64,000 nt of DNA from a virus: the IMG/VR virus record IMGVR_UViG_3300037317_000025, positions 11,347 through 75,346 of that record. One strand, 5' to 3'. Shown piece after piece: positions 1 to 64,000 of this stretch. Within the stretch, counting starts at the first letter, position 1. The number at the start of each line of letters is the position of its first letter. A program made the position numbers and the translations under genes. The notes below the pieces were generated by a model. It did not search any database. It was not told the DNA's origin and saw nothing but the letters and a program-made list of their open reading frames with translations.

Positions 1-121
1 TCGGGTGCGTCTCGCGGAACACGAACCGTCCGTCCATAAGGCGCTGCGCGTGGAAGATAGCGCCGTGAAGATCGGGGAGCCACCGGCGGTCGTCAATCTG
101 GATTACTGCGTGTACGTGCAT
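1..121 (-). CDS. hypothetical early protein (5' part only, runs off window)
   Basis: ATG at 121 preceded by GAAAGGA SD and the same hairpin element seen before other early genes; frame open to the window edge. Confidence 0.5.
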   Translation of the reverse strand, partial: MHVHAVIQIDDRRWLPDLHGAIFHAQRLMDGRFVFRETHP

Positions 122-181
122 TGTCTCTGTCCTTTCGGTATCAGGGGCCGGGCGCGGTGCTCGGCCCCGCTTGTCGTTGTC

Positions 182-811
182 TCAGTCCTCATCCTTGAAC
201 AAGTCCGGGCGTTTCCGTGTGGCAAAACCAGGGAAAGCATTCTCGCGGGTAAGCTCTTCCTGGCGCGGTGGGAACAGTTCGTCCATTTCCGTCATTACCT
301 GCTCGCGGCTCTTGCGCGGCACTTCGACCACCCGGCCCTGCTGCTGCGCATAGGCAGCTTCCAGTTCCGCCAGTTTGCGCTGCTGATAGACAATCTTCTG
401 TTCAATCGCCGCCTTCTGTGCCTCATAGTCGCTGGCGGTCATCTGCGGCGCTTCGGGGGCGGCACTGGCGGGCTGCTCTCGCAGGGTCACACTCTTGCAG
501 GACAACGCCTGCTGTGCTTCGTACATCCGAACCACCAGGCGCTTCGCGGCTGCGTGGGCGCAGGGCTTGCCGTGGGCTGCCGCCTCGCACGAGCACTGGC
601 CGTTGACGGTGTAGCTACCCTTGCCGCTCTGCGAGGGGATGGTGGCCTCGCTGATGCTGCCGTCCGGCGCGAAGGCGACCTTCACACTGTCGATACCCTT
701 GAGGATGCCGAAGGCGCGGTCGAGGGCGCTGCGCCAGCGTGCGGGCATCTCGTTCTGTGCGGCCTGATTGTAGACTTCCGTGAGTTGCTTGAGGCTATAG
801 TCGAAGTACAT
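182..811 (-). CDS. SWIM zinc-finger domain protein
   Basis: YTVNGQCSCEAAAHGKPCAH = CxC-x8-CxH; SD GAAAGGA; downstream of consensus promoter. Confidence 0.7.
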   Translation of the reverse strand: MYFDYSLKQLTEVYNQAAQNEMPARWRSALDRAFGILKGIDSVKVAFAPDGSISEATIPSQSGKGSYTVNGQCSCEAAAHGKPCAHAAAKRLVVRMYEAQQALSCKSVTLREQPASAAPEAPQMTASDYEAQKAAIEQKIVYQQRKLAELEAAYAQQQGRVVEVPRKSREQVMTEMDELFPPRQEELTRENAFPGFATRKRPDLFKDED

Positions 812-851
812 CACGTTTTTCCTTTCTCTATCCGAATTCACTTATGTACTT

Positions 852-880
852 ATTATAGCACACTGACATTGCATTGTCAA
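852..880 (-). promoter_or_regulatory. early sigma70 promoter copy 1 (TTGACA-17-TATAAT, TGn extended -10)
   Basis: perfect consensus on the minus strand; one of six repeated copies. Confidence 0.9.
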
Positions 881-916
881 TAGGTTTATAAGGGAATCCG
901 GAGGGGATTTTTAGCC

Positions 917-1393
917 TTACCAGAGCGATGTTTGCACGGGCACTGTGCCGACAAGCTGACCAGCTCCGTGCTTGCTGCGAGTACACGTCGCATCCTCAAG
1001 CCAGCGCTGTGCTCGCAGGTTGCGCGCCCAGATGTTGACCAGTGTCAGGATGTCCCGCTGGGCGCGGGCGTTCCGGTGTGTGATCTCGCCGCGCTCGTTG
1101 ACCTTTGCACAGACCGTGTATGCGCCGACCGGGTGCTGCGTGCATTCAACGGGCGACCAGCCCTCGACCGTGGTGGTCGAGAAGACGATCTCAGGATCGT
1201 ACATCAGATCGCCATTTTGTACAAATGTGTGAGCCACCGCGACAATACCGGGTGCCAGCACTTCGATTCGGAGCCGCTGGAAGCCGTCCATATCAAACTG
1301 AAGATACGCGCCGGGGAGTGCCAGATCAACGCCTTCGCGCCGTGCCAACTGCTCAATTGCCTTCTTGAACGTCTTACTTGCTGCGATTGTCAT
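917..1393 (-). CDS. DUF6908-like phage/plasmid protein
   Basis: AHTFVQNGDLMYDPEIVF motif; SD GAAAGGA; C-terminal QTSLW. Confidence 0.65.
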   Translation of the reverse strand: MTIAASKTFKKAIEQLARREGVDLALPGAYLQFDMDGFQRLRIEVLAPGIVAVAHTFVQNGDLMYDPEIVFSTTTVEGWSPVECTQHPVGAYTVCAKVNERGEITHRNARAQRDILTLVNIWARNLRAQRWLEDATCTRSKHGAGQLVGTVPVQTSLW

Positions 1394-1440
1394 TGTGTTT
1401 CCTTTCGTTATCCGCCAATGGCTTCGTCTTATAGTATACA

Positions 1441-1572
1441 TGGTGGAGGCGGCGGGAGTCGAACCCGCGTCCCGAACGTTGGTGCCCTGGCGGGCTGGAG
1501 CGTTTCGCGGCTGGTTCTGTGCGCCTTCCCGCTACCGCGCTCCCCGTCGCCCGGTCGATACCGAGCGCCCCC
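1441..1572 (-). ncRNA. miniature tmRNA-like RNA (tRNA-like domain, 132 nt, no tag ORF)
   Basis: 5' GGGGGCG-CTC-GGTATCGAC and 3' GGAC-GCGGG-TTCGACT-CCCGC-CGCCTCC-ACCA; 7-bp acceptor stem with G3.U wobble, T-arm, encoded CCA, helix 2 CGGGCG/CGTTCG. Confidence 0.85.
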
Positions 1573-1589
1573 TTACGGCATGCGACGCA

Positions 1590-1802
1590 TCACCGCACTT
1601 TCTCAAAGAGCGCCACACACTCCAGTGGCGTCCATTCCGGCACACCGAAGAAGTACCAGCCGCCTCCTGCCAACGGGCGCATCTTGTCCACTTTCGCCCA
1701 GGTGCGGGTATCGCGGGGCATTGTCGTAACCTCCACAATCTTGACGTGTACCATGTCCGTCGCCCGCTCCATCGTGCCATCCGGGGTAATCTGCTCTGCC
1801 AT
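1590..1802 (-). CDS. hypothetical early protein
   Basis: ATG with SD GAAAGGA directly downstream of promoter copy 2. Confidence 0.6.
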   Translation of the reverse strand: MAEQITPDGTMERATDMVHVKIVEVTTMPRDTRTWAKVDKMRPLAGGGWYFFGVPEWTPLECVALFEKVR

Positions 1803-1843
1803 ATCGGTATGTCCTTTCTGTATCATCAATTCCTTATACACTT

Positions 1844-1872
1844 ATTCTAGCACACTGGTAACACGGTGTCAA
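1844..1872 (-). promoter_or_regulatory. early promoter copy 2 (TTGACA-17-TAGAAT)
   Basis: consensus spacing, conserved flanks. Confidence 0.85.
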
Positions 1873-1964
1873 TAAGTATACAAAGGAATTTTGAGGCAAT
1901 TTTGTCGATACCGATGGACTATTCCGGGCGGTCGTTCGCTGCTGTGACCACCCGGAAACGCTGG

Positions 1965-2273
1965 CTACTGAGAAATAATAAACCAGTCCCGTGGGGCCAC
2001 AACGCCAATATCCAGAACCTTCACCACCAGGCCGGTCGTGTCGCGTGTGTTTACATACCGATGATAATCACTGTTGACCGCAAGGCCGATCATCCCTGGT
2101 TGTTCCGTTCCCCAGGCCCAGAACGGACTCCGGCTCTTGTCGTGCCAGACCTGCCAGCCAGGTACGTGGTCAAAAGCGGCGGCCATAATCTCCCGGATAT
2201 ACACCGGTGCTTGCTCGGTCACACCAGTAACATAGCCTATCGGGGTCGTTATGCGCGGGCTTACCTGTTCCAT
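1965..2273 (-). CDS. hypothetical early protein
   Basis: ORF with SD AGAAAGGAA after a GC hairpin. Confidence 0.6.
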   Translation of the reverse strand: MEQVSPRITTPIGYVTGVTEQAPVYIREIMAAAFDHVPGWQVWHDKSRSPFWAWGTEQPGMIGLAVNSDYHRYVNTRDTTGLVVKVLDIGVVAPRDWFIISQ

Positions 2274-2334
2274 ATCGGTAGTTCCTTTCTGTCATCTGGG
2301 GCCGGATACCACACCCGGCCCCGCTTGCTTATCC

Positions 2335-2646
2335 CTAGCCGATCATCCCTGTTACGTAGTCCAGTGCCGCCTGTGCTGTGTCGAAAGCACCCGCGTGTGT
2401 GTCGCGGTGTTCGGGCGGGTCGTAGTAGCTCAGGCTGCCGATGAGCTGCCAGTGGGTGACGTGCCAGTCGCCGTCCTCCACCAATTCGTAGTAGTCCCGG
2501 CCTGCACCGCGCTCATAGATGACCAGCACATCGCCGTCAACCTCGCAATCCAGACCCATCTCACCAGCGGCAGCACGGGCGGTTTCCACCGGGTCGGTAT
2601 CGCCCTCTTCGGGTGTATCCAATATAACCTGTGTGCGCGTTTCCAT
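2335..2646 (-). CDS. hypothetical acidic early protein
   Basis: ORF with SD GAAAGGA downstream of promoter copy 3. Confidence 0.65.
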   Translation of the reverse strand: METRTQVILDTPEEGDTDPVETARAAAGEMGLDCEVDGDVLVIYERGAGRDYYELVEDGDWHVTHWQLIGSLSYYDPPEHRDTHAGAFDTAQAALDYVTGMIG

Positions 2647-2689
2647 TGCCTCGTGTTTCCTTTCGGTATCACTAATTTCTTATGTTCTT

Positions 2690-2718
2690 ATTCTAGCACA
2701 CTGGTATGGTAATGTCAA
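2690..2718 (-). promoter_or_regulatory. early promoter copy 3 (TTGACA-17-TAGAAT)
   Basis: consensus spacing; about 60 bp identical to copy 5. Confidence 0.85.
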
Positions 2719-2809
2719 TAGGTTTGTGAAGGAATTTTGAGGCAATTTTGTGGCATATCAAAGCCCCTGGCCGGGTACCAGGGGCGCGGACGGGCGGGCG
2801 GTTGCACCA

Positions 2810-3562
2810 CTATATCCATTCGTAGCGCGAGTCGAAGTAGGCGACCGTTTGCCCGGTCGTGCTCGCGTCCGCGTGAATCCAGTAGAACTTATCACCCTTA
2901 AAGCTCATCTCGGCAAGAGCGACCCATTCGTCCAGGTCGCGCCCGCTCAGGCGATCTTGATCCAGATAGGCACGAACAAAGCTCTCCAGTGAATCGGCCT
3001 CGACCCGGCATGCCCAGAGCCACGCCCGCCCGTGTTCGTCCCGTTCCAGGCAGCGATACGGAACGGCGGGTTCCACATATACATACGCGACGACGTGCTC
3101 ATCATTGTGCAGGCTGTAGCCAGCGCAGGTGTCCAACAGCACGGCGGTCGTGTCGCTGGCAAACAACCGCAGGATGCCGTTCATCTCTTGCTGGCTGGCA
3201 ACGGCGAACGATGCGGGGTCGTGGTGATACGCCGCCGCACCCTTGTCGCGCAGCCAGGTAAACCGCCGATAGGTAGCGACATCTACTCGCGTGTACCCAG
3301 GGCGCGGGCCTGTTGCCAGCGCCGTGTGACCGCTCATGTAGTTTATCAGGTGCCAGGTTTTATGGTCGTACATGCTTATTGTCGGCGCATCCGGCTCCGG
3401 GTCACTAAACATATCCACCGTGGGCGCGTCCGGCTTCGGATTGACTTCGGGCATGAACGGGCTGTCGCTGCCCGTTGCGGGCGTGCCACTGAACAGGGGC
3501 AGGTCGTCCGTGCCGAACATAGTTCCGGCTGCCAGGGCTTGCTTTTGCTTCTTGCGTGTCAT
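2810..3562 (-). CDS. hypothetical early protein
   Basis: 250-aa ORF with SD and hairpin element. Confidence 0.65.
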   Translation of the reverse strand: MTRKKQKQALAAGTMFGTDDLPLFSGTPATGSDSPFMPEVNPKPDAPTVDMFSDPEPDAPTISMYDHKTWHLINYMSGHTALATGPRPGYTRVDVATYRRFTWLRDKGAAAYHHDPASFAVASQQEMNGILRLFASDTTAVLLDTCAGYSLHNDEHVVAYVYVEPAVPYRCLERDEHGRAWLWACRVEADSLESFVRAYLDQDRLSGRDLDEWVALAEMSFKGDKFYWIHADASTTGQTVAYFDSRYEWI

Positions 3563-3621
3563 CTCTCGTGGTTCCTTTCTGGTATCCGAGGGCGGGCGCG
3601 GTGCCCGCCTCGCTTGTCGCT
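3563..3621 (-). repeat. intergenic hairpin-SD element (near-identical copy at 4035-4094; related copies at 128-178 and 2282-2327)
   Basis: CGACAAGCG-AGGCGGGCACCGCGCCCGCCCTCG-GATACC-AGAAAGGAA-N-ATG on the minus strand. Confidence 0.85.
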
Positions 3622-3626
3622 GCCGA

Positions 3627-4034
3627 TTATTCCAACCCTACCCGCTCGCCGCCGATCTCGCTATCATAAACCTCCCAGCGACAGCCCTGGTTGAATGCCG
3701 AAACCAGTTCGTCATAGTAGGCCGGGTCTTCCTGGTAATAACTCACCTGCGGGCACGCCACCAGCGCCGGGTTATCGCGGTCAATCCAGCCCGTGCTATC
3801 GCGCACCACGGTGATCGCTGCGCCACCGTGCCGATAGATAGCGCGATGAAAAGCAGATGGCGGTTCGACCCAGGTGAAAGGTGCCACCTGTACCTTGCGC
3901 GGCTTGCCAGCGCTGTGGCGGGTGCGCTTCGTTGACCCCTTGACCGTTCGCTCGCTGCTGGGCAGGAATTGCCCGCCGTCGTAGTGCTCTCCGTTCTTGC
4001 CTGTGGTGCCGCCCCTGGGTGCTCGTGTAGTCAT
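3627..4034 (-). CDS. hypothetical phage protein
   Basis: N-terminal RAPRGGTTGKNGEHYDGGQFLP, a motif I recall from phage early proteins; SD present. Confidence 0.65.
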   Translation of the reverse strand: MTTRAPRGGTTGKNGEHYDGGQFLPSSERTVKGSTKRTRHSAGKPRKVQVAPFTWVEPPSAFHRAIYRHGGAAITVVRDSTGWIDRDNPALVACPQVSYYQEDPAYYDELVSAFNQGCRWEVYDSEIGGERVGLE

Positions 4035-4101
4035 CTCTCGTGTTTCCTTTCTGGTATCCGAGGGCGGGCGCGGTGCCCGCCCTCGCTTGTCGCTACTTAC
4101 A

Positions 4102-4284
4102 CTACCGACCGAGCAATCGGGCGTACTTCTCTGTGGCGGCCTGCATAATAGCAGATATCAGAGCTTTCCTGTCCTGGTTCGTGTCGATACCATACACTGC
4201 GGCGCGCTGGCGAAGCTCCTCATCAGACAATTCCTTCAATCCGAACGTTTCCTGGTGGTGAGCAATCTGAATAGCTTCAAACAT
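4102..4284 (-). CDS. small hypothetical protein
   Basis: SD GAAAGGA downstream of promoter copy 4. Confidence 0.55.
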   Translation of the reverse strand: MFEAIQIAHHQETFGLKELSDEELRQRAAVYGIDTNQDRKALISAIMQAATEKYARLLGR

Positions 4285-4325
4285 TGTCGTGTGTCCTTTC
4301 TGTATCATCAATTCCTTATGTATCT

Positions 4326-4354
4326 ATTATAGCACACTGACATTATAATGTCAA
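4326..4354 (-). promoter_or_regulatory. early promoter copy 4 (TTGACA-17-TATAAT) containing the perfect palindrome TGACATTATAATGTCA
   Basis: consensus; palindrome at 4338-4353. Confidence 0.9.
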
Positions 4355-4404
4355 TAGGTATACCAGGGAATTTTGAGGCAATTTTGCCGACGCAACGCGC
4401 TATT

Positions 4405-4863
4405 TTAGAACAGCGATAATTGTTCTACCACGGGCGCGGGCGCGGCGCTGGTACCTTTCGGGGCACTGCCAGGGTACAGGTGCTCGACCGTTGCGCCCAG
4501 CGCGTCTGCCAGGTCGTGCGCGGCAGTCGTGCGGTGGCAGGTGTGGTGATCACGGCAGCCGCACAGCAGCACCACGGGGCGCTCGGCGAGGATGGGAGCC
4601 AGCGCCGCAACGCCTGCCTGGGCATTGACCAGCTTGATCGGCCCGCCGTTCTTGTAGTTCTCGTTGCCGAGCGCCTTCAGGTGCCGGTAGCTGCCAGCGC
4701 CGACCAGCTTTGCCAGGTTGCCGCCCGCCCATTGCGGCTGGCGCGAGCGGGGACTGAAGCGCACGTCTACCAGTATTGCGCCGAGGGCGTGGATCGTGTC
4801 GCGGAGTTGCTCTGGTTTCCAACCGCTATAGCCAATGGTGTAAATCGTGTGTGTCGTGTGCAT
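4405..4863 (-). CDS. DUF488 family protein
   Basis: IYTIGYSG, LVDVRFSPRSR, LLCGCRDHHTCHR motifs; C-terminal QLSLF. Confidence 0.8.
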   Translation of the reverse strand: MHTTHTIYTIGYSGWKPEQLRDTIHALGAILVDVRFSPRSRQPQWAGGNLAKLVGAGSYRHLKALGNENYKNGGPIKLVNAQAGVAALAPILAERPVVLLCGCRDHHTCHRTTAAHDLADALGATVEHLYPGSAPKGTSAAPAPVVEQLSLF

Positions 4864-4919
4864 TGTCGCTATCCTTTCCTGTGGGCGACCCAGACCAGCC
4901 AGGTCGCCCGGTTCGTTGC

Positions 4920-5138
4920 TTAGTGGTAACACTTACCGTATCGTTTACTATGACCCGCCTGCGAGGCCGTGACGTGCGCTTGCTGGCAATTCGGGCAGAC
5001 AACCAGATGGGTGCGGGGCGCGGGGCGGGCGGCTTCGCGCTGGCGGTCGATCTCAATCTGTGCGAACATCGGAAGGTCAAGCAGGTTGTGCCCACCGCCG
5101 TCTACCTTCACGCCTGCCCGCTCAAACATATCATTCAT
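4920..5138 (-). CDS. small hypothetical protein (CxxC)
   Basis: SD GAAGGGA downstream of promoter copy 5. Confidence 0.5.
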   Translation of the reverse strand: MNDMFERAGVKVDGGGHNLLDLPMFAQIEIDRQREAARPAPRTHLVVCPNCQQAHVTASQAGHSKRYGKCYH

Positions 5139-5177
5139 CGTTCTGTCCCTTCCGTATCACTAATTTCTTATGTTCTT

Positions 5178-5206
5178 ATTCTAGCACACTGGTATGGTAA
5201 TGTCAA
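5178..5206 (-). promoter_or_regulatory. early promoter copy 5 (TTGACA-17-TAGAAT)
   Basis: consensus spacing. Confidence 0.85.
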
Positions 5207-5256
5207 TAGGTTTATAAGGGAATTTTGCAAGGAATTTGCCGCCACAAAAGGCAATT

Positions 5257-5290
5257 CGCGCCCCTGGTGTCAGGTTGCACCAGGGGCGCG
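5257..5290 (-). terminator. 13-bp GC hairpin after parB-like gene
   Basis: CGCGCCCCTGGTG / CACCAGGGGCGCG directly after the stop codon. Confidence 0.6.
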
Positions 5291-5295
5291 GGCGG

Positions 5296-6159
5296 CTACA
5301 TCGCTGCGTAATTCGCCTTGACCAGTTCGTCTAGTAAGGTGCTGACTGCGAGTGCCTCATCGCCAAGACCAGCGTCCTCTAACTGCTGCATATAGGCCAG
5401 CAATACCTTTGCAGTGCCGCCCTGCTTCACTTCCATGCTGGGCATTTTGCCGTTGCGGCGCAACCCGGTTGCGCGCTGCGTGCGCTTGCCCTTGCTCTCC
5501 AGTTCCGCCACTTTCTCGCGGCTATAGGCTTCCAGGTCAAACATTGCGGGCTGATCCTGGATAGCCTGCAATTCGCCGACCATCGCCCGAAACTTGCGCA
5601 GCGGCGGCATTCCGGCGGTATCGTTCAAAATCTTCACCGCCTGAGTCTGATAGTATTCCGACAGCCCGGTCATTGCTTCCGCGTGGCCGATAGGCAGCGC
5701 GCCGCTCGTAACCATCTTGCGCACGTCGTCAACCAGCGCCAGCAGGCCGACACGCTTCTGGACATACTCTTTACTCTTGCCCGTCGCTTCTGCAATCTCT
5801 GCCGCGCTCATGCCGAAGCGCTCAATACGCTCCTGGTACGCTGCCGCCTCTGCCATCGGGTCAAGGTCAACCCGGTTCACGTTCTCAACCAGCATAATGG
5901 TGCTGGCCGCTTTGTCGTCCAGTTCCCGCACGATGGCCGGTATCTCTGTCCATCCGAGCACGTCCCGGCAGGCGCGGGTGCGGCGTTCGCCAGCGACAAT
6001 CTCCAGACGACCGTCGGGCAGCGGACGGTACGTGGGCGGCTGTGCAAGGCCGTCGCGCTGAATGCTTGCGGCTAGTTCCTCAAGTTCCTGCTGATCGAAT
6101 GCCCGACGGTCGTTGTTGCCTGCGATGACCTGTGAGAGTTTGACGTTCGTGATTTCCAT
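5296..6159 (-). CDS. ParB/RepB/Spo0J family protein
   Basis: ELAASIQRDGLAQP, IVAGERRTRA, LVENVNRVDL followed by an HTH. Confidence 0.9.
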   Translation of the reverse strand: MEITNVKLSQVIAGNNDRRAFDQQELEELAASIQRDGLAQPPTYRPLPDGRLEIVAGERRTRACRDVLGWTEIPAIVRELDDKAASTIMLVENVNRVDLDPMAEAAAYQERIERFGMSAAEIAEATGKSKEYVQKRVGLLALVDDVRKMVTSGALPIGHAEAMTGLSEYYQTQAVKILNDTAGMPPLRKFRAMVGELQAIQDQPAMFDLEAYSREKVAELESKGKRTQRATGLRRNGKMPSMEVKQGGTAKVLLAYMQQLEDAGLGDEALAVSTLLDELVKANYAAM

Positions 6160-6200
6160 ACCAGTGTTTCCTTTCTGTAATCCTTTATCCTTATGTACTT

Positions 6201-6229
6201 ATTATAGCACACTGGTATGGTGATGTCAA
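6201..6229 (-). promoter_or_regulatory. early promoter copy 6 (TTGACA-17-TATAAT)
   Basis: perfect consensus. Confidence 0.9.
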
Positions 6230-6279
6230 TAGGTTTTGAGGGCAATTTGAGGCGATTTTGCCGATTGTGCCGCGCTATC

Positions 6280-7059
6280 TCAGGTGTCGCTCGTATGTTC
6301 TTTACCCGAATCGGCGCAATCGTTCAGGTACGCCAGCGCCAGCCGTGCCATCTGCGCAACAGCGGTGGCCGGGGCGACAATCTCGCAATCCTTACGCACC
6401 CGCGCCAGGGCTTCCCGGAACAGGTCAAAATCTTGCCGATGCGCGACATACACGGTGTCTGCCTCTGCGTCGGGCAATGCCGCCAGCGCGTCGTCAACGG
6501 TCTGGGCTTGTGTTTCCAGGAACACGAACAGCAGCGCCCGTGTCTGGAATTCGACATCGGGCGGCTTCACGCTGACAGGCTTGAGCTTCTGGTCAAGTTC
6601 GCGGGGATCAATGAACGACTCGAAGCGTGCCGAGATGTCGTCAATCTCTTGCCAGATGCGCTTGACCAGTGCCGGGTCGCTCTGGCCGACAATGCTGTTA
6701 TGTGCCAGTTGCTTGGACTTTACCCGCGCTCGTGGCAGGCCGTGATAACAGAGACACAGGATCGCCTGCATACCCGCAGCGCGAGCGGCGCGGACGCGGT
6801 GGTGGCCGCTGATGATCTCGTAGCGCTCATCGTTCCCCCGCGCAACCAGTGGTACGCTCTCTGGCGCGCCCGCCTCTTTGATGTTGTCTGCCAACTGGTC
6901 AAACATCTTTTGCGGCATGCTTTGCGCGTTCACGTCCTGCTCGCGCAGCAGGTCGAGCGACACCCAGGCCAGCGACAGGCTCTCCGGCAGGATGTCCCGA
7001 CTGATCGCCGCCAGTCGCTCGTTTATGCCCTGGTCTGCGGTGCCCATTTCTTGAGCCAT
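6280..7059 (-). CDS. ParB-like N-terminal domain protein
   Basis: NAQSM...LADNIKEAG, YEIISGHHRVRAA, QLAHNSIVG. Confidence 0.8.
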   Translation of the reverse strand: MAQEMGTADQGINERLAAISRDILPESLSLAWVSLDLLREQDVNAQSMPQKMFDQLADNIKEAGAPESVPLVARGNDERYEIISGHHRVRAARAAGMQAILCLCYHGLPRARVKSKQLAHNSIVGQSDPALVKRIWQEIDDISARFESFIDPRELDQKLKPVSVKPPDVEFQTRALLFVFLETQAQTVDDALAALPDAEADTVYVAHRQDFDLFREALARVRKDCEIVAPATAVAQMARLALAYLNDCADSGKEHTSDT

Positions 7060-8450
7060 ATGCCGATTGTCTCCTCTCGTGTACGGGCGACAATTGCCGC
7101 GCTATACGATAACTTGTAGCCACCTGTCTTCTGCGGTTCACGTCGGTCTAGCTTCAGAATGCCGCGTGCGGTCTTGTTCTCCGGGTGCTCAGTGAGCATC
7201 GTGGTTTGCACGTTTTCGGGCGCACCGCAGGCGACATACCACTGCTCATGGCCGAATGCATCCTGCCAGAACCAGGCCGATACCACCGATAGCAGGGTCA
7301 ACTTGTGCAGGCGGGCATAGGCTGGGTGCGGCACGCTGAAGGCAAAGGTCATATTCGCAGCATCCTTGTTGGCATGCTGGTGTGTTCCGCCGCCAGTTAT
7401 CAAAGTTTTCAGATGGGTGCCGACAATCGCCAGCAGCGCGCCGTCCAGGAACAGCCCGACATAGCGCTCGGTGCCGCTACTGTCGATTTTGTGAATGAAC
7501 AGATCGCGGTAATAGTCGCCGGTTTCCTTCTTGATCTGCTGCGCAACCAGCAGGCTGTCCGGCTGCACGGTGCCGTCAAACAGCGGGTACACGCCTTTCC
7601 CGGACACCATCCGGGCGCGGTTAATCGTGGCGGGCAACGGGGCGCGATTGGCGATAATCCAGTTGACCGCAGCCCGACGCAGGCTGCCGGGGCGATCTGC
7701 GAACACAGCCCGCCACGGGTCGCCCCAGAGCGGCGTGGGGTCTTCGCCGGGGGTGGCATAGTACATCAGCGTGTGCGCGGGGCTCCTGCCGAGCAGTTCC
7801 ATCAGGCGTTCGTAGTCCGACTCGTCAAACTGCGCCGCGTCCGGTTCGTCCCAGGTGAATATCTGGTCAATGCCTTTGAACATGCGCTGATAACCCTTGC
7901 TGTAGCGCGGCGGGTTTGCCAGGATCAGCGTGTCCGGATCGTGGCGGTGGGTTTCGAGGGTGTCCCACATATCGCGGGGGTGGTAGGTAAGACCGCCGAG
8001 GGTCTGGGCAACCGCCTGCACGCGCTCGTGCAGTTGGTTCAGATAGCGATCGGCGTTGCAGAGCAGTTCGGTGCGATGATCGGCTTTGTGCTGCTTGTCG
8101 CCGTCGTACTGACACACGCGGATCGCATACAACACGGCAACCGCTTTGCGCATGGGGGTGTCAAGCCAGGCCGCGACCGCGTGGCCGATGTCGCCCGCGT
8201 GCTCGGTCAGGGCAAGCCGCCAGTCGGTGCCCTGGATCGCGTTGCCGAGGGCAGTGCTGTAGATTGAGATGTCGCCGCAGACAATGGCCGAGGGCGGGAT
8301 GCCCGCCTGCACGGCAACGTGTGCCAGGGAAAAGCTGCCCGTGCAAGGGATGACCACCAGGCGCGGCGCGGTGGCCTGGATAACGTCTGCGGTGTAGGCG
8401 CGAGTCGGGCCGCGTGGGATGCCTTTGAATAAAATATCGGGTGCCGCCAT
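7023..8450 (-). CDS. putative adenine methyltransferase-like protein with GNAT-like C-terminal domain (DNA modification/antirestriction)
   Basis: IPCTGSF (motif I-like), GDISIYS, ILANPPRY (motif IV-like); C-terminal YARLHKL...TTM...RGILKL; coupled to the ParB-like gene. Confidence 0.55.
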   Translation of the reverse strand: MAAPDILFKGIPRGPTRAYTADVIQATAPRLVVIPCTGSFSLAHVAVQAGIPPSAIVCGDISIYSTALGNAIQGTDWRLALTEHAGDIGHAVAAWLDTPMRKAVAVLYAIRVCQYDGDKQHKADHRTELLCNADRYLNQLHERVQAVAQTLGGLTYHPRDMWDTLETHRHDPDTLILANPPRYSKGYQRMFKGIDQIFTWDEPDAAQFDESDYERLMELLGRSPAHTLMYYATPGEDPTPLWGDPWRAVFADRPGSLRRAAVNWIIANRAPLPATINRARMVSGKGVYPLFDGTVQPDSLLVAQQIKKETGDYYRDLFIHKIDSSGTERYVGLFLDGALLAIVGTHLKTLITGGGTHQHANKDAANMTFAFSVPHPAYARLHKLTLLSVVSAWFWQDAFGHEQWYVACGAPENVQTTMLTEHPENKTARGILKLDRREPQKTGGYKLSYSAAIVARTREETIGIWLKKWAPQTRA

Positions 8451-8495
8451 AAGGTTGTGTGGACCAGCCCGCCGGAGTTGCACCGGCTCTCTCAA

Positions 8496-9152
8496 CTAGC
8501 GTTGAGCGTCCTCCTCTAGACCAGGGCTGGATAGTGTGTCCTCGTCCTCGCTCAAGATTGGCGCAATCGCTTGCGCGTAGTCGAACGGCCTGATTTCTAG
8601 CGGTTGCCCGCCGGGGCCGCTGATCTCGTTTCGACTCGGCGCGTCCAGACCCAGCAACCGGGCGCGGCGCTCCATTGCCTTGATTGCCAGTTCCAGGTAG
8701 CGCACGTCGCCGTGCCCCCCGTGGGCAGTCTGCCGCATACGCTGCACGGCCATCTCGCCCGTGTCGCCGTCGCCTGTCAGGATGCGCTCGTAGTCGGTGC
8801 GCCCGTCCTTGCTCGCCTCCCATGCTCGCCACGCTTCGCCCGCCATCTGTTCAAGCTCCAGTAGTGTTGCGTCGTGCAGTTCGCCAATCGCCTCCTCGCG
8901 CTGCTTGCGCCACTCTTTCTTGAGTTCTGTCCAGTAATAATGGACAAGGTTGCGATTGATCGGCTCATCGTCGGGGGTGAGGATGTTGTCCCTGAGGAAT
9001 GCGTCCGTGAGCTGCGAGGCGATCTCTTCCTCGGTGTAGCGTTGCGCTTTGTAGCGCGCAACATCGCGGCGCAAACGTTCGCGCAGCGCTTTTGGAAATC
9101 GGGCTGCGAATTTTGGCACTCTGCCGGACATGTGAGCTTTCTTGCGTTCCAT
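8496..9152 (-). CDS. terminase small subunit-like protein
   Basis: N-terminal HTH, AWRAWEASK, MERRARLLGLDAP and EISGPGGQPL motifs typical of TerS. Confidence 0.65.
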   Translation of the reverse strand: MERKKAHMSGRVPKFAARFPKALRERLRRDVARYKAQRYTEEEIASQLTDAFLRDNILTPDDEPINRNLVHYYWTELKKEWRKQREEAIGELHDATLLELEQMAGEAWRAWEASKDGRTDYERILTGDGDTGEMAVQRMRQTAHGGHGDVRYLELAIKAMERRARLLGLDAPSRNEISGPGGQPLEIRPFDYAQAIAPILSEDEDTLSSPGLEEDAQR

Positions 9153-9245
9153 CGCTGCGATTACGCCAATATCTACGGGTATTATAGCATAATGAAAAAA
9201 AAGACTGCCCGAAAGCAGCCATTTGTCCTCAACTCAACTCACCTT

Positions 9246-9779
9246 ACCGCGCATTGACCATTGCAACGCCAGTGCAGCCCAGGACATCGGCGCTCATCAT
9301 CCTCTTGCACCCTGCTCAACCGCGCGTTGACCATTGCAACTTAGTCCTGGCGGCGGGTGGTACAGTTGTACCATTGCCCTTGCACCCTGCTCAACCGCGC
9401 ATTGACCATTGCAACGTCGGGCTGTGACCTCATAGCGTTGCGTGTACTTGTTCTTGCACCCTGCTCAACCGCGCATTGACCATTGCAACAACAATGAAGG
9501 CGCTGCTGCAGGAGCACGACGAGCTTGCACCCTGCTCAACCGCGCATTGACCGTTGCAACGTGATGAGTTCCAGTCCTGGCTGATCCTCATTATACTTGC
9601 ACCCTGCTCAACCGCGCATTGACCATTGCAACTGCTGCTGCTGATATACACAGGCTTGCCCAGGAAGCTCTTGCACCCTACTCAACCGCGTGTTGACCAT
9701 TGCAACATATGTTTGACGATTGCAACGATGCTCACAACTCTCCTTGCACCCTGCTCAACCGCGCATTGACCATTGCAAC
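9246..9779. CRISPR. CRISPR array: 7 full 37-bp repeats, one 5'-truncated repeat, 7 spacers (34-38 nt)
   Basis: repeat CTTGCACCCTGCTCAACCGCGCATTGACCATTGCAAC at 9304, 9379, 9453, 9524, 9596, 9670, 9743; last 22 nt only at 9246-9267; unique spacers of 36, 38, 37, 34, 35, 37, 36 nt. Confidence 0.97.
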
Positions 9780-11245
9780 TCGTCAAACATATGTAGTTGA
9801 TACAGAGTCGAGTGTTCAGATGTGTTCTGCACATCAGTCGGGGATGGCACCCCGCGCTCACTCGTTGAGGCGTGCGCCTCTTCGCAGTTCACAGGCGTAC
9901 TAGCAGACCGTTCCGCCTCCCTGCGCACGTCACTTGGGGCATTGCCCCGCGCAACCTGCCCGTTGCACACGGGTGTCTCTGGATAGTGTTTCGCGTTCGC
10001 TCGGTTGCCAATATTCCGAGCGGCGTTGATGTCTCTATCGTGTTCAGTTCCGCACTCACCGCACTTCCAGGCGCGGGTGCGAAGCTCAATCTTGCGCGGC
10101 GATTTCACCCCGCAGGCGCTACAGGCTTGCGTGGTGTTGGCTGCGTCCACTTCGTAGTATGCGCGACCTGCCGCTTCGGCCTTCTCTTTGATCTTCTGGC
10201 GCAACTTGCCAGGGGCGGCGCTTTGCATCGACTTGTTGAGCGAGCGCTTCAGCTTGCGCCCCCGGTGCTTGTAGCGCTTGCCATTCTTGCGCTTGGCTTT
10301 GGTCATGTGCGCAAAGTTGATGTCCTCGACGCCAATGGTGTCAGCCGTGTCCACAATGCGCTTTGCAATGTAGTGCTGCTGGTGATCGCGCTTGCGCGTG
10401 GTCTTCTGATGGAGCTTTGCAATACGCGCCCGCCGCCGCTTCGTGCGGTTGCTGTTCGGATCGGCCTTCTTGCCCGCGCCCCTGGTTTTGCGCTTCGGTG
10501 CGACCAGGCGCTCCAGGACACGCTTGCGTTTCTCTAGCTTACGGATGCTATCATCCTGGCTATAGGTGCGCCCATCCGACAGCGCGGCGACATCCTGCGT
10601 GTCGCCACGGTGCTTGCAGTTCAGGTCAACGCCTACCGTCTTGCCTGTCTCTGGCAACGGTTCCGGCTCTGGCACCTCGCAGCTAAACGAGATATACCAG
10701 TCGTTTTTCACGCGAGTGATATGCACCTGCTTGATAACCGCGTCGTCTGGTATGGCACGGTGCATGCGCACGCGCAAGTGTCCAAGTTTGCCCGCGCCCG
10801 CCAGTTGCCAGTAGGCATAGCGGCGGCTCTCTCCGACAATTCGCGTCCCTCGCTCGGAGCCGCGAAACGCCAGACCCAAATCAGCAGGCCGCTCCGCCCA
10901 GCGCGGATTGCCTGCCGGAAACCGCTTCGCCTTGATGTTGCGAAACATATTTTTATAGGCAGTATCAACGCGCCCACTGATGCCAAAGTTGCCGCCCATC
11001 GTGTCAGCAGGCACATCGCGCCAGTGGACTATGGTTGCCCGCATGCGCGTGATGAACTTCCCCTGCGTGCCAGATGTGACCGTCGGCACATACCGCGCCT
11101 GCTGTTGCTTCAGCCGGTACGCATCGCGACGCTGCTGGATAAGCACGCGCTGCACTTCCCAACACGCCTGCTGCCACGCCTCAAGCGTGCGCTGCTGGTC
11201 TGCGTTCGGATAGAGCCGGTATTTGTATGAGCGTGCTATAGTCAT
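9755..11245 (-). CDS. TnpB/Cas12f-like RNA-guided RuvC nuclease (496 aa), CRISPR-associated
   Basis: N-terminal SYKYRLYPN; RuvC-I GVDLN, RuvC-II IGVEDI, zinc finger CSAC...CGEC, RuvC-III HDRDINAARNI; stop codon inside the last repeat. Confidence 0.92.
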   Translation of the reverse strand: MTIARSYKYRLYPNADQQRTLEAWQQACWEVQRVLIQQRRDAYRLKQQQARYVPTVTSGTQGKFITRMRATIVHWRDVPADTMGGNFGISGRVDTAYKNMFRNIKAKRFPAGNPRWAERPADLGLAFRGSERGTRIVGESRRYAYWQLAGAGKLGHLRVRMHRAIPDDAVIKQVHITRVKNDWYISFSCEVPEPEPLPETGKTVGVDLNCKHRGDTQDVAALSDGRTYSQDDSIRKLEKRKRVLERLVAPKRKTRGAGKKADPNSNRTKRRRARIAKLHQKTTRKRDHQQHYIAKRIVDTADTIGVEDINFAHMTKAKRKNGKRYKHRGRKLKRSLNKSMQSAAPGKLRQKIKEKAEAAGRAYYEVDAANTTQACSACGVKSPRKIELRTRAWKCGECGTEHDRDINAARNIGNRANAKHYPETPVCNGQVARGNAPSDVRREAERSASTPVNCEEAHASTSERGVPSPTDVQNTSEHSTLYQLHMFDELQWSMRG

Positions 11246-11251
11246 ATAATG

Positions 11252-11290
11252 ATTATAGCACATTGCACACATAGTTGCAAGTGCTATAAT
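11252..11290. promoter_or_regulatory. overlapping divergent promoters forming an inverted repeat (effector leftward, HTH-terL rightward)
   Basis: ATTATAGCAC...GTGCTATAAT; minus strand TTGCAA-17-TATAAT, plus strand TTGCAC-16-TATAAT, both with TGn. Confidence 0.8.
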
Positions 11291-11326
11291 AGGGATAGCA
11301 CAAACAAGATACAAGGTGAGGTTGAC

Positions 11327-11554
11327 ATGGTAAGATGGGCACTCAAGGAGATCGCAGAGCCGGAGCGCTGGTCGGCGCGGCGGTTGGCAAAAGAGTCGGG
11401 GTTGTCGTATAGTGCAGTGTATTACATCTGGGCGAATAAAACGCGCCGGGTGGATTTCGATACGCTTGAGAAGCTCTGCCGAATACTCAAGGTCGGGCCG
11501 GGTGATTTGATTGTCTGCGACGAACCACAAAACACCACAACTCCGCATCCCTAG
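11327..11554 (+). CDS. XRE/Cro-C1-type HTH transcriptional regulator
   Basis: SARRLAKESGLSYSAVYYIWANKTRRVDFDTLEKLCRILKVGPGDL; SD GGTGAGG. Confidence 0.85.
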   Translation: MVRWALKEIAEPERWSARRLAKESGLSYSAVYYIWANKTRRVDFDTLEKLCRILKVGPGDLIVCDEPQNTTTPHP

Positions 11555-12767
11555 ACTGCGCCCGGATCAATCGGCCATCGCCCGCCACCCGGCGAAGCGA
11601 CAAATCGTGGCGATGGGGCGGCGCTGGGGCAAGACCGTGCTGGGCGGGGCGCTGGCGCTGGCGTGCGCGGCGAACGGCGCAAAGGTTGCATGGGTTGCGC
11701 CGACCTACAAGAACAGCAGGCCGTTGTGGCGATATTGCGAACAATCAGTCGCCCACCTGAAACGCACACCCTATGTCGAGGTCAACAAGTCCGAGCGAAC
11801 CGTCACCTTCCCGCAGACCAATGGCAGCATCGCTATCTACAGTGCAGACAATGCCGATTCGGCTCGCGGCGAGTCGTTCGATCTGGTCGTCATCGACGAA
11901 GCCAGCAGGATTAGCGAGGATGCCTACCAGGCCGTCTTTGAGCCAACCGTGGCCGACCGCGACGGGATAATCCTGCTCATCAGCACACCGCTTGGCCGCA
12001 ATTATTTTTGGAAACTCTGGCAACAAGGCCAACTCGCGGAGAACCACCACCGTATCAAATCCTGGCAGGCTCCGAGCAACGCTAACCCGATGCCAGGTAT
12101 TCAGCGGGCATTCCATCTGGCGAAGGAACACACGCCGGAACGCACGTTCTTGCAGGAATGGATGGCGCAATTTCTGGACGAGGCCGGGGTGTTTCGCTTT
12201 GTCTACGACCGCGCCATCGCCGCGCCGCTTGCCCAGGGCGAGGAGGGGCGCACGTATGTCTACGGCTGCGACTGGGCGGGCAACAGCGGACAGGGCGACT
12301 TCACCGCCTTTGCCGTGATGGACGCGGAACGCAAGACACTGGTGCATCTCGACAGGTTCCACGGCACGAGCTACGAACAGCAGATGAACCGCCTGCTGGG
12401 GCTGGCGCAGCGCTTCCCGCCGACGGCGATTGTGGCCGAGGTGAACTCGATGGGCGGGCCGGTGTTCGAGCAACTGGTCAACGCAGAACTGCCGATGGTG
12501 CCGTGGGTCGCCAGCAACGCCACCAAGAAGGTCGGTGTTGAGGCGCTGCAACTGGCACTGGAGCAGGGCACGATCACGCTGCTGAATGAGCCGACGCTTG
12601 TCCACGAGATGACCGCGTATGAAGCCAGCAGCACGGCGAGCGGACTGGTGCGCTATTCTGCGCCGGAGGGCGATCACGATGACTGCGTGATGGCGGTGAT
12701 GATGGCGTGGCTGGGCTGCCTGAACAGTGGGCCGATGCTGCTGAGTGAGGGCGCGGGGCGGTATTAG
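11511..12767 (+). CDS. terL: terminase large subunit
   Basis: Walker A GRRWGKT, Walker B VVIDEA, ISTP, nuclease YGCDWA...GDFTA and HDDCVMA. Confidence 0.93.
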   Translation: MSATNHKTPQLRIPRLRPDQSAIARHPAKRQIVAMGRRWGKTVLGGALALACAANGAKVAWVAPTYKNSRPLWRYCEQSVAHLKRTPYVEVNKSERTVTFPQTNGSIAIYSADNADSARGESFDLVVIDEASRISEDAYQAVFEPTVADRDGIILLISTPLGRNYFWKLWQQGQLAENHHRIKSWQAPSNANPMPGIQRAFHLAKEHTPERTFLQEWMAQFLDEAGVFRFVYDRAIAAPLAQGEEGRTYVYGCDWAGNSGQGDFTAFAVMDAERKTLVHLDRFHGTSYEQQMNRLLGLAQRFPPTAIVAEVNSMGGPVFEQLVNAELPMVPWVASNATKKVGVEALQLALEQGTITLLNEPTLVHEMTAYEASSTASGLVRYSAPEGDHDDCVMAVMMAWLGCLNSGPMLLSEGAGRY

Positions 12768-12860
12768 ATAGCTATAATTCGGAGTTATGGCTACCTATCC
12801 GTGGGCAGCATAAAGCCCCGGCACGAAGCCGGGGCCGTCCAGCCAGCGAGAGGCGCAGCG

Positions 12861-13175
12861 CTACAACACCTCCACCGCCTGCATCAACTCGCTGCGTATG
12901 CGCTCCTTCTGGAGCACCAGCGCGGCGACGATCAGCACGCAATCTGGAATTGGCTCGCCGTCGCTTTCCAGCAAGATCGGCTCATCACTGCCAGCCAGAA
13001 ACGGCATGCCATCCGAGTGAGACAGCAGCAGCGCGGAGGCGGGCACGCGGGCCGTCCACGGATTGTGCGGAATGCTATGGGCAACGCGCCATGTCAGGTG
13101 GATGGTGCCGCAATAGTCGCCGTCGCAGTGGATGTCTACGTTGTACAGCCCGGCGCGGGCGTGGTAGCTGTGCAT
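12861..13175 (-). CDS. hypothetical protein
   Basis: ATG with SD GGAGG immediately after the endolysin stop. Confidence 0.55.
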   Translation of the reverse strand: MHSYHARAGLYNVDIHCDGDYCGTIHLTWRVAHSIPHNPWTARVPASALLLSHSDGMPFLAGSDEPILLESDGEPIPDCVLIVAALVLQKERIRSELMQAVEVL

Positions 13176-13176
13176 A

Positions 13177-14082
13177 TCAGTCCCTCCCCGCCAAACTCTC
13201 ATGGACAAACCCCCACTGGTCGCGCTCGCCGCCAAGCCAGAGCCAGCGCCCCCTGCCGCCGGTGGCATCGGCAACCACGCCGCGCACCTGGAATGCCTCT
13301 CCCGGCTCCAGCCACCAGCGATGGATGCTATTCGGGTCGTCGCCCAGGTGGGCAGCAAAGGCCGACTGCGTGGTCGGCCCCGTGCGGATGACCGCCTTGT
13401 CCCACGGGAACGGCCCATTGCCGATATGGTCGATCACGCGGTAGGACTTCGTGCAATCCGGCTCCGGCGTGGTGCCTGCGAAGTGCCGCTGCCAATAGTC
13501 GCGGAAGATCGGCACGAAATACTCCGGCGTAATTTGTCGCCCTGGACACGTCTTTTCGTTCGTGTAGTCCCGGTGCATCGAGATACCACCACCCCACTTC
13601 GTGTACTCAAGCTCAAACGTGCCGAGGCGCTGCTTCAGCACACACACGGCGTGCGCCACGTTGCGGGCCACCGCGTCCGGCCAGGGCACCTTGTCGTAAT
13701 AGCCGATGACCTCAATGCCGATGGAATAACCCCACTTGCCACCCTGCTGATAACTGTTGCCGTGCCCTGCGTGGATGCCCTCGTAATACATCGGGGTCAT
13801 CACCCAGATGTAGGTTTCGTCGATGAACAGGTGCGGGCCGCGATCCCAATGGAGATGGTCGCGGTAGTAGCACATAATCCCATCGAGTCGGTCTTTGCGC
13901 TGCTCATAGGTGCCCTGCCAGTCGTTCAACGGGTTGCGGTCGATGGGCGCGTCGGCGGTGTCGGGCACCGCCGTGTGGTGCAAGACAACGAAATCAGGCG
14001 GCACCGGGCCGAAGTCGTAGTCGGTCACGTAATCGGCAAAGGCGCTGGACAGAAAGCCAGTGCCTTCGTACAAGAAAGGCAT
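13177..14082 (-). CDS. endolysin, N-acetylmuramoyl-L-alanine amidase (Amidase_2/PGRP-like)
   Basis: VVLHHTAVP, GPHLFID, SIGIEVIG, HRDY...KTCPG zinc-binding motifs. Confidence 0.88.
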   Translation of the reverse strand: MPFLYEGTGFLSSAFADYVTDYDFGPVPPDFVVLHHTAVPDTADAPIDRNPLNDWQGTYEQRKDRLDGIMCYYRDHLHWDRGPHLFIDETYIWVMTPMYYEGIHAGHGNSYQQGGKWGYSIGIEVIGYYDKVPWPDAVARNVAHAVCVLKQRLGTFELEYTKWGGGISMHRDYTNEKTCPGRQITPEYFVPIFRDYWQRHFAGTTPEPDCTKSYRVIDHIGNGPFPWDKAVIRTGPTTQSAFAAHLGDDPNSIHRWWLEPGEAFQVRGVVADATGGRGRWLWLGGERDQWGFVHESLAGRD

Positions 14083-14279
14083 TAGCGCACTCCATTTCTC
14101 GGATCAACAAAGGCTGTCGTGTGGTCTTGCTCTTCAGTACGCTCCACTTGCTCGTCGGTGAGCTTGCGCAACATAACCGTCAACGTCTCACGCACAGCAG
14201 ACACATTGCCTGCATCAAGCTCGCGGATACTACTGAGGACCAGACCGCGAAACTCCTGAATATCATTCGTTGTCAACAT
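14082..14279 (-). CDS. small hypothetical protein
   Basis: coupled ORF between the membrane protein and the endolysin. Confidence 0.45.
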   Translation of the reverse strand: MLTTNDIQEFRGLVLSSIRELDAGNVSAVRETLTVMLRKLTDEQVERTEEQDHTTAFVDPRNGVR

Positions 14280-14856
14280 TAGCACCCCCATCTCCAGGCA
14301 TACCGCCCGTATCCCACCAGTGGTCAACGTCACGTGCTGAAATACCACGATAGCGCGCCAGTTGTTCTTGCGCTTCGGCAAGGTCGCGCTCCAGCGTGGC
14401 ACGGTCGGTTGTGCGCTTCGGATCACGGCCCATCGCGTAGGCCAGCAACTCCGAGCCGATCTGCTCCTGCCGTTCGCGGATGCGAGCAAGCTCTTGCTCG
14501 ATGCGCTGGATGCCGCCATGCATCTCGGCGCGTAATGTCATATGGAAACCTTGCAATGTCGCGTCCCGGTGCGACATTTCTTCCAGATATTCCATCACTT
14601 TGCTCACGGTAGCCGATACCGACTGCACCGCGCCGCTCACCTGCTGCATCGCCAGCGAACTCTCGTGCAACGCGGCGACGACCTGATCGTCGTGCTGGCG
14701 CTCGTATTCTGCCTTTTTGCTGCGTTGCTCTTGTCGATACTCTCTAGTATCCTCCTGTTGCTTTCGCCACCAATCCCAGAACTTTGTCGCCAGGAAGGTG
14801 CCGAGCGCCAACAGGATATACCAGACGGCATCAGGCAAACTTGCCGGTGTGTCCAC
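14263..14856 (-). CDS. membrane protein, putative holin-like
   Basis: single N-terminal TM (AVWYILLALGTFLA) then coiled coil, upstream of the endolysin; TGnTATACT promoter at about 14908-14916. Confidence 0.45.
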   Translation of the reverse strand: MDTPASLPDAVWYILLALGTFLATKFWDWWRKQQEDTREYRQEQRSKKAEYERQHDDQVVAALHESSLAMQQVSGAVQSVSATVSKVMEYLEEMSHRDATLQGFHMTLRAEMHGGIQRIEQELARIRERQEQIGSELLAYAMGRDPKRTTDRATLERDLAEAQEQLARYRGISARDVDHWWDTGGMPGDGGANVDNE

Positions 14857-15047
14857 TTCGTATCCGTTCTCAACATGCGCAAACCGCTTCGGGTTGCGCC
14901 TGCTAAAAGTATAGCACGAACCACCAACGATTACCTGACGCCGTGTGCGCCATTTTAAGCCGCCTGTTTCTACCAACCCGATACATACCGCTACTCACAC
15001 CCCTATCGCCGCGCATTTGCCCGCACACGTGTCTTTTCGCGGATGAT

Positions 15048-15656
15048 CTACTCATCTGCGAACACCGCTTCGGGCGCAGGCGGGCGTGCCGAGCGAGCAT
15101 TTTCCATCGGCAGCGGCGGTGTCTTGCGGTCGATCTCGCGCAGCAGGTCGCGCCAATCAACGTAGATGCTGGTCGCGCCGTGCTCCGGGTGCGTGGCCTG
15201 CCAGGTCATCCCCTGGGCTGTAAGTGTCCACTGGAGGTCGGCAAGCGCACGGGCGAGCTTGTCGCGCTTTCGTTCTCGGCGGAGATGCGCGGCCAGCACC
15301 GCACTCACCTCACGATTCTCGCGGGCCTCGTCGCTATCGGGGTGAAAGAACTCCGTCAGCCAGACATGCACGCGGTCCGGGGCGGTGTGTTTTGCGGCCA
15401 GCCGTCGTGCCGCGCGCTCGACCTCGGCGCGGCGCTCGCCGGTCAGGATACGTGCCTTGTCGAGCAACTTGTCAATCTGCTGCTTCAGTGCATCGTCGCG
15501 GCGGTCTTTACTGCGCTGAGCCAGGGCGATAAAGTCCTGCTGGCTGGCGGCCTCCAGGTCGGCGGCTTCCGGTCGGCTGCCTACTTCGCGCTCCTGCCGC
15601 CACAGTTCGTGCAGGCGGGCGGTGTATCTTGGTCGCCAGTCGTTATGGGTGGTCAT
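15048..15656 (-). CDS. hypothetical protein
   Basis: ORF overlapping the MTase stop (ATGA coupling). Confidence 0.6.
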   Translation of the reverse strand: MTTHNDWRPRYTARLHELWRQEREVGSRPEAADLEAASQQDFIALAQRSKDRRDDALKQQIDKLLDKARILTGERRAEVERAARRLAAKHTAPDRVHVWLTEFFHPDSDEARENREVSAVLAAHLRRERKRDKLARALADLQWTLTAQGMTWQATHPEHGATSIYVDWRDLLREIDRKTPPLPMENARSARPPAPEAVFADE

Positions 15657-16966
15657 GCGATCTCCATTTCTCGCTGTATCACTGCGGTTCGCTCCTGCTG
15701 CAAGTGTTCGTAATCGCCCAACTCGATGCCGATGCTATCACGGCCCAGGCGCTCGGCCACGCGCAAGGTTGTGCCACTTCCGGCGAATGGGTCGAGCACC
15801 ACACTGCGACCCGCGCCCTCGTTCTCGCAGCGGCAGGTGGGCTGCCAGCCGGTTGTCTGCTTGCCGCCGAACAGGAACTCGCGGTAGTAGCCACCGAGCA
15901 CCTGCTTCGCCTCGACAGCAAGGGCGATCATCTCCTCCGCGTTCGCCCCACTGCCGGTCATCGTCTCGATAGCTTTCCCTGCGTCTGCCAGCCCGACCGC
16001 CCGAATAGCCTGCAAGTGGGCATCGGTCAACCCCCGCTCCTGCCAAAGCGCCTGCGCTCGTCGAGCCTGCGGGCGTTCCAGGTTCAGTGTCGCATCTCCC
16101 ATCACCCGCTTCCACGGTGCGCCGCAGTGCTCGCACGCCTGCGGGCTGCTCCCAGCCAGGATGCACCGGCGCGGCAGTTCCTCCGGGAACACGGCGAAGT
16201 GAGCGCCGGAGTAGGGCCGGGTCGGAATACGCCACACATCGCGGGCGTTGCGGGTGGGCTGTGGCTCCCACGGCTCATCGTTGCCTCGCCCGCCAGCGAC
16301 CAGGCGTGCAGGACGCTTGAACCCGTTGCCGCTGCCGTGGTCGCTCACCGATGGCTCTGCAATCGCCTGCTGGTCGTAGTAATAGCGCTGCTGCTTCGCC
16401 AGTAAGAAGATGTGCTCGTGCGATACCGTCAGCCGATCCTGCACACTGGCGGGCATCGGGTTGGGCTTGTGCCAGATGACATCGTTGCGCAAATACCAGC
16501 CATCCGCTTGCAGGGCCAGGGCCACGCGGGAGGGAATGAGCAGCAGTTGTTTGCGTTCGGACCCTGATTTGCCCTTGCCTGGTGTGTCAGCACTGATATG
16601 TTGCCATTTCGTCTGTGGTGCTGGCGTTATGTTTCCTCGTGCCCCGCCATAGCTATCCCCCAGGTTCAACCACACCGTCCCGTCGTCGCGCAACAGGACG
16701 CGCACCAGGCGGAACACATGCACCAGATGGGCAACGTAGGCGAGCGGGTCGCTTTCGTCGCCCAGGCAGCACACCATCGCCGGGATAACCACCGGCGGCA
16801 GCCCTGGCATCGGTGTGTATTCAATCTCCGGCCACGCGGTTGCGGTTACGCCCTGGTATGCACGAAGGCCGAAGTAGGGCGGCGAGGTGACGCAGCACTG
16901 CACGCTGCGCGGTGGCAGGGTTGGCAACAGGGCGGTGCAATCGCCGTGATGGGTCGTGATGGTCAT
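15653..16966 (-). CDS. DNA methyltransferase (N4-C/N6-A, beta class)
   Basis: VTSPPYF, WHKPNPMP, AHFAVFPEEL, VLDPFAGSGTT. Confidence 0.92.
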   Translation of the reverse strand: MTITTHHGDCTALLPTLPPRSVQCCVTSPPYFGLRAYQGVTATAWPEIEYTPMPGLPPVVIPAMVCCLGDESDPLAYVAHLVHVFRLVRVLLRDDGTVWLNLGDSYGGARGNITPAPQTKWQHISADTPGKGKSGSERKQLLLIPSRVALALQADGWYLRNDVIWHKPNPMPASVQDRLTVSHEHIFLLAKQQRYYYDQQAIAEPSVSDHGSGNGFKRPARLVAGGRGNDEPWEPQPTRNARDVWRIPTRPYSGAHFAVFPEELPRRCILAGSSPQACEHCGAPWKRVMGDATLNLERPQARRAQALWQERGLTDAHLQAIRAVGLADAGKAIETMTGSGANAEEMIALAVEAKQVLGGYYREFLFGGKQTTGWQPTCRCENEGAGRSVVLDPFAGSGTTLRVAERLGRDSIGIELGDYEHLQQERTAVIQREMEIA

Positions 16967-18324
16967 CAGTATCCCTCCGCAGCACTATACTTTGCCAGGT
17001 TCTCGAACCGGGTGCTCTCCTTGCGGAACCGCAGCAAACACTGCCCGGTTGGGCCGTTGCGGTTCTTGGCGACGATCACGCGGGCAATGCCTTGCTCTTC
17101 GGTCTGCGGGTCGTAGAGTTCGTCGCGGTAGACGAACAGCACAATGTTGGCATCCTGCTCAAGACTTCCCGAATCTCGAAGATCGGCAAGCTGCGGCACC
17201 TTGCTCACGCGCTTCTCGACTTCGCGGTTCAACTGGCTCAGGCACAACACCGGGACGCCCAACGCACCCGCCAGGATTTTCAAATTGCGGCTGATCTTGC
17301 CGATCTCTGCCGCAAGCGTGCCCGTCATCGCATCCTGCACCATCAGGCCGATGTAGTCCACGACAATCAGGTCAAGCGGGCGCTGCGCGTACAGGCGCTT
17401 GCACTTCGTTCGCAGTTCGCTGATGCTGATTGCGCCGGTGTCCTCAATCGCTATTGGCATATCTCGCAGGCGGGCCAGCGTCTCAATCGCCGTGCCGTCA
17501 TGCGCCTTGACCAGATTGCCGACGGCGCTGGTATCAACCTGCAATTCCATCGCCATGAGCCTGACCAGTACCTCGTCGCGGGTCATTTCCAGGGTGACCA
17601 TGCCGACGGTTTGTCCTGCTTTTGCCGCGTTCAAGGCGATGCCCTGGGCCAGTGCCGACTTACCGTGCCCTGGCCTGCCTGCCAGCAGCACCAGGTTACC
17701 AGGACGCATGCCACCGTCCAGAAGTTTGTCCAGGTCGTAGAACCCGGTCGGCACGAAGCGGTCTGGTTCGTCGCTGGTGAGCTGGTCGTAGTAGTCCTCG
17801 ACGACTTTCGGCATCAGCACAAAGTCCTGACCCACCTGCCGCTGCGTGACCTCGAACAGCAGGTGCTCGGCTTTCTCGCTGATGTCCTCGAACGCCTCCC
17901 GCTCGTTGTAGCCCAGCGCCGAGATGCGCCCACCGACCTCGACCATTCGGCGCAACAGGTGCGCCTTCTCGACCGTGCGGGCGTAGTATTCGACATGCAC
18001 CGCAGCTGGTACGTCGGCGATCAGTTCAGAGAGAAACAGGATGCCCCCGACCAGCTCCAGCCGTTCGCGTTCGCGCAACTTGCTGGCGACGGTGCTCAAG
18101 TCGGGCGGCGTGTTGTTCTCATAGCAGGCGAACACGGCTTCGTAGACCCAGGCGTGCTTCTCCAGGTAGAACATGTCTGCGGTGAGCCAGGGCGCAATCA
18201 CGATAATAGCATCACGCTCCAACAGCAGCGAGCCAAGCACGGCGCGCTCGGCGGGAATGTCGGCGGGCAACTGGCGCTCGGTAGGGTCATGCCGGTAGCC
18301 GTTGGTGTAGTCGGTGGTGGTCAT
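16966..18324 (-). CDS. dnaB: replicative DNA helicase
   Basis: AERAVLGSLL, AGRPGHGKS, IVVDYIGL, SQLNREVE, DLRDSGSLEQDA, KNRNGPTG. Confidence 0.96.
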   Translation of the reverse strand: MTTTDYTNGYRHDPTERQLPADIPAERAVLGSLLLERDAIIVIAPWLTADMFYLEKHAWVYEAVFACYENNTPPDLSTVASKLRERERLELVGGILFLSELIADVPAAVHVEYYARTVEKAHLLRRMVEVGGRISALGYNEREAFEDISEKAEHLLFEVTQRQVGQDFVLMPKVVEDYYDQLTSDEPDRFVPTGFYDLDKLLDGGMRPGNLVLLAGRPGHGKSALAQGIALNAAKAGQTVGMVTLEMTRDEVLVRLMAMELQVDTSAVGNLVKAHDGTAIETLARLRDMPIAIEDTGAISISELRTKCKRLYAQRPLDLIVVDYIGLMVQDAMTGTLAAEIGKISRNLKILAGALGVPVLCLSQLNREVEKRVSKVPQLADLRDSGSLEQDANIVLFVYRDELYDPQTEEQGIARVIVAKNRNGPTGQCLLRFRKESTRFENLAKYSAAEGY

Positions 18325-19130
18325 CGCTTACCTCGCTTTCGGCGGCAGTCACCTGCCACCAGCAGCACCTCGCCGTCGTCACCGATGGCCTTGCCGCGAA
18401 TACGGCTGGCAAGTCGTGGCTGATCCAGGTCGTCAAGCCGCATGTTGCTGGTGAAGAACGTCGCCCGGTTGTGCAGGTAGCGCTGGTTCACGATGCGGAA
18501 CAGCGTTTCCTCTGACCAGTCGGTCAGCATCTCTGTGCCGACATCATCCAACACCAGGAAGTCAGCGCCCTTGAGCGCGTTCAGGCGTTGCTCGGATGAG
18601 CCATCCTTGAAGCCGGTGCGAATAAACGCCAGCAGTTCCGGCAGCGAGGCGTAGCTAACCGTCCACTCCTGGTACGCAAGGGCGTTCGCTACGGCTGCGG
18701 CCAGGTGAGATTTACCCGACCCATACGGGCCTGCCAGATAACACCAATCGCCGGGTTGCTGCACATACTCACTCAGCAGGTGGTGAACATGTCGCAGAGC
18801 GGCGCGTTGCTGTTCCGGTGTGAACTGGCCGTCGTCCCATTCCACATTGCCCGACAACGAGCGCTCCGTGTCGAAGTTCTCCAGGGTGCAACTTGCGAGC
18901 GCCCCGGCTTCCTCGCGGAAGTGGTCGAGCAACTGCGCTGTACGCTTGCGGCGTTGTTCATTGCGCCTGCACTCGCATGGCATGCTGACATCGTTGCGCA
19001 CAAGCCAGCCAGCACCACCACACACATCGCAGGCAGGCTGCTCAGACCTGAAGGTAGGATGGATAACTCTTGGACTCGTCGCCTTCTTCGACGGCTGCGT
19101 CCGGGTGTCGTGATCGGTTTCTGCGGCCAT
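18321..19130 (-). CDS. DnaC/IstB-like ATPase (helicase loader)
   Basis: CxxC..CxC, GPYGSGKSHL, LVLDDVG, FTSN. Confidence 0.88.
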   Translation of the reverse strand: MAAETDHDTRTQPSKKATSPRVIHPTFRSEQPACDVCGGAGWLVRNDVSMPCECRRNEQRRKRTAQLLDHFREEAGALASCTLENFDTERSLSGNVEWDDGQFTPEQQRAALRHVHHLLSEYVQQPGDWCYLAGPYGSGKSHLAAAVANALAYQEWTVSYASLPELLAFIRTGFKDGSSEQRLNALKGADFLVLDDVGTEMLTDWSEETLFRIVNQRYLHNRATFFTSNMRLDDLDQPRLASRIRGKAIGDDGEVLLVAGDCRRKRGKR

Positions 19131-20079
19131 TGCGTGGCTCCTTTCGTGATGACTTCGTGTTGCTCTTCGGCTTCGGCGGTTCCAACTTCTCTGGCTGACG
19201 GTAACAATCCAGCATCCATTCCACGTTCGTCGGGTTCCTGCCCTGGGTCATGTAGCGCTGAAGCGTTGACCGCCAACGGTGCAGGTTCTCTTCGGTATCA
19301 CCGATGGCAACGACAATCGCCTGCCGTTGCACCTGGTTCGGTGAGCGTCCAGTTATCTCCCTGCACGCCCGCACCGCCGGGTGCGCGGACGAGCGCGGGT
19401 GCCCTGGCTGTGCATTGTGATTTTTGTCACGAGCGGCGGCGGGCATAGATTCTTTTTCGTCCGCCTCGCCTGATAGGGTTGGTGTGAGCGGTTCGGTCTG
19501 CGGTTGTGATTCCGGGGCAGGCAGTGTGTCGGGTTGTGGGTCGTCAGCAACAAACGTCGGTGGTGTGTCCGGCGCGGCGGGCGCGCAAGCGTCCCTCTCC
19601 GTAGGAGAGTCATGGTAGTCTCTGTGTAATCTCTGTTCTTCTATGATCTGCTCATTTTGCCCAGATCGTGATCTGCTCATTTTGCCCAGATCGATCTGCT
19701 CATTTTGCCCAGATCGTGATCTGCTCATTTTGCCCAGATCGGCTATGATGCGGTTTAATGCCTCATAATCAATGCTGTACCACTTGGTATGTTTCCAGTT
19801 CGATGCCTCTGGCTTGCAGGTTCGGACAACGCCAGATACCTCCAGTGACTTGATGATTCGTCGCAGGGTGCTTTCATCCCAAAAGTCGAATTGCTTGTGC
19901 CATTCGGCATACGTGTTGTACACCCAGGCATTACCCTGGTCGTCAATGTGTTTGCTGGTCTTCAGCCAGTAATGCAATTGTTGCAAGAACATTGCTGGCC
20001 TATCACCAATAGCCCTGGCAAGGGTTGGTAAAACCAGCAATGGTGACTCATCAATAAGCCCAGTAGATAAGCGGGTCAC
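19042..20079 (-). CDS. phage replication initiator protein
   Basis: FLQQLHYWL...WVYNTYAEW...TKWYSIDY wHTH motif; internal iterons; upstream of loader and helicase. Confidence 0.82.
   Translation of the reverse strand: MTRLSTGLIDESPLLVLPTLARAIGDRPAMFLQQLHYWLKTSKHIDDQGNAWVYNTYAEWHKQFDFWDESTLRRIIKSLEVSGVVRTCKPEASNWKHTKWYSIDYEALNRIIADLGKMSRSRSGQNEQIDLGKMSRSRSGQNEQIIEEQRLHRDYHDSPTERDACAPAAPDTPPTFVADDPQPDTLPAPESQPQTEPLTPTLSGEADEKESMPAAARDKNHNAQPGHPRSSAHPAVRACREITGRSPNQVQRQAIVVAIGDTEENLHRWRSTLQRYMTQGRNPTNVEWMLDCYRQPEKLEPPKPKSNTKSSRKEPRNGRRNRSRHPDAAVEEGDESKSYPSYLQV
19645..19740. repeat. replication-origin iterons, 4 x 23 bp
   Basis: GATCTGCTCATTTTGCCCAGATC exact at 19645, 19670, 19693 and 19718, inside the initiator gene. 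Confidence 0.9.
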
Positions 20080-20091
20080 GGCTGCACCTCC

Positions 20092-20472
20092 TCACTCAAC
20101 ATCTCGATACTCCTCTAATTCTTGCCGGAGATCATCCGGCAACTGATACATATCACTCAACCACACCTCATTGGCAACGCGATACACCAGCGACCGCAGG
20201 CGTGCGTTCTCCTGCCACACGTCCGGGCCGTCGTCCGTCGTGCGCGGGCCAGTGCCGATGTGGTCATCCAACGCCTGCCGCAGCGCGCCCATCGCGTGCG
20301 GTACGTCGCCCTGAATATCGACAGCGCAGCGATAGCGATCCGCCGCGTGTACCACCGCCTGCATTGCCCGCACCTCGTAGATGAGTGTTAGCAGCATCGC
20401 CGCCGTCTCGCGGTTGAGCAGGGCGTTCGCTCGCCGCTCGTAGCCGTTGAGTTGTGTGTTGGGGATTGGCAT
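20092..20472 (-). CDS. hypothetical protein
   Basis: ORF with SD GGAGG. Confidence 0.6.
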   Translation of the reverse strand: MPIPNTQLNGYERRANALLNRETAAMLLTLIYEVRAMQAVVHAADRYRCAVDIQGDVPHAMGALRQALDDHIGTGPRTTDDGPDVWQENARLRSLVYRVANEVWLSDMYQLPDDLRQELEEYRDVE

Positions 20473-20493
20473 TATGCACCCTCCAAAAATACC

Positions 20494-20526
20494 CAGGTAC
20501 GTGTAACTCCCAATTACACGTACCTG
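20494..20526. terminator. perfect 13-bp intergenic hairpin (terminator or processing site)
   Basis: CAGGTACGTGTAA / TTACACGTACCTG. Confidence 0.55.
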
Positions 20527-20535
20527 TCTTTATGA

Positions 20536-21543
20536 CTAAAACGGCGGGTTCAGGTCGTCGCCGTCCGCGCCCACCGCCACCGGCTCGTTCCTGGCCTGCT
20601 TGCGCTCGCGGATTTTCTGGAAGTCCACGCCCTGCCCGCCAACCATCTCGCGCAGCTTCTCGGTGGGCACGTTGTCGAATGCATCGCGCTTCACCCGCTT
20701 GCGCTCGCAGAGCACGGTGATCAAGTCCTCGCGCTCATGATCCATCTCTGGCGGTTCCATCGGCGCGTCATCATCCTCTTCCGGCCCGTCGTAGCTGGCC
20801 CCGTCCAGTATCTCGCCTGTGTCCTCGTCCACCACGGGCTGCGCGGCGTGGGCGGCATTGCTGCGCTGGCGCTCGGTGAATACCCACCGCGTTGCCTGGC
20901 CGGGTTGCAGGCGGACGTTGAGGATGCCCTTCTCTGCCTTGCGCTTCTTGCCCTGGTTGTCGGTGGTTGTCACTTCTTCCAGGGTGCGATACAACTCAAG
21001 CGGCATATAGCTCAGGTCGCTGCGCACCAGATACAGGGCGTTCAACTGCTCGTCGAGCCGCAGCGCGTCGTACAGGCTGGTGCTATGCACGACCACCAGT
21101 CCGAACACTTCCAGGTCGGTCACGAACACGCCCAGGCGAGTGGTGTTCTTACACTGGCACCCACCGTTACCGCCCCTGTCACACGGTTTCGGTTCATAGC
21201 TGTAGGCGGGTGGGGCGCTCTTCTCGATCAGGTGCTTGACTTGCTGCTCGCCGTCGCACCGGCGCAACAGTAACCCGCCCTGTGCAGTCGAGCGCCATTC
21301 CTCCAGATAGGGGTCGAAGTTCTGCCGCACCTCCGGGTAGGGCAGCGACACGCGAATGTAGTTTGGCTTGTCGCCGTAGAGTTCGTAGAACCGCTCAACC
21401 AGCGCGGGATCGTCGCTGTCGAAGCGGAAGTGGTCATCCAGGTCTTTGCCGAACTTGCCGTTCAGTTTCTCGCTGCCCTTGCGCAGATGCCCGATAGTCG
21501 GGATGCGCACGCGGTTGCGGTCGGTAATTCCTTTAATCGGCAT
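20536..21543 (-). CDS. Gp3-like / recombination directionality factor-like protein
   Basis: MPIKGITDR...IGHLRKG, RCDGE, C...CQCK..TRL, HSTS motifs; acidic C-terminal tail. Confidence 0.6.
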   Translation of the reverse strand: MPIKGITDRNRVRIPTIGHLRKGSEKLNGKFGKDLDDHFRFDSDDPALVERFYELYGDKPNYIRVSLPYPEVRQNFDPYLEEWRSTAQGGLLLRRCDGEQQVKHLIEKSAPPAYSYEPKPCDRGGNGGCQCKNTTRLGVFVTDLEVFGLVVVHSTSLYDALRLDEQLNALYLVRSDLSYMPLELYRTLEEVTTTDNQGKKRKAEKGILNVRLQPGQATRWVFTERQRSNAAHAAQPVVDEDTGEILDGASYDGPEEDDDAPMEPPEMDHEREDLITVLCERKRVKRDAFDNVPTEKLREMVGGQGVDFQKIRERKQARNEPVAVGADGDDLNPPF

Positions 21544-21639
21544 ATCATTCCTCTTTCGTGGTATACTGGCTGTAGTCGTCAGCCAGCCAGATAGTCATCG
21601 GTCGCCCTGCCTCGCCTCGCGCAGCAGGGCGCTTTTTCT

Positions 21640-22026
21640 TTAGTCCTGCTTCATTAGCCGAATACTCACGCTCGGCTCGCCTTCGCTCCTGAACTCTTTC
21701 AGCGCGTCCAGGTCGTGCGCCTTGAACCACCGTTCCAATCCGTTCGTGTCCCAGGATGTGCGCGGCTTGCTCCAGACCGCGTGCCAGCGCTCGCCCTTCA
21801 CGCTCTCGCCCAGCGCCGCCACCGCCTGCTTCACGCGGGCCTCGGCGGTCTTGAGCGTCTCCTGGATTTCTTCCATATCTTCCAGGTGTTGCGCTTCTAA
21901 TACTGCCAGTCGCGTGCGCTGCTCTGGCGTGAGGATCGCATCGCGGGCCGTCTGGTAATCCGCCTCCGCCAGTTCAGCGCGGAAGCGGATGTCCTCGTAG
22001 TGCCGCATCAGTTCTTGGATGTTCAC
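21640..22026 (-). CDS. hypothetical phage protein (coiled coil)
   Basis: GTG start coupled to the upstream gene; RTSWD...GEPSVSIR. Confidence 0.6.
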   Translation of the reverse strand: MNIQELMRHYEDIRFRAELAEADYQTARDAILTPEQRTRLAVLEAQHLEDMEEIQETLKTAEARVKQAVAALGESVKGERWHAVWSKPRTSWDTNGLERWFKAHDLDALKEFRSEGEPSVSIRLMKQD

Positions 22027-22220
22027 GCCGTCACCACCCCTCTCTGCGCGTCCCACTGAGCCGCGAACGCTTGCAGGTTCTCATACTCGTTGATCGCCCG
22101 CTGTATCGCCTGACTCGCGGGTACACCGTTGTTGTGCATCTCGGCAGCCAGGGCCAGCACTTCCTTCTCGCGCTCGGACAGCCCGGCGTAACCGAGCGAT
22201 TGGTCGTTGTAGTATCCCAT
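22023..22220 (-). CDS. small hypothetical protein
   Basis: coupled ORF with SD GGAGG. Confidence 0.55.
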   Translation of the reverse strand: MGYYNDQSLGYAGLSEREKEVLALAAEMHNNGVPASQAIQRAINEYENLQAFAAQWDAQRGVVTA

Positions 22221-22639
22221 TACGCCAGTACCTCCATAGCCTCAATCGGCTCATACAGTCGCGCCTGCTCCAGCGCAATCTCGTCAACAACCGTCCGCAG
22301 CGTCGCCGCGCCGTCCCACCACGAGCGGGCCACGCCGACCGGCATACCGTCGTGCCACATCAGCCATTCCTGGCCGTCGCGGGTGATCGCTGTGCCTTCC
22401 GGCAGCGTGGCGCTCATCAACTGGCCGTAGACCTGGCCGATGTGGGTAAGGGTGGTGTAGATATGGCGTTCGCGCAACGCCCACAGGTGGTTGTGGGCGG
22501 TCTGGATCAGCGCGTCGTCATCCAGCGCGGCGAGCAACTGGCCGAGGGTGCCGTTGCGGTATGCGGTCTTGATCTCGGTGTACGCCAGGGGCTTCGTGCT
22601 GCCCTCGGTGTACAAATGCGGTAAAATAGTAGTGGTCAT
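22220..22639 (-). CDS. hypothetical protein, first gene of the leftward replication operon
   Basis: SD GGAGG; downstream of consensus promoter. Confidence 0.65.
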   Translation of the reverse strand: MTTTILPHLYTEGSTKPLAYTEIKTAYRNGTLGQLLAALDDDALIQTAHNHLWALRERHIYTTLTHIGQVYGQLMSATLPEGTAITRDGQEWLMWHDGMPVGVARSWWDGAATLRTVVDEIALEQARLYEPIEAMEVLA

Positions 22640-22718
22640 CAGTTACCTCCGATAACTGTTGGCTAATGCCCGTGGGTGCTGATGACACCTGCGGGCTTTG
22701 GTTTGTTCAGATAGATGC

Positions 22719-22795
22719 ATTATAGCATGGCGGTTGCTTGTTGTCAAGTATAGGTTTACAGAGGTATTGACACGCTGTCGAATTGAATGTATACT
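22719..22795. promoter_or_regulatory. back-to-back promoters: leftward TTGACA-17-TATAAT (22719-22747), rightward TTGACA-17-TATACT (22767-22795)
   Basis: consensus hexamers with 17-bp spacing at the strand switch. Confidence 0.88.
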
Positions 22796-22834
22796 AGGAT
22801 AAAGGGCAGGGTAATATCTGGAAGGAATAAACAA

Positions 22835-23071
22835 ATGAAACCATTTGTCAATAAGATACGACAGGCGCGATTGAATCATCAGGCTCGCCTGGGACGCATA
22901 GTCACCATTACAGAAGTTGCTCAGGATATTGGTGTCAGTCGGCAGGCGTTGGCTCAATTCGAGAATGGTCGCACGACTCCATCGCTGGACACAGCGTTCA
23001 AGTTGTGCGACTACTATGGTATCCCATTGAGCGAACTGATTGAATACGAACCCGAACCCGTAGCCGCCTAG
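22835..23071 (+). CDS. XRE family HTH regulator
   Basis: ITEVAQDIGVSRQALAQFENGRTTPSLDTAFKLCDYY. Confidence 0.9.
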   Translation: MKPFVNKIRQARLNHQARLGRIVTITEVAQDIGVSRQALAQFENGRTTPSLDTAFKLCDYYGIPLSELIEYEPEPVAA

Positions 23072-23247
23072 CTTTTTTCGATCCATACTCTTGCCCTGTC
23101 TCACTGCGCCCGGATAGACACGAATATCTTGGCATTATACCACCTGAAACCCGCCAGGTTCTACGCGCCAGATAGCAGGCCATGGGCGTTGTATGCCTTC
23201 TGCAAGGCGTAGAACCTGGCGGAAAATTGATAGAAAGGCGAATATAC

Positions 23248-23661
23248 ATGCAGACAACCGATGAACTGATGGCCGACGCGCTGGCTCAGTTGCAAGAGCA
23301 CACCGGCACGCTCACGCAGGCCCAGGCAGCGCTTGAGCGGCGGGTGGCTGGACACGAGCGGCGGCTGGCGGCGCTGGAGCAGGTGCTCGCCTCGCTGCGG
23401 GCGCGGGTGGCCGAACTGGAATCGCGGACGGGCTGGATCGCCTGCACTGAACGGATGCCGCCTGCGGGCGAGCGGGTGCTGGTGTGGGACTGGGTGGCGC
23501 GGGATGCGTGGCTGGGTTGGGTCGCTGATGGTGGCTGGTTGGTGATAGGGGATAGCGACGACGGACGGCCTATGGACGGCGATTCGTTTGTGTCGCACTG
23601 GATGCCGCTGCCGGGGGAGCCGCAAGCAGGAGTCGAGGATGCAGCGAACACTGCGCAGTAA
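23248..23661 (+). CDS. DUF551 domain protein
   Basis: WIACTERMP...VLVW...VSHWMPLP. Confidence 0.75.
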   Translation: MQTTDELMADALAQLQEHTGTLTQAQAALERRVAGHERRLAALEQVLASLRARVAELESRTGWIACTERMPPAGERVLVWDWVARDAWLGWVADGGWLVIGDSDDGRPMDGDSFVSHWMPLPGEPQAGVEDAANTAQ

Positions 23662-25786
23662 GCGATTGCGGGCGGTGCTCTGGTATGCCGCCGATGGGAA
23701 ATGCCAGGTATGCGGGTGTGACCTGGGTGATGATTGGCACGCGGATCATATCGTGCCGTGGTCGGTATCAAAACGAACGAATGTCCACGAGATGCAGGCG
23801 CTCTGCCGCTCGTGCAATTTGAAGAAGGGAAAAAACATGCAATGTTCAATGGTTGACGTGATTGACTTGTCGGAGGCAAGGCCGGGGCAGCGAGAGGCGT
23901 TTAGCGTGTTGTGCGAGCGTGTGCGGCAGGGCGAAGCAACTACTGCTATTGTGTTGCCCACTCGATATGGTAAAAGTGATGTGATGCGCCTCGCGTCAAT
24001 CCAGTTGCTATCAGAGGGAATCATCAGTAAGGCATTCATCCTCTCGCCACAAGAGACATTGCGCAAACAGGTAGTGACCAGGAGAAAGATCGATGAAATG
24101 AATCGCCGCTATAAAGTGATGTTCAAGCCGGGAATGCGAACACTCGCAACCTGGCCTGGCGACAAAAGCCTCCACAGGAAAATAACCCCCAATGATGAAT
24201 CTATTGTCTCGACCACTATTCAACTTATGAATTCCTGGAGAGATGCGCAGCAGGGTATTGTTGACTACTTTGAGAGCCTGAAGAATAGAACGGGCAAGAA
24301 TGCACTGGTGTGCATTGATGAGGCACACACCGTATCGTCTGGCAATGAATGGGGCAAGACAATCGCAGTCATCAAGGATTATGTGCATGTCGCCCTCTTT
24401 ACGGCCACCCCTGTGCGTGAAACGGGTACACTCTATGGGTTTCGCTACGAGACCGCCAAAGAAGAGGAGATTACTCAGTGTGTAACCCGCCCCGGAAAAA
24501 CAGAAGACACTGTTATCGTTGACCTGTATTCTGGCACCCGATCAGAAATACGCCTCATTCCAGACCACGAAACCACGTTCGCTGATGCATGGGCGGAAAC
24601 CCCTTCCCCGCTTTGCGAGGTGTCGAGATTGCCAGTAGATGTAGACATGGAAAAGATAGAGGCTGCTAATGTGGAATCTGGAGTTAAGTTGTCTGAGCTT
24701 TCAGAGACAGAAGCACGCCGAGTCTTGCGAGTGACTAGCCGTGACACGATGGTTATTCACGAGGTGTGCCGCCAGATGATCGCCGCATTGCAATTGTTCC
24801 GTCAGCGTGATGAGCGGTGTGCGGCCATGGTCTTTTGTGGGAACGACACAGGGGACGACGATAGCCAGACAAATGAGCACGCAAAGCGTATCCAGAAGGT
24901 TATCGCTGCAATGGATTCGTCATTGAACGTCTTGATTGCAACCTCGAAATCCGGCAGCGATAACCTGGATGATTTTGCGAACGAAGAAAAGAATAAGGGC
25001 GATGTGATTATCGTCAAGCAGATGGGTGGTGCTGGCCTTGATGTGGGTCGCGTGAAGGTTGTTGCCGACCTGTCTTCTGTTCGTACCTATGGCGCATGTA
25101 TCCAGCGATGGCTACGGGGAGCAACTATCTTTTCTCCTATCCGGCATATGGTACTGGTCACACTTGATGACATCCTCTCTCGCGCCAATTTTGAAAAGGT
25201 CGTTGGTGATGTAGGAGGGCAAACGGTTACGAGTTTGCAGGAGCTTTTGAGCAGCTATGAGAAGGAGCGGGTAGGGAGCGAGAAACCCACCTATGTGCCG
25301 ATAAGTGCCAGGCATAGCGACTTTGAGGACAATGCACGAAATCAGACCGAAGCAAGCCGGCTGGATTCTGTGCAAGCGTTGTGTAAGGTGTTCGCTCCGC
25401 ACGAGACGCGCTCTTATAGTCAGATTTCAAACCTGATGGATAGTCTTGGCATGCAGATCGTGGTCAAGGAGCCGCTCGCCGGTGCTCATCAGAATACCGA
25501 TGAGACGGTGCGGCAATACCAGGAGAGTATCATCAATATTCTCGATGGGATTAAACCGAGCTTGCAACGCGAGGTCATCACGAATCCCCACAAGTTCCCA
25601 GATGTTGATGCTGGTACAGTGACTAGCCGCCTCTATGTTTATGTGTTCAGGATGGCAGGCATTACCGGCAAGGCATCGGTGCGCAAGGTTGAGAATATTG
25701 AAGACTTGCGCCGCCTGAAGCGGGCCGCGTTGATGGTGGAGCAAGATCATCGCAAGGGAGAGGTGACAGCATGCACGGTTTTGTAG
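23639..25786 (+). CDS. HNH endonuclease fused to SF2 helicase (ResIII/DEAD-like)
   Basis: CQVC...ADHIVPW...QALCRSCNLKKG; RPGQRE, PTRYGKS, IDEAH, FTATP. Confidence 0.8.
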   Translation: MQRTLRSKRLRAVLWYAADGKCQVCGCDLGDDWHADHIVPWSVSKRTNVHEMQALCRSCNLKKGKNMQCSMVDVIDLSEARPGQREAFSVLCERVRQGEATTAIVLPTRYGKSDVMRLASIQLLSEGIISKAFILSPQETLRKQVVTRRKIDEMNRRYKVMFKPGMRTLATWPGDKSLHRKITPNDESIVSTTIQLMNSWRDAQQGIVDYFESLKNRTGKNALVCIDEAHTVSSGNEWGKTIAVIKDYVHVALFTATPVRETGTLYGFRYETAKEEEITQCVTRPGKTEDTVIVDLYSGTRSEIRLIPDHETTFADAWAETPSPLCEVSRLPVDVDMEKIEAANVESGVKLSELSETEARRVLRVTSRDTMVIHEVCRQMIAALQLFRQRDERCAAMVFCGNDTGDDDSQTNEHAKRIQKVIAAMDSSLNVLIATSKSGSDNLDDFANEEKNKGDVIIVKQMGGAGLDVGRVKVVADLSSVRTYGACIQRWLRGATIFSPIRHMVLVTLDDILSRANFEKVVGDVGGQTVTSLQELLSSYEKERVGSEKPTYVPISARHSDFEDNARNQTEASRLDSVQALCKVFAPHETRSYSQISNLMDSLGMQIVVKEPLAGAHQNTDETVRQYQESIINILDGIKPSLQREVITNPHKFPDVDAGTVTSRLYVYVFRMAGITGKASVRKVENIEDLRRLKRAALMVEQDHRKGEVTACTVL

Positions 25787-26442
25787 CAACACCTGATGCC
25801 GCTGAGCAGGAGCGTCGCCAGTCGCTTTATGGGCACCTGGAGCACAAAGAGGTTGGTAGTCCTGAGTGGTGCTGGCAGATGCTTGAAAAACTCAAGAACC
25901 TGTGGAACCGAAAATCACGCTCTGCCGAAGAGCTTCAGCGCACGATGGATGAATTGTTTCCTAGCAAGCCCTGGTTGGTTATCCCGAGTCAGGAACCGTA
26001 TGGCACATCAGAGGCGATGCTAAAGGCGAATGGGATCGACCCGGATGAGTTTATCGAGCGGGTGCAGACCATCAGGGAGCGAGTGCAGCAAGCGGAGACG
26101 GGCGACAGCTTGCCTAGTGGCGGTGACTATACGAGCGAGGAGGGAAAGCAGAGAGCATTGGGTAATTTACCCAATGCTCAAACAACAAGAGCAGAACGCA
26201 ATGGTATAAGCCGTAAAACCCAACAGAAACTCGACCGCCTCGCCCGTGATCACCCCGACCTGCACGAGCAAGTGCAAGAGGGCGAATTGTCGGTCAACCG
26301 CGCCGCTATTTTGGCAGGGTTTACACAACCCACCATGACCGTCCCGAAAGAGGACATCCCCGCCCTGGCGCGGGCGCTGCGCAACCGGCTCACTGATGAC
26401 CAGATAGTTGAACTGATTGACCATCTCAAAGGTGCCGCATGA
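25771..26442 (+). CDS. hypothetical DNA-binding protein
   Basis: HTH-like RAERNGISRKTQQK...GELSVNRAAILAG. Confidence 0.55.
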   Translation: MHGFVATPDAAEQERRQSLYGHLEHKEVGSPEWCWQMLEKLKNLWNRKSRSAEELQRTMDELFPSKPWLVIPSQEPYGTSEAMLKANGIDPDEFIERVQTIRERVQQAETGDSLPSGGDYTSEEGKQRALGNLPNAQTTRAERNGISRKTQQKLDRLARDHPDLHEQVQEGELSVNRAAILAGFTQPTMTVPKEDIPALARALRNRLTDDQIVELIDHLKGAA

Positions 26443-26741
26443 CCCACCCTATCACCTACACAAAGCCCGCCACCTACGCGGGCATCATATGGCGCGAGGC
26501 GATCATGCTGCTGCCGAATACTGATGGCTACCTGTGCCCACGGCTGCACCTGCGCCAATCGCGCAAAGGCAGCGCAACCTGGGATATTGTCGAGTATTGG
26601 ATTGATAGCAAGGGACGCAGCCATTACGACACGCTGGCGAGCAACCTGCCGCTGCGTGAGGCAAAGAGCGAAGCCGCCCGCCTGTTGCGCAGCGCTGAAC
26701 TGGACAACGACGGTCGTGTTGTGGAATGGAGAGAGGTATGA
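26439..26741 (+). CDS. hypothetical protein
   Basis: ATGA-coupled ORF. Confidence 0.55.
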   Translation: MTHPITYTKPATYAGIIWREAIMLLPNTDGYLCPRLHLRQSRKGSATWDIVEYWIDSKGRSHYDTLASNLPLREAKSEAARLLRSAELDNDGRVVEWREV

Positions 26742-27007
26742 CCATTGCAGACCTCGCCGCCCATGCTCGCCACAAGGCGGCAACCGTGGGTTTTACACAC
26801 CTGGATCGTGCCGATGCCGACCACTCGTTGGACTATGCCTGGGAGGTGTTGCGCGAAGAAGGGTATCGCGTGCGTCCCGTCTGGTACGGTGTACCAGACA
26901 CCGAGCAAGACTGGTTCGTTGCCGCGCCCGATGGCACGGTTGTCACCCTGAGCGGCGAAGAACTGATTCACTTTGCCGATGCTATACCAGAGAAGGATAT
27001 ACCATGA
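26738..27007 (+). CDS. hypothetical protein
   Basis: ATGA-coupled ORF with SD GAGG. Confidence 0.55.
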   Translation: MTIADLAAHARHKAATVGFTHLDRADADHSLDYAWEVLREEGYRVRPVWYGVPDTEQDWFVAAPDGTVVTLSGEELIHFADAIPEKDIP

Positions 27008-27549
27008 CCCACCAGCTCACCTACCTACCCAGCGCCCAGCAGCGCCAGGTACTCACCAGCCAGGGCAGCGCCGAATGGTACACGCCCGCGTGGTGCATTG
27101 CCCTGGTGCGGCAGGTGCTTGGCGAGATCGACCTTGACCCCGCCAGCAGCGAGCAGGCCAACGCCACCGTGCAGGCGCAGCGCTACTACACCGCAGCCGA
27201 CAACGGCTTGCTCAAGCCCTGGCACGGGCGCGTGTTCCTGAACCCGCCCTACAACGGCAGCGCCGCGCAGTGGTCGCGGCGGTTGGCAGCCGAATACGAA
27301 CGCGGCACGGTGCAGGCAGCGATCCTGCTCGTGTTCGCCAAGCTGGGCTACCAGTGGTTCACCGACCTGTTTGATCGCTACCCGACCTGCCTGGTGCGCG
27401 AGCGCATCTCGTTCGTGAGCGCCGACCGAACTGACACCAGTCAGGCGAAGCACGCATCCGCCTTTGTGTATTTCGGCCCGGACAGCGAACGGTTCCGCGC
27501 CGTGTTCGCAGGCGTTGGCAGAGTTATAGAGCCGGAGGATACACCGTGA
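27004..27549 (+). CDS. phage DNA N6-adenine methyltransferase
   Basis: EWYTP, IDLDPAS, VFLNPPY. Confidence 0.85.
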   Translation: MTHQLTYLPSAQQRQVLTSQGSAEWYTPAWCIALVRQVLGEIDLDPASSEQANATVQAQRYYTAADNGLLKPWHGRVFLNPPYNGSAAQWSRRLAAEYERGTVQAAILLVFAKLGYQWFTDLFDRYPTCLVRERISFVSADRTDTSQAKHASAFVYFGPDSERFRAVFAGVGRVIEPEDTP

Positions 27550-28598
27550 AACCATACCACACTGATAATCACGTCACGCTCTACCACGGCGACGCGCTTG
27601 ACGTGTTGCGCACGTTGCCCGATGAGAGTGTGCATGCGGTGGTGACCGACCCGCCGTACTACAAAGTCAAAGAAGATGACTGGGATAGGCAGTGGACAAA
27701 GCGTGCGCATTATCTGGACTGGTTGCGCACAATTGTTGCAGAGTGGCAGCGGGTGTTGGTGCCAAATGGTTGCGTGTACTGTTTTGCGTCGCCGGATATG
27801 TCCACACACGTTGAGTTGCTAATTGCTGAGTATTTTGCCGTACTAAACAACATCAGATGGTACAAGCGCGATGGGTGGCACCAGAAAGCGCAAACCGATG
27901 CACTGCGGTCGTACCTGTCGCCCTGGGAGGCGTGCATTTTTGCTGAGCAGTACGGGAGTGATGGTATAGCACTCGGAGAAAGTCAGTATGCAAGCAAGTG
28001 CGATGCGTTGCGCGGGTTTGTGTTTGAGCCGTTGCGCGAATACCTGTCTGGTGAATTCAAGAAAATGGGGTGGCGCGGCGACGATTTGAATCGTATATGT
28101 GGTACTGCTTCGATGGCAGCACGCCACTATATAGCGCGTTCACAATGGTGTCTACCAACAAAAGAGCATTACAACTCGTTACAACGGGCAGCAAACGGGC
28201 AAGCACTCCGCTGCGAGTATGAAGCACTCCGCTGCGAGTATGAAGACCTCCGCTGCGAGTATGAAGACCTCCGCCGCGAGTATGAAGACCTCCGCCGCCC
28301 GTTTCAAGCGATGGCTCGCCACCGTGAGGACATGTGGCATTATCGCACAGTTGTACCGTATCCAGGCAAGCACCCGGCACAAAAACCGCTTGCAATGATG
28401 ATGGATATTATCGAGACAAGCACGCGAGTCGATGCGGTTATCCTGGATTGTTTTGCAGGCTCCGGCACAACCCTGGTTGCCGCTCGTGACCTGGGGCGGC
28501 GGGCTATCGGCATTGAGATGGACGCGGGGTACTGCGAGACGATTGTGGGCAGGCTCGCACAACAAGCACTGCCGCTGTTCGGAGAGGAGGAGGCGTGA
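27546..28598 (+). CDS. DNA methyltransferase (beta class)
   Basis: VVTDPPYYKVK, KHPAQKP, ILDCFAGSGTT. Confidence 0.92.
   Translation: MKPYHTDNHVTLYHGDALDVLRTLPDESVHAVVTDPPYYKVKEDDWDRQWTKRAHYLDWLRTIVAEWQRVLVPNGCVYCFASPDMSTHVELLIAEYFAVLNNIRWYKRDGWHQKAQTDALRSYLSPWEACIFAEQYGSDGIALGESQYASKCDALRGFVFEPLREYLSGEFKKMGWRGDDLNRICGTASMAARHYIARSQWCLPTKEHYNSLQRAANGQALRCEYEALRCEYEDLRCEYEDLRREYEDLRRPFQAMARHREDMWHYRTVVPYPGKHPAQKPLAMMMDIIETSTRVDAVILDCFAGSGTTLVAARDLGRRAIGIEMDAGYCETIVGRLAQQALPLFGEEEA
28201..28298 (+). repeat. 21-bp tandem repeat (about 4.5 copies) encoding LRCEYE(A/D) heptads
   Basis: unit CTCCGCTGCGAGTATGAAG(CA/AC). Confidence 0.9.
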
Positions 28599-28744
28599 TG
28601 CTGGTATTGTCGCTCTTTCCTGGCATCGGTTTGCTGGACATGGCCTTTGAAGCGCACGGCTTTTGTGTCGTGCGCGGCCCGGACAGCGAACGATTCCGCA
28701 CCGTGTTCGCAAGTGTTGGCAGAGTTATAGAGCCGGAGGATTGA
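28598..28744 (+). pseudogene. chimeric remnant: C5-cytosine MTase N-terminus fused to the duplicated 3' end of the N6-MTase gene
   Basis: MLVLSLFPGIGLLDMAFE (C5 MTase motif I), then 28675-28741 matches 27474-27540 at 63/67 nt. Confidence 0.8.
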
Positions 28745-28747
28745 ACG

Positions 28748-29536
28748 ATGCCAACGCCATTCACGCCGGAAGAGGATGCCCACCTGATTGCTACCTACAG
28801 CACACACACGGCCAGGGAGCAGGCCGCCCACCTGGAACGCAACTACGAGAGCGTTGTGCAGCGCCGCGCTCGCCTGGTGGCAGCAGGCAGGATCGACCCG
28901 CGCACCCGTGCGTATATGCCGCGATGGACAGCGCAGGACGACCAGGAGGTAATCGACATGGTTGAAACGGGCAAGCACCCGCGTGAGGTTGCCCGCAAAC
29001 TTGGACGCACGGAGACAGCCGTCAAAATCCGCGCCAAGCGGCACCTTGGTGGGATGACCTGGCTCAAAAACGCCTGGTATGCACCGATGTCGGCGCGGGA
29101 CGTGGCGCGGGTGTTCGGGTTGTCATGCAGCAAGCGTGTTGTCATCTGGGTTGAGCGCGACTGGCTCAAGGCGCGAAAACAGGGACGCAAACAGGCGGGC
29201 ACCTGGCGCGTCTCGCAGGATGCTATTCTGGACTTCCTGGCGTGTCGGGAGGGCTGGATGTCCTGGGAGCCAGAGCACATCACCGACCCCGACATCCGGG
29301 CCGAGGCGCTGCGCCTGCGTGCCGAAGCGGACGGCCACTGGGTGCGACTGACACAATGGGCATGCCGGCGCGGGTATGCCAAAAGCACACCAGATAACTG
29401 GATAGAGAAGGGCTTGCTATCGGGTATCAAGTGGGGCGTCTGGTATGTCTGGAGCGCCGACCTGGAAGCGTTCGTGCCGCCGGGTGAATTGCCGTATCAG
29501 CACCGCAACGCGCAACGACAAAAGGAGGCCGCGTGA
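28748..29536 (+). CDS. multi-HTH (Myb/SANT-like) DNA-binding protein
   Basis: FTPEEDAHL, WTAQDDQEV...VARKLGRT, ARDVARVFG repeats. Confidence 0.6.
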   Translation: MPTPFTPEEDAHLIATYSTHTAREQAAHLERNYESVVQRRARLVAAGRIDPRTRAYMPRWTAQDDQEVIDMVETGKHPREVARKLGRTETAVKIRAKRHLGGMTWLKNAWYAPMSARDVARVFGLSCSKRVVIWVERDWLKARKQGRKQAGTWRVSQDAILDFLACREGWMSWEPEHITDPDIRAEALRLRAEADGHWVRLTQWACRRGYAKSTPDNWIEKGLLSGIKWGVWYVWSADLEAFVPPGELPYQHRNAQRQKEAA

Positions 29537-30112
29537 AACCCAAACGCAACCACACGGGCACGCCACACAAGAGCAGCCTGATTGACCGCTGTCAGACCCC
29601 GGCGTATGCGCTCGACCCCCCTGCTGCCCTATCTGCCACCGCCAGACGAGCAGACGGTCATCTGGGAGCCAGCCGCAGGCGAGGCGTACCTGGCCGGGGC
29701 GCTCTATGACCACGGTTACGCGGTGGCACAGTCGGATGTGTTGACCGGGCAGAACTTCTTCCGCTACGAACCGTCGGTAGACTGGACGGTGCTCGTCACC
29801 AATCCGCCCTATAGTATCAAATATGACTGGCTAGCACGCTGCTACGCGCTCGGCAAGCCCTTCGCTCTGCTGATGCCCGTCGAGATGATCGCCGCCAGCA
29901 CCGCGCAACGCCTGTTCAAACAGCACGGCATTGAGATACTGATGCCCGACAAGCGCATCAACTTCAAAATGCCGAACGCGGGCTGGAGCGGCAAGGGTGC
30001 GCAGTTCCCGACCTGTTGGTACACGTTCGGTCTGGGCATCGGCGCACCGCTCGCGTTTGTGACCCTGCATCGCCGCGCCGAGGGACAAACCACCATGTTC
30101 GACGCGGCCTGA
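29533..30112 (+). pseudogene. small adenine MTase-like gene frameshifted at a C6 run (29616-29621)
   Basis: SD AAGGAGG and GTG at 29533 give DRCQTPAYALDP; the +1 frame continues LLPYL...IWEPAAG...VTNPPYS. Confidence 0.7.
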
Positions 30113-30341
30113 TTGAAACTTTCGCGCCCCAAAGTTACATTTGCCCACCAGGATTGAAAGGAGCGTTACATTCCACCCTGTTCGACGCGGCGTAACTTTT
30201 ACGCAATCTTTACCAACGACACACGCACGTATATTCGTGCATCCATACACCTCCATGCTATAATAACCGAATACCTGAAACCCTTATCAACAATCGAAGG
30301 AGCCTCGACTATGCCCGATGTTTACGATCCAACGAACGATC

Positions 30342-31064
30342 CTATTCTTCAGGATATTCGTCGTCTGGAAGTTGCTTTTCATACTGCCGCGCAATCGTTA
30401 ATAGCACGCCGCGTATTGCAGGCAGCGCATCGTCAGGAACTTGCAGCAGCGATTGCAGCACCGGACGGAACTCCTCATGCTGGAGCATCCACGCCGCGTG
30501 CTCACTCGTCCTTTCTGTATCCACTGGCGCGCCCGCCAGAGCGAGCAATCCGGGAAAATCCGTCTTCATGCCACGACTGAGCTTCCAGAGCTGACTGGCA
30601 GACGGTATCTTGCCCGCCAGGATACCGTGTATATCATACACGTCCAACCCGGATGCAGCGGCGACCTGCTCCGCTGTCCACGATGCCTGCTGCATCCGTT
30701 TCTGGAGCCAGGTTGTCAGCGTATCGCTGTCCGTCGGCAGCGTCGGATTCTCGTCCTCTAAAATATCCCGCTCTTCGTCCAGGTATAACCGGGCAAAGTG
30801 CTCCAGGTCGCCGCCCAGCACCCGCATGAGCTTGTAGGCGTGGCTCAGGTAAATCTCACTGAACTGCCTGCCCTCGCCCGCAGGCACGCCCTCCCAGGTT
30901 TGCAGCGTGCGCTCAGACACGCCGCACGCCTTCGCCACCTGCTTCTGTGTCATCCCGGTTCGCCCGCGCAAACTCTTGAGATACGCCGCAATGCGCGGGT
31001 TGTAGTCGAGCGGTTGTCGCCCGCCGGTATGCGGTTTCTTGCTTTCTCCATTACCATCTGTCAT
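30342..31064 (-). CDS. CI-like repressor with two XRE HTH domains
   Basis: GMTQKQVAKACGVSERTLQTWE and WTAEQVAAASGLD..IHGILAG..PS; divergent from a small HTH gene. Confidence 0.78.
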   Translation of the reverse strand: MTDGNGESKKPHTGGRQPLDYNPRIAAYLKSLRGRTGMTQKQVAKACGVSERTLQTWEGVPAGEGRQFSEIYLSHAYKLMRVLGGDLEHFARLYLDEERDILEDENPTLPTDSDTLTTWLQKRMQQASWTAEQVAAASGLDVYDIHGILAGKIPSASQLWKLSRGMKTDFPGLLALAGAPVDTERTSEHAAWMLQHEEFRPVLQSLLQVPDDALPAIRGVLLTIARQYEKQLPDDEYPEE

Positions 31065-31094
31065 CTGGTTTTGCTCTCCTTAACTCTTTCCCTC

Positions 31095-31152
31095 TTGACA
31101 CAATCTATATGGCGGGTATAATAACCATATGCGCACAATCCTGCGCATATGG
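31095..31152 (+). promoter_or_regulatory. promoter TTGACA-16-TATAAT followed by operator palindrome CCATATGCGCA-N6-TGCGCATATGG
   Basis: hexamers at 31095 and 31117; 11-bp arms spanning 31125-31152. Confidence 0.8.
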
Positions 31153-31159
31153 AGGTTTT

Positions 31160-31393
31160 ATGGAATGGACACATCTTCGCCAGACTTTGACACATCTGGC
31201 ACCGAATGACCGCCAGCGTGCCGCGTTCCTCGGTGGCGTTGGCTTCCGCACAGTGCAACACTGGCGGCGTGGGCAGCGCATTCCAAAGCTGCTACAGCTT
31301 GCGTCCCGTCACCCCGCGCTGGCCCGTGCCATCTGCGCTGATCTTTTGTATGCGCACGATCCTGCGCATAGTATACCACCATCCGAGGAGTGA
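31160..31393 (+). CDS. Cro-like small HTH protein
   Basis: QRAAFLGGVGFRTVQHWRRGQRIP; SD GGAGG. Confidence 0.65.
   Translation: MEWTHLRQTLTHLAPNDRQRAAFLGGVGFRTVQHWRRGQRIPKLLQLASRHPALARAICADLLYAHDPAHSIPPSEE
31349..31370. promoter_or_regulatory. second operator copy TATGCGCA-N6-TGCGCATA
   Basis: near-identical to 31128-31149. Confidence 0.75.
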
Positions 31394-31396
31394 ACG

Positions 31397-31606
31397 ATGC
31401 ACTATAGCACAAAAAATACCTGGGAGCGCCATGGGCAATTCGCCTATTGCGCAACCTTCCACCGTGGCACCACGCTGGTGTTGAATCTGAATACCGGACG
31501 GGCGGGCATCTGGTATGAAGATCGGTTGATCGGGGAAGCACGAACACTGCACGAAGCCCGCGTGATTGTTGATCGCTACCTTGCGTTCATCCCCTGCGAG
31601 ACGTAA
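31397..31606 (+). CDS. hypothetical protein
   Basis: SD GAGGAG. Confidence 0.5.
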   Translation: MHYSTKNTWERHGQFAYCATFHRGTTLVLNLNTGRAGIWYEDRLIGEARTLHEARVIVDRYLAFIPCET

Positions 31607-31663
31607 TGGTTTGCGTATCACCTGTATACTACCGCAAGTCGGAAAGGATACCAACGAATACCA

Positions 31664-31978
31664 ATGGATACCATTTTGCCGTACCTATCGACCGTGCTCA
31701 CCTGCACGTTGTATAGCCTGTTCCTGGCCGGGATCAAGCGGACACGATGGAACTACGAACCGGACTTCACCTGGCTCACCGTGGTGGGTGGAAACGCCAT
31801 CCTGGGCTTCCATCTCTGGTGGTTACTCGGATGGGACGTGTTTGTGGTGGTGCTCCTGGTGAACATTGCAGGCGGGTTGCCAGTCATTAGCTGGCAATTG
31901 GTAGAGTTGATCCAGCGTTTGCACCAGCTACGACAACACAAGGAGGGGATCAATGCCAAGGTTGAGGCGCGGCGGTAG
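31664..31978 (+). CDS. small membrane protein
   Basis: hydrophobic segments; SD GAAAGGA. Confidence 0.6.
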   Translation: MDTILPYLSTVLTCTLYSLFLAGIKRTRWNYEPDFTWLTVVGGNAILGFHLWWLLGWDVFVVVLLVNIAGGLPVISWQLVELIQRLHQLRQHKEGINAKVEARR

Positions 31979-32306
31979 AGACTACATTACCCAGACCCAG
32001 GACGATCTACGACTGCTCTCGGCGTTCGTCTCGGCACTCAAGTCGTACTTGCCGCAAGCGCGTAGCGCCATCGCGCTGAACCCGAAGCTGGCCGCGCAGA
32101 TACTTGAACAAATCCAGCAGCAGACGGACGAAGAAGAGGCGACGGTTGAGCGCCTGATCGGACGCCTGGGTGATCTGGAAACGATGCTGCAACGGGCTGA
32201 CGCGGCAAACGAGACAGAGCAACGCCTGGAGCGATTGGAGCAACGAGTAGACGCACTGGAGCAGCCTGCTGTAGTGCCGATAAGGGGGAAGGTAGATAAT
32301 GGATGA
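31953..32306 (+). CDS. coiled-coil hypothetical protein
   Basis: SD AGGAGG. Confidence 0.55.
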   Translation: MPRLRRGGRDYITQTQDDLRLLSAFVSALKSYLPQARSAIALNPKLAAQILEQIQQQTDEEEATVERLIGRLGDLETMLQRADAANETEQRLERLEQRVDALEQPAVVPIRGKVDNG

Positions 32307-32505
32307 CGAACGTATGACCATGAAATATGTCAACGCCATTGGCGTCATCGGACAGGTTTTTAGTTTGCACGAGGCGCGGCAAATCCAGAACTTGCCCTCA
32401 GATGACCTGTACGCGCAACTGGAGCAACGCGGTTGGTACTGGAACGGACAGACCTGGGCGCTGGTGACACAGGCGCGGGTTGTTGGCGAGGAGGTAGAGG
32501 CGTGA
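32299..32505 (+). CDS. hypothetical protein
   Basis: coupled ORF. Confidence 0.5.
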   Translation: MDDERMTMKYVNAIGVIGQVFSLHEARQIQNLPSDDLYAQLEQRGWYWNGQTWALVTQARVVGEEVEA

Positions 32506-33263
32506 CCACCATCACTTTCGACATTGAAACGCTGAAGTTTTTCAACGACACCGCCATCAAACGGATGCCGCGTGAAGCGCAGTTCATGGCACTGGAGTTC
32601 GGTTGCGCCGTCGCCTTCATCGACGACGAGCGCCGAGACTACGAAGGGCAGATGGGCGCGATTGATCTGTGGAACGATCTCATGCAGGCCGATACCATTG
32701 TCACCTTCAACGGCCTGTCGTTCGACCTGCCACTCGTGGCCTTCGAGTATGCCCGCGCCACGGGCGGCTACCCTGGCTGGCCGCCCGCTACGCAGATCGA
32801 CCTGCTGGACATTCCGAAGCAGGCCACCGGGCGCTGGTACAAGCTCGAAGAACTGGCCCAGGCGAACCTGGGTCGCGGCAAGACGGCGGACGGGTTCAAA
32901 GCCGCTGAATGGCTGCGCTCTGGCGATCCAGTGCAGATGCGCCAGGCGCTCGACTACTGCGCCGAGGACGTGCGGTTGACCGCCGCCCTGTGGAGGCTCT
33001 GCCTGGACGAACTGCTGATACTGCCACCGCAGCCTGCGAAAAAGAAGTACGACGGCTACTTGCTCGCCATCGACCCGCACGACGGCCAATGGACACAACT
33101 GCACCCGCAGTGGACACGAGCAGGCGCGCAGTGGGTGTTGATACACTCGGATCGGCGGACAATGAGCGGTGTGGGTGAACCACCGAAGGCGGCGTATGAT
33201 GATTGGATTGTGTGTCGCATTGCCGATAATGGCACCTGGACACGCGACTACGGAGAGGACTAA
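32502..33263 (+). CDS. RNase H-like DEDD 3'-5' exonuclease
   Basis: TFDIET, VTFNGLSFDLP, IDLL, YCAEDV. Confidence 0.82.
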   Translation: MTTITFDIETLKFFNDTAIKRMPREAQFMALEFGCAVAFIDDERRDYEGQMGAIDLWNDLMQADTIVTFNGLSFDLPLVAFEYARATGGYPGWPPATQIDLLDIPKQATGRWYKLEELAQANLGRGKTADGFKAAEWLRSGDPVQMRQALDYCAEDVRLTAALWRLCLDELLILPPQPAKKKYDGYLLAIDPHDGQWTQLHPQWTRAGAQWVLIHSDRRTMSGVGEPPKAAYDDWIVCRIADNGTWTRDYGED

Positions 33264-33476
33264 ATGACACACTCGTTCACCCACGGCGACCGCGTGCGGC
33301 TCATCGCAGACACACCCTACAGTGGGCACTGGGCAACCGTTGAGGATATAGCGGTCGCAAACGGCACCCGTCGCTACTATGTGCGGTTTGATGCGCCGCA
33401 CCTGAACGGCGATCCCGTGGAGGGCGTATGGGCGGACGAGTACCAACTGGAAAGGCTGACGGATGGAGCACGTTAA
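33264..33476 (+). CDS. small SH3/KOW-like protein
   Basis: FTHGDRVRL...YYVRFD. Confidence 0.5.
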   Translation: MTHSFTHGDRVRLIADTPYSGHWATVEDIAVANGTRRYYVRFDAPHLNGDPVEGVWADEYQLERLTDGAR

Positions 33477-33825
33477 AACATCAATCACCCTCACCCTGAG
33501 CGGTGAGGAAACGGACGCATTGGCTCGCGCCATGCAGTTATTTGGCAGCGAACTGCCGATCAAGCAGGCGCAGATACGTATTGACGCCGAAACCGAAGAA
33601 GAAGCCGACTGGCTACACGAGCGCCTGGACACCATCATCGGCACCTGCGACGACTCCATTGATGTGACGGCGACGGTTAAGCAAACACTGAAGCGGGACC
33701 GCATGACCGAAGTCGAATCGAAGCCCACGCCGATGGACACGCTCTGGCGCGACGACGACAGTGAGCACGCCGAACCGCGCATTACGCGGATGGTACCGAA
33801 CGAACGCGCACAGGAGGCGGGTTGA
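33463..33825 (+). CDS. hypothetical protein
   Basis: coupled ORF. Confidence 0.5.
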
Positions 33826-34679
33826 TGTCGGACTATGCAGGACAGGTGCTCGTGGACGCCGACGGGCTTGACGACTACCTGTGCGCTATCGGTCAGGTGT
33901 CGCTGCTCACTGCCGATCAGGAGATCGCCCTGGCGCAATGCATCGAGCAGGGCGACCAGGACGCCCGTGATCATCTGGCAAACGCGAACCTGCGCCTGGT
34001 CGTGAGTGTTGCCAAACGGTACATCAGAACCGCCAACAAGTTGACCCTGGGCGATCTGATCCAGGAAGGAAACATCGGTCTGTTGCGGGCCGTGGACAAG
34101 TTCGACTGGCGCAAGGGAAACCGCTTCTCAACCTACGCAACCTGGTGGATCAGGCAGGCGATCACCCGCGCCATAGCAGACCACAACACAACGATCCGTA
34201 TACCTGTTCATATGCGCGAGCAAATCATAAAAATAAAAAAGGACTACTCGAATGAACTTGACTCGCCGGAGAAGATCGCCGCTGTCGCGGGTTGTGATTT
34301 GCCACGGGCACAGCGTATATCTGATGCGCTGCACATTCAACCGTATTCGCTGGATATGGCGGCATACGATGACAGCAAGAAAAGTCCTTCCATTGGCGAC
34401 CTGATTGCAGACACGTCTAACATCGAAGAGCACGTTGAACGCAACCTGGTATGCGAGCGAATACAACATGCCCTGGATGCCCTGCGCCGATACACACATG
34501 ATGGCAAACGCAAGGCGCGCATTCTGGAGTTGCGCTTCGGATTGGATACCGGGCAGCAACAGACACTCGAACAGGTCGGGCGCGTGTTCGGTATTACCCG
34601 CGAACGCGCCCGCCAATTGGAAAGGGCGGCGCTGTCTGAAGTGAAGGAACTTTTGCCTGATTTAGAAGGAGTGTTTTGA
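33822..34679 (+). CDS. sigma70-family RNA polymerase sigma factor (RpoD/RpoS-like, lacking region 1.1)
   Basis: [65 protein letters not shown]. Confidence 0.93.
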
Positions 34680-34827
34680 TGGTTTCTATAGGGCACATGT
34701 CTATCGTCCCCAACCCTGGCACCGAAGCCGATCTGTTGCCAGAAACACAACTGGTGTTCCTCCTGGCGTTGGGCAAATACTTATTCGGGCCGTTTGAACC
34801 AACCGACAATCGAGAGGACACGGAACC

Positions 34828-35325
34828 ATGCGAATCCTTGGCATTGACCCAGGCAACCCGACAGGCGTCGTAATCCTGGATACGGAGCAGCAGAAGGTGG
34901 TGTATCACGAGACGTTTAGCGGGCGCACCACCACAGCGTTGCTTACGATTGCCCAACAACTCGAAACGGTATTCCGTAACCTGACCTATGATGTAGTGGC
35001 CGTCGAGAAGCCGCACGGCACCTACCACAACGCCTTGCGCTCGCTCAGTGAATATGTCGGCGTGTGCCGCTATCTGGCGCACACCTACGGCAACAAGCCG
35101 CTTTATAAGGTGTCGCCCGCCGAGGGTAGGCAAACACTCACGGGTAAAGGTAATGCCACAGCAGATGAGATGATCGACCATGCTCACTGGCGCTATGGGG
35201 CGGTTGTCGATGAACACGTCGCCCACGCGATTGGCTATGCCTTATGCGCCGAGTCGATGCTGTTGGAAGATATTCGCAAACAGCAGGCAAAGGCGAACAA
35301 GCGCAGAAAGAAGGTGTCCGCGTGA
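34828..35325 (+). CDS. ruvC: Holliday junction resolvase, RuvC-like
   Basis: MRILGIDPG, VAVEKP, TGKGNAT, AHAIG. Confidence 0.82.
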   Translation: MRILGIDPGNPTGVVILDTEQQKVVYHETFSGRTTTALLTIAQQLETVFRNLTYDVVAVEKPHGTYHNALRSLSEYVGVCRYLAHTYGNKPLYKVSPAEGRQTLTGKGNATADEMIDHAHWRYGAVVDEHVAHAIGYALCAESMLLEDIRKQQAKANKRRKKVSA

Positions 35326-35399
35326 CCTGCCCTGATTGTTACTGGTCTGCCTATTGTCGCCAGTTCGACCGATGTCATACTACAGGAGAACCGATACCC

Positions 35400-36056
35400 A
35401 TGACCATAGACGACCTGCTCACCCGTGTGCGCACGGGAACCAGCACGGAGAACGATGCCCTGATGCTGCAATCGCTGCTGGCGCGTCCTGGATGCATCCT
35501 GTCCGCCGGGGAGATCGCCGACCTCTGCATGAGTGGCACGCCGATGATCGACCCCTACGTGTCCACGAAGGAGAGCCGCCTGAACGGTCGGCGGGTGCCC
35601 TCGTTCGGGCAGGACGAAGTGGGTTGCTCGATCCGTCCTGCCGACGAATGGCAGGTGTGTCAGCCGAACCTGGGACAGTTCACCATCGACGTATGCGAGG
35701 ATGGAGCCAGCAAGGTACTGGTGCCGCACACCGGCCCATACGTTGACATTCCACCCAACTCGTTCGTGCTGGCGCGCAGCATCGAACGCTTCATCATGCC
35801 GCCGGATGTGATTGCGCTGTCCGTTGGCAAGTCCACCTATCTGCGCGTCGGCATCGATGCCCGCATATCGCCACTGGAGCCGGGTTGGGAAGGGCATCTT
35901 ACGTTCGAGATCGCCAACCTAACCCCGTACCCCAGTAGGGTGTATGCAGGCGCGGGTATCACCCAACTTCTTTTCTTGCGCCTGGCGCGGGACGCCCGTC
36001 CGTATGTCGGACGCTACCAGGTTCAGCCCGCCGAGATTATACAGGCGAAGGTATAA
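35400..36056 (+). CDS. dcd: dCTP deaminase
   Basis: IPPNSFVLARSIE, VGKSTYLRVG, PLEPGWEGHLTFEI, GITQLLF. Confidence 0.9.
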   Translation: MTIDDLLTRVRTGTSTENDALMLQSLLARPGCILSAGEIADLCMSGTPMIDPYVSTKESRLNGRRVPSFGQDEVGCSIRPADEWQVCQPNLGQFTIDVCEDGASKVLVPHTGPYVDIPPNSFVLARSIERFIMPPDVIALSVGKSTYLRVGIDARISPLEPGWEGHLTFEIANLTPYPSRVYAGAGITQLLFLRLARDARPYVGRYQVQPAEIIQAKV

Positions 36057-36065
36057 GGAGCCGCC

Positions 36066-36278
36066 GTGTCTCACCTTGTTACCAGCAACGAATCACAGGC
36101 GATCAACGAAATCATCACCGTGTTAGCCGAAGCGCTCATTGCGCGCCGTGAACAGCGCAACCGCACGGCGACCTTGCTGGCCGAACTCGCCAGTCAACAG
36201 GACGCGACGGGGTGGCACGCCTGCCGTTCTGGATTGCGCGACGAGATCAGAGAATTACTAGAGGAGGTTATATCATGA
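36066..36278 (+). CDS. hypothetical protein
   Basis: SD AAGGAG. Confidence 0.5.
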   Translation: MSHLVTSNESQAINEIITVLAEALIARREQRNRTATLLAELASQQDATGWHACRSGLRDEIRELLEEVIS

Positions 36279-37288
36279 GTAGTTTGCAGGTTTCTGTTGC
36301 CCTGATAGACCAGGTATTACCACACCCGAACGCGGACAGGCTGGAGATTGCCCATGTCCTGGGCTGGCAGTGTGTGGTGCCAAAGGGCAAACACAAGGAA
36401 GGCGAGAAAGTCGTCTACTTCCCGCCTGACACCGTGCTACCGGAAGACGTATCGGACAGGTTCGGTGTGACGAAGTATCTGAGCAAGGGGCGCATCCGCT
36501 GCGCGAAACTCCGGGGCGAACCATCCTTCGGCCTGGTCGTTGAGCCTGATGCTGATTGGCAGGTGGGCGCGAACGTAGCAGACGCCTATGGTGCTACGAA
36601 GTACGAGCCGCCCGTCCAGGTCACTGCCGGGGATGCGGCTCCCGATCACCCTCTCTTTGTGAGGTACACCGACATTGAGAACATGCGCAACTTTCCCGAC
36701 ATACTCGTTCCTGGTGAGCCCGTGGTCGTAACCGAGAAGATTCACGGCACGCAATGCCGGGTCGGGATGATCGAGGGTGTAAAAATGGCAGGCAGCAAGG
36801 GACTGCGCCGGAAAGAGCCAGAGAGTTACGTCAGCAGCACCTACTGGTATCCCTGGACGCTGTCAGGGGTGCAAGGGATGTTGGCATGGTTGAACAGCCA
36901 GCATCGGCAGGTCATCCTGTTTGGGGAGGTGTTTGGCAAGAAGATGCAGAGCCTCGCCTACGGGCAGCAGGGGCTTGCGTTCCGTGCCTTCGATCTGCTG
37001 GCCAATGGGCAGTACATGGACTATCTGGACTTTCGCACGCTCTGCGAGGAGTATGGGGTGCCAATGGTGCCGGTGTTACACGAAGGCAGTTTCTCGCTCC
37101 AGTCTGTTCGCCACGCCAGTGGCGGCAAGACGACGCTGATGGACGATAACGCACATATCCGTGAGGGCGTGGTGGTGAAGCCATTCAAAGAGCGCACCCA
37201 CCCCGCTATCGGGCGCGTTATTTTGAAATATGTGAGCGACGAGTACCTGTTTGGTGCTGTTGCCGATGATGAGGTAAATGAACTATGA
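36275..37288 (+). CDS. ATP-dependent RNA ligase (DRB0094-like family)
   Basis: HPNADRLE OB-like N-terminus, TEKIHGT (motif I), FGEVFG, FDL, EGVVVK, LKYVS. Confidence 0.88.
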   Translation: MSSLQVSVALIDQVLPHPNADRLEIAHVLGWQCVVPKGKHKEGEKVVYFPPDTVLPEDVSDRFGVTKYLSKGRIRCAKLRGEPSFGLVVEPDADWQVGANVADAYGATKYEPPVQVTAGDAAPDHPLFVRYTDIENMRNFPDILVPGEPVVVTEKIHGTQCRVGMIEGVKMAGSKGLRRKEPESYVSSTYWYPWTLSGVQGMLAWLNSQHRQVILFGEVFGKKMQSLAYGQQGLAFRAFDLLANGQYMDYLDFRTLCEEYGVPMVPVLHEGSFSLQSVRHASGGKTTLMDDNAHIREGVVVKPFKERTHPAIGRVILKYVSDEYLFGAVADDEVNEL

Positions 37289-38406
37289 AACTCTCAGCCC
37301 TACAAGAAAACCTGAAGCACGCCCTGGCTACGGTGTCGCACGCCGTTGCCAGTAAAAGCCCGCTACCCGTCCTGTCAAACGTGCTGCTCCAGGCAGACGA
37401 GCACGGCCTGCACGTCGCTGCTACCGACCTGGAAATCGGCATGCGCCGCACCGTCCCGGCACAGGTTGAAGTCCACGGTAGCACCACCCTGCCCGCAAAA
37501 CTATCCTCCGACGTGATCAATGGCCTGCCCAACGACAAGGTAACGCTCACCCTGGACACGGATACACAGACAGTCAAAGTGGAATGCGCCCGCTCAACCA
37601 GCAATATTCACGGGATTGCCGCTGAGGACTACCCGAAGCTGCCAGAAATGGCAAACCAGCAGGGCAGCGTCACCTTGCCCGCGCCAACCCTGAAGCGAGC
37701 GATTGAGCAGGTGGCGTTTGCCGCAGCGAAGGACGAATCGCGCCCGGTGCTGGCTGGTGTGCTGGTGCGACTGAATGGCGACTGCATGACCCTGGCTGCC
37801 GCTGACGGGTTCCGGTTGGCGGTTAAGAAGATTGTCCTGCCCGAAGTGGTTACGGATGATCAGGTTGAGGTCATCATTCCCGCTCGCGCCCTGGACAACC
37901 TGGCACGGGTGCTGGGTGACGGCGACGTGACGCTCACCTGGAACGCCTTCACCCTACAGGCCACAACCGACGCAGCCGTGCTCTACAGCCGCCTGATCGA
38001 CGGCAAATTCCCCGACTTCGAGCGTATCATCCCGCAGCAGCACACGACCCGCAGCGTGCTCGACGTGAAGGCGTTCCAACGAGCGCTGAAGCTGGCAACC
38101 CTGTTCGCCAGCGCCAGCCAGAATATTGTCAAGATCACGGTTGAACCCGGCAGTGACGAACCGGGTAAGCTGGTGCTTTCAGCGAACGCCGCCGAGGTGG
38201 GCGACAACGCCGGTGAAGTTGAGGCGATGGTCGAAGGCGACGGCGGGCAGATCGCGGTCAACTGCAAGTTCCTGGCCGACGCGCTGGCGGCGATGGGCAC
38301 CGCGCAGGTGACGTTTGAACAACAGACCGCGCAGAACCCCGGCGTGCTTAAGCCGGTGGGCGAGGATGATTATGTGCATGTCGTTATGCCGATGACGATT
38401 CGGTAG
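37285..38406 (+). CDS. dnaN: DNA polymerase III beta sliding clamp
   Basis: LPVLSNVLL, ATDLEIG, RPVLAGV, AADGFRL, SRLIDGKFPDFERIIP, VVMPM. Confidence 0.96.
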   Translation: MKLSALQENLKHALATVSHAVASKSPLPVLSNVLLQADEHGLHVAATDLEIGMRRTVPAQVEVHGSTTLPAKLSSDVINGLPNDKVTLTLDTDTQTVKVECARSTSNIHGIAAEDYPKLPEMANQQGSVTLPAPTLKRAIEQVAFAAAKDESRPVLAGVLVRLNGDCMTLAAADGFRLAVKKIVLPEVVTDDQVEVIIPARALDNLARVLGDGDVTLTWNAFTLQATTDAAVLYSRLIDGKFPDFERIIPQQHTTRSVLDVKAFQRALKLATLFASASQNIVKITVEPGSDEPGKLVLSANAAEVGDNAGEVEAMVEGDGGQIAVNCKFLADALAAMGTAQVTFEQQTAQNPGVLKPVGEDDYVHVVMPMTIR

Positions 38407-38430
38407 CGACGGCACGTAAGGTAACACAAA

Positions 38431-38465
38431 GCCCCTGGTGCGATGCCCGGGGTTTTACTTTTTTT
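38431..38465 (+). terminator. intrinsic terminator after dnaN
   Basis: GCCCCTGG...CCCGGGGT hairpin followed by a T-run. Confidence 0.7.
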
Positions 38466-38518
38466 GCCCTACTAAACTGCCGCTCCTGCGCCGCTTTAAA
38501 GAAATTGTCCTGCGTTCA

Positions 38519-38548
38519 CTTGACAACCTCTTGACAAAACCGTATGAT
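38519..38548 (+). promoter_or_regulatory. par operon promoter TTGACA-17-TATGAT with an 11-bp-spaced direct repeat CTTGACAA
   Basis: hexamers at 38520 and 38543; repeat copies at 38519 and 38530. Confidence 0.7.
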
Positions 38549-38582
38549 ACGAACAGCGTTCTATCAATAAAGGGGAGGGTTT

Positions 38583-39557
38583 ATGTTGGTACACGGCTTG
38601 AATGTCGGCCACGGATTTACCAAGTACGTGATATTGAACAAAGACGGGAGCGAGCACTGTTCGCTGGTGTTCCCATCGGCAATTGCCCACGCTGCGCCAG
38701 AACTGGCGGGCGCGATTGACAACGCGACGGTTACGGAACACGACGGGCAACAGTTCTGGACAGGTGAAGATGTGGAGATCGGATCGCCATTGACCGACCT
38801 GTCTGTCGGGCGACTCGAAGATGGCCGCTTTATCCCCGTGCTGGTACGCAGTGCATTGCAACGTGCCAGCCTGAACGGTGCTGGTCCAGGCGTGTGCGTG
38901 ACCGGGTTACCTGCGAACCAGGCCGAGGATATGGGCAAAGCCCAGGCGCTCGGTGCCCGCTTGCGCGAAGGCTCGGACAAGTTCACAGAGATTCGGGTGA
39001 TCGCAGAGCCGCTCGGCTTGCTCTATTCCGCCCTACTCAACAGCACGGGGGCGGTCGTTGGCGATGAGGCGCTGGCGTCCGGGCGCGTGGGCGTCGTGGA
39101 TATGGGGCATCTCACAATAGACGTGAGTGAGGTGCTGTGCAGGCGTCCGGTGAGTGGGTCACTGGACACCTGGGACATCGGCACAAGCAATCCACTAAGC
39201 GCATTGCGAAGCCTCCTCAGCAACTTCTCGCAGCGCAACCTGACGCTGCACGAAGCCGATCAAGCCATCCGCGAGAAAGCACTGAGGATACGTGGGCAAC
39301 GGGTGACGTTGCCGGACGGATGGGACACGCCCCTATTGCGGCACGGCGAAACGGTGGCCGCCCGCCTGACCGAACGTTGGAGAAATGGCGCTCACCTGGA
39401 CATTATTTTGATCGGCGGTGGCGGGGCGGAATTACCGCAACTAACCGACGCAATCCAGCGCAAGTTTCCGCACGCTACCGTGGTCGCAGAGCCGCAAATG
39501 GCCGTTGCACGTGGCTATGCGTATCTGGCGCAGCGCATAGCAAAGGCGGGCAAATGA
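38583..39557 (+). CDS. ParM/StbA actin-like partition ATPase
   Basis: GLNVGHGFTK, VTGLP, VIAEP, VVDMGHLTID, IGGGGA, PQMAVARG. Confidence 0.85.
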   Translation: MLVHGLNVGHGFTKYVILNKDGSEHCSLVFPSAIAHAAPELAGAIDNATVTEHDGQQFWTGEDVEIGSPLTDLSVGRLEDGRFIPVLVRSALQRASLNGAGPGVCVTGLPANQAEDMGKAQALGARLREGSDKFTEIRVIAEPLGLLYSALLNSTGAVVGDEALASGRVGVVDMGHLTIDVSEVLCRRPVSGSLDTWDIGTSNPLSALRSLLSNFSQRNLTLHEADQAIREKALRIRGQRVTLPDGWDTPLLRHGETVAARLTERWRNGAHLDIILIGGGGAELPQLTDAIQRKFPHATVVAEPQMAVARGYAYLAQRIAKAGK

Positions 39558-39859
39558 CAAAGGGGACGGTCTATGTGCGCATGACCGAGGCAATGCGTGC
39601 TGACCTGGAAAAGCACGGGCAATTGTCGGACGTGGTGCGCGGGGTGTTGCTGCTGGGCCTGCGCCAGATAGGTGAGGACATCTCGCCGCATCAGGGCGAT
39701 CTGTACAACTCGCTCGCAGACTCCACGCTTTCCGACGCATTGCGCCGGGAACTGACAACCCTGGCACAAACACCGCAACCGCAACCGCAGCAGGCACCGC
39801 CGCCCGCGCCCGCGAGCGACGACGGTGACGATTTTTGGGACGTAGGAATTAGCGTATAA
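39554..39859 (+). CDS. putative ParR-like ribbon-helix-helix adaptor
   Basis: TVYVRMTEAMRADLEK..QLSDVVRGVL; small gene coupled to parM; disordered acidic tail. Confidence 0.55.
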   Translation: MTKGTVYVRMTEAMRADLEKHGQLSDVVRGVLLLGLRQIGEDISPHQGDLYNSLADSTLSDALRRELTTLAQTPQPQPQQAPPPAPASDDGDDFWDVGISV

Positions 39860-39971
39860 TGGGCAGCGAATAATCAGGGCAACCCCTGGTGTGGTCGGAC
39901 ACACCAGGCGCGAGGAACACCACAGGACTGTTCCCGGTTGCCCAGCACACAGCATACCACAGGAGGCAATC

Positions 39972-40586
39972 ATGAAGCATACACAGGCGCAGGAACGCGC
40001 CATCTACTTCTTTCGCGCTCTGGCCGAGCGCACGGGCGCGAACTGGACGGACGCAAACAGCCAGGACGTAGCCGACTGGATCACGATTATGGAACGCGAG
40101 ATCGCCAGCAAGGTGGCACGTTCCATCGCACATAGTTTAACGCAGTCGCTCACCAATTTGTCACACGGCGGCGGCGATCTCCCTACGTTTAGCGACGCCG
40201 CACGACAGCAACCGGCGCAGAGTGACACACTTGACGAACTGCGTTCGATGCTGTTAGAACGCGACGGAACGCCTGCTGAGCCGGAACCTGAACCGCCTGC
40301 ACAGCCTGCTGCTGTCACACAGCCGTTGCCCGTCCAACAGCAGACGCAGCGCTGGGACGTGCGCAGCACGAACGACATGCATCGCCTGGTGCAAGAAGTA
40401 ACAGAAGCCCGTCGCGCCCTGCGCGAATATCGGGAAGGTGAACAACCGAACCCGAATGTCGAGCGCGGCCTGACTCGACTGGTAGAAGTTGCCGAGCGGG
40501 AACTGCACGACTACCAGCAGGCACGCGAAGCCCTGCTCGGTAGCACCTACGCCACGAACTATGCACAGGAGGCGCAACGTGGATGA
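39972..40586 (+). CDS. hypothetical protein
   Basis: SD AGGAGG. Confidence 0.6.
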   Translation: MKHTQAQERAIYFFRALAERTGANWTDANSQDVADWITIMEREIASKVARSIAHSLTQSLTNLSHGGGDLPTFSDAARQQPAQSDTLDELRSMLLERDGTPAEPEPEPPAQPAAVTQPLPVQQQTQRWDVRSTNDMHRLVQEVTEARRALREYREGEQPNPNVERGLTRLVEVAERELHDYQQAREALLGSTYATNYAQEAQRG

Positions 40587-41757
40587 TTACCGCTACTATG
40601 AGCTTGCAGAGCGCTATCGGCTCTATGTGGCCTCGCGTCGCATGCTGACGGTACGCGACCTGCTGATCTTGTTTGTGTTGCTGTTCCTATTGTTGCAACA
40701 CGGGAACAGTTTCCTGGCAAGTGTTCGCCCTGTGTTCGTTGGCATCCCCGCGCTGAATACGGCAAATCTGGCCGGGTTGTTCGCTGTTCCTGGGGGCGGT
40801 GTTCAGCGCGATATAACAGTCAAAGTAGACGGCGAGCCAGTCGGAACAGGAACACCGCCAACCGCAGGCGACTACACCCTCAAGGCTGCGCCCAGCCTCA
40901 CGCCGGAGCAGATCGACACCATCCTGGCCGACGCAGGCTCGCCTGCCGAGGGCACCGGGCGCATCTGGCACGAGGAAGGAGTGAAGCGCGGCATTGACCC
41001 GGCGTTCGCCATCGCGTTCTTTATCCACGAGAGCAGCGCCGCCACGAACCCCGCTTGGGCCGGATGGAAGCCCGACGGCACCCACACGCATAATGTGGGC
41101 AATATCATCTGCGCGGGCTATCCAACCTGTTACGGACGTTTCCGTGATTATCCCTCGTGGCAGGCAGGTATTGCCGACTGGTATCGCCTGATTGATGACG
41201 AATATATTCAGGAGCGCGGCACCACCACCGTGGCGGAGATTATCCCGGTCTATGCACCTGCCTTCGAGAACGACGTTGATCTGTATGTCAAAACGGTTGA
41301 ACGACTGGTCGATGGGTGGCGCGGTGGTGGTGAGCGACCTACTGGTTCGCCGCTCGGCGTTGCGCCTGTCGTGCTCACACAGGGCTACGCCGTGGGCACC
41401 CACGCGCCCGCTGCGACGTGGGGCGCAATTGACCTGGCCGTCGCGGGCGGGCCGGGTGCCACGCACGGGCAACCGATCTATGCGACCCACGCCGGAACCG
41501 TCACTATCACGCCCGATTCCTGGCCGGGTGGCAATCATGTCTGGGTGATGGGTGAAACCTACAGGACAGGCTACGCACACCTGGCGAGCTTTGTGGTGCA
41601 GGATGGGCAGGCGGTGCAGGCAGGCGCACAGATCGGCACCGTCGGCAGCACCGGCAAATCAAGCGGCCCGCACCTGGATTATCAAGTCTGGCAACGGCAG
41701 GGCGGGCAGTGGGTGAATGTCAACCCGTTGGATTATGGCGCACTGGAGGTAAGATGA
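40579..41757 (+). CDS. membrane-anchored peptidoglycan hydrolase (lysozyme/glucosaminidase-like plus M23 peptidase)
   Basis: N-terminal TM; GIDPAFAIAFFIHES...HNVGNI; H...AIDLA, YAHL, GSTGKSSGPHLDY. Confidence 0.85.
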   Translation: MDDYRYYELAERYRLYVASRRMLTVRDLLILFVLLFLLLQHGNSFLASVRPVFVGIPALNTANLAGLFAVPGGGVQRDITVKVDGEPVGTGTPPTAGDYTLKAAPSLTPEQIDTILADAGSPAEGTGRIWHEEGVKRGIDPAFAIAFFIHESSAATNPAWAGWKPDGTHTHNVGNIICAGYPTCYGRFRDYPSWQAGIADWYRLIDDEYIQERGTTTVAEIIPVYAPAFENDVDLYVKTVERLVDGWRGGGERPTGSPLGVAPVVLTQGYAVGTHAPAATWGAIDLAVAGGPGATHGQPIYATHAGTVTITPDSWPGGNHVWVMGETYRTGYAHLASFVVQDGQAVQAGAQIGTVGSTGKSSGPHLDYQVWQRQGGQWVNVNPLDYGALEVR

Positions 41758-42554
41758 TGCAGGATTTTGAACTGGCCCGTGCCGAACAGCAGCAGTCGCG
41801 ACACTACGCCCTGTTCGCGGGTACATTGGCACTGTCACTGGTGGGCTTGATCGCAATGGCGATGTCGGCCCTGCACTGGTGGCGGGTGCAATCGCACCTG
41901 ACCAGCGACCCCATGATGGCAGCAACCTTCACAGCGATTATGGTGATTGCGCCGCCAGTGCTCACCGCGTTTGTCATCCCCTGGTCACCCGGCGGGATGC
42001 TACTCCAGAAGATCAACGCGCAGACCTGGGGCTTCTGGGTCATTGTGGCCTGCGCCGTGTTCCTGGTGCTCTATTCGTATGATACCCAGGTGCGCTGGTG
42101 GTCGGCACAACCCACTGTAGCCGAGGCAGGGGTCGCATGGCAGCAGGCACTTGTGGGGGTGGTTGGCTATATTATTATCCCCGCGCTGCTCTGGACACCC
42201 GTCACCTCTGGAGAACTGGTAGAACGCATTCAGCAAGATCGCCTGGTGCGCAACCTCAAGCTGCAACTGAACGGCGAGGAAGCCATCCTGCGGGCGCGGC
42301 TCTTGCAAATCCAGCAGTACACACTTCACCAGGGAGCGCAGATGTTGGCCGAACAGCAGCCTGACGTGCGGGTGGTGCTCAACGAACTGGTGTCGGGAAT
42401 TGACGCGAATATGGCGGAGCTTGGCGGGAGTGTGCATCGCATGAGCGGCGTGATGCTGCCGTACAAGAATATTGGCGACAATGACAGCACCCGCGCTTAT
42501 CTGGACTATGTGGCCGAGGCGCTGGCGGGTCGGCGGAATCTTCTTGACCAATAG
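41754..42554 (+). CDS. multi-pass membrane protein with coiled-coil tail
   Basis: four hydrophobic segments. Confidence 0.7.
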   Translation: MMQDFELARAEQQQSRHYALFAGTLALSLVGLIAMAMSALHWWRVQSHLTSDPMMAATFTAIMVIAPPVLTAFVIPWSPGGMLLQKINAQTWGFWVIVACAVFLVLYSYDTQVRWWSAQPTVAEAGVAWQQALVGVVGYIIIPALLWTPVTSGELVERIQQDRLVRNLKLQLNGEEAILRARLLQIQQYTLHQGAQMLAEQQPDVRVVLNELVSGIDANMAELGGSVHRMSGVMLPYKNIGDNDSTRAYLDYVAEALAGRRNLLDQ

Positions 42555-42584
42555 TGGTATAATCACGAGAAACGAGGTGAATAG

Positions 42585-43055
42585 ATGACGGTTCGTTTTG
42601 CAAGCAGTGTACCAATTGATCGGCGGCGACTGGACACATTTCGGAAGCCGTTCCGTATCCTGTTCGGGGCCGTATTCCTGGGCTATACTGGCTATGCAGT
42701 GGCTTTATGGGTCCACGAGTTCACCGCGCCTGTGGTTGGTCCCGCAGTCGTGTTCTCGATACCGATAACCTACATGCTCGGTTTTTTGGCGGCACTGTTG
42801 ATTATGGTGGCGGAATGGTATCTTGCCGAGTCGCGCTGGTACTGGTACGCCATCCCGTTTATCCCCGATGTCTGGTTCACCTACGATCTCACCGAGTCGT
42901 GGGTACGACTGTTTGTCGATGTTCACATGGCGGGGGAACCAGTGGGGATAATACAGGGCGTGACAGTCGGGGTTTCGCTGCTCATTGCTGTTGTGTCGGC
43001 ACGATTTGGAGAGATTTTATTATTCGGAAAACGCAGGAAGGATGGGCATCCATGA
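42585..43055 (+). CDS. multi-pass membrane protein
   Basis: several hydrophobic segments. Confidence 0.7.
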   Translation: MTVRFASSVPIDRRRLDTFRKPFRILFGAVFLGYTGYAVALWVHEFTAPVVGPAVVFSIPITYMLGFLAALLIMVAEWYLAESRWYWYAIPFIPDVWFTYDLTESWVRLFVDVHMAGEPVGIIQGVTVGVSLLIAVVSARFGEILLFGKRRKDGHP

Positions 43056-44188
43056 CAGACCTTGAGGCATTCATCGGGGTAACGCTTTCGATCCTGGGGT
43101 TCCTGGCCCTGATCGTGGGGTATGGTCGCTTGCTTGACTGGTGGAATATCCGACGCGGCATCGATCCCATAACCGGCGAACCCTTGCACGTACAAACACC
43201 GCCGAAGGATGTCTCGCCATCTGCTCCTGCCTCCACTCCTGTTCGTGTAACTTCGCCCACACCCACCGCGCCACCCATTGAACACATCACACCACTTGCC
43301 ATTGCCCGCAGTGACAACATCCTGATTGTCGGCGGCAAGGGCAGTGGTAAGACCACGCTCCTGCACGCGCTGTTGGCGTTGCGCGCAGGCGATCATCTGG
43401 TATTCGACCCGCACAACTACCCCGGCAAATGGCAGCATCAGGTGGTCGGTGGTGGCGGTGAGTATGAGGAGATACGCCAGTATCTTGATGAAGCGTCCCG
43501 CGAACTCAAACGCCGCCAGCAGCAACTTAACGAGGGGATAGTGACCGAAGGGCAATTCCCGCACCTGACGCTGGTGGCCGACGAATGGCGGGCGATTGTC
43601 CAGGAGCTTGACGGAGCCGGGAAAGAGATCGCCCGGTTGCTGACGCAGGGGCGCAAATTCGGTATCGCGTTCCTCGCGGTGTCACACAACGACACCGTGG
43701 CCTCGCTGGGGGTGGCGGGCGATAAAGAAGCGACGATGGCCTCGTTCGACTGGATCATCTACACGGGGGCGTTCGCGGCAAAACGGTGGCAACAGCGCGG
43801 GATTGACACGCCGAGCTTTACCACACCAACGGGCACCACCTCGCCGCTCTGGGTCGTGGCCCACAACACCGGCTCTGCGACTGACCACCTGCTCGATATG
43901 CGCAACCTGGACAAGTCACAACACAACGCACAGCCTCAGCAACAGGCCATTCTCCTGCCGTCGGTTGCCCTGGAATATACCGCACCTCCGCAGCCTGGCG
44001 CGCCAATCTGGACAGAGCACCACATCAAAGTAGCGCAATGGCTCGCGCAGGAGCCAGAGATCAGCAACCGTGAGATCGCCCGCCGCCTCTGGAATAGCAA
44101 AAGCGGTGGTGGTAACCTGGCAATGCAGGCGGGCGAGATTCGCCGCCAGGTCGAGGCGGCGATAACCGAACCGATCAGCCAGCCCTGA
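43052..44188 (+). CDS. membrane-anchored FtsK/HerA/VirD4-like ATPase with C-terminal HTH
   Basis: N-terminal TM, Walker A GGKGSGKTT, Walker B LVADEW, QGRKFGI, ISNREIARRL. Confidence 0.75.
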   Translation: MTDLEAFIGVTLSILGFLALIVGYGRLLDWWNIRRGIDPITGEPLHVQTPPKDVSPSAPASTPVRVTSPTPTAPPIEHITPLAIARSDNILIVGGKGSGKTTLLHALLALRAGDHLVFDPHNYPGKWQHQVVGGGGEYEEIRQYLDEASRELKRRQQQLNEGIVTEGQFPHLTLVADEWRAIVQELDGAGKEIARLLTQGRKFGIAFLAVSHNDTVASLGVAGDKEATMASFDWIIYTGAFAAKRWQQRGIDTPSFTTPTGTTSPLWVVAHNTGSATDHLLDMRNLDKSQHNAQPQQQAILLPSVALEYTAPPQPGAPIWTEHHIKVAQWLAQEPEISNREIARRLWNSKSGGGNLAMQAGEIRRQVEAAITEPISQP

Positions 44189-44192
44189 CCGC

Positions 44193-47100
44193 CTATGCCT
44201 CCGTAATCCAGGCCGTGTTTAGCTCGCCATTGGTCCCGGTGGACACATTCAGGCTCTTCTCCCAGGTCACACCATTGTCGCGTGAGTAATAGACGAAGCC
44301 AATACGTTGACCAAAATCACTGCCATCGGCTTCGCAAAGCACGGCCAGAAGGTCGTATGACCATTGCCGATCATGAGTGACAGTGAATGAGGTGATAGCG
44401 AAGTCAGTAATAGGTTTGCCCTCTGGTAGTGGCTCAGTAGGCGATTGTGCATGCAGGTTAAAGATCAACTCCGGCGTGCCCGCGCCATACTGATTGCACT
44501 GATAAACTTTGTTATCACGGCAGAGGTAGACTCGGTTGCTCTCGGCGCAGCCTGGTTGCGCCCAGACGACATCACTATAACTCGTGAACGATAAAGTATT
44601 CACGCTACCATCACTGTCAATGCGCACCCATTCGCCGTTCGGTCTTTCGTAGCTCGTACCATCACCCCTCTGCGCCAGCCAGCGCCAATCTGATGTATGA
44701 AACATCGACATAGGAACCACCGCGCTAGACGGACTCAGTGCGCCCTCGTTTATAACCCCGTTCTCAACCGTGGAATAACTGGGGGCACCGTCTGAACCCG
44801 CATCTCGGACAATAAAACGCCCGATATTGTTTACCGTCGTGCTGTGATGCTCCTGATGTTCGATAAAACCGTGCCGCAATCGTTGGATTGTGCCTAACGC
44901 CAGATTTGTACCGTGCTCGATACCTATCTGGTTATCAGGGTTGTCGTTATATGAACTGATGACATACTGACGTGTAGTGCCATGTTTTGTACTATGACCC
45001 AACCCTGGGTTGATCCCATTTAACGGCTGCAAGGTCGCGCCGGTCTGCGTCGTTAAAACTGGTTCAGACATGTCGATAGCATACAGCACACGATTGACGA
45101 CCCATGTGCCCCATTCGCTCGTCACATAGAAACTGTCTTCGCCGCCGTCGCTATGAGTGATGTATTGCCATGCATTGTTTTCGCTCACAAAAAGCCCGGT
45201 CTGTAGCGCTACATTCGTTGCAGTCATGAATACTCTGACAGGAGGCGCAGGCGGCATGGCAACCCATAATGCGCCGTAGCCAATTTGATAACTTTTTATT
45301 GTATCAATCTGATACATGTCACTGAGTGTCAGGAGCTTTGAGGTTAGTTCGCCAGCGATATAGATAACATCCGGCAAAAGCCCATCGCGCACCAGTCCGA
45401 ACAAGCTGTTAAGTAGAGGCACGTTCAATTCGGATGCGGTAAAGATGTTGGACGCGTCGCCTGTCAGTACAAACAAGCGTTCTGGGGCACGCCTCTCCGC
45501 AACGACAAAACCAGGCGTGGTCAGCAGGGGGGTGATCTCCCCCAGTCCCGTAGGCGGCGATGCGACACCTGACCAGTCGGTTGACGCTGCTTCACTGTCA
45601 TCGAAACGCGCAATATCGGCAGGAGGCAATTCGCTCGTGCCCAAAAACGTCGTCAGGTGCAGACCAAAGCCGCTGGCTAATACCCGTGCACGTACGTCAG
45701 GAGGGGCGGCAACGGTGCACGCTTGTTCCCAGGTTTGTCCTCTCGAATAGCTGTGCAGCACCCCGCCAGACGTGGCAACGCGCACATACGACGGGTTGTT
45801 GTAGCCTGTTTCAACACCCATTCCATAATTGCCGCTGCCAAGATCAATCGTCTTCCAGGTTACGCCACCATCGGTGCTATGGTAAGCCCAGATACTCCCA
45901 TCGGTTACCCATATATCCTCTGGCACCCCTTCAGTCACCCAGATGACTGACCTGTCGGGAGGCACGGCGGGCAGCGTTCCAACGTATACCGGGTCGGCGT
46001 CGTAGTCCTCCCAACGAAAGACCTTGCCATCACTCCAGAATGAAAGCAATGGCCCCGTATTGTTGTAGGCTGGAACTGCAATACACCTCTCCCCGGCTCG
46101 TGTGAAGCTCTTCCATCCACTCTGATCGACCAGAATGCGCCAGCCGTTTGACCAACACGCCGTAGACAGCACCCGCGTCCACACCTGCACGTCCGGCGCG
46201 TCGGTGGCCCTGGTGAGTGTGTCGGTGTGGGGCGGTGCGGTGTCGTCTGTCACGGTCAGGGTGATCTCTACGCCTTCCAGGGTATCCAGGACAATGGTCG
46301 TCTGGGCTGCCTGTACCACCGTGTTCAACGGCGTCGCTCCGCTCACTGACCACGCATAGCTCACAAGTTCCCCATCCGGGTCGTAACTGCTGCTGGCATC
46401 GACATATACATCGTAGATGGTCTGCGGTTGGCCGGAGATAAGCACTCGCTCTGCGACAATCAGCATAGCAAAATCGCAGATGGGTGCAAGAGTATCGAGG
46501 TAGCCGGTGATCTTGCTATCACCTATCGCGCATGTCAGGGTGCTGCGCACGCCGTCGGTGCGCACGGCGGTAATCATCGCAGGCTCGGACGCCAGCCCCA
46601 ACTTGCCGACCGTCAATGCCGCCGCCAGACCGGGCAACCAGCCCATATCGGCGGGCACCTCTACCTCAACGGTGACTTCCTCGCGGCACGCTTGCTCACC
46701 GTACCACTGCGCCATCGCGTCCACCTGGGCCTGTGTCTGCCAGTATTCGCACGACTCGGAGTCATTGATACCGACCTCGATATCCGGCGCAACCCAGGTG
46801 CTCTCCACCGCCACGCCATTCTCAACCTCGCCGCCGGTGCAGGTGAAGCGCTTGACAATGCGCTCGCGTCCCGTTGCGACATAATCGGCCTTGTTCCAGC
46901 GATAGGCGTTGCTCGCCGTGTTGCTGATCGCAATACTCGGACTGGCGGGAGGGATGGTACTGAAGCGCTCAATCTTGACCTGTCCACTGGCGGGCAGGCA
47001 CCAGCCGACCGCGCCTACCATCGTAAGCAATGCCCGGTAGATGCTCGTCAGGCTCTCGTCTGCGGTATGGCAAATCGGCTCGATGGTGCCCACGTTGAAC

Positions 47101-47546
47101 ACCGTGCCAGGGTCGTAGATGCTGGCGATCTCAGTATCGGCAATGCCTGCCCGGTTAAGCACCTGTCGGATCGCCGTCGGCCAGGGCGTGTTGTCAAACA
47201 GTAACCCTTCAGCGCTGCCGCACTCCTCGCCCTCTGCCTGGTCGATGCGTGAGAGAATATCATACGCCTGCACCGTGCGATCAACGGGCGGCACGCCATA
47301 GTTGCGCTGCCCGACAATGCCCTGGTAGAACACGCCGCGCTTGCCGTTGACTTTATACTCAACGGTGATCGGCATGCCCGCCACGTCCTGCGGCAACAGG
47401 TCACGGATGGGCGCGTCGCAGGTGCTCCGGGTGCCGTCAATTGCCACACTGCGGGCGGGTAATTCGGACAACGGGTAGCGTTGTCCGTTGACCATAGCAA
47501 ACAGTTCTTTGTAGTGCCGATAGCGAACCGTCGGATCAATCTGCAT
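44193..47546 (-). CDS. large tail tip / host-recognition protein (hub-like N-terminus, PKD domain, BNR/beta-propeller repeats)
   Basis: downstream of the TMP; DASSSYDPDG...YAW...ITLTVTD PKD motif; STDGGVTW and SRDNGVTW BNR motifs. Confidence 0.75.
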   Translation of the reverse strand: MQIDPTVRYRHYKELFAMVNGQRYPLSELPARSVAIDGTRSTCDAPIRDLLPQDVAGMPITVEYKVNGKRGVFYQGIVGQRNYGVPPVDRTVQAYDILSRIDQAEGEECGSAEGLLFDNTPWPTAIRQVLNRAGIADTEIASIYDPGTVFNVGTIEPICHTADESLTSIYRALLTMVGAVGWCLPASGQVKIERFSTIPPASPSIAISNTASNAYRWNKADYVATGRERIVKRFTCTGGEVENGVAVESTWVAPDIEVGINDSESCEYWQTQAQVDAMAQWYGEQACREEVTVEVEVPADMGWLPGLAAALTVGKLGLASEPAMITAVRTDGVRSTLTCAIGDSKITGYLDTLAPICDFAMLIVAERVLISGQPQTIYDVYVDASSSYDPDGELVSYAWSVSGATPLNTVVQAAQTTIVLDTLEGVEITLTVTDDTAPPHTDTLTRATDAPDVQVWTRVLSTACWSNGWRILVDQSGWKSFTRAGERCIAVPAYNNTGPLLSFWSDGKVFRWEDYDADPVYVGTLPAVPPDRSVIWVTEGVPEDIWVTDGSIWAYHSTDGGVTWKTIDLGSGNYGMGVETGYNNPSYVRVATSGGVLHSYSRGQTWEQACTVAAPPDVRARVLASGFGLHLTTFLGTSELPPADIARFDDSEAASTDWSGVASPPTGLGEITPLLTTPGFVVAERRAPERLFVLTGDASNIFTASELNVPLLNSLFGLVRDGLLPDVIYIAGELTSKLLTLSDMYQIDTIKSYQIGYGALWVAMPPAPPVRVFMTATNVALQTGLFVSENNAWQYITHSDGGEDSFYVTSEWGTWVVNRVLYAIDMSEPVLTTQTGATLQPLNGINPGLGHSTKHGTTRQYVISSYNDNPDNQIGIEHGTNLALGTIQRLRHGFIEHQEHHSTTVNNIGRFIVRDAGSDGAPSYSTVENGVINEGALSPSSAVVPMSMFHTSDWRWLAQRGDGTSYERPNGEWVRIDSDGSVNTLSFTSYSDVVWAQPGCAESNRVYLCRDNKVYQCNQYGAGTPELIFNLHAQSPTEPLPEGKPITDFAITSFTVTHDRQWSYDLLAVLCEADGSDFGQRIGFVYYSRDNGVTWEKSLNVSTGTNGELNTAWITEA

Positions 47547-47548
47547 GG

Positions 47549-47905
47549 TTACACCTTCAGAAATTCAGCCTGCACGGTATGCGTGCCGTCCATATACGCC
47601 CCGGCCTTACCCTTGAATACCATCGACCACGACCCAGAGAGGTAGTTGTCTGTGGTATTGCCAAACGTCTGCGGCGTGCCGCGCTTGCTCACCAGTGCGC
47701 CGAAGTCGGAAGCGTTCTGCGTGATGACCTCGCAGGCGAACGAGACGGGCGTGGTGCCGTGATAATGGCGTGTGACCTCGTTGCTCTCCGGGTGGTACTG
47801 ATCGTCGAACTGATCCTCGCCCACTGGCACGAAGTCCAATCCATTGTCCTCGCGGCGCAACAGGCATTCCACGCCGCCGAATGTCAGAAAGCCTGGTGCG
47901 GGCAT
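47549..47905 (-). CDS. minor tail protein (distal tail-like)
   Basis: position between TMP and tail tip; beta-rich. Confidence 0.5.
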   Translation of the reverse strand: MPAPGFLTFGGVECLLRREDNGLDFVPVGEDQFDDQYHPESNEVTRHYHGTTPVSFACEVITQNASDFGALVSKRGTPQTFGNTTDNYLSGSWSMVFKGKAGAYMDGTHTVQAEFLKV

Positions 47906-47916
47906 GATGGTTCCTC

Positions 47917-48675
47917 CTACCAGTTCGTTTCAACGAAGTCTACAGCGCCAATGCGCAACACGGCGCTACTGTCAACACTTGCGCGATGCATCGCCATTCG
48001 TAACGTTGGAGTCGTGATAGTATGGATGGCTTCAGCCATGAAAATCTCGGAACCGCTATAGTGGCTTTTGTCGTAACTTGCCATAACATGGGCGTGAGAC
48101 ATGGCACTCCCTGTCTTGCGCGCTGCCACGCGCAACCAGAGCGGCATCTGTAGCGGCACTGACAGATAGAACGGTTCGCCGTACACGAGTGAGCCGCCAA
48201 TGGTTGCCCCGCCCAACAGATACCACTGATCCAAACGGCTATCGAACTGCAACCGCGCCTGAATTTCATTCGCGCCCGACGCCATAGCGAACGTGTAGGC
48301 CACATCAACCGTATGCCGATCTCGCCACCAGAGCGGCCCGAACTGCCAGGTGAGACGGTAGCCGTCGGTAATGTCCGAGAAGTCAACATCAGTTGTGCGG
48401 GTGTATTCCCAGGACAGATCGGCATTCGAGCCGATATTCCAGGCTCCTGCCGACACATTCACATCATCACTGGCACTTGCGTCAGACCAATCGGACGGGT
48501 GTCCTGCTTCTATGCCCTCGCTGTCATAAGCACTGCCGTGATCGCTCACCTGATAGCGCGTGCGGTCATAGAGCCGCTGGTTCGTGCGGCGCTGCGTGGC
48601 CCCGCGCCGTTTGATGCGCCATTCCATCGACTCGTTCAATTCGTCTATGAGCGGAAAAAACGGGTTGCGTGTCAC
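47917..48675 (-). CDS. minor tail protein
   Basis: coupled to the TMP stop. Confidence 0.5.
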   Translation of the reverse strand: MTRNPFFPLIDELNESMEWRIKRRGATQRRTNQRLYDRTRYQVSDHGSAYDSEGIEAGHPSDWSDASASDDVNVSAGAWNIGSNADLSWEYTRTTDVDFSDITDGYRLTWQFGPLWWRDRHTVDVAYTFAMASGANEIQARLQFDSRLDQWYLLGGATIGGSLVYGEPFYLSVPLQMPLWLRVAARKTGSAMSHAHVMASYDKSHYSGSEIFMAEAIHTITTPTLRMAMHRASVDSSAVLRIGAVDFVETNW

Positions 48676-51600
48676 AACTGCGTCCTCCTTGTGGCTCGAA
48701 CTTCATCAATCCAACTGCCGACCTGCTCCTGCACCACACGCGGGATGGTTGCCAGCAGGCGTTGTTCGCGCTCTGGTGTGTCCACCACCGGGTTGTGAAT
48801 GTTGACCTGGATGGTCACGCCTTCGCCACGCACGGGCGCGGCCTGCTGCGGGATCGGGGCGCGTTCCTGAGCGGGCGCGTAGACCTGCACCGGCGGCGCG
48901 CTCACGCCCACATGTACCTCTGGCACCAGCACGCCGGGGGCGCTGCGCTGGGCTTCCAGACTGCGTAGCATATTGTTCGGTATCACCACACCGGGGCGGG
49001 TGAACATCACCAGTTCTTGCCCGTATTCGCCCACGCGCAACAGGTCGTAAGCCCCGAACGACCCACCTTGCGCGTAGGGGATCGGGTCTTGCCCCGGCCC
49101 GGTTGGTCGCGGGGTACGCTCGCCCCATTGGTCTGGCGTCGCTTCAGTCAGCCACTTCAACGCCTGTTGTGCGCGCATCGAGATTTCCGCCAGTCGTGCG
49201 ACATACTGCTCATAACTCAACAGCCCTGCATCGAAATCGGCACGCACCTGGTCGATCTGGCGTTGTGCGTCCGCATCCAGGCTTGCAGCCTGTCGCGCAT
49301 CGTTCGCCAGTTCCGTGGCGATATACGCCTTTTGCGCCTCATCCATATCGGCATAGTGGTCATTCAATGCGCCCATCTGATCGGCGTAGCGTTGGCTGGC
49401 GGCTGTCATCGCCTCTTCGTGCCGAGTCTGCGCCGCCTCAAGGTCGGCCTGGTGTTGCTCGTCGGCTGCCGTCACTTGCTGGGTGTACCACTCGTTCTGG
49501 AGCGCGGTGATGGTCTCGTAATAGGTGCGATAGCTCGCCGTGCGCTTCTGGTTGGCATCCTGGTCAATTGCCACCAGTTTGTCGGTGTGCTGTTGTTCTT
49601 CTTCCTGGATACTGGCGTTGCGCTCATCGACAATTGCCAGCACCTTGTCGCTCTCGACCGGCCCCGACACGCTCAGGCCAAGCTCTGCCGTAACCTCACC
49701 GGGCACCGCCTGCAACGCGGCGATGTACTGCTCTTCGGTCAGGCGACCCTGCACACGAGCTTCCGCCAGGTCGCGGGTGCGGGCTTCGGTCATCTCCTGT
49801 TGTGCCAGGGTGAGCCGCACGGCCTCCTGTCGCGCCTGACTGAACCCGGCAATCACGGCGCTGGTGTTTTGTCCGCCGGACGCGGCCCACTGGTCAAGCC
49901 CCTGAATCGCGTCGGCAAACATCAGGTCGGAGATACTGGCTTGCACACCGAACGCCTGCCGAATACCGGCGGTCATCTGATTCAGTGCCTCGCCGGAAAT
50001 GCCGTTCATCAGCGCCAGAGCTGTTGCGCGGTCTACCAGCATGCGCCCCAGGTGCGCCGACTGTTCGCGCTCCTGTTCGACATACGCCTGTGCCTGCTGC
50101 GCTTCCTGCTCAACCAGCGCCTTCTGTTCTTCATCGACATAGCACGCCCACGCGCCCTGCGCCTGAATGGTGCGGCGTTTCTCGTTGAACTCTTCCAGGC
50201 GATCCCGACTGCCGCCCAGGAAGTCCACGTCGGCTGATACACTCTCTGCAAACGCGCTACGACTCGCGTCGGCGGCTTCATCGGCGGCGCTGCGCAGCGA
50301 GGACAAATACTTCTCATCTATCGCAATCAGCGCATCGGTGTGCCGCTCGCGTTCGTCTGCGATGGCCGACAGGCGATCCTGCTCAATCTTCAGCAGGTCG
50401 TCGTCAAGCGTCTGCCGCTCATCCCGCAGCTTCTCAGAGAGTTGTTCGTCAATCTCCGCCAGCTTGTCCGCGTGGGCCTGGTTCGCCTCGGTGATCGCCA
50501 CCTGGTATTCCGCGTCGGCTTCCTGGCGGGCGCGTCCGAAGTCAATCGCATTGGACAGCGCGTCCTCGCGGAAGGCTTGCTCCTGCTCGGCTCGGCGCTC
50601 GGCTTCAAGTGCGGCCTGACGGTCGGCCTCGGCTTTGGCGAGCGCGGCGGCTTCGGACGCCTGTGATGCTGTTGCTTCGTTCAGGATGCCCTGTGCTAGA
50701 TTCTCTACCTCGCCGAGACGAATGCGGGCGTTTTCGGTGGCAATACGTTGCGCTTCTGCCTGACTCTGGTGGATACCGTGGGCACGAGAAGCCTGGTCAA
50801 GATCGGCGCGGGTTGCTGATTCGGTGCTGGCTTGCAGCTGCTCCAGTTGTTCGATCTCGCCGCGCATTCGCTCCTGGACTTCTGGCGAGGCGTTTGCGTA
50901 GGCTTGTTGTGCCCGTGCCGCCACATCCCAGGCATCAGAATTGCTCACCAGCCTACCCGCGAAATCGTCCAGGGTTCGTTGATGTTCCTGGTATTTGTAG
51001 ATCGTTGCCCCGACCGCAGCCGCAGAAACCGCTAATGCGCCATAGGTTGCAAGTAGTGCCTGATTTGCAGCTACCCAGGCATAGGTTGCGGCTACCCCGC
51101 CGCGAATGGCGTGTGTTGTCGCAATAACTCCTTCAGCAACCGCAAGGCCGATAGTACCATAACTGGCTGCGCGATAGGCAGTCCAGGCAACAGCAGCGCC
51201 GCCGAGTGCAGGCACCAACCCCTCACTGATAATAGTGGCTGTTGTCTCGGCTGTACTACCAACCGTTACCAGGACACTCGCTGTGGTTTCGCCCCATTCC
51301 TGAATACCTGCTTTCACCTCGGCAGTTTGCAGGGCGTCTACCATCTCTTGCAGTTTGACCTGTCCTGCCTCGATTGTTGGGCCGAAGAAATCCGCCAGGG
51401 AGTAGCTTGATAGCTCGCTCATACTGGAGAGCAGGCCACTAATCGTGCCACCCATCGACGCAGCAGCGCCGCCGAAGTCGCGCTCAAATCCCTCGACGAT
51501 TGCCGGGATAACATCCTCGGCCAGCAAGCGCCCCTCGTTCTGCATCTGCACAATTTCAGACGTGGAGACGTTCAGGGCTTCCGCCAGGTAGCGACGCACC

Positions 51601-52133
51601 GGCACGCCCCACTCGGACAACTGGCGCATCTCCTCGCCCGTGGCGCGTCCGACTGCCTTGATTTGACCGAGCGGCGTGATAATATTCTCCAACACATGAC
51701 TGGGCCTGCCTGCGGCTGCCAGGTAGTCCAGCGTGGCTGCGGTGAGGCGTTGTGTACTGATAACGCCTGCCTGCTGTGCGACGGCCACGCTCGTGGTCTG
51801 GGTGGACAAAAAGCCGTATGCCTGAGCGAGCGATACGGCGTTCGTGATGTCCTGTGATTCATAGGGGGACTGGATGGCAAGGCGCTTTGTCCAGTCGTAG
51901 AGGTGTTGGGCGTAAACCGTGGCCTCGTCGGTGGCGGCAGCAAGGTCACGGTATTGCCCCGTCGCCACCATCTCAGAGCCAACCAGTGACCGCAGGCTCA
52001 ACTGCGAGAGTTCCGCCTGCGCCGCCGTGTCTACGGCAGTCTGGAAGGCATTGGTTACTGATTCAAGTCCAGTGGTGACGACCTCGACACCACTAATACC
52101 AAGAGCGACATCTAATGCTGCTGCGTTTATCAT
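48672..52133 (-). CDS. tape measure protein
   Basis: 1153 aa, Ala-rich helical; LGQIKAVGRATGEEMRQL tape-measure motif; C-terminal YAQGG...VGEYGQEL. Confidence 0.9.
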   Translation of the reverse strand: MINAAALDVALGISGVEVVTTGLESVTNAFQTAVDTAAQAELSQLSLRSLVGSEMVATGQYRDLAAATDEATVYAQHLYDWTKRLAIQSPYESQDITNAVSLAQAYGFLSTQTTSVAVAQQAGVISTQRLTAATLDYLAAAGRPSHVLENIITPLGQIKAVGRATGEEMRQLSEWGVPVRRYLAEALNVSTSEIVQMQNEGRLLAEDVIPAIVEGFERDFGGAAASMGGTISGLLSSMSELSSYSLADFFGPTIEAGQVKLQEMVDALQTAEVKAGIQEWGETTASVLVTVGSTAETTATIISEGLVPALGGAAVAWTAYRAASYGTIGLAVAEGVIATTHAIRGGVAATYAWVAANQALLATYGALAVSAAAVGATIYKYQEHQRTLDDFAGRLVSNSDAWDVAARAQQAYANASPEVQERMRGEIEQLEQLQASTESATRADLDQASRAHGIHQSQAEAQRIATENARIRLGEVENLAQGILNEATASQASEAAALAKAEADRQAALEAERRAEQEQAFREDALSNAIDFGRARQEADAEYQVAITEANQAHADKLAEIDEQLSEKLRDERQTLDDDLLKIEQDRLSAIADERERHTDALIAIDEKYLSSLRSAADEAADASRSAFAESVSADVDFLGGSRDRLEEFNEKRRTIQAQGAWACYVDEEQKALVEQEAQQAQAYVEQEREQSAHLGRMLVDRATALALMNGISGEALNQMTAGIRQAFGVQASISDLMFADAIQGLDQWAASGGQNTSAVIAGFSQARQEAVRLTLAQQEMTEARTRDLAEARVQGRLTEEQYIAALQAVPGEVTAELGLSVSGPVESDKVLAIVDERNASIQEEEQQHTDKLVAIDQDANQKRTASYRTYYETITALQNEWYTQQVTAADEQHQADLEAAQTRHEEAMTAASQRYADQMGALNDHYADMDEAQKAYIATELANDARQAASLDADAQRQIDQVRADFDAGLLSYEQYVARLAEISMRAQQALKWLTEATPDQWGERTPRPTGPGQDPIPYAQGGSFGAYDLLRVGEYGQELVMFTRPGVVIPNNMLRSLEAQRSAPGVLVPEVHVGVSAPPVQVYAPAQERAPIPQQAAPVRGEGVTIQVNIHNPVVDTPEREQRLLATIPRVVQEQVGSWIDEVRATRRTQL

Positions 52134-52178
52134 CCGTGCCCCACTATGCTACAATACACCGCAGAAGGAGGTGTTACT

Positions 52179-52532
52179 GTGAATCCACTGCTTATTACTG
52201 TCATCTTGCTCACTGGTGTCATCATCGTGCTTGCCGTGCGTGCCACAATGCGCTCGCAGACCCCGGCGGCAAAAGAGTCAACTGTCTGGCATCAACGCCT
52301 GGTGCATCGCTTCGCCATTTTCGGACTTCTGATTATTGGCACCGGGTTTGCTATCCCGATTCTGTCAATGCCCTGGACAACCATAGCGGCCCTGGGGACG
52401 TGGCTCGGTTTCAGTGTGGCTACCGTACCAGGAGAAGTAACCTGGCCTCGTACCATCAGCTATACCCTGCAACTGATTGTCACTGCTGCACTGATGTTTG
52501 CTGCAATTATCTGGCTTAACGCCTCAGTGTGA
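52179..52532 (+). CDS. opposite-strand membrane protein (moron-like)
   Basis: own TGnTACAAT promoter and SD AAGGAGG; 3-4 TM segments. Confidence 0.65.
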   Translation: MNPLLITVILLTGVIIVLAVRATMRSQTPAAKESTVWHQRLVHRFAIFGLLIIGTGFAIPILSMPWTTIAALGTWLGFSVATVPGEVTWPRTISYTLQLIVTAALMFAAIIWLNASV

Positions 52533-53110
52533 CCTGACCTCCGGCTTATTCGCCAGCGCCCAGAGCTTCGCTCGTCCGCGCTGTATCCAGATCGGCCCGT
52601 CCTTGCGCGTCATATCCAGCAACCCGGCGATGTCGGTTTGATAGACGTGGCGCGCAATGGCGATCATCTCGTCCGTGTCCTTGTCCCAGTCGGGTTGCTC
52701 GCCCAGGTCGCGGTCTGCCAGGAACAGCGCCAGCCGCTCTAGCCCGTCCGCAATTTTGGGTTCGCGTGCCTCTCAATCGCGTCCATCATCTCGTGCATCA
52801 CGCCGATCCACTTGCCAGGGTGGCGTTCGGCTGTCTCGGTAAATGAGAGCGGCGTGCCCTGCTCGTCGGCAAACACTCGATTGGCGCACACCCGATCCAG
52901 CCACTCAAACACGTATTCCACGCGCTCGCGCTGCTTGCCCTCGTCGTCCAGCACCGGGTTGCCCTCGGTGTCCACCAACGGATGCCGCGCTCCAGGCGCA
53001 TAGACCTCGTGTAGTTTGTACGCCAGCGTTTCGTCAATCGTGCCGTTCTGGTAGGCCCGCTTGAACCGCATGTCCTGAATAATCCCGTCGCCGTTTGCTG
53101 AGATTGGCAT
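52524..53110 (-). CDS. tail assembly chaperone (52739-53110) and its -1 frameshift extension to 52524
   Basis: slippery C CCA AAA at 52754-52760 just before the stop; -1 frame open (IADGLERLALFL...EVRSH*); between major tail and TMP genes. Confidence 0.82.
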
Positions 53111-53223
53111 TGATAGTTCCTCCTGCTATCCGATACGAGCCTCCTGCTGCAAGCGCGGGGCAGGCGGCGGAGGTGAACCGCTTTGCCGGGTGCGACCCTG
53201 GCCCCGCGCTGAAACCGTCCGAA

Positions 53224-54345
53224 CTAGGCCAGCAGTGCGGTCTGCTGATTGGTCAACACGACCTCGCAGATGCCAGGGTTTGCCCCGGCGTCGAACACGG
53301 GATCATGTGCGAATACAAAACTAAACTCGGCGGCTTCCAGTTTGGTTTCCGGGCCGACCTCGCTAATGCCCGATACGAAGAAGCACGAGTCGATGGTGAG
53401 ACGGTATGGAATGTCAGGGGTGCCCGTTTCGATAACCGGGCCGGTTGCCTCGATACGCACCCACACGCGACTCGGATCGCCCACGGCGGAGTTGTTCCGC
53501 AAGTGCTGCACCAGTGCCATGACGACCGGATCGGCCTCGGCCTTGATCATGCAGTCGGCCTCCAGTCCCTCAACGGCGTAGTTGGTGCCGTCGCAACGCA
53601 CCGGGTCCCACAGTTCCGAGCGCCCCTTGACCGACCACTTACCGCGCTTCACCATCCGCAGAGCGTTGGCGGGTGAAGCGGCCTGAGTAACCAGATCGGC
53701 GCGACTGGTGCGACTCATGTAGACACAGATCGAGCCAGGTTCGACGGTGATCTGGTTATCGGTAATAGTTGGCAGCCCGGAATCGAACGTGATTGCAGGG
53801 GTCAGGTTATCGGCGGTGCTGCGCAGGCGATTCCCCAGGGCATTCGCGTTGATCGTGATGCTGTCCTGGGTAAACTCAAGGGTGAAGTCCTGAAGTGATA
53901 CACCGCTCGTCTCATATGCCATTCCATCATCACCACGCTGAATGGTGAAGGTTCGGCGGGTGTCCTTCTCTTCGGGTTTGATAAAGAATGTCCAGTCACG
54001 CGCTGCGCCCGTGCCGGGGTTGGTCGCTGCCAGGTCAACACCAGTATTGGTGCCGTCGTCACCCACGAGTACGCCTGCCAGCAGCAGGCCGAGCTCACCA
54101 TAGGTCGGTGTTGCACCGTCCTTCGTCTGGAACTTGCCGGTGCTCTTGTCTTTGGTGAGCGTCTGGGTGCGAGCCGCCTTCGATCCGCTCTTGTTCTGAC
54201 GGGTCTCCCAATCGCCAGCCGGGATATATTCCATTGACGAAAGCAGGATATTGTTTACTGGTGTGACCGCCGTGCCGGGATCGGTCAATTCCTCTAGTTG
54301 AATCTGCGTGCGCTGAATATCGCTGACGCGATCTCCTGGTGCCAT
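53224..54345 (-). CDS. major tail (tube) protein
   Basis: position upstream of the chaperone; RTQIQLE..PGTAV, TFTIQRGD motifs. Confidence 0.7.
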   Translation of the reverse strand: MAPGDRVSDIQRTQIQLEELTDPGTAVTPVNNILLSSMEYIPAGDWETRQNKSGSKAARTQTLTKDKSTGKFQTKDGATPTYGELGLLLAGVLVGDDGTNTGVDLAATNPGTGAARDWTFFIKPEEKDTRRTFTIQRGDDGMAYETSGVSLQDFTLEFTQDSITINANALGNRLRSTADNLTPAITFDSGLPTITDNQITVEPGSICVYMSRTSRADLVTQAASPANALRMVKRGKWSVKGRSELWDPVRCDGTNYAVEGLEADCMIKAEADPVVMALVQHLRNNSAVGDPSRVWVRIEATGPVIETGTPDIPYRLTIDSCFFVSGISEVGPETKLEAAEFSFVFAHDPVFDAGANPGICEVVLTNQQTALLA

Positions 54346-54362
54346 CGTAAAATCTCCTCTCT

Positions 54363-55163
54363 CTAGGATCGTTGAACGATAATCTCAAAGATGCCGCCAG
54401 CGCGAAACAGTTGCTCGCCGGTCGGCGCGGTGTCGCTCATCGCAATTTGCGTGAGCCGCTTGCATGAGCGGATAAGTCCGCCAGGGTTCGAAGGGTTTGG
54501 AATAACGACGTTGGAAACGCCGTGGAAAAGTTCGTCGATGCGCTCGCCGCCGTAGCGCGTGCGCTGGTCGTAGTCGTTCGCCTGGGCGACCACCTCGATG
54601 TTCACCAGGCAGCGTGCGCCCGCCCGGATATTGCCGACGAAGTGGATGTCCGCGTCCGTGTTGCGCCCCCAGAGGACTGACAGGGCAGGCGGCGGGGACG
54701 GCAGTGATTCCGTCCAGTATTGGATACCGGGGATCGATGCCAATCCCGATGTGTCGCCGCGTAGCACGCTCTCAACCCAGTCGAGCGCCATTTGCATCTC
54801 GTGGCCGAGGGCGGTGATGTCGAGATAACTGAGCGTGTAGGTGCCGCCAGTGCCGCCCACACGAAGTTCCTGTACGGCGTTGTTTGTCGCATCACCTGGC
54901 GTGAGTACGTTGACCTGCAAGGTGGCCCCGAACCCGGTAAGCGAACTCACACCTACCAGTGGCGGCAAATAGGTATTTCCCAGAGCACCCACGAACACGA
55001 CATTATAGATACGCTCTACCCCGGCGGTGCCTGCGGGTGTGACCGATACATTCCCTGTGAGCGGTGCCTGAGCTTCAAGTGCTGCCTGAATACTACCCGT
55101 GCCTGTTGCTGGTGCGTTAAAGGCAATATCTGCCGTTGTCGCCGTACTAATACTTGTTGGCAC
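54363..55163 (-). CDS. tail completion/terminator-like protein with N-terminal extra domain
   Basis: synteny; RIDELFHG...FRAGGIFEI C-terminus. Confidence 0.5.
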   Translation of the reverse strand: MPTSISTATTADIAFNAPATGTGSIQAALEAQAPLTGNVSVTPAGTAGVERIYNVVFVGALGNTYLPPLVGVSSLTGFGATLQVNVLTPGDATNNAVQELRVGGTGGTYTLSYLDITALGHEMQMALDWVESVLRGDTSGLASIPGIQYWTESLPSPPPALSVLWGRNTDADIHFVGNIRAGARCLVNIEVVAQANDYDQRTRYGGERIDELFHGVSNVVIPNPSNPGGLIRSCKRLTQIAMSDTAPTGEQLFRAGGIFEIIVQRS

Positions 55164-55449
55164 GCAGCGCCTCCTTCAGATAATGCCAGGTGAAGCCCGT
55201 TGCAACCCTGAGCCGATGCGCCGCAGGCGCGCGCCCGCGTCCGATGCGATAATGTCGCCACCAGATGCGCGGCACCAGCAGCAGGCACACCCATGGTGTC
55301 CGTCGCCGCAGGCCGCGCCACGCCACGCTGCGGGCACGGTCAATCACCAGGAACGGGATACCGTACCAGGCAATGCGAACCGACATCTGGAGATGATCGC
55401 CATTGCGTCGCTCATGTGCAACCTTCAGATACCACGGTAGTCGTGCCAT
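55147..55449 (-). CDS. hypothetical basic protein
   Basis: coupled ORF with SD GGAGG. Confidence 0.45.
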   Translation of the reverse strand: MARLPWYLKVAHERRNGDHLQMSVRIAWYGIPFLVIDRARSVAWRGLRRRTPWVCLLLVPRIWWRHYRIGRGRAPAAHRLRVATGFTWHYLKEALRANKY

Positions 55450-55994
55450 CAGCGTGCTGCCTCCTCCAGTGCGCGGTTGACCATATCCACATCCACCAGC
55501 GACTCGGCATCGACGTGGATCGCCGCGTCGTAAAACCAGGGATGCTTGCCGATGATCGGGTGCGCGCCACCAACCTCCTGCAATTGCCCGATCTGCGACG
55601 CGCAGCCCACGGCAGCCGACCCAGGCGGCGGCGCGGGGATTTCGGGCACAGGTTCGGCAAGTTGCGCCCAGCGCTGCGGGCTTAACTCCTGCCACTCATC
55701 GGGGACAATCGCCGCCCACTGCTGCGGGGCAATATCCTGCCACGAACGGGGTGCCAGGGATGCGAACGTCTCCAGTGTCAGGCGCTTGCTCTCGCGGGCC
55801 GCCTCGGCGTACCCGCTCTCGTCCGGCGTGCGCACGTACACGCCCGCTTCCACCGCGTCGTGAAACGGCGTGTCGGCCACGTTGCCCTGCATCACGCCCG
55901 CCAGTCGCCGCGCCCCCTCGTTGGCGAGCGGTTGCTGCACGCGGCGCAAAGCGTTAGCGATAGCAGGCAGATGGTTGTGGCTGCGAACGGCCAT
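55449..55994 (-). CDS. putative neck / HK97 gp10-like protein
   Basis: synteny; NHLPAIANAL, LQEVG...HPWFYDA. Confidence 0.45.
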   Translation of the reverse strand: MAVRSHNHLPAIANALRRVQQPLANEGARRLAGVMQGNVADTPFHDAVEAGVYVRTPDESGYAEAARESKRLTLETFASLAPRSWQDIAPQQWAAIVPDEWQELSPQRWAQLAEPVPEIPAPPPGSAAVGCASQIGQLQEVGGAHPIIGKHPWFYDAAIHVDAESLVDVDMVNRALEEAAR

Positions 55995-55995
55995 C

Positions 55996-56247
55996 CTACT
56001 TACTCCGTGGTACAAACGTGTCCAGGTTCAGAACGTGTTCTCTGCGCCAGCGCCAGTATTGCTTCGCCAGTTCGCCCGTGATCGTCTCGACCTGCGGGTC
56101 GGTGCTGGTGTTGTTGGCGTAGACGAACATGGCCGACGTGGGCAGGTTGTCTGCCGGGTCAATCGGCCCAGGCAGGACGCGCCGGACGTGCGCCAGATTG
56201 ATGTCGCCCTGGTCGCCCAGGGCGATGATGCCGGTTGCTGCTGCCAT
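55996..56247 (-). CDS. hypothetical protein
   Basis: SD AGGAG. Confidence 0.55.
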   Translation of the reverse strand: MAAATGIIALGDQGDINLAHVRRVLPGPIDPADNLPTSAMFVYANNTSTDPQVETITGELAKQYWRWRREHVLNLDTFVPRSK

Positions 56248-56264
56248 TGGTTACTCCTAGTGGT

Positions 56265-56543
56265 CTATCCTAGTCTGTTCACAAGCTGCAGCAGGTTCGT
56301 GCTGGCGATGTCCGTCACCGCACCAGCCACCAGGTTGTATACGGTCTGCCCGGTGCCCGCCGGGAGTTTGTAGTGCGTCTCGATGGCGGTGTAGTCGGAA
56401 CCATCGATCATTTTATCCATCTGTGCCTTGATGGTAGGTAGTCGCTCCTGTGCCGTCTCTACCGTGTTCACGATGTTCAAAAGCTCAGAGGCTTTCTGGC
56501 CTCCGGTTGCGGTCGTGTCGATTTTGATGTATTCAACTGCCAT
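56265..56543 (-). CDS. hypothetical virion-associated protein
   Basis: SD AGGAG. Confidence 0.6.
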   Translation of the reverse strand: MAVEYIKIDTTATGGQKASELLNIVNTVETAQERLPTIKAQMDKMIDGSDYTAIETHYKLPAGTGQTVYNLVAGAVTDIASTNLLQLVNRLG

Positions 56544-56556
56544 TGTTCATGCTCCT

Positions 56557-57273
56557 TTAGAACGGGTATGTTAATCCACTACCTGAATTATATAATTGTG
56601 TTCTCTCCGATGATGTTAGAACACGCTGCCATATACCCACCTCGTCTATACGTCCGCTATAGTACGCTGCACTCCAATAGCGACCAAACTCTAGCGGATT
56701 AGTGGTAGTAGCGTGTGTTACCGCTGGTCCGGTATTTGTGAGTAGCGTACCGCTTTCCGACTGAACCCATAGGTTTGTAGTTCCGTTGTAATAGGCTACA
56801 ACAAACCACCATTCAGTTGTGTTAATGCCAGTAACTTCAGCAAAATCAGAAGCACTGTTGACAAAAAAGTCAATAGTATTAGTGTTAAGCCGGATTAGAT
56901 ACTCAATCTGCGGTGACGCACCACCTTTGAATAGTAGTCCCTGTGCTGTAGGTGATAGCGTGTTGGGTTTTACCCAAAAGGCGAGCGTGAATGCACTAGA
57001 AGATTGTAGACCTGGTGTACTCGCTACACTCAAATATTCACTGTTCGCAGCAACAAAGCTCGCTGCATTGCCCAGTTTGCCCGTAGCACTCCCCACCGTG
57101 TTATTGTCGGTCAGGTTGTTTGACCCTGCACTGTCTATGCGGGTGCCGCTGGTTTCGTCCAGTTTCCAGTAAGCAGCGAGATCGTTGAGTAGGGGCGAGG
57201 CCGCGCCACCCACTGGCCCGCGCACGAACTCCAGGCCGTGTCCAACACCAATACCAAACGATGTTAGAGGCAT
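56557..57273 (-). CDS. head fibre with LamG/concanavalin A-like domain
   Basis: N-terminal FGIGVGHGL anchor; AYWKLDE, FTLAFWVK, GRIDEVGIWQRVLT. Confidence 0.75.
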   Translation of the reverse strand: MPLTSFGIGVGHGLEFVRGPVGGAASPLLNDLAAYWKLDETSGTRIDSAGSNNLTDNNTVGSATGKLGNAASFVAANSEYLSVASTPGLQSSSAFTLAFWVKPNTLSPTAQGLLFKGGASPQIEYLIRLNTNTIDFFVNSASDFAEVTGINTTEWWFVVAYYNGTTNLWVQSESGTLLTNTGPAVTHATTTNPLEFGRYWSAAYYSGRIDEVGIWQRVLTSSERTQLYNSGSGLTYPF

Positions 57274-57283
57274 CCCAACCTCC

Positions 57284-57571
57284 TCACCAGATCGCTACAA
57301 TATCGGTGGCGGTCGTGTTCGTTCCGTCTACCCGCTCCACGCGGATCGGCAGGATGGTGCCCGCAGGCACGGCCTTGAACACCACATCCGTGCCCGTGCC
57401 CATCATCGTCACCGCCACATCGCCCGCGCCGCCGATGTACAACCCACGGCAGTACTTCGCGCCGGTGTCGTTCGTGTCGTGCGCCGTGACCGCTACCGCG
57501 TTCTCAGCGGGCGCGGTGAGCGAGATGGGACTGTATGACCGATACGGGTCTTGTGTCAAATCTGTTGGCAT
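57284..57571 (-). CDS. head spike base protein (RcGTA Rcc01079-like)
   Basis: PAENAVAVT..D...RGLYIGGAGDVAV...VPAGTILPIRVERV..TNTTATDIVA. Confidence 0.8.
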   Translation of the reverse strand: MPTDLTQDPYRSYSPISLTAPAENAVAVTAHDTNDTGAKYCRGLYIGGAGDVAVTMMGTGTDVVFKAVPAGTILPIRVERVDGTNTTATDIVAIW

Positions 57572-57603
57572 TATTCAACCTCCATAACAAGAGACACCCG
57601 GGG

Positions 57604-58005
57604 CTATGCCCAGGTGCCTACGGTGTTCAGAACCAACCATCCGTCAGTCCCGTCGCCCATCACGGTCACGTTGTCGCCTACCGCGTCCGATGCGGCGCTG
57701 TTCACCAGGTCTTCGTCGTCGGCCTTGCTGCCGGAGATGAATTTGTCCGCCGCCTGCGGGCTGATCGAGCACCCGGTCGAGCCGCCCAGGGTTTTGACAT
57801 AAAAGGTGAAGACCAACCCGGCTTCGGTGGCGGGCAACGTGGCGACCACATCCGCCGCGTCGATGATGAACGTCTTGCCACTATCCTCGCGGGTGACGGT
57901 GAAGTTTGCGTCTTTTGTCTCGATGTTCGGGTAGGAGATGGCACCACCGATGACGGTGTGTGCCCCTCCCTGTTCGATGTGATTGAGCGCGTTATAGGTG
58001 CTCAT
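57604..58005 (-). CDS. putative capsid decoration protein
   Basis: downstream of the MCP; DSGKTF...TLPATEAGLVFTF. Confidence 0.55.
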   Translation of the reverse strand: MSTYNALNHIEQGGAHTVIGGAISYPNIETKDANFTVTREDSGKTFIIDAADVVATLPATEAGLVFTFYVKTLGGSTGCSISPQAADKFISGSKADDEDLVNSAASDAVGDNVTVMGDGTDGWLVLNTVGTWA

Positions 58006-58017
58006 TGGTCAACTCCT

Positions 58018-58482
58018 TTACGTGCTCAAGCTGTCATCTTTCGGCTCGTTCACCACCGCCAGTGCCAGGTGTGCGTCGGTGCTCGCATACTCGGACGGCG
58101 TGGTGCCAGCGCGATACAATTCCGCGACAATCTCGCCAAACGCGCTGTTCTGGGTGGCACGCTGGATAATCACGCGCACATAGCGATCAGGCGGGTGCAG
58201 GATGTCCATCTCGACAACACTGTTGTCGTCATCGTCCGCAATAGACAGACTGGCGTCGTCGATGTCGTAGGCGTTGGTGGTGAAGTCGTCGCTCGCCGCC
58301 TGCCCGATCATTGTGGTCACGGCGTTCTCTACAATCGCGCCCGTGCAGGTGATGAACCGCACGCCGTCCCACCCACCGTCCTGGCCCATGTCCACCGCAT
58401 CGCTGGTGATGGTACTGGTGCCTGCGGCGGTCGCCGCGCTCACGCGGATCAGCTTCGTTTTCTCAGAAATCATTCCTGCCAT
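58018..58482 (-). CDS. putative capsid-associated protein
   Basis: immediately downstream of the MCP, beta-rich. Confidence 0.5.
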   Translation of the reverse strand: MAGMISEKTKLIRVSAATAAGTSTITSDAVDMGQDGGWDGVRFITCTGAIVENAVTTMIGQAASDDFTTNAYDIDDASLSIADDDDNSVVEMDILHPPDRYVRVIIQRATQNSAFGEIVAELYRAGTTPSEYASTDAHLALAVVNEPKDDSLST

Positions 58483-58493
58483 TGTCGTGCTCC

Positions 58494-60596
58494 TTATTGC
58501 ATTTCCAGGTACTTAATCGCCTCGCTCAGCACAACCCGGCTATCGAAACGCTTGTACCAGCGGAAGCCAACCTCATACGTCTCGGCGTACAGTTCATCGA
58601 GGCGCTTCATGTCCATCTGGCCGAAGTCGGCAATCCAGAAGTAGGACAGGTCGCCAAACGCAATCACCTTCGCGTCGGCGGCAATCTCGGCCATCGTGTT
58701 CAGCGTCACCACCGGGCGACCCATCAAGCTGGGCGGCGAACCCTCGCGGGCGTCGGCCCACAGGTAGCGGCCCGTGCCGTCCTTCAGGGTGCGCACATAC
58801 TCGGCGGTACTGTCGTTCATCAGCCAGGTGGCGTTCGGGCGGTACAGGTAGTTCAGCGAGTAGTAGAGATCGATAAGCTCGTCATATTCAATGTCGGCGG
58901 TGGCCGCAGCCTTCACGCCGCGTTCGCCGCCTGCGATCAACCCCTGCGGCTCACTGTTGCCCGTGCCGGTGGCGAAGTAGGCATTTTCTGCGCTGGCATA
59001 GGCGCGCACGACATCAGGCTGAATGACACTGGTGAGCACCGGGAAGCGCGAGTCGGCCAGCACCTCTTCGCTCGCTTTGGTGAGCTTGGTGAACTTATAG
59101 GGGTGGAACGTGTGGTTCTTCATCGTGGCGTTGCTCTCCGAGACGGGCTTGCCTTCGCGGATGAGCGTGGCCGCCGGGCTGTCCACCTGCTGTGGAACCG
59201 AGAACGAGTCGGTGCCACTCACGGTCAGGACACGAGCGCCCGCCGTGCGCAGGATGGATGCATCGGTCATTGACCGTACAATCTCGTTTGAGAACTGCGC
59301 GGGCACCAGCGCGCCGCCTGCCGCTTCGGTGCTCTCCTGCAAGGCGCGGGTCGCCCGTCCGGAGCGAATATAGCTTTCAAATGCCCGCATATGATCGGGC
59401 TGCTGGTCGTTCGCAGTATCGCCGGGGATGACCCGCGCATCGCGCTGGATAGCTGGAGCACTGCGGAGTTGCTCAAGCTCCTGGCGCATATCGTTCATCT
59501 CGTCCCGGAATGGTTGCACCGCGTCGGTGATAATGCCGCGCAGGGCTTCCGGGTCGAACGCAGGCTGCACGGGTTGCGCGGGTTGCGCGGGTGCAGGCTG
59601 TGACTGTTGCGGCGCGGGCTGCTGGCTCGGAGCCGAGCGAGTCGGCGCGGGTGCTGGTTGCTGCTGCGACTGGGCGGGTTCTTCCTGCTGCTGTTCCGAC
59701 TGCTCGTTGGTGCCAGCCGGAGCCGACTGCGGTTCGTGCTGCTCTTCAGCAGATGCAGTCTGGTTGTGCTTCTTCGACATAGGGGTACTCTCCTCTCCTT
59801 CTGGCGCAACGTGCGCCGGGTCTACACTGCGAGCGGTGGCACGGGTGCCGAACCCGCCGGGGAACGGGGTCAACGACCCCTCAACAATTGGCCATTGCAG
59901 CACCTTGCCGTCGTCGGCAATGCGCACGACGTGCGGCGCGCTGGCGCTGCTCCAGGACAACTTGCCCTGCTGGACAAGCTCATAGATGGCACGCTCGTAG
60001 TCGTCGGCCATGTCCAGCACCGCTTCAACCCAGATGCCGACCTGCTCTTTGCTCGTGCGGAGCGGTTGCAGGCGGTGGTCGGCCAGTTCTTCTAAACCGG
60101 CGCGAAGCGGGATGCTGTGGTGAATAAAGAAGTCGGCCCCGTCGCCATTGCGCGGGCCGTAGTAGGTATCAGGCGTGAAATAAGTGCCGTACAGGTCGGG
60201 GTTCTCCGGGCCGTTGAACGCCACCAGATAGCCGCCGATCTTGCCGTCGCCTAATGCGCGGGCGTGGCCACCGGTGAAGCTGCGGCGCTGCCCGTCGCCG
60301 GGTGCCTGTGCCTCGACGGGCTGATACTCGCGCCGCACGCGCTGCCAGTCCGTGACGGGTGCCAGGGTTACGGTGTCGTCGTCGTTCACGGTGTAGCTGG
60401 CCTGCCAGAGCGAACGGCGCATCTCGTCCCGGATAATCACCATGCGCTCGTCGGGAAATACCTCAATCGGCCAGTAGGACTCGCCTGCACTCGTCACCTG
60501 ATCGAACAGGTGCGACTCCAGGTCAAGCAGGTTGATGGCGCGTTGTGCGGTGTCGTTTTGCGGTGGGACGCGACGGCCTTTTGTACGATGTGGCAT
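58494..60596 (-). CDS. fused prohead protease - scaffold-like linker - HK97-fold major capsid protein
   Basis: GYLVAF...DLYGTYF, WSSAS, WPIVEGSLTP protease motifs; Q/P-rich linker; AGGALVP, WLMN, LKDGTGRYLW, LMGRPVV, IAFGDL MCP motifs. Confidence 0.9.
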   Translation of the reverse strand: MPHRTKGRRVPPQNDTAQRAINLLDLESHLFDQVTSAGESYWPIEVFPDERMVIIRDEMRRSLWQASYTVNDDDTVTLAPVTDWQRVRREYQPVEAQAPGDGQRRSFTGGHARALGDGKIGGYLVAFNGPENPDLYGTYFTPDTYYGPRNGDGADFFIHHSIPLRAGLEELADHRLQPLRTSKEQVGIWVEAVLDMADDYERAIYELVQQGKLSWSSASAPHVVRIADDGKVLQWPIVEGSLTPFPGGFGTRATARSVDPAHVAPEGEESTPMSKKHNQTASAEEQHEPQSAPAGTNEQSEQQQEEPAQSQQQPAPAPTRSAPSQQPAPQQSQPAPAQPAQPVQPAFDPEALRGIITDAVQPFRDEMNDMRQELEQLRSAPAIQRDARVIPGDTANDQQPDHMRAFESYIRSGRATRALQESTEAAGGALVPAQFSNEIVRSMTDASILRTAGARVLTVSGTDSFSVPQQVDSPAATLIREGKPVSESNATMKNHTFHPYKFTKLTKASEEVLADSRFPVLTSVIQPDVVRAYASAENAYFATGTGNSEPQGLIAGGERGVKAAATADIEYDELIDLYYSLNYLYRPNATWLMNDSTAEYVRTLKDGTGRYLWADAREGSPPSLMGRPVVTLNTMAEIAADAKVIAFGDLSYFWIADFGQMDMKRLDELYAETYEVGFRWYKRFDSRVVLSEAIKYLEMQ

Positions 60597-60613
60597 TGCT
60601 GCCTCCAGACAAT

Positions 60614-60648
60614 AAAAAAAGGTGCCAAGCTCGAAAGCTCGACACCTT
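60614..60648 (-). terminator. intrinsic terminator immediately upstream of the protease/MCP gene
   Basis: minus strand AAGGTGTCGAGC-TTTCGA-GCTTGGCACCTT followed by a T-run. Confidence 0.65.
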
Positions 60649-60739
60649 GTAGGCAATCTCGAGTATTCAGTTGTGCCCGTCTCTCCGGGCTGTCCCACCA
60701 CTCAAACGGGTCAGGTGGCACCACTTACAATCAGGTTGT

Positions 60740-60788
60740 TGGTCGCGCCCACTGGATTTGCACCAGTGTTCTTGCCGCTTGCGGCGCG
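60740..60788 (-). ncRNA. tRNA-like minihelix (acceptor stem, T-arm and ACCA; no anticodon arm)
   Basis: CGCGCCG...ACTGG-TGCAAAT-CCAGT-GGGCGCG-ACCA. Confidence 0.45.
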
Positions 60789-60875
60789 GTGTCCGGGTTT
60801 AATAACAAGCCTCAACCCGGACAGGAGGCCAGGACAGATGACGGATACTGCAACCAAAGGAAGCATCGTACCTTG

Positions 60876-60904
60876 ATTATACACAACTTATCGCGCATCT
60901 GCAA
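60876..60904 (-). promoter_or_regulatory. promoter TTGCAG-17-TATAAT for the capsid operon leader
   Basis: hexamers at 60899-60904 and 60876-60881. Confidence 0.65.
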
Positions 60905-61205
60905 GTATAACCCGCCATTCGCTGCGCACATCATCAAGCAACGAACAATCGAACCGGGCAATCACGCGCTGCCCGTTGCGGCGTTTGCTGATGAGCAGGC
61001 AATCACTCGCCGGGTCGTACCAGATCGTCACGCCGGTCTGCTCGCACCGAATCGGTTGCGCGTTGGGCGGGAGGCTCTGGCACGGGTTCGTACTGGGTGC
61101 ATCCGTCGGATAACTCAATTCTTACTCCTGCTTTCGGGCTGTGCGGGTTGGCGCACAGATAATAGCCGCCATAGCGACACGCCCGCAGCTTGCGCCACTG
61201 GCATG

Positions 61206-62219
61206 TTACACACTGAGCCGGACTGTCCATTCCTGATACCTCGATACCTCGACCTTGCTGCCATAGGTTGCCGTGAACTGCACCAGATGATCACCTGCGT
61301 CGGTCAGGTCTGCGATGGCGTATGTCCACTCGAACGTGCCTGCTGCTGCGTCGGTCACGGTGAGCGTCCCGGCAATGGCGCGAGCGCTGCCCCAGCGGGG
61401 TCGGATCGTACCCGTGATGGTTGCACCGCTCAAGTCAAGCACCGTGCCATCGGCCTGTGTCCAGATGATTGACTGACTGGTGCCCGTCGCGCCCTGCACG
61501 GCATACGCCAGCCCGCCTGTCTCTGCGCCAGTGTAACTCGTGGGCGTGACCGGGACGTTAAAGATGTCCTTCTCGCTGCCAATCTCGCTGGCAGTGAGCG
61601 GCGCATCGTAGATTTTGACCTGACTGAGCCAGCCGATGAAGGTGTAGCTGGCACTCGGATCGTTGCCGATACTGGCCTTTACATACGGTGTTTCGTCCGT
61701 GCCGTTGGTAGACTGCGCCACCTGCACGCCGTCGATATAGAGCGTCGTGGGTGCGCCGTCCTGCCACGTCACGGCGTAGTGGTGCCAGTCCGCGTCAACC
61801 GATGTGCTCACGTTGGCATACACGCCGTTCGCTGCCGACTCAACGTAGCCCGCCGTACCCAGGCCAAAGTCCAGGTACGCCCCGACAAAGGCCGAGGCCG
61901 TCTCGATAAACGCCAGCATGCCCGCGCCGTTGGCGGAGGTCTGATCGGTGCCCCAACTGGCCCCGCTCGGCAGTTTAGCCCAGAGCATCAGCGTGCCCTG
62001 GCTGCCCACATGACTGGCGACAACATCAATATCCACCAGCGCCCCGGCAGATAGCTGGATCGCCTGCACACCAGGATCACTCACCCCTAGCGGGCCGGTT
62101 TCGCCATACGAGATGCTGCCAGTTCCCGGCGTGTAGGTGCCGTCGTAGCCGTTACCGGAGCTATCGACCGCCGGGTCGCCGCTCGCGTCGCTCAGTTTGT
62201 ACCAGGCGAGTTGGGTCAT
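61206..62219 (-). CDS. virion protein with LamG-like domain and BppU-like C-terminus
   Basis: WHHYAVTW..TLYIDG, LSQVKIYDAPLT; LDLSGATI...DAAAGTFEW. Confidence 0.7.
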   Translation of the reverse strand: MTQLAWYKLSDASGDPAVDSSGNGYDGTYTPGTGSISYGETGPLGVSDPGVQAIQLSAGALVDIDVVASHVGSQGTLMLWAKLPSGASWGTDQTSANGAGMLAFIETASAFVGAYLDFGLGTAGYVESAANGVYANVSTSVDADWHHYAVTWQDGAPTTLYIDGVQVAQSTNGTDETPYVKASIGNDPSASYTFIGWLSQVKIYDAPLTASEIGSEKDIFNVPVTPTSYTGAETGGLAYAVQGATGTSQSIIWTQADGTVLDLSGATITGTIRPRWGSARAIAGTLTVTDAAAGTFEWTYAIADLTDAGDHLVQFTATYGSKVEVSRYQEWTVRLSV

Positions 62220-62611
62220 TCTGGAATGCACTCCCATTTATACACGACAATGGTTTTTATGACGATCCCGTTTTCTTCGACCGGGTGCGCCGTATTCGGG
62301 TTGTCGTCTGTGGGTTTCAGCAGCCCCTCTGCGACAAGCCTATCGTAGTGTTGCGGGCTTATTGTTTCGCGGGTGATTCGCGGCGGTTCCCAGGTACCCA
62401 TCTCATCGATCTGCCCTGTGAAGGGACAACGCAACAAACCAGTTCGTGATCGCTCAAGATCAGCCAGGATTTGAGCAACCAGTGGCTCCACGGCAAACGG
62501 TGTCTGTCTTACTTCACCCTGCATTGATTTGATGAACAGGTTGTCCGCACCGTACAACTTCCGCTCCTCGTGCTTCAGTCGCTCTTGTATCTGCCTCCAC
62601 CAGTTCGACAT
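62216..62611 (-). CDS. hypothetical protein
   Basis: coupled ORF. Confidence 0.5.
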   Translation of the reverse strand: MSNWWRQIQERLKHEERKLYGADNLFIKSMQGEVRQTPFAVEPLVAQILADLERSRTGLLRCPFTGQIDEMGTWEPPRITRETISPQHYDRLVAEGLLKPTDDNPNTAHPVEENGIVIKTIVVYKWECIPE

Positions 62612-62973
62612 TAAAACACCTCCGTCGCTTCAAGCTGGATAACCACCTGCTGCGTGTCGCCCGATGCGACCCGCGTGATAGTTTCCAGTGTCTTGCCGTC
62701 GCTGTCCCGCACGAACCGCGCCGCCGTGCTGGGCATCGTGCAATCGCCGGGAACCGTCACCGTCCAGTCCTGCACCGCGGTTTTTGATATGTTGCCCGCA
62801 CCGTCGCTGGTCACGGTGGTGCGAGCAGGCAAGGCGGTGAACCGACACGGCACGTCCGTGACGAACGTCAGCCAGGTGCCTGGTGAGCTTTCGTACTGAA
62901 CCGTGCAGGTGTCTACCATCTCGCGCTTGCGGACGGTGATCTGACGGTTCATTTGTGTGGTCGAGAGGGGCAT
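62611..62973 (-). CDS. putative head closure / head-tail joining protein
   Basis: MVDTCTV...VPCRF motif, beta-rich, 120 aa. Confidence 0.55.
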   Translation of the reverse strand: MPLSTTQMNRQITVRKREMVDTCTVQYESSPGTWLTFVTDVPCRFTALPARTTVTSDGAGNISKTAVQDWTVTVPGDCTMPSTAARFVRDSDGKTLETITRVASGDTQQVVIQLEATEVF

Positions 62974-62977
62974 TGTG

Positions 62978-63439
62978 TTACCATCCAAACTCGTCTATCG
63001 TGTTTGCCAGGATGCGCACCAGATCGTCACTCAGGCCCCATCGTTCCCGGTTCAGTTCCAGGCTGCGCCGAATATCGCCCGTGGCGTGCCGTTCGCCTGC
63101 TGCCTTCCAGTCCACCAGCATCTCCAGCATATCAAACAGCGACATGCCGCGTATGCCGTCCGGGTAGTACTCCGGGTGGTGGCTGTTGTGCTCATAGTGG
63201 TGCTGTAGTGCCGTTCGCCTCATCTCAGCCAGGACGCGCTTGTAGTCCTCGCTACCATACTCAGTATCGCGCAGCAATGGCGTGAAGCGGTCAAACATCG
63301 ACTTCTCTGGCTCAATCAGCTTGGTGCTGTCGTGATCGGCAGAGCGGGCGTGCAGGTTCAGTATCGCCTCGCCAAGCAACTCCTGCACGCGCCGAATGTG
63401 CGCCAGGGTGTCGGGTATGCTGTCGTAGGGTGCGGTCAT
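62978..63439 (-). CDS. DUF5662 family (HD-like) protein
   Basis: TLAHIRRVQ, HDSTKL, HHYEHNSHHPEYY, MLEMLVDWKAA. Confidence 0.78.
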   Translation of the reverse strand: MTAPYDSIPDTLAHIRRVQELLGEAILNLHARSADHDSTKLIEPEKSMFDRFTPLLRDTEYGSEDYKRVLAEMRRTALQHHYEHNSHHPEYYPDGIRGMSLFDMLEMLVDWKAAGERHATGDIRRSLELNRERWGLSDDLVRILANTIDEFGW

Positions 63440-63633
63440 CCCTCGCCTTCCTCTTCGGGTTCCACGTTGATCTCTTGTTCGATCTGCTCACGCCATCGGG
63501 AAAGCTGGCCGATCAACTTGTATACCGCTCGCTTGTCGATAATCGTGTCATCAGGTGTTATATCCTCTAGCACGCTCGCCGTTGCCCTGATAACACCCAG
63601 GTTCTTGACCAGGATATATTCACGCTCTTTCAC
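63436..63633 (-). CDS. small hypothetical protein
   Basis: SD AGGAGG. Confidence 0.5.
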   Translation of the reverse strand: MKEREYILVKNLGVIRATASVLEDITPDDTIIDKRAVYKLIGQLSRWREQIEQEINVEPEEEGEG

Positions 63634-63644
63634 GGTGTTACCTC

Positions 63645-64000
63645 CTACACCACCAGACTAATCTCGCCCGCCAGTCTCATGCGTTGGCGTTCGATGTTCT
63701 TGTAGCGGTCTGTCAAACTGGTGTTGCCGCCTTCGGTGGAAAAGTTCACGTCGTCCACCGCGCCCGCCAGGATGTAGTCGAAGCAGGCCACGGCAGCCCC
63801 CGGCACATCCACCCAGGTGCCAGTAATGTACACCCTGGTTTGCTCGTCGGCAAACGTCCACTTGCCGCGCTGTAAGTCCTGGGTCGCGGGAATGATCGCC
63901 GTGCCGTCGCTGTCCTCAAACGTCGGTGTGGTGTCGCTCAGGGTTGTCTCGTCTATCGTTGCCCTGCCGACCCAGGGGCGGGCGTTGGCAGTGAAGATGG
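63645..64000 (-). CDS. putative head-tail adaptor (3' part; start outside window)
   Basis: frame open to the window edge; GKWTF..VYITG..VDV..AA, NFSTEG..SL. Confidence 0.5.
   Translation of the reverse strand, partial: IFTANARPWVGRATIDETTLSDTTPTFEDSDGTAIIPATQDLQRGKWTFADEQTRVYITGTWVDVPGAAVACFDYILAGAVDDVNFSTEGGNTSLTDRYKNIERQRMRLAGEISLVV

Follow-up and report, generated by a model that had tools for sequence, protein, structure and literature searches.

What function unites a ParM-like ATPase, a wall hydrolase, polytopic membrane proteins and a membrane-anchored FtsK-clade ATPase encoded by a temperate tailed phage whose hosts are filamentous Chloroflexales bacteria? We approached this question in a window of 64,000 nucleotides, the whole stretch of DNA analysed here, which belongs to the virus record IMGVR_UViG_3300037317_000025, a 75,346-bp fragment. 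An original prediction had described the genes as a possible DNA-spreading module in a phage-plasmid. Every feature that it listed is present where it was placed, and one gene, encoding a 204-aa protein, was absent from it:

38433–38461 (+), terminator-like hairpin with a 6-bp stem (5 GC pairs), then TTTTACTTTT as the T-run
38520–38548 (+), sigma-70-type promoter, TTGACA-17-TATGAT (11/12 matches)
38550–38561 (+), short palindrome (core GAACnnnGTTC) that follows the −10 box and precedes the RBS
38583–39557 (+), ParM-like actin-fold ATPase, 324 aa
39554–39859 (+), candidate for an RHH-like adaptor analogous to ParR, 101 aa, with a start that overlaps the ParM stop
39972–40586 (+), 204-aa soluble helical protein
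40561–41757 (+), membrane-anchored wall hydrolase, glucosaminidase-like plus M23
41754–42554 (+), 266-aa membrane protein with 4 TM helices
42585–43055 (+), 156-aa membrane protein (3 TM helices) whose translation is coupled to that of the ATPase
43052–44188 (+), membrane-anchored FtsK-clade P-loop ATPase, 378 aa

Because each gene starts within the previous one or at most 30 nt from its stop, with a 112-nt gap as the single exception, 38583–44188 (+) forms one tightly coupled operon. The predicted succession of terminator and new promoter holds: the hairpin closes the DnaN operon upstream, and the near-consensus promoter, in which TTGACAA occurs again 11 nt downstream, is of early type, adjoins replication genes and is conserved in the sister phage (L065). 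The palindrome, a candidate operator for the RHH-like protein, is also kept there with one change. Neither parC-like iterons nor a clt-like repeat array was found in the operon or close to it. Since parts of the cluster recur in synteny in other elements, its arrangement is not due to chance.

The actin-like ATPase is borne out by a full-length match to phrog_691 'partition protein' (E 1.4e-26) and by Pfam MreB-like_C, above cut-off; the Pfam scores are 31.1 bits for PF21522 and 25 bits for PF17989, the NCBIfam ParM match (4e-11) lies below cut-off, and the actin motifs are invariant in five homologues. The claim of an RHH-like protein stands in part. The 101-aa product has a strand-helix-helix pattern and an acidic tail, but it matches no family, RHH included, in searches among them Pfam, PHROGs and NCBIfam, so that 'RHH' is what we infer. 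The same gene slot, with an acidic-aromatic C-terminal tail, is found in L065 (57% identity) and L028 (phmmer 0.0012). Complex prediction from an alignment of our own scored 0.50 (best control, 0.02), with at least 59% of contacts in common between runs and a partner pLDDT of at least 56. Among solved complexes 58 of 80 reach the mark that this score passes, and among mismatched pairs 2 of 110 do; only 7 of the 80, and both mismatches, do so with a score of 0.60 or less. The model thus lends weak support to a ParM–adaptor complex, and the pass may reflect likeness because ParM–ParR complexes have already been solved.

The ATPase (AF2 pLDDT 79.9) comprises, in order, a TM helix (residues 4–22), a Pro/Thr-rich linker, a motor domain and a three-helix C-terminal domain. 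It carries Walker A (GGKGSGKT), Walker B (DEW) and GRKFGI motifs; 68 relatives show no variation in either Walker motif or in the Arg-Lys motif. The family counts 1,551 representatives at E ≤ 1e-10 and has no Pfam model. Structure matches place the model in the FtsK clade, as had been proposed: TcpA (Foldseek 6e-7; VIA Z 16.3), FtsK (15.5) and EccC/EssC (14.3–14.5) score well above HerA, VirB11 and PilT, with HerA-type defence ATPases among the fold matches at Z ~12. The anchor, the P-loop and the GRKFGI motif were rightly recognised. Any DNA binding by the C-terminal domain, which is poorly conserved and reaches a pLDDT of only 59 when folded alone, is putative.

Protein-export ATPases of the EssC/EccC type fit the fold nearly as closely as DNA pumps do. 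The ATPase might accordingly be an EssC/EccC-like export motor or a TcpA-like coupling protein, moving proteins or relaxase-bound ssDNA and not dsDNA; a coupling protein of this kind would serve a secretion channel encoded elsewhere. A weak EccCb match in NCBIfam points the same way, and Gram-positive conjugation systems, too, come with polytopic membrane proteins and an anchored hydrolase of two domains. We consider such a role highly improbable. The protein has a single motor domain versus two or three in EssC, and elements of 5.5 kb and roughly 10 kb that bear family members leave no room for a T4SS or T7SS. In the 75,346-bp record, which is ~71% complete, we found no relaxase, VirB4-type ATPase or integrase, as the original prediction had stated, and no WXG-like substrate genes.

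The ATPase family occurs in 45 of 167 (27%) Chloroflexales genomes searched, often in multiple copies (seven in one Oscillochloris genome), and a phylum-wide search found it in 13 of 401 genomes, 12 of them from Chloroflexales. Together with the chromosomal relatives of the hydrolase described below, this distribution supports the predicted filamentous Chloroflexota host. Family members reside only in relaxase-free settings of mobile elements, such as integrative elements and small plasmids. In 15 loci a tyrosine integrase gene lies no more than 8 kb away, and serine recombinases, ParA, DnaB and DUF927 primase also occur nearby. Most of the larger loci hold integrase, recombinase, partition or replication genes, not phage structural genes. 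Matches on plasmids are limited to five small filamentous-cyanobacterial plasmids typed non-mobilizable, and 5.5-kb plasmids encode little besides the ATPase. In 28 of 36 loci, not all of them independent, the ATPase gene has a same-strand neighbour whose product has two or more TM helices, versus 17% for other genes there.

By sequence, ParM, adaptor and ATPase are joined in at least four element lineages, an association that is new. In the sister phage L065, ParM (89% identity), the adaptor and a divergent member of the ATPase family (hhalign 98.3%) adjoin one another directly and occupy the same genome position as here. L028/L070 carry ParM (40% identity, E 3e-66), an RHH-like gene, a 3-TM-protein homologue and the ATPase, and L027/L069, L029 and L030 carry an integrase, a primase-like gene, ParM, the ATPase and a 2-TM protein. 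Co-occurrence holds for this trio but not for the hydrolase, which no other copy of the module carries, that of the sister phage included. The coupling is not universal, as most family members have no ParM nearby.

These settings also bear on an exclusion or defence device, in which the ATPase and its membrane partners, expressed from the resident element, would block or expel incoming DNA of competing phages or plasmids. Such cargo is frequent on mobile elements, HerA-type defence ATPases are among the fold matches, and PADLOC gives a weak match between the ATPase and mad8 of the MADS system (E 1.3e-8). That match is limited to the P-loop core, however, PADLOC found no other MADS components, and the best fold matches are FtsK-clade pumps and not HerA defence complexes. 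The conserved slot after ParM and adaptor and the 5.5-kb plasmids point instead to a core maintenance or transfer role, and we regard a defence function as very unlikely.

The remaining genes differ in their ties to this core. The 204-aa protein has no match in Pfam, PHROGs, NCBIfam, PADLOC or Atlas and no homologue in any related locus. The hydrolase is TM-anchored (residues 28–46), as predicted, with a clear Peptidase_M23 domain (E 6e-20) and a Glucosaminidase match of only E 0.0098; PF01832 is present in its close homologues. Its identity to TM-anchored Glucosaminidase+M23 proteins encoded on Chloroflexales chromosomes is 60–76%, and it has the motifs GTHAP..WGAID and PHLDY in common with them, a relationship that marks it as a recently host-derived add-on outside the module core. 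Both predicted polytopic proteins were recovered. The 4-TM protein has a cytoplasmic coiled-coil tail of ~115 aa (hydropathy), its Atlas look-alikes are unnamed Chloroflexota or virus clusters (scores 0.91–0.94), and L066 has a weak relative; in L028/L070 (26% identity, E 8e-7) and L039, homologues of the 3-TM protein are encoded immediately before the ATPase.

The operon could alternatively combine two unrelated units, a ParM/adaptor partition system and a lysis or exit cassette of hydrolase and membrane proteins, with the ATPase as an accessory. The hydrolase would then be a signal-anchored endolysin and the two membrane proteins holin-like. In cyanophage PaV-LD, ORF123 (TM plus M23) and ORF124 (a membrane protein) adjoin an FtsK/SpoIIIE gene and an endolysin, are bacteriolytic on over-expression and were read as lysis proteins from these experiments (PMC9096620). 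The M23 domain falls mostly in endolysin and tail-lysin families in PHROGs, and absence of the hydrolase from the sister phage fits variable cargo. We nevertheless judge two separate units improbable. An amidase-like candidate endolysin is encoded elsewhere (13177–14082), as had been anticipated, and is kept in related viral contigs. The 3-TM protein keeps its position beside the ATPase in non-phage integrative elements, which have no need of lysis, and the frequent membrane partners, the non-structural gene content of most larger loci and the early-type promoter beside replication genes also argue against a cassette for lysis.

We favour, tentatively and with slightly less than even confidence, the reading that the operon serves as a single unit for handling the DNA of the phage in its non-integrated state. 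A plasmid state is plausible, as the fragment shows no integrase, relaxase or VirB4, although the part of the record that is missing may encode an integrase. In the record we found no competing motor or transfer system; the terminase gene lies elsewhere. Because the ParM/adaptor/ATPase trio recurs in small mobile elements of the lineage, the module probably moves the element's own dsDNA at cell septa. The adaptor would bind phage DNA near the operon promoter, and ParM filaments would drive sister copies poleward, the poles being septa in a filament. The ATPase, probably a hexamer, would sit at the septum, held by its own TM helix and the 3–4-TM partners, and pump double-stranded phage DNA across the closing or closed septum, where the anchored hydrolase, an add-on in this phage, could loosen peptidoglycan locally. 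At a minimum, such a unit would let a low-copy episome be inherited faithfully along the filament. Spread into element-free neighbour cells by the same machinery is possible by analogy, and virion-free spread is speculative.

The original prediction had likened the genes to Streptomyces spreading systems, and a strict form of this idea takes the ATPase as TraB and the membrane proteins as Spd, exporting dsDNA virion-free to element-free cells or filaments. As in Tra/TraB of pIJ101 and pSVH1 (PMC4447253), the ATPase joins an N-terminal membrane anchor to an FtsK-type motor and a helical C-terminal domain, and small, translationally coupled polytopic membrane proteins accompany it on relaxase-less plasmids or integrative elements of filamentous bacteria. 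The TraB-type conjugative plasmid pIJ101 is itself typed non-mobilizable, the prevalence and copy number in Chloroflexales suggest efficient horizontal movement, and SpdB2 homologues on actinophages have been proposed as possible phage-DNA spreaders (PMC4447253). The likeness is nonetheless architectural only. The ATPase is no closer to pIJ101 Tra (hhalign 89%, E 2e-6) than to E. coli FtsK (87%), there is no SpdB similarity, and no 8-bp clt repeats were found in the operon or close to it. It has 378 aa versus 648–772 aa and belongs to another phylum, to a virion-forming phage that already has a transfer route and to a module whose tight ParM linkage favours inheritance over export. Strict spreading of this type is therefore unlikely.

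Returning to a DNA-handling unit, chromosomal FtsK/SpoIIIE, which act at septa as we propose here, have a comparable membrane anchor, Pro-rich linker, same-clade RecA-type motor (Z 14.7–15.5) and C-terminal helical domain. This ATPase, by contrast, is much smaller, has a single TM helix where those have four, lacks a recognisable winged-helix gamma domain and belongs to an often multi-copy family encoded by mobile elements. In conjugation of the Clostridium perfringens plasmid pCW3, TcpA is the coupling protein, TcpG a hydrolase and TcpH a membrane protein. The Tcp locus thus similarly combines polytopic membrane proteins and a wall hydrolase of two domains with a membrane-anchored FtsK-like ATPase, and TcpA is the best structural match (201 residues, rmsd 3.5, ~16% sequence identity), whereas the VirB4-like TcpF, relaxase and oriT proteins are absent from the record.

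PaV-LD, a tailed phage of the filamentous phototroph Planktothrix, encodes in ORF129L–ORF122L (NC_016564; PMC9096620) a relative of this family that is annotated as FtsK/SpoIIIE (hhalign 95.5%, E 1.6e-8), along with small membrane proteins and an M23 peptidase anchored by a TM helix (34% identity, M23 domain). Its gene order differs, a separate endolysin lies within the operon, ParM is not adjacent, and its M23 protein retains the canonical HxH motif, unlike the hydrolase here. In the experimentally confirmed Bacillus plasmid-prophages IEBH, Bp8p-C and B83, which like this phage are temperate and tailed without a visible integrase, the partition system is ParM plus a small RHH/HTH adaptor (PMC11526630). 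These systems and type II ParMRC of plasmid R1 likewise have an actin-fold ATPase, an overlapping small adaptor gene and their own promoter, whereas the present adaptor lacks an RHH-model match and no iterated centromere was found. We found no description, in the literature searched, of a ParM–adaptor operon that runs into a membrane-anchored FtsK-type ATPase, the arrangement that sets this phage and at least three other lineages apart from these partition systems.

The seven plus-strand genes of the operon follow a hairpin and a promoter and stop 4 nt short of the convergent tail-fibre gene.

38433-38461: hairpin with a T-run that ends the clamp operon
38520-38548: promoter, TTGACA-17-TATGAT
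38583-39557, + strand: ParM-like protein, 324 aa
39554-39859, + strand: adaptor candidate, 101 aa
39972-40586, + strand: 204-aa soluble protein
40561-41757, + strand: wall hydrolase
41754-42554, + strand: membrane protein with four TM helices (4-TM)
42585-43055, + strand: membrane protein with three TM helices (3-TM)
43052-44188, + strand: TM-anchored ATPase

Neighboring genes overlap by 4 or 26 nt or lie 30 nt apart, with a single gap of 112 nt, and the G+C content of the operon is that of the remaining phage. The original prediction had this gene list right, except that it overlooked the 204-aa protein, for which Pfam, PHROGs, NCBIfam, PADLOC and Atlas gave no lead. A sister phage, L065, keeps the promoter with its second TTGACAA copy, as well as a short palindrome ahead of the ribosome-binding site.

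Actin motifs together with a ParM-type profile match identify the first gene product, at the level of sequence, as a putative ParM/Alp-type actin-like partition ATPase. The protein matches PHROG 691 (phrog_691, 'partition protein') over its full length (E = 1.4e-26), exceeds the cut-off of the Pfam actin-like family PF21522, falls just below that of PF17989 and weakly matches the NCBIfam ParM model. The nucleotide-binding motifs GHGxxK, DxGHxTxD and GGGGAE are invariant in five of its homologs. The next gene overlaps the ParM stop by 4 nt, and the same slot is occupied in L065 and in L028, a separate element. Its 101-aa product returned no match to RHH or any other family in Pfam, NCBIfam and further family searches. 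Its N-terminus has a strand–helix–helix pattern, and its acidic–aromatic tail is identical in L065 and similar in kind in L028. Together, the overlap with the ParM stop, the N-terminal pattern and the tail suggest that this protein is an adaptor. Complex prediction with ParM, using an alignment that we built ourselves, gave a weak pass (score 0.50; best control 0.02), at a mark that 58 of 80 solved complexes passed, as did 2 of 110 mismatched pairs; scores of 0.60 or below comprised just 7 of the 80 solved complexes, yet both passing mismatches. At least 59% of the contacts were common to the runs, and partner pLDDT was at least 56. Because ParM–ParR complexes have already been solved, the pass may come from likeness to them.

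With its start at 43052, the ATPase is 378 aa long and comprises a TM helix (residues 4–22), a Pro/Thr-rich linker, a P-loop domain and three C-terminal helices, in that order. Sequence libraries yielded only sub-threshold matches, to FtsK_SpoIIIE, TrwB, HerA and EccCb, and the family profile found only P-loop matches among PDB sequences. An AlphaFold model built on 13 homologs has a mean pLDDT of 79.9, exceeding 90 in the motor, and was compared with known structures.

Structural matches of the ATPase model (VIA-align Z; rows within one Z unit are ties)
TcpA of pCW3 (coupling protein): Z 16.3, 201 residues aligned, rmsd 3.5; Foldseek E = 6e-7
FtsK motors: Z 14.7-15.5
EccC/EssC: Z 14.3-14.5
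HerA and STIV B204: Z ~12
VirB11 and PilT: Z 10-11

These fold matches place the protein in the FtsK clade of FtsK/HerA P-loop ATPases, and residues G94, K100, D177/E178 and R201/K202 are invariant among 68 relatives. Its EssC-like fold leaves protein export as a minor possibility, and a weak PADLOC match to mad8 gives similarly minor standing to a role as a defense device. We also considered a terminase, owing to a match to phrog_2666 (5e-7), and rejected it because the phage has a Terminase_6N gene at 11511-12767.

Exhaustive profile searching recovered 2,672 representatives of the ATPase family at E ≤ 0.001 and 1,551 at E ≤ 1e-10. None of 68 sampled members reached the Pfam cut-off for any specific family, a second profile search of a word-indexed protein set added no further named members, and a cluster look-up returned no names. 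We define it here as an uncurated FtsK-clade family without a Pfam model. Of three proteins compared with the family profile by hhalign, the FtsK/SpoIIIE protein of the Planktothrix phage PaV-LD scored highest (NC_016564; 95.5%, E = 1.6e-8). The proposed resemblance to TraB does not carry over to sequence, as the family is no closer to Tra of the Streptomyces plasmid pIJ101 (89%, E = 2.3e-6) than to the C-terminus of Escherichia coli FtsK (87%, E = 3.7e-6). These comparisons make the family a separate branch and not TraB. No Streptomyces plasmid was matched by the ATPase in a tblastn search, and a phage collection contained no match to the module by megablast or to the ATPase by tblastn.

Close relatives in species genomes are confined to Chloroflexota (Chloroflexaceae, Oscillochloris, Caldilineaceae, Ardenticatenaceae and Anaerolineales). 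The family occurs in 45 of 167 genomes of Chloroflexales, the order of Oscillochloris, compared with 13 of 401 sampled across the phylum, and 12 of these 13 belong to the same order, an enrichment that rests on the overlap between the two genome searches. One genome, Oscillochloris sp. ZM17-4 (G001), carries seven copies (on C109, C122, C7, C154, C106, C177 and C165), several of them at contig ends, a pattern suggestive of an active element whose repeats interrupt the assembly. Among 72,556 plasmid records there were five matches, each to a small plasmid from a filamentous cyanobacterium (Nostoc PCC 7120 zeta, Calothrix, Tolypothrix and Moorena), and all five are typed as non-mobilizable; pIJ101, a proven TraB-type conjugative plasmid, is typed likewise. 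Three of the plasmid loci, L005 (Nostoc plasmid zeta, 2957-4129), L006 and L007, hold a distant family member on plasmids of 5.5–24 kb without relaxases, with small membrane or hypothetical genes just upstream of it.

We examined the neighborhoods of 57 loci, 36 of which had enough flank for membrane partners to be counted. For 28 of these 36, a protein on the same strand with two or more TM helices is encoded within 700 nt of the ATPase, as against 17% for other genes in these loci, the loci being partly non-independent. By sequence, the partners fall into five or more unrelated families. As regards the analogy drawn to the Spd proteins of Streptomyces plasmids, polytopic membrane partners are present and their position is conserved, and the 4-TM protein has no sequence similarity to pIJ101 SpdB. 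Spd proteins are in general poorly conserved. A tyrosine integrase lies within 8 kb of the ATPase in 15 loci; other recurrent neighbors are large serine recombinases, ParA, DnaB and a DUF927 primase.

What is new is the linkage of this ATPase family to an actin-like ParM pair. ParM and the ATPase occur together again in L065, in L028 (the same element as the viral record L070), in L027 (the same element as L069), in L029 and in L030. In L065, ParM and the adaptor share 89% and 57% identity with their counterparts, the ATPase is a divergent member of the family (hhalign 98.3%, E = 2e-14), and the three genes are directly adjacent and precede a convergent tail-fibre gene, as in the window phage; the hydrolase and both membrane genes of the operon are missing. 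The presence of this divergent ATPase beside a nearly unchanged ParM and adaptor indicates a cassette-like swap. The L065 ATPase itself (9274-10770) has 498 aa and two TM helices and is very divergent. L028 encodes ParM (40% identity, E = 3e-66), an RHH-like gene product, a 3-TM protein homologous to that of the operon (26% identity, E = 8e-7), the ATPase and a further protein with three TM helices. L027, L029 and L030 are elements of ~10 kb that carry an integrase, a primase-like gene, ParM, the ATPase, a 2-TM protein and a winged-helix regulator, in that order. Because the ATPases of these ParM-linked lineages fall in different sub-branches, ParM and the pump have been kept together or joined repeatedly. 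Our literature search found no paper on the ATPase family, or on its ParM linkage, in Chloroflexota.

The wall hydrolase shares 60–76% identity with Glucosaminidase+M23 proteins that are TM-anchored and encoded on the chromosomes of Oscillochloris, Chloroflexus, Chloroploca and Viridilinea, a kinship that identifies the host lineage. In mat metagenomes, contig depth is highest over the hydrolase and clamp genes, as expected of host-like genes. Other ATPases have no hydrolase counterpart beside them, save one marginal M23-level match (L041, phmmer E = 1.8e-4), and we regard the hydrolase as cargo. In its M23 domain, HLD replaces HxH (PHLDY for PHLH) and a tryptophan occupies the position of the expected first histidine. 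We do not take this domain to be degenerate and inactive, as an invariant histidine 10 residues upstream and the HLD/PHLDY motif are kept throughout the host clade. The main rival to a DNA-handling role is that the hydrolase, and perhaps the 4-TM protein, may serve lysis. It draws on the order of the operon, where two membrane proteins come after the anchored hydrolase, and on the precedent of PaV-LD, in which the FtsK/SpoIIIE gene is in one operon with genes for a membrane protein and an M23 peptidase with a TM anchor, both bacteriolytic on over-expression (PMC9096620). However, the 3-TM protein accompanies the ATPase in non-phage elements, and the phage encodes an amidase elsewhere.

The IMG/VR record from which the window takes bases 11347-75346 comes from a tidal-flat metagenome and is that of a tailed phage; it is linear, 75,346 bp long and without a terminal repeat, with an estimated completeness of ~71% (CheckV). 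It encodes a portal, a major head protein, a tape measure and a 1,117-aa tail-fibre-like protein, as well as DnaB, DnaC, a DnaD/O-like initiator, a ParB-like protein, a sliding clamp, an RNA ligase, two methylases, a sigma-70 factor and a Cro/CI-type HTH protein. On the gene side of a possible phage-plasmid, this record, ~71% complete, combines virion genes (portal, major head protein, tape measure and terminase) with ParM, the ParB-like protein and a DnaB/DnaC/DnaD-like set with iterons. The predicted lack of relaxase, VirB4 and integrase agrees with our searches: at this completeness, the 75-kb record has no match to tyrosine or large serine recombinases (PF00589, PF07508), a VirB4-type ATPase (PF12846) or relaxases (PF03432, PF01076), and the NCBIfam VirB4 model gave a P-loop-level match only. 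Relatives of the major head protein in 401 Chloroflexota genomes are distant (at most 46% identity), and related variants of the module are present on contigs from four tidal-flat sequencing runs.

Several other features of the window were recorded. Four tandem 24-nt iterons (19644-19735) inside the DnaD/O-like initiator gene (19042-20079, - strand) are probably the replication origin, as in lambda, and four tandem 21-nt repeats (28206-28288) lie within an N6_N4 DNA methylase gene. Eight 37-nt repeats with a period of ~74 nt form a CRISPR array (9243-9781), which abuts the gene for a 597-aa TnpB/Cas12f-like protein (9755-11548, - strand; NCBIfam guided_TnpB 3e-60, PADLOC Cas12f 5e-47); the two look like a phage-borne compact type V-like system. 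The sigma-70-type factor is full (regions 1.2, 2 and 4; 33822-34679, + strand) and lies upstream of the dCTP deaminase, RNA ligase and sliding-clamp genes. Two further proteins, of 655 aa (32007-33974, - strand) and 490 aa (7023-8495, - strand), have no match in Pfam, NCBIfam or PADLOC; the sole match of the latter is to an unnamed PHROG.

The gene content, fold and synteny observed for the operon are best accounted for if it acts as a single unit that handles the DNA of an episomal phage. ParM and the adaptor would move phage genome copies to the cell poles, and the membrane-anchored FtsK-type pump with its polytopic partners would translocate dsDNA at septa; we infer the pump's substrate, septal location, hexameric state and direction of pumping. 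To our knowledge, the mechanism by which low-copy episomes and prophages are passed on or spread through chains of connected cells is understood in detail for Streptomyces plasmids only. Roughly one in four of the searched Chloroflexales genomes carries the ATPase family, whose distant relatives reside in a cyanophage and on small plasmids from filamentous cyanobacteria. Should the pump work at septa on the DNA of its own element, segregation by the cytoskeleton and septal translocation would be linked in a new way, and genes would have a route through phototrophic mats that is invisible to virome and conjugation surveys keyed on relaxases or VirB4. If it serves lysis or exclusion instead, a widespread mobile-element gene set has still been named.

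Among known systems, the experimentally confirmed Bacillus plasmid-prophages IEBH, Bp8p-C and B83 partition by ParM with an RHH/HTH adaptor (PMC11526630). Compared with type II ParMRC, the phage has an adaptor-slot gene directly downstream of ParM but no iterated parC by the promoter, where 38300-40100 holds two TTGACAA copies and one short palindrome and no array of parC-like repeats. Nor does the ATPase show the clt-reading winged helix of TraB/Tra: its C-terminal domain, three helices in the full model, has a pLDDT of only 59 when folded alone, and no clustered 7–9-mer repeats resembling clt occur within the operon or close to it. The virion-free spread suggested in the original prediction, by analogy with Streptomyces, fits our data as a speculative reading and lacks several features of TraB membership. 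FtsK-like genes in Streptomyces phages have been noted without a function, and Thoma and colleagues proposed that SpdB2 homologs on actinophages might aid the spread of phage DNA (PMC4447253). We consider it rather unlikely that the operon goes as far as this, with ParM filaments bringing episomal phage copies to Chloroflexales septa and a mini-FtsK pump and its membrane partners passing dsDNA to the neighboring cell, so that the phage and small integrative elements with the module colonize a whole filament without virions. Were it so, a second counterpart of the intramycelial spreading known from Streptomyces would have evolved independently here, tied to an actin-like cytomotive system.
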